From Promethearchaeota archaeon (GTDB lineage: Archaea; Asgardarchaeota; Lokiarchaeia; Sigyniarchaeales; SOKP01), in the NCBI GenBank assembly GCA_019058365.1, contig JAHPZE010000048.1, forward strand, positions 1 through 22,138: DNA of 22,138 bases. The letters are read 5' to 3'. Under the pieces are notes generated by a model, which saw only the letters and a list, made by a program, of their open reading frames with translations, was not told the DNA's origin and searched no databases. The translations under genes were made by a program, and so were the position numbers. Shown here in pieces: positions 1 to 22,138 of this stretch (positions within the stretch are counted from its first letter, which is position 1; each line of letters starts with the position of its first letter).

Positions 1-77
1 AATAAAAAAAATAAAAAATTAAAGATAAATAAATACTTCATTAGATACTGAATAAAAAGAAAATAATTTTAGAAGGT
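1..77 (-). terminator. Putative oligo-T terminator region of the CoA ligase gene
   Basis: Long A runs on the + strand, which are T tracts on the coding strand downstream of the stop at 78. Confidence 0.35.
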
Positions 78-1787
78 TTATTTTGATTCTTCTTCTCGTA
101 GTGCCTTTTTTAAAACTTTTCCAACCATCGTAAGTGGTAGTTCTTCTCGGAAATCCCAGATCTTGGGAATTTCATATTTTGAGAGATTTTCTTCTGCGAA
201 TTTTTTAATACTTGCTTTAACTTCATCAGTGGCTCCAACTCCTTCTCTAAGTTGAATAACAGCTTTCACAATCTCTGCTCCAGGTCTATCAGGATTAGGA
301 ATTCCTATTATAGCGAGAATTTGAATATCAGGATGTTTAGTCATCACTTCTTCAACATGGACACTATATACCTTGAAACCACTTACTATAAGCATGTCTT
401 TTGTACGATCTACAATCTTTAAATAGCCATCTTCATCGAAAATGCCAACATCGCCCGTGTGAACATATCCATCTTTATCAAATGTTATAGCTGTTGCTTC
501 AGGTTTATTATGATATTGTTTAACAACTGAAGGTCCTTTTATCAAGATTTCACCTGGTTGCCCAATCTCTTTTATTTCTGCTCCAGATTCTGTGTCTATT
601 AGTTTAATGTCTGTATCTGGCCATGGTAGTCCAACAGTTCCGATTTTTTTCTTACCATACATTGGGTTAGCAGTTATAACAACCGCAGTTTCAGTCATTC
701 CATAAACTTCAACAAATTTATTCTCGGTGTGGAATTGTTTTTCAAATTCCCTTATAGCTTCTGGTGGAAAGGGTGCGGCACCGCTTACATATAAAGTAAT
801 ATTATCTAATACTTCTGGTGGGATTTTTTTCGACATTGGATTATTCTGAATCATTAAAAACAGAGTCGGTACATTTCCAAAACTCGTGGGTTTTTTATCA
901 ATGATTTCTTTTATAATATGGTCAGTATCTCTAGGATTTGCTATTAATATTTGTGTTCCTCCTAGATAAACCAAAAAAAGTCCAATGAGGAATCCTGCAA
1001 CATGAAAAAAAGGAAAAGCTGAAAGAAGTAACTCTTTACCTTTCTCTCTATTGAGCCAGACATCAAATTGATGAATATTTGCCATCAAATTTGAGTGAAG
1101 GATTTCTACTCCTTTAGGTAGTCCTGTTGTGCCACCTGTATATTGTATTAAAGCCAAATCTTTTTTAGGATCAATTTGCACTTTTTTTAAATTAATTTCA
1201 GTGTTTAAGGCATCAAGAAAGGGAACCACATTTTTTCCTGGCCATGGAATTATTTTTCCCTTAGGGATCTTTTTTATTAATTTACCCATGAAAACTTTAA
1301 AACCCCCGAAACCCATAAATTCTGATATATTTGTTGGAACTATTACTTTTAAGTCATTTAAGCGATCATAAATCTTGTAAAAGACTTTTTCATGAAGAAT
1401 ATCCATAGTAACTAAAAATTTAGCACCTGAGTCCTTCATTTGATATACCATTTCTTCTGGGCTCAATAATGGTGATAATCCTGTAATAGTACCTCCAGCT
1501 ATATATGTGGAGTAAACAGAAAACAAGTATTGAGGAGAATTAGGAAGACAAATTGCTAGTACATCGCCCTTATTTAAACCATTTCTCTGCAAGAAGGTAG
1601 CAAATCTCTGGCAATATTCTAATATCTCTTTGAAAAGAAATGTGCGGTCCATGAAATGAAAACCTATATTTTCACCATATTTAGTCATGCTTTGGGTTAG
1701 CATTGATCCAATATCTTCTGTTGGATATGTTAAAGACGCTGGAACATGTTTATCATAAGATTTTAACCAAAATTTTTCTTTACTCAT
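78..1787 (-). CDS. Long-chain fatty acid--CoA ligase (ANL/AMP-binding superfamily, FadD/LcfA-like)
   Basis: 569 aa ORF with the adenylate-forming motifs YTGGTTGLPKG, VYGMTE, HTGDVG and IVDRTKDM, plus the C-terminal catalytic Lys in LTMVGKVLKK. Confidence 0.93.
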   Translation of the reverse strand: MSKEKFWLKSYDKHVPASLTYPTEDIGSMLTQSMTKYGENIGFHFMDRTFLFKEILEYCQRFATFLQRNGLNKGDVLAICLPNSPQYLFSVYSTYIAGGTITGLSPLLSPEEMVYQMKDSGAKFLVTMDILHEKVFYKIYDRLNDLKVIVPTNISEFMGFGGFKVFMGKLIKKIPKGKIIPWPGKNVVPFLDALNTEINLKKVQIDPKKDLALIQYTGGTTGLPKGVEILHSNLMANIHQFDVWLNREKGKELLLSAFPFFHVAGFLIGLFLVYLGGTQILIANPRDTDHIIKEIIDKKPTSFGNVPTLFLMIQNNPMSKKIPPEVLDNITLYVSGAAPFPPEAIREFEKQFHTENKFVEVYGMTETAVVITANPMYGKKKIGTVGLPWPDTDIKLIDTESGAEIKEIGQPGEILIKGPSVVKQYHNKPEATAITFDKDGYVHTGDVGIFDEDGYLKIVDRTKDMLIVSGFKVYSVHVEEVMTKHPDIQILAIIGIPNPDRPGAEIVKAVIQLREGVGATDEVKASIKKFAEENLSKYEIPKIWDFREELPLTMVGKVLKKALREEESK

Positions 1788-2041
1788 TTGTTAACTCATC
1801 TACATTGACATTTTTGTAATATCTTTTTTATATTATTGAAATTAATTATTTACTATCTTTGTGAAAGTTTATAAAATTTGACATTTTTTTTTGAAGATTA
1901 TTGATTTATATCTTTTTAAATAATAAAATGAAAGTTACGTCAATTTTTTCGGAGATCTTGCATTATAATCTATGACAATGTGATTATAATTAAAATAGAA
2001 AGCTTAGAAGGTATTAAATTAAAGAAATAAAAAAAAGTATT

Positions 2042-3322
2042 TTAAAGTAATTTAAATATTTGTCTTAAGGTTAAACTCATTATATATTGTTGAATTTGTC
2101 TTGTACCGCCCCCAATTTCCTGTATTCTGGTTATACCGATTAAATCTTGCATTAATGTATTATCACATACACCTGCTCCACCCATGAGATTCGCACATTC
2201 GTATGCTGCTTTTTGACTCAATTTAGCACTTATTGATTTTAGTTGAGCTGCTGTAGCCATTAAAGCTAAACTAAATTCTTTAGGAAGGGCTCCATATTGT
2301 TTCACTTTTTTATCTACCATTTGACATACATTTAAGGTGGATAATGTAAGATTCATTGTCTCTGCCCATAAATCTGCTAAAGGAAATCCAACCCCTTGAT
2401 ATTTTAAAATTTCTTGATCAAATTGCTTTCTCAAGTTAGCATATATAACAGCATGAGTTATAGCATTCCAAGCTTCTGCTGCGTTTAAAATGACAATTCC
2501 TAATCGTTCCAAATTTAAACCTTCAAAAAGATGTTCTCTCCCTTGACCTGGTTTGCCTATTACATATTCTGGAGGAATTCTTAAATTTGTGAATGTTTCT
2601 TTACCGATATAAATTCGTGGAGTCCATGGAATATTAATTCTTTCCACTTTCCAACCTTCCCAACTTGTATCAACTAAAAATTGTCCCATCGTATTTCCGC
2701 TATTTTGTTCAGACACAGCATAAACTACTGCCCAATCTGCCTTAGGTCCATTGGTTTGATAAATTTTTTCACCATTTAAGATAAAACTTCCATCTTCTTG
2801 TCGTTCGCATGTAGTTAGCATATGAACTGCATCAGAACCTCTTTCAGGTTCAGTGATACAAATACACCCATTTTTCTGCCCAGTAACTAGCTCTTTTAAT
2901 ACCTTTAATCGAATCTCTACATCCTCATGATGCACCAATAGAGGATTGACGGCTAAGACATTAGCTCCCATCCCCATTGCAAGTTGTGGGTCAAAGAAAT
3001 CGGTTGCTAAAGTTCTCATAAATTCAGCTGTTAATCCATATGGTTCATAATTCAAATCAAGAAATTCGAAATTATTTAATCGTGTAACCAGACCCTCTTT
3101 ACCAATTTCAGGAATCCACTCATAAAAATCTTCATTATGAGTGATATTATTTTTCTTTTCAAAGCCAATAAAGAACTTTTGAGCTTTCTTAAGAAAATCT
3201 AAATGTTCTTTTTCCAAAAAAGACATTAAGTTAAAATTCAAGAACTTATACCGATTCTTTAAAGAAAGCTTTTCAAGTATCTCATCATTAATGCATTGTA
3301 CTTCTCCTTTTTTTATTGTCAT
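2042..3322 (-). CDS. Acyl-CoA dehydrogenase family protein (IVD/LCAD-type position of the catalytic Glu)
   Basis: Motifs CITEPERGSDA, LNGEKIYQTNG, RKQFDQ, LMGGAG and EIGGGTRQIQ; Glu in GLNLERL. Confidence 0.92.
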   Translation of the reverse strand: MTIKKGEVQCINDEILEKLSLKNRYKFLNFNLMSFLEKEHLDFLKKAQKFFIGFEKKNNITHNEDFYEWIPEIGKEGLVTRLNNFEFLDLNYEPYGLTAEFMRTLATDFFDPQLAMGMGANVLAVNPLLVHHEDVEIRLKVLKELVTGQKNGCICITEPERGSDAVHMLTTCERQEDGSFILNGEKIYQTNGPKADWAVVYAVSEQNSGNTMGQFLVDTSWEGWKVERINIPWTPRIYIGKETFTNLRIPPEYVIGKPGQGREHLFEGLNLERLGIVILNAAEAWNAITHAVIYANLRKQFDQEILKYQGVGFPLADLWAETMNLTLSTLNVCQMVDKKVKQYGALPKEFSLALMATAAQLKSISAKLSQKAAYECANLMGGAGVCDNTLMQDLIGITRIQEIGGGTRQIQQYIMSLTLRQIFKLL

Positions 3323-3504
3323 TTAAGTCAACTCTTAAAATATAAATTATTTTCTATTAGTGGTAATATTGACCATTTCTCTTAAAATTATTTAATAAAT
3401 CTATATAAAGTAAAGACAAGGAATTAGAAGTATTTAAAATTATAAATACTACTCATTATAATATTAATCATTATAAAATTTACAAATAATTTAGGATTAA
3501 TAAT

Positions 3505-3966
3505 ATGACTGAAAAAATTGTTGTTGCAAATAAAGGATTAATAAAAGCTGATTTTGCTTTTTGGGTTGGACGTTATATGGATAAATTATTTGATGCTTTT
3601 GAAAATGAGAAAATAGTTGGAAATAAATGCCCTAAATGTGGAGATGTTTTTGTTCCGCCGAGAAAAATATGTGGAAAATGCAATGTTACGATCCCTTTTG
3701 ATCAGAACTGGGTAAATTTACCAAATACTGGTACATTAAAGAATTATACTATAACTTATTATAAAATCAACGATAGAACTAGTCGAAAAGTCAAAAAACC
3801 TCAAATTATTGGAATGGTGCAAATTGATGGAAGCAATACATCAATAATTTACCGTTTATTAAATATGGAACCGGAAGAAGTGAAAGTGGGAATGAAACTT
3901 AAAATTATATGGGAAGAAAAAACTACGGGAGCCCCTTCAGATATCAAGGGTTTCGTGAAATTTTAA
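3505..3966 (+). CDS. DUF35-family Zn-ribbon/OB-fold protein (ChsH2-like thiolase/aldolase partner)
   Basis: CPKC-x10-CGKC rubredoxin-like ribbon (VFVPPRKIC) followed by an OB-fold ending VKVGMKLKIIW; lies directly upstream of thiolase-like genes. Confidence 0.9.
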   Translation: MTEKIVVANKGLIKADFAFWVGRYMDKLFDAFENEKIVGNKCPKCGDVFVPPRKICGKCNVTIPFDQNWVNLPNTGTLKNYTITYYKINDRTSRKVKKPQIIGMVQIDGSNTSIIYRLLNMEPEEVKVGMKLKIIWEEKTTGAPSDIKGFVKF

Positions 3967-3969
3967 GAG

Positions 3970-5124
3970 GTGATAAATGAGGTGCAAAAAGTAGGTATTG
4001 TAGGATATTATCAGGTAAAATTATATTCAGATGCAAATTATGGGCGTTATGAAATGATCTTTGAAGCTGTTAGAGGAGCTCTTGATAAAGCGGGATTAAA
4101 GAAAAAAGATATAACTACAGTAATATCTTGTACAAATGATTACTATGATGGAAGAACTATTTCTAATGCTTTTGCTGTAGAAGCAGGTGGTGCATACTTA
4201 GCAGATGAGTCGAAAGTAGAGATGGATGGAGCACACGCGTTATTATATGGTATGATGAGAATTTTATCTGGAAATCATAAATTAGCAGTAATATGGGCGG
4301 GAAGTATGGCATCATGTTTTCCCTATCATTCAGCTAGATTGTTTGAGACTGATCCAACATGGGAAAGACCTACTGCTTATGTTAATGATATTACAGCTTT
4401 AGGATTTCAAATGAGAGCTTATATGAACAAATTTGGAGTTAGTGCTGAAGAGATTGCCGGAGTCGCTGTTAAGAATAGGAAAAATGCTTCAAAAAATCCT
4501 TTAGCATTAAAAGAAGCCCAAAATCCAAATTTAACTATTAAGGATGTTTTAAATTCTGAAATTTATGCTGATCCCGTAAGAGAATTAATGGTGGCACAAC
4601 CATGTGATGGTATTGCGGCATTACTATTAGCTCCTGAGAAACAAGCCTTAAAAATCACAGATAAACCTGTTTGGATTACCGGAGTTGGATATAATCAAGA
4701 TGCATATTATCTTGGTGATAGAAATTTAGCAGAATCCAAATCAATGGAACTAGCTAGCAAAATGGCATACAAAACTGCTGGAATTAAAGATCCATTAAAA
4801 GAAATTGATATTGCAGAAATATTTGAATCAGCTGCTCATGAGGAGTTAATTTTAAAAGAAGCTCTTGGACTTACTGATAAAGGAGAAGGACCAAGCTTAA
4901 ATTCTGAAATTAATGGTGAGTTTCCAATTAATCCTTCTGGTGGAGCCATTGGGGGTAATCCTCCTTGTGGGACGGGATTAATTAGGATTATAGAAGCTAC
5001 TAAACAAATTAGAGGAGAGGCAAATGGATATCAAGTCAAAAATGTAAATAAAGCTATTGCATCTGGGCAGATTGGTATGTGTGCTCAAAATAATATTATA
5101 TATATATTGGAGGGAGGAAATTAA
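3970..5124 (+). CDS. Thiolase-fold (SCP-x type) protein, Ltp4-like, lacking canonical thiolase catalytic residues; true start probably GTG at 3982
   Basis: Thiolase-fold motifs VAVKNRKNASKNP, PCDGIAALLL and INPSGG. ESKVEMDGAHAL sits where the Cys loop should be, as I recall for Ltp4 (ESHVEMD). GNPPCGTG replaces GHP. GAGGTGA at 3967-3973 is positioned as an SD for the GTG at 3982. Confidence 0.85.
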   Translation: MINEVQKVGIVGYYQVKLYSDANYGRYEMIFEAVRGALDKAGLKKKDITTVISCTNDYYDGRTISNAFAVEAGGAYLADESKVEMDGAHALLYGMMRILSGNHKLAVIWAGSMASCFPYHSARLFETDPTWERPTAYVNDITALGFQMRAYMNKFGVSAEEIAGVAVKNRKNASKNPLALKEAQNPNLTIKDVLNSEIYADPVRELMVAQPCDGIAALLLAPEKQALKITDKPVWITGVGYNQDAYYLGDRNLAESKSMELASKMAYKTAGIKDPLKEIDIAEIFESAAHEELILKEALGLTDKGEGPSLNSEINGEFPINPSGGAIGGNPPCGTGLIRIIEATKQIRGEANGYQVKNVNKAIASGQIGMCAQNNIIYILEGGN

Positions 5125-5126
5125 AA

Positions 5127-6374
5127 ATGGGAAGACAAGTTTGTATTGCTAGTGCTGGATTCAGTGAGCATGCTTCAAAAAGATCTGATGTGAGCATGCC
5201 AGAATTAGTGAGTGAAGCTATTGAAGATTGTTTGAAAAAAGTTCCAAGCGTCAGTATTAATGACATTGATGCTTTTGTTAATGGTAATATGCCTGCTTTT
5301 GAAGGTGCTAATATCCCAGAATTATGGATGACCGATTGGATGGGAGCACGTAACAAACCATTAATGAGAATTACTACTGGGGGAACAACGGGAGGATCAA
5401 TCGCTATTGGTGGATATTATACTATAGCTGCGGGATTGCCTGGTATTGATACAATTTTAGCTATAGGGTTTGAGCAACAATCCCAAGGAGACACTAGCAC
5501 AGGTTTAGCATCTGTAGCATATGGAGAAATTTCAGTTCTAAATACTTTAGGTGTTACCTATGACCAATTAACTCAATTATTATCTGCTGGGGCAGCAATA
5601 GGAGTTGCTTCTTATCAAGCGACAAACTATATGCGTAGAAGTAAGATTACGGAAGAAGATCTTGCTAGAGTTGTGGTACAAAATAGACATAATGCTGCTA
5701 AAACATGGTGGGCTCACTTAAAGATGCCAGATCTAACAATAGAAGATGTGTTAGAAACGCCATATATTTCATATCCTTTAAGATATGGTATGGTATGCCC
5801 AGCTTCCGATGGAGCGTGTGCTATGTTATTTACCACTGAACAAAAGGCTAAAGATTTATGTGATATACCAGTTTATGTTAATGGAGTTGGCAGTGTAGCT
5901 AATGAAACAGGAGTACTTGGATATAATGGTAGTGGAGCTGGTCAATTAGATACTTCTGAACAATTAGGTGCAATGAAAACAGCAGAGCTAGCATTTGGTC
6001 AAGCGGGTATTTCTTTTCCAAGAAAGGAAATCGACTATGCTGAGGTCTACTCTCCTTTTCCAAATCAAGAACTTATGTGGATTGAAAGATTAGGTTTATT
6101 CGAGGAAAATACTGCTTCAGAAATGTATGAAACTGGTGTTACAGCTCTAAATGGAGAATTACCAATAAATTGTTCTGGTGGGGTTAATTCGACTAACGCT
6201 ATTGGAGCATCAGCTATGGAAAGACCCGCGGTTGCAGCACTTCAAATAATGGGTAAAGCAAGTAATCAAGTACCAAAAACAGTACATGCAGCAATTGGAC
6301 ATGGATGGGGTGGCGTTATAAATTTAATTACAATGATGGTGATGTCAGATAAGCCAACAAGGAAAATTAATTAA
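5127..6374 (+). CDS. Thiolase-fold protein, Ltp3-like putative acyl-CoA retro-aldolase
   Basis: RITTGGTTGGS (no nucleophilic Cys), CPASDGACAM, AEVYSPF (Tyr in place of HDAF), SGGVNSTNAIGASAM and HGWGG. The pattern matches Ltp3-type proteins as recalled (AEIYxPF, SNPIGASG, HAYGG). Confidence 0.85.
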   Translation: MGRQVCIASAGFSEHASKRSDVSMPELVSEAIEDCLKKVPSVSINDIDAFVNGNMPAFEGANIPELWMTDWMGARNKPLMRITTGGTTGGSIAIGGYYTIAAGLPGIDTILAIGFEQQSQGDTSTGLASVAYGEISVLNTLGVTYDQLTQLLSAGAAIGVASYQATNYMRRSKITEEDLARVVVQNRHNAAKTWWAHLKMPDLTIEDVLETPYISYPLRYGMVCPASDGACAMLFTTEQKAKDLCDIPVYVNGVGSVANETGVLGYNGSGAGQLDTSEQLGAMKTAELAFGQAGISFPRKEIDYAEVYSPFPNQELMWIERLGLFEENTASEMYETGVTALNGELPINCSGGVNSTNAIGASAMERPAVAALQIMGKASNQVPKTVHAAIGHGWGGVINLITMMVMSDKPTRKIN

Positions 6375-6393
6375 AATCTTGAGGTAATAAAAA

Positions 6394-6924
6394 ATGTCAA
6401 AAAGAACACAAAGAAAATCGATGGAATATATTAAAAAAGATTATGTTAGAACTCGAACCACGCCTGGTAGCTGGTACCTTTCCAGTTATAGATATAAGTT
6501 TAATGTTACTCACTTTAAACCGTTTCAAGACAAATTGAAGGAGAAAAAGTTAGTAGGTTTACAGTGCTCGAGTTGTAATCGTGTTTTCTTTCCCCCTAGA
6601 ATTATCTGTGGAAAATGTATGGTAAAACCCGATCAATGGGTGGATTTACGTGAAACAGGGAGAGTTGCTACATTTACTATAACATATCTAAAGGATCCAG
6701 AAACAGGAGAAGTAGTTGAAAGACCCATTGTATTAGTACAGCAAGATGGATCAGATACAACTTTTACTGCTGAATTAAGCCCTGGTGTTAATTATAAAGA
6801 CACTTATATAGGAATGCCAGTCAAAGTTCATTGGGTGGAAGAACCTACAGGGGGATTAATGGATATTCTTTATTATGATTTAGTTGAAGATGATTCAAAA
6901 GATTTAAAATTACGTAAAGACTAA
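6394..6924 (+). CDS. DUF35-family Zn-ribbon/OB-fold protein
   Basis: CSSC-x10-CGKC (VFFPPRIIC), OB-fold ending IGMPVKVHW; SD-like GAGGT at 6381-6385. Confidence 0.9.
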   Translation: MSKRTQRKSMEYIKKDYVRTRTTPGSWYLSSYRYKFNVTHFKPFQDKLKEKKLVGLQCSSCNRVFFPPRIICGKCMVKPDQWVDLRETGRVATFTITYLKDPETGEVVERPIVLVQQDGSDTTFTAELSPGVNYKDTYIGMPVKVHWVEEPTGGLMDILYYDLVEDDSKDLKLRKD

Positions 6925-6981
6925 TTATTTTTTTCTTTTTATTTTAATTCCTTTGCCAAAATGGAAAAGGATTTAAGAGTT
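6925..6981. terminator. Putative oligo-T termination region between convergent genes
   Basis: T-rich tract (ttatttttttcttttt atttt) immediately after the 6924 stop; archaeal intrinsic termination uses oligo-T tracts. Confidence 0.4.
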
Positions 6982-8046
6982 TTATTTACTCAAAAAATTA
7001 CTTAAAACCTTACCTATTTTTTGAATAGAATACTGGATATCATCTTCATCTATTCCATAATGAGTTACAAATCTTATTTTTTCTTTACTTATGTTAAAAG
7101 ATCTAATACCTTCTTTTCCAAGCTCAGTTATTATTTTAAATATGCGTGAGTTCTTCAGAAGTTCAACAATTACAATATTGGTCTCAGGTTTATGTACTTT
7201 TATGGGTAAATCGTAGGATTCAATACCCTCAGCAAATTGTTTGGCATTTTTATGATCTTCCTCGAGTCTTTTAATCCAATTTTGTTCAAGTGCAATTAAA
7301 CCAAAGGACGCTATTATTCCCGCTTGACGCATACCTCCACCAAGCATTTTTCGATATCTCCTGGCATTTGTAATAAAATCTTTTGACCCAGCAACTATCG
7401 ATCCTACTGGACATGAGAGTCCTTTAGATAGGCAAAACATAACACTATCAACATACTTAGTGAATTCTGTAACAGGGACTTTTAGACCTACTGATGCGTT
7501 GAATATCCTTGCTCCATCTAAATGTAATTTTAAATCATTCTTTTTTGAAAAATCCCTCATATCCTTAATTCTTTCTGGTTGAATAATCACACCTCCATGA
7601 TAATTATGGGTGTTTTCTATAGAAAAGAGAGTTGTAGGTGGTTCATGTATATCTTCTTTATCACGAATTAATTTTTGGAGTTGATCAAATCTAGGAATAC
7701 CCTTAAGTGATGGGTAAGTTCTAACCATTAATCCCCCTATACGAGCAGCACTACCTACTTCATTTTTGTATATATGACTCAATTCTTCTAATAGAATCTC
7801 ATCCCCAGGTTTAGTTAGTGAGAGAAGTGAAACTAAATTTCCTTGTGTCCCAGAAGTAACAAATAATGATGCTTCTTTTCCAATAATTTTAGCCGCTTTT
7901 TCTTCCAACTCATTTACCGTTGGATCCTCTCCTTCAACATCATCTCCAATATTAGAATTTTCTAATGATCTAAGCATTTCCCACATCTCTGGAGATGGTT
8001 TGGTGACAGTATCAGAACGTAAATCGACAATTTTCAATTCAATCAA
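6982..8046 (-). CDS. ltaE: Low-specificity L-threonine aldolase (PLP-dependent)
   Basis: DLRSDTVTKP, SGTQGN, ENTHN, LHLDGARIFNA, CLSKGL (PLP Lys), RKMLGGGMRQAG and IRFVTH; TTG start. Confidence 0.93.
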   Translation of the reverse strand: MIELKIVDLRSDTVTKPSPEMWEMLRSLENSNIGDDVEGEDPTVNELEEKAAKIIGKEASLFVTSGTQGNLVSLLSLTKPGDEILLEELSHIYKNEVGSAARIGGLMVRTYPSLKGIPRFDQLQKLIRDKEDIHEPPTTLFSIENTHNYHGGVIIQPERIKDMRDFSKKNDLKLHLDGARIFNASVGLKVPVTEFTKYVDSVMFCLSKGLSCPVGSIVAGSKDFITNARRYRKMLGGGMRQAGIIASFGLIALEQNWIKRLEEDHKNAKQFAEGIESYDLPIKVHKPETNIVIVELLKNSRIFKIITELGKEGIRSFNISKEKIRFVTHYGIDEDDIQYSIQKIGKVLSNFLSK

Positions 8047-8189
8047 GACTTTATTAATAATTATTTAAGTCTCTATAAGGATTTTAAAAATAAAAAAGTA
8101 TGATAAAAAATAACACAAAAGAGAACGGGAAAAATTAAAATTTGTGAAATACTTCATCTATTGAATTTTTTAAATGCTAAGCGAATTTT

Positions 8190-9983
8190 ATGAGTTTCGA
8201 AGTAAAAAAGTATAGTAGTTATAAACATTGGTTTTTATACCATCTTTATAAGCAAAAATATATGGTAATTTCAGTAATATTAGGGATAATTATCCTTACA
8301 TTGACGAGAACACTAATTCCTGTTGTCCTTGGGAATATTATTGATAATTTACTTATAGCTAAAGATGAAACCTATTTAATACTAATGGCATCAATAGGCT
8401 TTTTTCTTTATATTTTACGTAATGCTACGGATTATGGGACTATGATGGCAGGACATAATCTTGGTTTGAAAACTGAGCAAAATATGAGGAAAGAGTTTTT
8501 TGACGCAATTCAATTAAAACCTTTACAATATTATGATAATGCTCGAACAGGAGATTTACAAGCTTTAGCAACTAATGATTTACGTGTAATTAATACTATG
8601 GTTTCCCACGGGAGTTTTTATATTTATCCTTTCTTTCAAGTTGGAATAACTATAATCTTGTTGATTGCGTTTCTTGATATTAGATTAGCTTTAATCTGTA
8701 TTCCTTTTATAATTTTATATATATATTTTATTTTATATTATCGTAAAAAAATTTCCCCATATGCATCAGCACGATTGAGGAAGCACTCCAATCTGGCGGT
8801 TGTTTTACAAGATAGTATTACTGGTGCTGCAGTTGTTAGATCCTTTACAGCAGAAAAAATGGAACGTGAAAAATTCAGTCGAGTAGTATATGCTTTCAGA
8901 GATAATTGGATTGGAGAAACTAAAGTTCAATCTAAATATTATCCTATGTTAATACTATATATTACAATTGGAATAACATTTTTAATAAGTTGTTTATTCG
9001 TTTTTCAAAACACATTATCTATTGGGGACTTGGCAGCAATAAATTTACTTTTGATAACACTTATAGATCCTACTAATACTATATTTTGGGCTACAAATGA
9101 TATGATGAGTGGTTTTGCTGCATGTTCACGTTTATATATTGCCCTTTCAAGAGAAGAAAGTGAACATACTAATGATAAACATATTGAATGGTCTAATGAT
9201 TTCAAAGGTAAAATTGAATTTAAAAATGTTTCATTTGCTTATACAAATGAAAACGAAAAAAATCCCCCTATTCTTAAAAATTTAACCTTCACAATTGAAC
9301 CTTATCAAAGAGTTGCTCTTGTAGGTCCAACGGGTTGTGGAAAGACAACTCTTGTTAAGTTACTCCTACGTCTTTACGATCCACAGAATGGAAAAATACT
9401 AATAAATGGTGTAGACATCCAAGATTACCCCCTTCAAGTATTAAGAAAACATATAGGTTATATAGAGCAAGATATCTATTTATTTTCACGAACAATAAAT
9501 GAAAACATTGCTTTTGGAAAACAAAATGCATTACAAAAAGATATAATTGAAGTAGCAAAACTCGCCCAAGTTGATGATTTTGTACAAAAATTTCCTAAGA
9601 AATATAAAACTGTTGTTGGGGAGAGAGGAACACGCCTCTCTGGCGGAGAAAAACAAAGAGTAGCAATTGCTCGAGCCTTTTTGACTGATCCTGAAATAAT
9701 TATACTTGATGATTCTGTTTCTGCTGTAGATAGCGAAACAGAGGAAAAAATTGGTACTGCGATGGAAAATATTTTGAAGAATAGAACAACATTAATAATC
9801 ACTCATCGATTACACACTATTAGGACTTCTGATAAGATAATAGTGCTTAAACATGGAAAAATTGTAGCAGAAGGTAACCATAATAATTTACTACAAAGCT
9901 CAGAAGATTATAGACGTATTTTTGGAAAACATTTGCTTTTACCGGAATTAACGATCAAGAAAACGTATGAGGTAGAAAAGTAA
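8190..9983 (+). CDS. ABC exporter TMD-NBD half-transporter (type IV), subunit with degenerate Walker B
   Basis: N-terminal hydrophobic helices; Walker A GPTGCGKT, signature LSGGEKQR, Walker B IIILDD (Asp instead of catalytic Glu), H-loop ITHRL. Confidence 0.93.
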   Translation: MSFEVKKYSSYKHWFLYHLYKQKYMVISVILGIIILTLTRTLIPVVLGNIIDNLLIAKDETYLILMASIGFFLYILRNATDYGTMMAGHNLGLKTEQNMRKEFFDAIQLKPLQYYDNARTGDLQALATNDLRVINTMVSHGSFYIYPFFQVGITIILLIAFLDIRLALICIPFIILYIYFILYYRKKISPYASARLRKHSNLAVVLQDSITGAAVVRSFTAEKMEREKFSRVVYAFRDNWIGETKVQSKYYPMLILYITIGITFLISCLFVFQNTLSIGDLAAINLLLITLIDPTNTIFWATNDMMSGFAACSRLYIALSREESEHTNDKHIEWSNDFKGKIEFKNVSFAYTNENEKNPPILKNLTFTIEPYQRVALVGPTGCGKTTLVKLLLRLYDPQNGKILINGVDIQDYPLQVLRKHIGYIEQDIYLFSRTINENIAFGKQNALQKDIIEVAKLAQVDDFVQKFPKKYKTVVGERGTRLSGGEKQRVAIARAFLTDPEIIILDDSVSAVDSETEEKIGTAMENILKNRTTLIITHRLHTIRTSDKIIVLKHGKIVAEGNHNNLLQSSEDYRRIFGKHLLLPELTIKKTYEVEK

Positions 9984-11816
9984 ATGGGTATCTATTCTGG
10001 AACATTAAGTGAACAAACTGTAAGAAAGTATTCGGACCGAGAGCTATTTATTCGTTATATAAAACTTATGGCTCCATTCAAAAGAAATATACTACTTATT
10101 TCTTTATTTGTTTTAATATCATCGATAGCCGAAATTATAAATCCTCTTTTAGTGGGATTTACTGTTGATGAATTGACCAGACTAAATCCAAATATATTAC
10201 TAGCATTCGGGGCAGGATTGGTGTACCTTATTTTATCTATAATCATATGGATAATGTTTTACTTCCAAAGAAGGGAAATTGGTAAATTTGCTCCATTTTT
10301 TCTTGATAAACTCCGAATGGATATTTTTGATAAATTACAAGAGCAAGATATGAGTTTTTTTGATAAATATGAAAGTGGCAGATTAAATTCAAGAGTTTCA
10401 AATGATGCATTGGACTTTGGCAACACAACAATCTTAATAACTGATACAGTGGGTAATTTTCTGATAAGTATTTTGACTTTTGGAATTCTTATTTGGTTAA
10501 ATCTAACACTAGCTCTAATTACATTAGCTTCTGTTCCAATTATTATAGTACTGATGTTTTCTTTAAGAAGATTAGCTCGGATTGTAAGTAGGGCTTATAG
10601 GAGATCAATAGGGAATATCAATGCTGCTATGGTAGAATCAATTGAAGGTATACACGTCTGCAAAAGTTATGGTCAAGAAGCTATAGTTTCTGAGCAGTTT
10701 AATGAGAAAAATACAGAATATTTTAAAACGGGATTTAAATTAACAGCAACAACTCATATGTGGAGACCATTACTCGAGACCGTAGCAGGAATTACTTTAA
10801 TAATTATAGTATATTTTGGTGGTCAATTTGTGTTCCAGGGAATAACAAATCCGGGAACGATCTTTATGTTCATCCTATATCTTCAGAGATTTTTCCGCCC
10901 GATTATGGTAGTTGCTCTTTTTTTTCCTCAACTAAGTGCTGGTATGGCTGCATATGAACGTATACTAGATATTCTTGATTCAGAGCCTAAAATGAAGCAA
11001 AATACACAAACCGTTAAATTAGATAAAATAGAAGGAGAAATTGTCTTTGAAAATGTGGACTTTTATTATAGAGAAAATGAATGGGTATTTAAAGGGTTAA
11101 ACCTAAGAATAGAAAAAGGAGAGAAACTTGCTATTGTGGGTCATACCGGAGCGGGAAAATCAAGTTTAGTAAATCTTCTATCACGTTATTATGAATTTCA
11201 AGGAGGTTCTATTAAAATTGATGGAAATGATATTAGGGATATAAAATTGGATTCCTATAGGAAAAATCTTGGGATAGTTCAACAAGACGTGTTTTTATTT
11301 TCTGGTACAATAGAAGAAAATATCCGTTATGGTAGAAGAGATGCTCCAGAAGAAGATCTTTGGGATGCTATTAAAGCAGTCCATGCTGAAGAACTCATTG
11401 AATACTTACAAGACGGTTTACAAACTCAAATAGGAGAAAGGGGTAGAGGCCTTTCTGCAGGACAAAAACAACTCATTAGTTTTGCTCGAGCACTCTTGAT
11501 GGATCCAAAGATCCTTATCCTTGATGAAGCTACTTCAAGTGTAGATGCGTATACAGAAGCAATAATTCAAGAAGCTCTTGATGTACTATTAGCTGAACAA
11601 ACTTCTATAATAATTGCACATCGATTATCAACTATTTTAAATGCAGATCGTATAATTGTTCTGGAGAAAGGAAAAATCATAGAAGAAGGCACTCATGGAT
11701 CCCTACTCGCTACTGGAGGTAAATATGGGCAGTTGTATAAACAATATTTTGAACATCAAAGTTTGGATTGGCAACCCGAACATGCTGCTCAATCTGCTGG
11801 GACCTCTAAAGAATAA
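9984..11816 (+). CDS. ABC exporter TMD-NBD half-transporter (type IV), partner subunit
   Basis: Walker A GHTGAGKS, signature LSAGQKQL, Walker B ILILDEATSSVD, AHRL. ATG directly follows the TAA of the upstream gene. Confidence 0.93.
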   Translation: MGIYSGTLSEQTVRKYSDRELFIRYIKLMAPFKRNILLISLFVLISSIAEIINPLLVGFTVDELTRLNPNILLAFGAGLVYLILSIIIWIMFYFQRREIGKFAPFFLDKLRMDIFDKLQEQDMSFFDKYESGRLNSRVSNDALDFGNTTILITDTVGNFLISILTFGILIWLNLTLALITLASVPIIIVLMFSLRRLARIVSRAYRRSIGNINAAMVESIEGIHVCKSYGQEAIVSEQFNEKNTEYFKTGFKLTATTHMWRPLLETVAGITLIIIVYFGGQFVFQGITNPGTIFMFILYLQRFFRPIMVVALFFPQLSAGMAAYERILDILDSEPKMKQNTQTVKLDKIEGEIVFENVDFYYRENEWVFKGLNLRIEKGEKLAIVGHTGAGKSSLVNLLSRYYEFQGGSIKIDGNDIRDIKLDSYRKNLGIVQQDVFLFSGTIEENIRYGRRDAPEEDLWDAIKAVHAEELIEYLQDGLQTQIGERGRGLSAGQKQLISFARALLMDPKILILDEATSSVDAYTEAIIQEALDVLLAEQTSIIIAHRLSTILNADRIIVLEKGKIIEEGTHGSLLATGGKYGQLYKQYFEHQSLDWQPEHAAQSAGTSKE

Positions 11817-11911
11817 TCATTGTTTTTAATTTCCTATAACTATAATATTTATCTTGGAATTGAACTCAATCTTTCAATTTTTTATAACTGATTAGAAAAA
11901 AGAGAAAATAA

Positions 11912-12283
11912 TTATTTTGTTTTTAATATAATTGTTATTGCTCTTGTTAGGCGTATGACATCCATAACTTTTCCTTTTTCAACCATTATTTGCTCTCTTG
12001 AAATTGCATGAGTAAAATCTCCTTTACCTTCGCAAATTCTCACGAGTGCTGCGGGATCTCCAGACATTACTATATTAATTCCAGATTTAGTACCTTTAGC
12101 CAGTGTTACTTTTCGATTCTTGATTTCTAAAAAGAAAGGATCTTCATTTTCAAGATTAAATTGAAAATACATTTCCCAATCAACATTTTTTCCCGCAATA
12201 TTTGTTACAAATACGTCTTGAGCTTTTGGATTAGTGTTTAGTTTCTCTACAATTTTATTTAAATTTTCATATGCAATTCCCAT
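11912..12283 (-). CDS. SCP2 sterol/lipid-binding domain protein (start revised to ATG 12283; track gives 12322)
   Basis: 123 aa with an SCP2-like pattern (FQFNL...FFLEIKNRKVTLAKG...INIVMSGDPAALVRICEGK...AI...IMVEKG). The ATG lies 2 nt after the upstream stop and is preceded by GGAGGG. Confidence 0.78.
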   Translation of the reverse strand: MGIAYENLNKIVEKLNTNPKAQDVFVTNIAGKNVDWEMYFQFNLENEDPFFLEIKNRKVTLAKGTKSGINIVMSGDPAALVRICEGKGDFTHAISREQIMVEKGKVMDVIRLTRAITIILKTK

Positions 12284-12285
12284 TA

Positions 12286-12780
12286 TTATTTCCCTCCTTC
12301 GTATTCTGGTTTTGATATCCAATTTTCATATTCATCCTCAGGGACAAAGAAAAAGTCAGTCATTTTACCTTCTCTTTCTTTGTTAAAAACGGCTTTAACT
12401 TTTTTCCCCTTTTTAATTTTTGAAGGAACTAAATTCTCAGAGAATATACCTTGAAGTAAGGCGGTTTCTGCACCATCAAGTTTAATAAATCCTATTCCAT
12501 ATGGTATTGCTTTAATAAAAGCTGAAGTGGTATACCACACTATCGTGCTAACCTCTATGGTTCCGGTTTGTTTGAGTTCCACCCAATCTGCTGGGGCATA
12601 ACAATCAGAGCAATTAATCCTAGGAGGCATCCATGTTTTTCCACATTTAGCACATTTCGTCCCTAATAACTTTTTATTATTCAATAACTCAATAAAAAAT
12701 TTAGACTGTCCTCCCATTGTATATTTATAATTAATCCTTAATACGTCTCTTATTTGATGATCCTGAAATTCTTCATTCAT
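12286..12780 (-). CDS. DUF35-family Zn-ribbon/OB-fold protein
   Basis: CAKC-x10-CSDC (TWMPPRINC), PYGIGFIKLDGAET, IKKGKKVKAVF. Confidence 0.9.
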   Translation of the reverse strand: MNEEFQDHQIRDVLRINYKYTMGGQSKFFIELLNNKKLLGTKCAKCGKTWMPPRINCSDCYAPADWVELKQTGTIEVSTIVWYTTSAFIKAIPYGIGFIKLDGAETALLQGIFSENLVPSKIKKGKKVKAVFNKEREGKMTDFFFVPEDEYENWISKPEYEGGK

Positions 12781-12782
12781 GA

Positions 12783-14033
12783 TTATTTCATCCCCTCCTC
12801 ATTTGCCATTACGATAATAGCAGCATATGCTGCTCCAGGCCCTCCTATAGAATGTGAAATGGCTCGACCTTTTTCAATAGATACTTGGTGCTTACCTGCT
12901 TCTCCCCTTAATTGAAATGCAGCTTCTCCAGTACTCATAATTCCTGTGGCCCCAACAGCATGTCCACATCCAATTAAACCCCCTGATGGGCAACATGGAA
13001 GTTCTCCATCTAACCAAGGCCCTTCTCCTTGTTTTTCAAAAGTTTTTTCAATCCACGGACCACCCTCCCCAAACGGAACAAACCCAAGTTCTTCATAACT
13101 AATGACTTCCTGTCCACTAAATGCATCATGTAATTCTGCCAAGTCTATTTGGTTTTTTATTTTATTATAATCTAGTCCCGCCATTTTATAGGCAGCTTTT
13201 GCCGCATATATATTTGAATAAAGTCTCCCCATATCTTCTCTATTTCCTATAAAACAATCAGTATTTGCTGCTGCTACCCCAGTAATCCAAATTGGTTTTT
13301 CAATCTTTAATTCTCTCACTTTTTCTTCACTTGCGAGAATTATTGCTGCAGAAGCTTCTGAATATAAACAACAATCTAACATTTTGAATGGATAACAGAT
13401 TATTCTTGAATTCATGACATCTTCAACACTTATATTCATTGGAGATTGTGCTTTAGGATTGTTTATCGCATTTCCATGATTTTTAACGCTTACATAGGCC
13501 ATTTGTTCTTCAGTAGGATTGCCAAATTCTTCATAATGGGCATTTACCATAGATACATACGAACTAGCTGCCATCATACCCATAGGATATTCATAGGTCA
13601 TATCGGCTGAATAAGCTATAGCATTAAGAACTTCTGGTGTAGTAGTTCCCGTTTGTTCATCATAACAATCATTACATTTTTCCAGTCCTATGCAAAGACA
13701 TAGATCTGAAAGGCCTGAGGCAACTTCAGCATAAGCCATTCGAACAGTATATCCACCTGTAGCTCCTCCTGTTGCAATTCTAGTTCCTGGTTTATTATTC
13801 ATGCCTAAGTAACTATTAGTAAAAATATCCGGCATAAATTGACGTTCAAAAAGTTCATTGTAAATGCCATATACTGTGGATTGAAGGTCTTTATGAGTTA
13901 TTTCTGCCCCATTCTTATTGGCATCTTCTAGAGCTAACTTAGTGCCATCATAAGCTAATTCAAAATAAGTTTTATCCAAATATCTTGCTTTAAAAGGAGT
14001 TATCCCTATTCCTATAATCGCAACTTTTTTCAA
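12783..14033 (-). CDS. Thiolase-fold (SCP-x type) protein lacking the nucleophilic Cys
   Basis: KVAIIGIG, RIATGGATGG, VKNHGNA..NPKAQ, ELHDAF, PSGGLIGCGHAVGATG and HSIGG; TTG start. Confidence 0.88.
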   Translation of the reverse strand: MKKVAIIGIGITPFKARYLDKTYFELAYDGTKLALEDANKNGAEITHKDLQSTVYGIYNELFERQFMPDIFTNSYLGMNNKPGTRIATGGATGGYTVRMAYAEVASGLSDLCLCIGLEKCNDCYDEQTGTTTPEVLNAIAYSADMTYEYPMGMMAASSYVSMVNAHYEEFGNPTEEQMAYVSVKNHGNAINNPKAQSPMNISVEDVMNSRIICYPFKMLDCCLYSEASAAIILASEEKVRELKIEKPIWITGVAAANTDCFIGNREDMGRLYSNIYAAKAAYKMAGLDYNKIKNQIDLAELHDAFSGQEVISYEELGFVPFGEGGPWIEKTFEKQGEGPWLDGELPCCPSGGLIGCGHAVGATGIMSTGEAAFQLRGEAGKHQVSIEKGRAISHSIGGPGAAYAAIIVMANEEGMK

Positions 14034-14181
14034 TATTTTCCACTTTTGTGATTTTCTTTTTATTATTTTTATAGATTAATTAGTGATTGGTTTTTCTTTT
14101 ATTTAATTTTTAAAGTAAAGAAAATTAGAAAAATAAATTAATAATACATTAAATATAATAAAAAATGAATTATTTGAAAAA

Positions 14182-15555
14182 ATGAAACTCATTCAATTTC
14201 CAAAGGGATTTATTTGGGGTGCGGCAACCTCAAGTTATCAAATTGAAGGAGCATGGAACGAAGATGGAAAGGGAGAAAGTGTATGGGATGTTTTTAGTCA
14301 TACACCAAGTAAAATAAAAAATGGAGATACTGGTGACGTTGCTTGTGATCATTATCATCGGTATAAAGAAGATGTTCAATTAATGAAAGAAATTGGACTT
14401 AAAGCTTACAGATTTTCTATATCATGGCCTCGTATTTTCCCTAATGGCAAAGGAAAAGTCAATCCAAAAGGTGTTGCGTTCTATGACAATTTAATAAATG
14501 AGCTAAAAGAAAATCAGATTGAGCCATTTATCACATTATATCATTGGGATTTGCCTTTTGAACTTAATAAAATTGGAGCATGGGATAATCGTAAGGTGGT
14601 AGAAGCTTATGTTGAATATGCAAAATTCATATTTAATCACTTTGGAGATCGTGTAAAGTTTTGGATTACTTTTAATGAACCTTTAGTCTTTATTATTTAT
14701 TTCTATTTTCTTGGGTTATATGGTAAAAAGGAGATCTCAAAAACATTGTATGCAACTCATCTAGTTAATATAGCAAATGCAAAAGCTATAGAGACTTATC
14801 GTTCATCAGAATATGCCGACGGAAAAATTGGTATTACACTTAATCTGGATCCTGTATATCCCAAAAAAGATACAACATTAGATGAAAAAGCTGTCAAAAT
14901 TGTTGATGGATTTAATAATCGTTGGTTTTTAGATCCAATCTTTCAGTCAGAATACCCCATTGATATATTATCTATACTCCAAAAAAATTATAATTTTCCT
15001 TCAATACCAAAACAAGATTTGGATATATTAAATCAAAATCATATAGATTTTTTAGGAATAAATAATTACTCAGCCACTCGTATAGGAATTAGGAAAGAAG
15101 AAGAATTAAACAATCCATTTAAGCTTCTATTACCGAAAAAAGCTGAGAAGAGGACAGAGGTTTCAGAGATGGGATGGGAAGTCTATCCTGATGGTTTTTA
15201 TGATCTTCTAAGGCGAGTGGATAAAGATTATAATCACCCTCTTATTTACATTACTGAAAATGGTATGGCATGTAGAGATGATCAAATTACTAATAATATT
15301 ATTCAAGATGATGATCGCTTGAGTTATTTAAAAAGATATTTTGCTGCTGCAAATAAAGCAATGAAAGAAGGTGTAAATTTAAAAGGTTATTTCGTTTGGT
15401 CCTTGATGGATAATTTCGAATGGATAGAGGGATATTCTAAACGCTTTGGTTTAATCTATGTTAATTTTGATTCCCAGGAGAGATTATGGAAGAAAAGTGC
15501 TTTCTGGTATCGTGATGTTATTAAAAACAATAGTTATGAATTAAGTACTATTTAA
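14182..15555 (+). CDS. Glycoside hydrolase family 1 beta-glucosidase/beta-glycosidase
   Basis: FIWGAATSSYQIEGA, ACDHYHRYKED, YRFSISWPR, TLYHWDLP, acid/base TFNEP, nucleophile ITENG and DNFEW. No obvious signal peptide. Confidence 0.95.
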   Translation: MKLIQFPKGFIWGAATSSYQIEGAWNEDGKGESVWDVFSHTPSKIKNGDTGDVACDHYHRYKEDVQLMKEIGLKAYRFSISWPRIFPNGKGKVNPKGVAFYDNLINELKENQIEPFITLYHWDLPFELNKIGAWDNRKVVEAYVEYAKFIFNHFGDRVKFWITFNEPLVFIIYFYFLGLYGKKEISKTLYATHLVNIANAKAIETYRSSEYADGKIGITLNLDPVYPKKDTTLDEKAVKIVDGFNNRWFLDPIFQSEYPIDILSILQKNYNFPSIPKQDLDILNQNHIDFLGINNYSATRIGIRKEEELNNPFKLLLPKKAEKRTEVSEMGWEVYPDGFYDLLRRVDKDYNHPLIYITENGMACRDDQITNNIIQDDDRLSYLKRYFAAANKAMKEGVNLKGYFVWSLMDNFEWIEGYSKRFGLIYVNFDSQERLWKKSAFWYRDVIKNNSYELSTI

Positions 15556-15669
15556 GATACTTCTATTTAATTTTATTTTTTAAAAATAAGGTTGCTCTAA
15601 AATTAATTCTAATTTAAAATAAAGAATAAGGATAGTTGTGTTAGTTTCAAAAATCTAAAATTTTTTAAA

Positions 15670-16743
15670 TTAGGTTTTGTTTTCTATGATTTTTAACCTA
15701 CTTTTAGCTCCAATCTTATTAAATTCACTAGGATTGATTTCAATATCTTTCCCTGTCAATGCATTTACAATTGTTGCTGTCAATATTCCCCAAGGACATA
15801 TGGAATTAATCAATTCTTCTGATTTCATGTAAGAACGAACTATAGCTGTAGAACAATTAATAGATTCCACGGTGAATTCATTTTCCGAAATCCAATCTAA
15901 TTTTAGATTTTCAGCCATACCTATTTCAGTAAACTTTTTCATTGCTATCTCAAGCGCTTCATTTAGGTTATATTTCTTTAATTCATCTAGATCGAGTCCA
16001 ATTTGCTTAGAATATCTTTCCAAAAATTCATATGTTTTAGGAAAAACGTATTTATATAGAACAGGTGTTCCAACCAATTCCTTTGCACTTCCTTCATAAC
16101 CAAACGTTATACCATGTAATATCATAGCAACTCCATGAAGATTTGCTCTTTTTGTTAAATCTCCATAATTCTTGAACTTATAAGCTTTAACTACTGCTAG
16201 TAAACATAAACCTATGAATATTGATATGATTAACGAAATTAAATAATTGGGAATTAACAATGGTAAAGGAATGCCAACTGATGGATTAACAAAAATATAG
16301 AAATCAATATTACTAGTAAAGTACGCTAAAGCCCACCCAGTAAATCCTATTGGTCCAATTATTTTTCCATATTCATATATAATGTCTTTTTTATATCTAG
16401 CAATTACAAATTTAATAGTAAATAAACTAAATGCTATAACTCCTCCTAGAAAAGTGTGCCAAAATATTGTAGTAATAAAAAACTCACTAAATCCACTTGG
16501 ATTTAACCTTGGTATAACTGCAAAATAAATACAAAGTGCTGACAATAAGGAAAAAATAATTGCAGCAGTCCATCCAAATCTTTTATGTGCTCTAATTTCT
16601 AACAATGTTAATTCTTTTAAGTTTCTAATGTGAGATAGTCCTATAAAAAAATTAGCTATAGCCAGTCCAAATCCCACTGTCGAGATATACAGCATGAAAT
16701 GATTTAAAAATATCATTTGTTCAAATGTCATTTGCAATATCAT
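15670..16743 (-). CDS. Membrane protein (about 5 TM, conserved-looking His) fused to a C-terminal V4R/H-NOX-like small-molecule-binding domain
   Basis: Hydrophobic helices carrying AHKRFGW and WHTFLGG; soluble C-terminal half with FTVESINCST...SICPWGILTATIVNALTG, a V4R-like pattern. Domain calls are by eye. Confidence 0.6.
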   Translation of the reverse strand: MILQMTFEQMIFLNHFMLYISTVGFGLAIANFFIGLSHIRNLKELTLLEIRAHKRFGWTAAIIFSLLSALCIYFAVIPRLNPSGFSEFFITTIFWHTFLGGVIAFSLFTIKFVIARYKKDIIYEYGKIIGPIGFTGWALAYFTSNIDFYIFVNPSVGIPLPLLIPNYLISLIISIFIGLCLLAVVKAYKFKNYGDLTKRANLHGVAMILHGITFGYEGSAKELVGTPVLYKYVFPKTYEFLERYSKQIGLDLDELKKYNLNEALEIAMKKFTEIGMAENLKLDWISENEFTVESINCSTAIVRSYMKSEELINSICPWGILTATIVNALTGKDIEINPSEFNKIGAKSRLKIIENKT

Positions 16744-16865
16744 ATTACAATGCCACGTTATAAATTTTTGAAATTAATATCTTAAATTATTTAATTATAT
16801 TTTAAGAATATTCTCTATTATACTATTATTATATTTAAAACTAATGCTTAAAAAATAAAGTCTTA

Positions 16866-17978
16866 TCATTTAACTTGAAGAAATATATTATAGCAGATAT
16901 CTTGTATCGTTTGAAAAGTATTTATCTCATTTACATTTCCTATCATAGTTAAACCCATATTATTAAAATTCATACAGATCGTAGTTATTTTCTCTCCTCC
17001 GAGGGATGTACTAAATAAAACTCTATTATATGTCTCCTCGCTTATTTTTTTTGATGAGGTTAATACACTAATTGTTTCTGGAATATAATCTGAACAATCA
17101 TATTTTTCATCAATAATTTTTGAGTAGATGATTTTTCCAACTAGATCTACAAGAAATATTTGTTTGATTCTTTTATCCCAAATTAATCTTTCAAATTTTT
17201 CTATAATTTTTTTGGGTTTTTTAATATATTTCTCTTTACTCTTAAAGAAATCTAATGTCAAAAATTCATCCTCTATATTCTCTGGTAGTTGGTATTGTTT
17301 TATTATTATTATTTTTTTTCTGATCTCTACTAAAACGTTCTCATTTCTAACCGTAGTTAATAAAATCCAATTCAATTTCTCATTAAGATTATTTTGATAT
17401 AAAAATTGGGAAGAATTAACGACTAAGGGAATAAGATAACCAAGTTTTTCTTTATTTACAAATTGTTTGGCATGAATATAAAAAATATGTCCCCCTTTTG
17501 GTTCAAGAAATACAACTGATTTAAAATTCCCCCCTTTTTCAATTTGATTAATAGAATCAAATAAAGTATCTAATCCATGGGAAAGGATAATTTCCTTAAT
17601 ATGTTCATCAAATTTATGAAATTTTGTTACTTCCCCATCAAAATCTTTATTAAGAAAATCTCCAAATTCTTTAGTAAAACTCTCCATTATATCGTGAATA
17701 ACTGAATGCAACAATTCTATCAATTCATCATTCTTAGTTGTTGCTACAAAAGTGATTTTTTGAAAGGATTCAGAGAATTTTTCAAAAATAATATTAGTTT
17801 CCTTCAGTTTTAAGGATTTTATGTCTTCTCCTCTTTCTATACTTGCAAAAGTATTCATTGCTGTTAAAAAACCGCTAATTAAGTCATCATCACTTGTTTC
17901 GTCTTGTTTTTTTAGATGCCAACTGTACAAAAGTGACCCTGCTTCATTAATAATAAATAAATCGTCCATATAATACAC
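16866..17978 (-). CDS. Longin-like domain plus two roadblock/longin-like domains (eukaryotic signature-type protein)
   Basis: N-terminus LFIINEAGSLLYS...LISGFLTAMNTFA...F...F...FDGEVTKFHKF is a typical longin pattern. Two further units begin FKSVVFLEPKGGHIF and IKQIFLVDLVGKIIYS. Start is GTG 17978 or ATG 17969. Confidence 0.7.
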   Translation of the reverse strand: MYYMDDLFIINEAGSLLYSWHLKKQDETSDDDLISGFLTAMNTFASIERGEDIKSLKLKETNIIFEKFSESFQKITFVATTKNDELIELLHSVIHDIMESFTKEFGDFLNKDFDGEVTKFHKFDEHIKEIILSHGLDTLFDSINQIEKGGNFKSVVFLEPKGGHIFYIHAKQFVNKEKLGYLIPLVVNSSQFLYQNNLNEKLNWILLTTVRNENVLVEIRKKIIIIKQYQLPENIEDEFLTLDFFKSKEKYIKKPKKIIEKFERLIWDKRIKQIFLVDLVGKIIYSKIIDEKYDCSDYIPETISVLTSSKKISEETYNRVLFSTSLGGEKITTICMNFNNMGLTMIGNVNEINTFQTIQDICYNIFLQVK

Positions 17979-18196
17979 CGTTTGTAATTTAATAAAAGAA
18001 TGTTATTATAAGCCTTAAAAGTTTTATCCTTTATAATAGAATATACTTCAGTAATATAATTGCCCCGATTTAAAATGGTTTTTTACTAAAAAGTACAATT
18101 GCTATTTCAATTTAACATGAACCTAAAACCTATTATAGAAAATTATCTTATCATTATAATTAACACATTTATACTAATTATTATAGGGATTTAAGT

Positions 18197-18883
18197 TTGC
18201 TAAATCGTATAGATCTCGATGGATTTAAAAAAGTTCAAATGGATTATAAAAAAGATCGCTCCAAATGTAAGAAGACACTAGAAGTTAAAGGAAGATGGAG
18301 ATTAGATGTTGAATATGGTCCACAATTTGAGACTAAGTTGAGAACAGAAAGAGCCGGGAAAATTACGGTACAAACTGATGAAACGATTATACTTGGAGGA
18401 GGAGGAACAGCAGTACACCCTGTTCATTATTGTTTGGCAGGTTTTTGTGGATGCTTTTCAGCAGCTTTTGCTAAATGGGCTGCAATGGCGGGTATTGAAT
18501 TGAAAAAACTTGATATTAGAATAGTTGCCGATATAGATTTAACTACGGGATTTGGAATTGAAGATGGTATTGATGCTGTAGATGATTTTAAACTTGAAAT
18601 ATTTGTTGAGAGCGATGCCAATATAGAAGAATTAAATAAGGTTTTAGAACACACAAAAAATAGATGTTTTTGTATGTATTGTATCACTACACCAATAGTG
18701 CCAAAGATCGAGATGATAGTAGAAATTCCAGAGGAGCAAATCGAGGAAGCCGTCTTCATTTGTCCTAATTGTTTCAATAAAACAATGGTCTTCTTAGATG
18801 ATAATACTCAAAAATGTAAGAATTGTGGGACCACGGGTTATTTTAATCTACAGCCCGAACCAAAAAAAGTTTCTCAAAAATAA
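18197..18883 (+). CDS. OsmC/Ohr-family protein with a C-terminal Zn ribbon
   Basis: DE...LGGGGTAVHPVHYCLAGFCGC and a second Cys site NRCFC fit OsmC-like proteins; C-terminal CPNC...CKNC; TTG start. Confidence 0.78.
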   Translation: MLNRIDLDGFKKVQMDYKKDRSKCKKTLEVKGRWRLDVEYGPQFETKLRTERAGKITVQTDETIILGGGGTAVHPVHYCLAGFCGCFSAAFAKWAAMAGIELKKLDIRIVADIDLTTGFGIEDGIDAVDDFKLEIFVESDANIEELNKVLEHTKNRCFCMYCITTPIVPKIEMIVEIPEEQIEEAVFICPNCFNKTMVFLDDNTQKCKNCGTTGYFNLQPEPKKVSQK

Positions 18884-18968
18884 GTTTTATTTTTTAATAA
18901 ATTTTAGGTGATTAATAAAATAACTTAGAAAAAAGTATTATAATATAATATTACAGAAGTGAAATTCA

Positions 18969-19178
18969 ATGACAGAAGAATGGCCATATGTATCTGATAA
19001 AGATCAATATGTTATGAATTTAGAAAAAGAATTAAAGAAGATTAAGAGTCAATTATATCAAACTTTAATAAATGCAAATAAAACTGTAAACCAAAATCAA
19101 AAATTACAAGATCAATTGAATCGATGCCAAATTGAAAATACTAAATTAAAACTTCAAATTGAAGATTTAATTAAATGA
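18969..19178 (+). CDS. Small coiled-coil hypothetical protein
   Basis: 69 aa with heptad-spaced Leu/Ile; GAAGTGA SD-like element at 18956-18962; fills an otherwise empty gap. Confidence 0.6.
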   Translation: MTEEWPYVSDKDQYVMNLEKELKKIKSQLYQTLINANKTVNQNQKLQDQLNRCQIENTKLKLQIEDLIK

Positions 19179-19279
19179 ATTAAATAATTAAAAATAGGAT
19201 ATTGATAAAAATAGTAATTATTAATATAAAGAAGACCAATTTTATGTCTTAAAATAAAAATAAGGTATGATTTAATCCA

Positions 19280-19828
19280 ATGAATGATACAAATATACAG
19301 TATGTATTCAAAATTACGGTAATTGGAGATAGTGCTGTTGGAAAAACATCATTAATTAAACAATATACTCAAGCTTCATTTGAAAATGATTATATTTCTA
19401 CGATAGGCGCTCAATTCTCTATTTACAATGAAGAGATCGATGGTGATAATTGTAAATTATTTTTCTGGGATCTTGCTGGTCAAAAGGAATTTGAAATCCT
19501 ACGTTCTCAGTTTTATAGAGAAAGTAAAGCAGCTATCATTGTTTATTCTCTCGAAGAAAATAATCTTGGAATCGAAAGTTTTAGACATTTATCTGAATGG
19601 TATAAAGACATCAAAAAATATTGCGGAGAAATCCCTGTTATCATTTTTGCTAATAAAGTTGATTTAATTGATGAAAATGATTTGGATGATTCAGAAATTC
19701 AAAATTTCGTTAAAGTGAATAATTTTGTAGGAGTTTATCGAACTTCTGCGAAAACAGGTAAAGGGGTAACTAATGGATTCCGGAAAATAATTAAAGTATT
19801 ACTTACTCAGTATAAGAACAAAATCTAA
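19280..19828 (+). CDS. Rab-like (Ras superfamily) small GTPase without a C-terminal prenylation motif
   Basis: G1 GDSAVGKTS, G2 YISTIG, G3 WDLAGQ, G4 NKVD and G5 TSAKTG; RabF-like IGAQF, KLFFW and FYR; ends QYKNKI. Confidence 0.93.
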   Translation: MNDTNIQYVFKITVIGDSAVGKTSLIKQYTQASFENDYISTIGAQFSIYNEEIDGDNCKLFFWDLAGQKEFEILRSQFYRESKAAIIVYSLEENNLGIESFRHLSEWYKDIKKYCGEIPVIIFANKVDLIDENDLDDSEIQNFVKVNNFVGVYRTSAKTGKGVTNGFRKIIKVLLTQYKNKI

Positions 19829-19939
19829 TATTTGAAATAACATCTCAAGGAGTTATTAAAGATAAGACTAATGTCTTAAAACTCTTTATAAGATTTTTTT
19901 TTTCTTATAACCTCAATTTAAATCTAATTAATTGTTTGG

Positions 19940-19963
19940 TAAATAAGTAAGCTTACTTTTTTA
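19940..19963. promoter_or_regulatory. Palindromic candidate operator
   Basis: Perfect 14-bp palindrome AAGTAAGCTTACTT at 19945-19958, extending to 24 bp with one mismatched pair; upstream of a BRE/TATA-like AAGAAAAAACTTAAATA at about 19981-19997. Confidence 0.4.
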
Positions 19964-20094
19964 AACTCAACAAGTGTCGTAAGAAAAAACTTAAATATAA
20001 TTTCTATTATAACATTTATGTAAAAATGCATTTTAGATTGCTTAAAAATTCAATCATTCAGTTTCTGATTTTTTACCAAAATTAAAATGACTAT

Positions 20095-20844
20095 ATGAGA
20101 TTAGAAAGAGGTGTGTTATTTATTTCTCAAGATGAAATGAAAGATCTAACGACAAATTTAGATAATAAAGTGATAAAAGCTCTACAGATTAAGGTAGATT
20201 CTTATCAGACAGAGATCAGTGAATTAAAAAAGATTCTTGAAAAAAAAGATGAAGAAATTGCGAATATAGCAAAATTTAAAGATGTATTGAGTTCTGAATT
20301 AGAGGAGACCAAAAATAATTTAGAAGTTAAAACCAATAAATTAGAAAAAATAGATTCTGAAGTTTATGATTTAGAGAAAACAATCACTATAAAAGAAAAA
20401 GAAACTAAGAAATTGTGTGCAGAAATTGATGAATTAAAACAAAAAATTGAAGAATTAAGTGATGATGTCGCAAAAAAGGCAAATAAAATAACAGAACTTA
20501 GCGAACAACTCACAATAAAAGAAAATAAAATAACAGAACTTAGTGAACAACTCACAAAAAAAGAAAATAAAATAACAGAACTTAATAATACATTAGATGG
20601 AAAAGAAAAAATCATTGAAGAACAAAAGGATAAATTGGAAAAAGCTGAAACTGAATTATCAGCTTTAAGACCACCCGAACAAACTGAATACACTAGCGAA
20701 GAGCGTTTAATTTGCCCTAAATGTGGTGCAAAAGGGAAAGATTTAAAGGTTGAAGAAGATAAAAGCAAAGTACTTGGTTATATTGGTCACAGCCCTCTCT
20801 ATAGTAAAGTGAATGTTTGCAAACAATGTGGTCAGAAGTTTTAA
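20095..20844 (+). CDS. Long coiled-coil protein with a C-terminal Zn ribbon
   Basis: About 175 aa of E/K-rich heptads, then LICPKCG...VCKQCGQKF. Confidence 0.85.
   Translation: MRLERGVLFISQDEMKDLTTNLDNKVIKALQIKVDSYQTEISELKKILEKKDEEIANIAKFKDVLSSELEETKNNLEVKTNKLEKIDSEVYDLEKTITIKEKETKKLCAEIDELKQKIEELSDDVAKKANKITELSEQLTIKENKITELSEQLTKKENKITELNNTLDGKEKIIEEQKDKLEKAETELSALRPPEQTEYTSEERLICPKCGAKGKDLKVEEDKSKVLGYIGHSPLYSKVNVCKQCGQKF
20481..20584 (+). repeat. Intragenic 42-bp tandem repeat, about 2.5 copies (NKITELSEQLTxKE)
   Basis: Units at 20481-20522, 20523-20564 and partial 20565-20584; the first two differ at only 2 positions. Confidence 0.92.
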
Positions 20845-21028
20845 TTAATTCATATTATTTCTTTTAACTTTTTTATAGTATTTAACCTAAAATTAAATAA
20901 TTTGTATTGTCAAATTGTTTTTCTAATTAGAAAATTGACCTTCAAATATATTTAATTTAGATAACTTTTTTACTTCTGAAAAGCAAGAATAAACTATCAT
21001 TATTTTAGTTAATTAGGTGTAATAAAAA

Positions 21029-22051
21029 TTGATTAAAACAAGAATTACTGAAAAATTTGGTATAAAATATCCAATTATTAGTGCTCCAATGGGTCCATTT
21101 TATACAACTAAATTAGCTGTTGCAGTTTCTGAAGCAGGTGGATTAGGTGTTGTAAGTCATGCTACATTAAGAGGGAAAAATTCGGTTAAGGATTTTAAAG
21201 AGCAGTTAGATTATGTTGTTGAACACACTGATAAACCTTTTGGTTTAAATGTACGAGTTGCTCGAATCCAAACTGATCATAAAGTCTTGTTAAGAAAGAT
21301 TCCACAATGGTGTAATGAAAATCCTAAGCTAAGAGAACAATTAGTTTATGCTTTAACTAGTGCTGGAGGACCCCGAATTGCTGGAAAAATGTGGAAAGAA
21401 AAAGCACCTGATATGGCTCATTTTCATGTCGGACCAGCCTTATGGTTAGTTGATAAAATAGTAGAATCTGGGTGTGATGGCATTGTAGCAACAGGTACCG
21501 AAGGGGGTGGTCATCAGAGTTATGAAGGGATAACAACTTTAGTTTTAGTTCAACAAGTTACTCAAAAATATCCTGAAAAAATGTTAGTAGCATGTGGAGG
21601 ATTTGCTACCCCTGAGGGTGTTGCTGCAGGATTATCTATGGGTGCTGATGCTGTTGCCATGGGAACACGATTTATTGCGTCTAATGAGAGCGAGTTTCAT
21701 CAAAATTATAAAGATCTTATACCTCCTGCCACAGCACGTGATACTATGCTTACTACCGGGGGTTTCGGACCAATTAGACTATTGAAAAATAAGTATTGCC
21801 TAGAGCATGGTGAAATTATATCTAAAGAAGAAAAAATATCTCAAGAATTAGCTTATGATATGGATGAGTATCTCAAAGACTTAATGGCTTATGAGTTAGT
21901 TTATACTAAAGGTGATACTGTTGATGGCGCTGTTCCAGTAGGACAAACAGTTGGTTTAATCGATTCCATATTGGATGTTGATGATATTATTTCAGGTTTT
22001 ACAAATAAAGCGGAAAAAATATTAAAAAACTTATGTTCAAATATCTCATGA
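21029..22051 (+). CDS. Nitronate monooxygenase / FabK-like FMN-dependent enoyl-thioester reductase family protein
   Basis: YPIISAPMG, LAVAVSEAGGLG, KPFGLN, GTEGGGH, ACGGF, MGADAVAMGTRF and GQTVGLI; TTG start after AGGTGT. Confidence 0.9.
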   Translation: MIKTRITEKFGIKYPIISAPMGPFYTTKLAVAVSEAGGLGVVSHATLRGKNSVKDFKEQLDYVVEHTDKPFGLNVRVARIQTDHKVLLRKIPQWCNENPKLREQLVYALTSAGGPRIAGKMWKEKAPDMAHFHVGPALWLVDKIVESGCDGIVATGTEGGGHQSYEGITTLVLVQQVTQKYPEKMLVACGGFATPEGVAAGLSMGADAVAMGTRFIASNESEFHQNYKDLIPPATARDTMLTTGGFGPIRLLKNKYCLEHGEIISKEEKISQELAYDMDEYLKDLMAYELVYTKGDTVDGAVPVGQTVGLIDSILDVDDIISGFTNKAEKILKNLCSNIS

Positions 22052-22100
22052 ATAAATCCTAATTTTTATTTTTTTATTTCTTCACGATAATTTTTAATTT
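22052..22100 (+). terminator. Putative oligo-T terminator
   Basis: T-tracts (aatttttatttttttatttc) shortly after the stop codon. Confidence 0.4.
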
Positions 22101-22138
22101 CCCTTCATACACTAAATCTTTATTCACCTTTAATTTTT

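Follow-up and report, generated by a model that had tools for sequence, protein, structure and literature searches.

Which reaction is carried out by an archaeal gene cassette whose two thiolase-like proteins are bracketed by DUF35 proteins and have lost the residues of a thiolase active site? Asgard genomes are being mined for lipid metabolism in the context of the lipid divide and eukaryogenesis, and their thiolase/DUF35 pairs have entered counts of potential modules for fatty-acid synthesis (10.1101/2024.07.05.601840). The cassette examined here occupies positions 3505-6924 of the window (the whole 22,138-nucleotide stretch that was analysed) and comes from a Promethearchaeota (Loki) archaeon, in agreement with the probable Asgard host named in an initial annotation of this DNA.

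Gene content of the cassette

The cassette consists of four plus-strand ORFs. D1 (3505..3966, 153 aa) is a DUF35 protein with a CxxC...CxxC zinc ribbon and an OB fold (PF12172, PF01796). A (3970..5124, 384 aa) is an SCP2-thiolase-fold protein without catalytic residues, assigned to the Ltp4 type by Pfam, a characteristic loop, reciprocal best hit and tree, and B (5127..6374, 415 aa) is an SCP2-thiolase-fold protein assigned to the Ltp3 type by its best NCBIfam match (NF006180), tree and conserved columns. D2 (6394..6924, 176 aa) is a second, distinct DUF35 protein by Pfam. Both D1 and D2 carry the Pfam domains zf-ChsH2 and OB_ChsH2_C (DUF35), and both A and B carry Thiolase_N and Thiolase_C_1. 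Translated A contains KVEMDGAHAL and translated B contains RITTGGTTGG, AEVYSPF, STNAIGAS and HGWGG, such that ORFs, translations and Pfam domains all bear out the layout and motifs given in the initial annotation. B also carries an inserted lid (roughly residues 122-150). The single-chain AF2 models have mean pLDDT values of 92.3 (A) and 90.9 (B).

The intergenic gaps of 3, 2 and 19 nt (D1-A, A-B and B-D2) reported earlier hold for the ORFs as annotated, but the first of them should probably be revised. An in-frame GTG at 3982 yields a 380-aa A protein with an N-terminus matching those of its orthologues, and positions 3967-3973 (GAGGTGA) resemble its ribosome-binding site. A therefore probably starts at 3982 instead of 3970, making the D1-A gap more likely 15 nt. 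Direct reading of the sequence places a GGAGG box upstream of B and a GAGGT box upstream of D2. The AT-rich intergenic region at 3323..3504, from which D1 and an acyl-CoA dehydrogenase gene diverge, is predicted to contain probable promoters, and a T-rich tract 3' of D2 (6925..6981, plus strand), where the cassette converges on a threonine-aldolase gene, is a likely transcript end. Two metatranscriptome libraries contain contigs 90-99% alike over 3509-6850, two of which bridge B and D2; these derive from relatives (word shares 0.13-0.19), do not allow strand, ends or level to be read and may include DNA carry-over. None covers 6851-8200, a weak hint toward the transcript end.

Loss of the thiolase active site

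We read residue losses from an alignment of A and B with C16 and C13, two paralogues from this genome that keep the Cys. The nucleophilic Cys is removed by a three-residue deletion in A and replaced by Gly in B, Phe (A) or Tyr (B) replaces the His of HDCF, the Cys of HDCF is absent from both, and both have Asn in place of the GHP His. Thus A and B lack all four residues expected of a thiolase (nucleophilic Cys, acid/base Cys and two His), whereas C16 and C13 retain every one, and these losses are conserved throughout the A and B clades. The alignment thereby upholds the earlier observation that the thiolase Cys and the GHP His are missing. Judged from these sequences A and B cannot be thiolases, and a complex of the two would not be one either, because the acyl-cysteine intermediate cannot form.

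The remnants of the active site differ between the two proteins. Among 20 diverse homologues of B, E306 and N357 are invariant and Y308 is present in at least 90%; together with R366 and Q373 these make up the invariant polar residues on the old active-site loops. Asn357 occupies the position of the thiolase GHP His and Tyr308 lies within AEVYSPF. B thus has the complete Ltp3 site signature, namely Gly in place of the nucleophilic Cys, Tyr in AExYxPF and Asn in SGGxxS/T-N-x-IGAS. In A, the HDCF-His position is variable across 29 homologues, no canonical catalytic position holds a conserved residue, and the His found in the AELHAPF motif of Ltp4 is a Phe (AEIFESA).

The tyrosine of the aldolases Ltp2 (YDHF) and Sal (YDCY) is the catalytic base (PMC12329534). 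A tyrosine is found at this position in B (YSPF) but not in A. The second catalytic residue of these enzymes (Tyr344 of Ltp2 or Cys304 of Sal) is missing from B, in which Asn357 is at the position of Ltp2 Tyr344 and Pro310 at that of Sal Cys304 and Ltp2 His296.

Relationship to Ltp4 and Ltp3

The best NCBIfam match of B is NF006180 (PRK08313, Ltp3) at 349 bits, below the cut-off of 514 and the 713-750 bits of actinobacterial members. A scores 185 bits against NF005924 (PRK07937, Ltp4), for which the cut-off is 419 and actinobacterial members reach 550-596; its best profile match is PRK06065 (221 bits). When this genome was searched with the actinobacterial proteins, the Ltp4-type query found A'/A best and the Ltp3-type query found B'/B best, making the hits reciprocal.

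Our first list of homologues consisted of Loki orthologues at 82-98% identity. The tree of A and B had 105 rows with SH-aLRT supports, its A-type sequences coming from the homologue search with B and from the loci. A-type proteins form a clade of 32 rows that includes the Ltp4-type proteins (support 97), within which the nine-row clade of A joins the Ltp4 clade at 94. B-type proteins form a clade of 51 rows that includes the Ltp3-type (NF006180) proteins (support 90), and thiolases and Ltp2 form a clade of their own (100) apart from both. B does not belong to the actinobacterial Ltp3 subclade in the strict sense but is sister to P0126 from uncultured Actinomycetota metagenome-assembled genomes, and Dehalococcoidia proteins are likewise among its nearest relatives outside Asgard archaea. 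The branching of the A proteins agrees with that of the B proteins. Derived loops are shared between the actinobacterial proteins and those examined here (HVEMDGAWA/KVEMDGAHA, AEIYVPFS/AEVYSPFP and NPIGASG/NAIGASA), and the shortened nucleophile loop xVEMDGAxA is common to A and the NF005924 proteins.

By sequence, then, A is related to Ltp4-type and B to Ltp3-type proteins, but as distant relatives rather than as members, because both score under the curated cut-offs. The identification of A as Ltp4-like and B as Ltp3-like in the initial annotation is supported by reciprocal best hits, loops, gene order and the tree, in which the two did not group away from Ltp3 and Ltp4.

Conservation and gene context

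The D-A-B-D order is intact in all 13 Asgard loci examined, and up to three cassettes occur per genome. B is the best conserved of the four proteins (69-87% identity to orthologues), followed by A (61-81%) and by D1 and D2 (45-74%); A evolves faster than B. D1 orthologues and D2 orthologues form separate clades in the DUF35 tree (SH-aLRT 95 and 99, respectively), which did not match D1 or D2 to either half (N- or C-terminal) of the tandem protein of actinobacteria. At the level of genes, the association of A and B with DUF35 consists of their adjacency in these 13 loci and one natural fusion, P0204, in which a B-type protein and tandem DUF35 make up a single chain of 731 aa.

Upstream and on the minus strand lie an acyl-CoA dehydrogenase gene (ACAD; 2042..3322, Pfam Acyl-CoA_dh_M and Acyl-CoA_dh_1), which diverges from D1 and might catalyse an upstream step, and a long-chain-type acyl-CoA ligase gene (78..1787, Pfam AMP-binding), a possible activating step. 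The ACAD is retained beside the cassette solely within the genus. A CoA ligase adjoins the cassette also in loci L014-L016, and one lies beside each of the three actinobacterial modules. A contig from the same genus has a divergent run of ACAD, CoA ligase and crotonase genes, with SCP2, Fe-alcohol dehydrogenase and aldehyde:ferredoxin oxidoreductase (AOR) genes further on. Flanking genes differ between genera, and a comparison of flanks between genera found no hydratase or aldehyde-handling gene conserved beside the cassette outside the genus. The genome has about 20 CoA ligase, 11 ACAD, 19 crotonase and 16 AOR paralogues. With so many CoA ligases and crotonases adjacency says little, and given these counts and the changing neighbours we rejected gene context as evidence of the substrate. 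The orthologous gene for a beta-keto-acid cleavage enzyme (BKACE), a family with just four paralogues in the genome, lies beside the cassettes of loci L011, L014, L017 and L018 and beside the C5 cassette.

Proposed function and alternatives

On balance, it is somewhat more likely than not that the four proteins form one complex around an Ltp4/Ltp3-type heterodimer in which B is catalytic and performs a retro-aldol reaction on a 3-hydroxyacyl-CoA. A and B would pair as a thiolase-fold heterodimer on which each DUF35 protein docks, as proposed by likeness to the DUF35 proteins on Ltp2, Sal, BbsB and archaeal thiolases. B would be the catalytic subunit, with Tyr308 aligned to the tyrosine that acts as catalytic base in Ltp2 and Sal. 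A is probably structural, as it combines faster evolution with the lack of any conserved residue at the catalytic positions, and might shape or widen the substrate pocket. The CoA ligase, the ACAD and a nearby crotonase could make the 3-hydroxyacyl-CoA, which would be cleaved to a short acyl-CoA and an aldehyde or ketone. Among the candidate chemistries for the cassette, retro-aldol cleavage is the best supported, although the scores of A and B under the family cut-offs, the missing second aldolase residue in B and the Phe at the Ltp4 His position in A speak against it.

A wider form of this proposal, which we consider distinctly unlikely, is that the cassette serves a carboxylase-free aldolytic beta-oxidation in anaerobic Asgard archaea with several cassettes per genome, the thiolase-fold lyase cutting 3-hydroxyacyl-CoAs that are blocked at the dehydrogenase and thiolase steps. 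Such substrates might include chains with a 3-methyl branch, derived from isoprenoid or archaeal lipids, the ketone or aldehyde passing to ferredoxin-linked aldehyde oxidoreductases. If true, aldol cleavage of non-oxidisable acyl chains would add a route to anaerobic branched-lipid breakdown in sediments.

That A and B are an ordinary ketothiolase/DUF35 pair in beta-oxidation or archaeal CoA-dependent fatty-acid synthesis is extremely improbable. Thiolase domains with DUF35 neighbours would fit such a pair, JGI annotates the orthologues as acetyl-CoA C-acetyltransferase (a mislabelling that the initial annotation had forecast), and Schmerling et al. report that Asgard genomes carry on average 3.8 KT/DUF35 pairs and that in Sulfolobus KT/DUF35 forms the core of a fatty-acid synthase. 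However, the catalytic Cys and His residues kept in C16 and C13 are gone clade-wide from A and B, and elsewhere the genome encodes three classical thiolases plus two of the SCP2 type that keep their Cys (C16 and C13). Because seven of its nine SCP2-type thiolase-fold genes lack the catalytic Cys (four of these making up Ltp4/Ltp3-type pairs), thiolase/DUF35 counts and acetyl-CoA acetyltransferase labels overstate thiolase capacity. We regard another CoA-ester reaction as unlikely, be it a biosynthetic aldol- or Claisen-type condensation, a malonyl-type decarboxylation or a step coupled to the neighbouring BKACE. The Tyr/Asn site of B, compared with Tyr/Tyr in Ltp2 and Tyr/Cys in Sal, the slow malonyl-CoA decarboxylation that is the sole activity of TbSLP (YDCF) and the BKACE genes beside five cassettes are all compatible with one. 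Yet no carboxyltransferase was found that would supply carboxylated CoA esters, and the ltp3/ltp4 knock-outs, the family's sole functional evidence in the available literature, point to catabolic C-C cleavage; since aldol reactions are reversible, direction alone does not constitute a separate chemistry.

A non-catalytic role, in which the complex would bind acyl-CoA or lipid as a carrier or scaffold and pass substrates to other enzymes, would agree with the loss of all canonical catalytic residues, with the absence from the former active site of A of any polar residue that is conserved and with the SCP2 lipid-carrier genes found near the cassette, both in the window and in the collinear same-genus contig. 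We consider it very improbable, as B is the most conserved protein and keeps its polar residues on the old active-site loops, and as a passive role accounts poorly for four separate genes that are inherited together and include two distinct DUF35 clades. Finally, it is quite improbable that the cassette is a functional counterpart of Ltp3/Ltp4 that debranches sterol, hopanoid or isoprenoid side chains through a tertiary 3-hydroxyacyl-CoA, the substrate proposed in the initial annotation. Heteromers with one inert subunit are a pattern for bulky steroid side chains (ChsH1-ChsH2 and ChsE4-ChsE5), which, like the homology to Ltp4/Ltp3, counts for this substrate, and the divergent run of the genus (CrtI-like FAD oxidoreductase, SCP2, Fe-alcohol dehydrogenase and AOR) would suit a long isoprenoid alcohol. 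This context is confined to the genus, however, and the search for a branch-point carboxylase that the initial annotation had called for found no PF01039 carboxyltransferase in the genome, for which markers indicate 100% completeness. The actinobacterial C24-branch and Atu/Liu-type routes therefore lack their carboxylation step here. Moreover, B is sister to uncultured Actinomycetota proteins rather than to Ltp3 proper of sterol clusters, and true Ltp4/Ltp3 modules on Streptomyces plasmids are located outside any sterol cluster. The variable flanks and the many CoA ligase and crotonase paralogues also weigh against this substrate.

Comparison with known systems

Fold searches with both AF2 models scored SCP2-type thiolases and aldolases alike and did not separate functions; Ltp2 ranked 31st with either model, and Sal came 46th with the B model and 11th with the A model. 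The top PDB match in both structure and sequence, S. tokodaii ST0096 (PDB 4YZO), likewise lacks the nucleophilic Cys but, unlike A and B, keeps the His of ELHDMA and GHP, as do the Cys-less paralogues C17 and 12783-14033 of this genome. The archaeal thiolase/DUF35 complexes, i.e. thiolase-HMGCS-DUF35 of M. thermolithotrophicus (PDB 6ESQ) and Saci_1121/1120 of S. acidocaldarius, a fatty-acid synthase core, rank among the nearest solved folds (TM-score 0.86 to 0.92) and use DUF35 as a docking protein. Their thiolases, in contrast to A and B, retain Cys and His, are homodimeric, pair with a single type of DUF35 and form or break down 3-ketoacyl-CoA; their counterpart in this genome is the C16 gene, which adjoins an HMGCS-like frame carrying DUF35.

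Ltp2-ChsH2 (PDB 6OK1), a steroid C3 side-chain retro-aldolase, and the bile-acid aldolase Sal-Shy (PDB 9MYR) share with the cassette an SCP2-thiolase fold without the nucleophilic Cys, the Tyr that in B replaces the His of HDCF and, judged in the cassette by gene adjacency, a DUF35 partner. They differ in being homodimers of one catalytic chain, with DUF35 fused to a MaoC hydratase, in having the second catalytic residue and, for the Ltp2-type sequence, in falling inside the thiolase clade.

The closest parallel is the Rv3521-type module of tandem DUF35, Ltp4 and Ltp3 beside FadD19 and EchA19. According to the available papers (PMC6273163 and PMC8708139), the aldol-lyase label of Ltp3/Ltp4 is drawn from knock-out phenotypes rather than assay or structure, and the role of Ltp3 in C24-branched sterol side-chain degradation from Rhodococcus knock-outs that they cite. 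All three actinobacterial loci that we fetched have, as the initial annotation had stated, the tandem DUF35 gene adjoining the pair, followed by the Ltp4-type and then the Ltp3-type gene, with a CoA ligase nearby. Unlike this module, the cassette has its DUF35 domains in separate genes flanking the pair instead of in one upstream tandem gene, a Phe in A for the Ltp4 His, TWWAH replacing NPYAH in B, which also has the inserted lid, and an archaeal host with up to three cassettes per genome, no carboxylase and no sterol cluster noted. Like it, the cassette has an adjacent Cys-less pair of a short A-type and then a Tyr-bearing B-type protein, the loops VEMDGA, YxPF, S/T-N-x-I-G-A-S and GHxxGG, two DUF35 domains and an adjoining CoA ligase. 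The cassette thus appears to be a variant of the known Ltp4/Ltp3 module, whose family is known from knock-outs, and this archaeal four-gene version, small, highly conserved and with its parts split, should be convenient for finding the reaction of Ltp3 and Ltp4.

Operon structure and expression

The source genome is a 4.74-Mb assembly, 100% complete by markers, in which the window makes up one whole 22-kb contig (C27), and matches to the window's proteins come from Promethearchaeota/Lokiarchaeia MAGs. The cassette consists of four genes on the forward strand, encoding a DUF35 protein, D1 (3505-3966, +), the thiolase-like proteins A (3970-5124, +) and B (5127-6374, +), and a second DUF35 protein, D2 (6394-6924, +). 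D1 and D2 each combine zf-ChsH2 and OB_ChsH2_C domains, and A and B each combine Thiolase_N with an SCP-x-type Thiolase_C_1; every motif quoted in the initial annotation is present. GGAGG and GAGGT boxes lie upstream of B and D2, and a T-tract lies downstream of D2. The start of A is more likely to be the in-frame GTG at 3982, because GAGGTGA lies 8 nt ahead of it and the resulting 380-aa product matches the length of the orthologues.

Contigs 90-99% alike over 3509-6850 were found in two metatranscriptome libraries, and two of them bridge B and D2; no contig from these libraries extends beyond 6851. These matches are weak evidence that the operon is expressed in relatives.

Elsewhere in the window, eukaryote-like signature genes lie close together at 16866-17978 (-), 19280-19828 (+) and 20095-20844 (+), the group comprising a longin-domain (Fuz/Mon1-type) protein, a Ras/Roc-family small GTPase and a coiled-coil protein. 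Two adjoining MsbA-like ABC half-transporters (permease plus ATPase) at 8190-11816 (+) may form a pair that exports lipids or drugs.

Loss of thiolase residues

The source genome carries nine SCP2-type thiolase-fold paralogs. An alignment of all nine indicates that only two, on contigs C16 and C13, retain the CASG nucleophile, HDCF and GHP, and the nucleophilic Cys is missing from the other seven. In A, the nucleophile loop has a three-residue deletion (VEM---DGAHA), and FESA and GNP occupy the HDCF and GHP positions; in B, the nucleophile is replaced by Gly (TTGGTTGG) and the other two positions read YSPF and TNA. Among 20 diverse B homologs, E306, N357, R366 and Q373 never vary, and at least 90% have Y308. 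The corresponding Tyr/His position in 29 A-type proteins is occupied by F, Y, S, T, H, C, D, G, E or N. The cassette is misannotated as a thiolase.

A second operon in the window (11912-14033, -) encodes a 416-aa thiolase-like protein, a 164-aa DUF35 protein and a 136-aa SCP2 protein. In the 416-aa protein GGATGG replaces the Cys while ELHDAF and GHAVG are kept, a type of site unlike those of A and B and like that of Sulfolobus tokodaii ST0096 (PDB 4YZO). An operon of this type directly adjoins a D-A-B-D cassette in another genome (G183, locus L014). At C16 383319-384785, a Cys-bearing thiolase adjoins a 480-aa frame with a DUF35 OB domain, which are probably a mevalonate-pathway thiolase and an HMG-CoA synthase fused to DUF35.

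The AF2 models of A and B have pLDDT values of 92.3 and 90.9, respectively, with a lid in B at residues 121-160 reaching only 64-75. In fold searches their nearest solved structures were the P. furiosus thiolase 7YVY, ST0096 (4YZO), which also lacks the Cys while retaining its two His residues, and the M. thermolithotrophicus thiolase 6ESQ. The steroid side-chain aldolase Ltp2 (6OK1) ranked 31 for both models, and a second such aldolase, Sal (9MYR), ranked 46 for B and 11 for A; no Ltp3/Ltp4-type structure was among the matches of either model. The modeled fold is no guide to the chemistry.

Relation to Ltp4 and Ltp3

We compared the cassette with loci from three actinobacteria, Streptomyces clavuligerus, Tsukamurella and Nocardia farcinica. 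All three have the gene order tandem DUF35 gene (~310-340 aa), NF005924 (PRK07937) protein (550-596 bits) and NF006180 (PRK08313) protein (713-750 bits). A divergent CoA ligase gene accompanies each module, joined in Tsukamurella by a crotonase and a P450. From this context and the M. tuberculosis map, we take these loci to follow the Rv3521-ltp4-ltp3 arrangement that adjoins fadD19 and echA19. KstR binds the Rv3520c/Rv3521 intergenic region, and ltp2-4 belong to the kstR regulon (PMC1995591).

Four lines of evidence (HMM scores, reciprocal BLAST, derived loops and a tree) place A and B with Ltp4 and Ltp3. A scores 185 bits on NF005924, below the cut-off of 419, and B scores 349 bits on NF006180, its best match by far, which is also below the cut-off (514). 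In reciprocal BLAST against the source genome, Ltp4-type queries hit A' and A best and Ltp3-type queries hit B' and B, A' and B' being a paralogous pair on contig C5. The Ltp4 loop HVEMDGAWA corresponds to KVEMDGAHA in A, and the Ltp3 loops AEIYVPFS, SGGVLS-NPIGASG and GHAYGGG correspond to AEVYSPFP, SGGVNSTNAIGASA and GHGWGG in B. The tree (105 rows, IQ-TREE quick search, LG+C20, SH-aLRT support) was built on rows drawn from a B-started search, so that A-type sampling is uneven. It contains an A-type clade of 32 rows (support 97) with the Ltp4-type proteins inside, where A's own clade of nine rows joins the Ltp4 clade with support of 94, and a B-type clade of 51 rows (support 90) with the Ltp3-type proteins inside. 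A third clade (support 100) holds true thiolases, His-keeping Cys-less paralogs and the N. farcinica Ltp2-type protein (YDHF). The cassette represents a variant form of the Ltp4/Ltp3-DUF35 module known from genetics.

Distribution and evolution of the cassette

D1-A-B-D2 is a genuine, conserved operon. In all 13 loci examined an A-type gene lies directly 5' of a B-type gene with DUF35 genes adjacent, and nine of the 13 have the flanked D-A-B-D form. Two Asgard families (f1 and f12) contain orthologs of B with at least 69% identity, and two further families contain homologs at 43-46% identity. Genomes carry up to three cassettes, and one (G144) has three on a single contig. The second cassette of the source genome (C5 27766-31027; 11767-15028 of locus L024) has the order A' B' DUF35 DUF35 and is nearer to actinobacterial Ltp3 (39-41% identity) than is the window's B. 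Identity among orthologs is highest for B (69-87%), followed by A (61-81%) and by D1 and D2 (45-74%). The orthologs of D1 and D2 form separate old clades (support 95 and 99), so that D1 and D2 are not interchangeable. A natural fusion of a B-type domain with tandem DUF35 (731 aa) is present in the representative protein library.

A bacterial homolog of 411 aa from Actinomycetota MAGs (P0126; 44% identity) shares B's lid insertion and forms the sister lineage of the Asgard B clade (SH-aLRT 99), a placement that makes transfer of the cassette type between Asgard archaea and uncultured Actinomycetota likely.

Gene neighborhood

C5 and C27 are collinear in one same-genus genome (L029, L030), indicating that the two cassettes lie in one island of ~45 kb. 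The genes of this island run BKACE, A', B', D, D, OYE-type reductase, crotonase, AOR, Fe-ADH, SCP2, ferredoxin-reductase-like protein, CrtI-like FAD enzyme, crotonase, CoA ligase and ACAD, followed by D1, A, B and D2 divergent from ACAD and then threonine aldolase; on the source genome's C5, a CoA ligase gene is directly upstream of A'. Such a run would suit a sequence from alcohol through aldehyde, acid, acyl-CoA, enoyl-CoA and hydroxyacyl-CoA to cleavage. This reading is weakened because the neighbors are not kept outside the genus and because the source genome has many paralogs of these enzymes (~20 acyl-CoA ligases, ~11 ACADs, ~19 crotonases and ~16 aldehyde:ferredoxin oxidoreductases). 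It also encodes, elsewhere, eight strong 3-hydroxyacyl-CoA dehydrogenases and three classical thiolases.

The sole neighbor standing out is the beta-keto-acid cleavage enzyme BKACE (PF05853; C5 24784-25683, beside the C5 cassette), which has only four paralogs in the source genome. Its orthologs (68-76% identity) lie beside cassettes in four other genomes from several genera (L011, L014, L017, L018), and a functional link with the cassette is possible. In the window, a GntG/low-specificity, PLP-dependent threonine aldolase gene (6982-8046, -) is convergent with D2, and its adjacency to the cassette is conserved at the genus level (L011, L030).

Predicted activity

The domain assignments of A and B would fit a true thiolase, a reading that the altered residues at all three catalytic positions make very improbable. 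A different C-C chemistry on a CoA ester is unlikely, and a non-catalytic role of the complex, set against the invariant residues of B, is more doubtful still. We slightly favor retro-aldol cleavage, in which B would be the cleaving subunit, A an inert partner forming the pocket, and D1 and D2 clamps. Within the retro-aldol reading, the sterol, hopanoid or isoprenoid substrates proposed in the initial annotation are improbable. No PF01039 carboxyltransferase was found in the source genome by a search that was positive in 12 of 14 control genomes, so the carboxylase for the carboxylation-dependent branch removal proposed for C24-branched sterols appears to be lacking.

Our limited preference for retro-aldol cleavage reflects the comparison of B with known aldolases. 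In Ltp2 (Y294DHF) and Sal (Y302DCY), the 3-hydroxyl is deprotonated by a Tyr that occupies the former HDCF-His position and acts as the base, with Tyr344 (Ltp2) or Cys304 (Sal) serving as the acid (PMC12329534). The base tyrosine is present in B, but Pro and Asn occupy the two acid positions.
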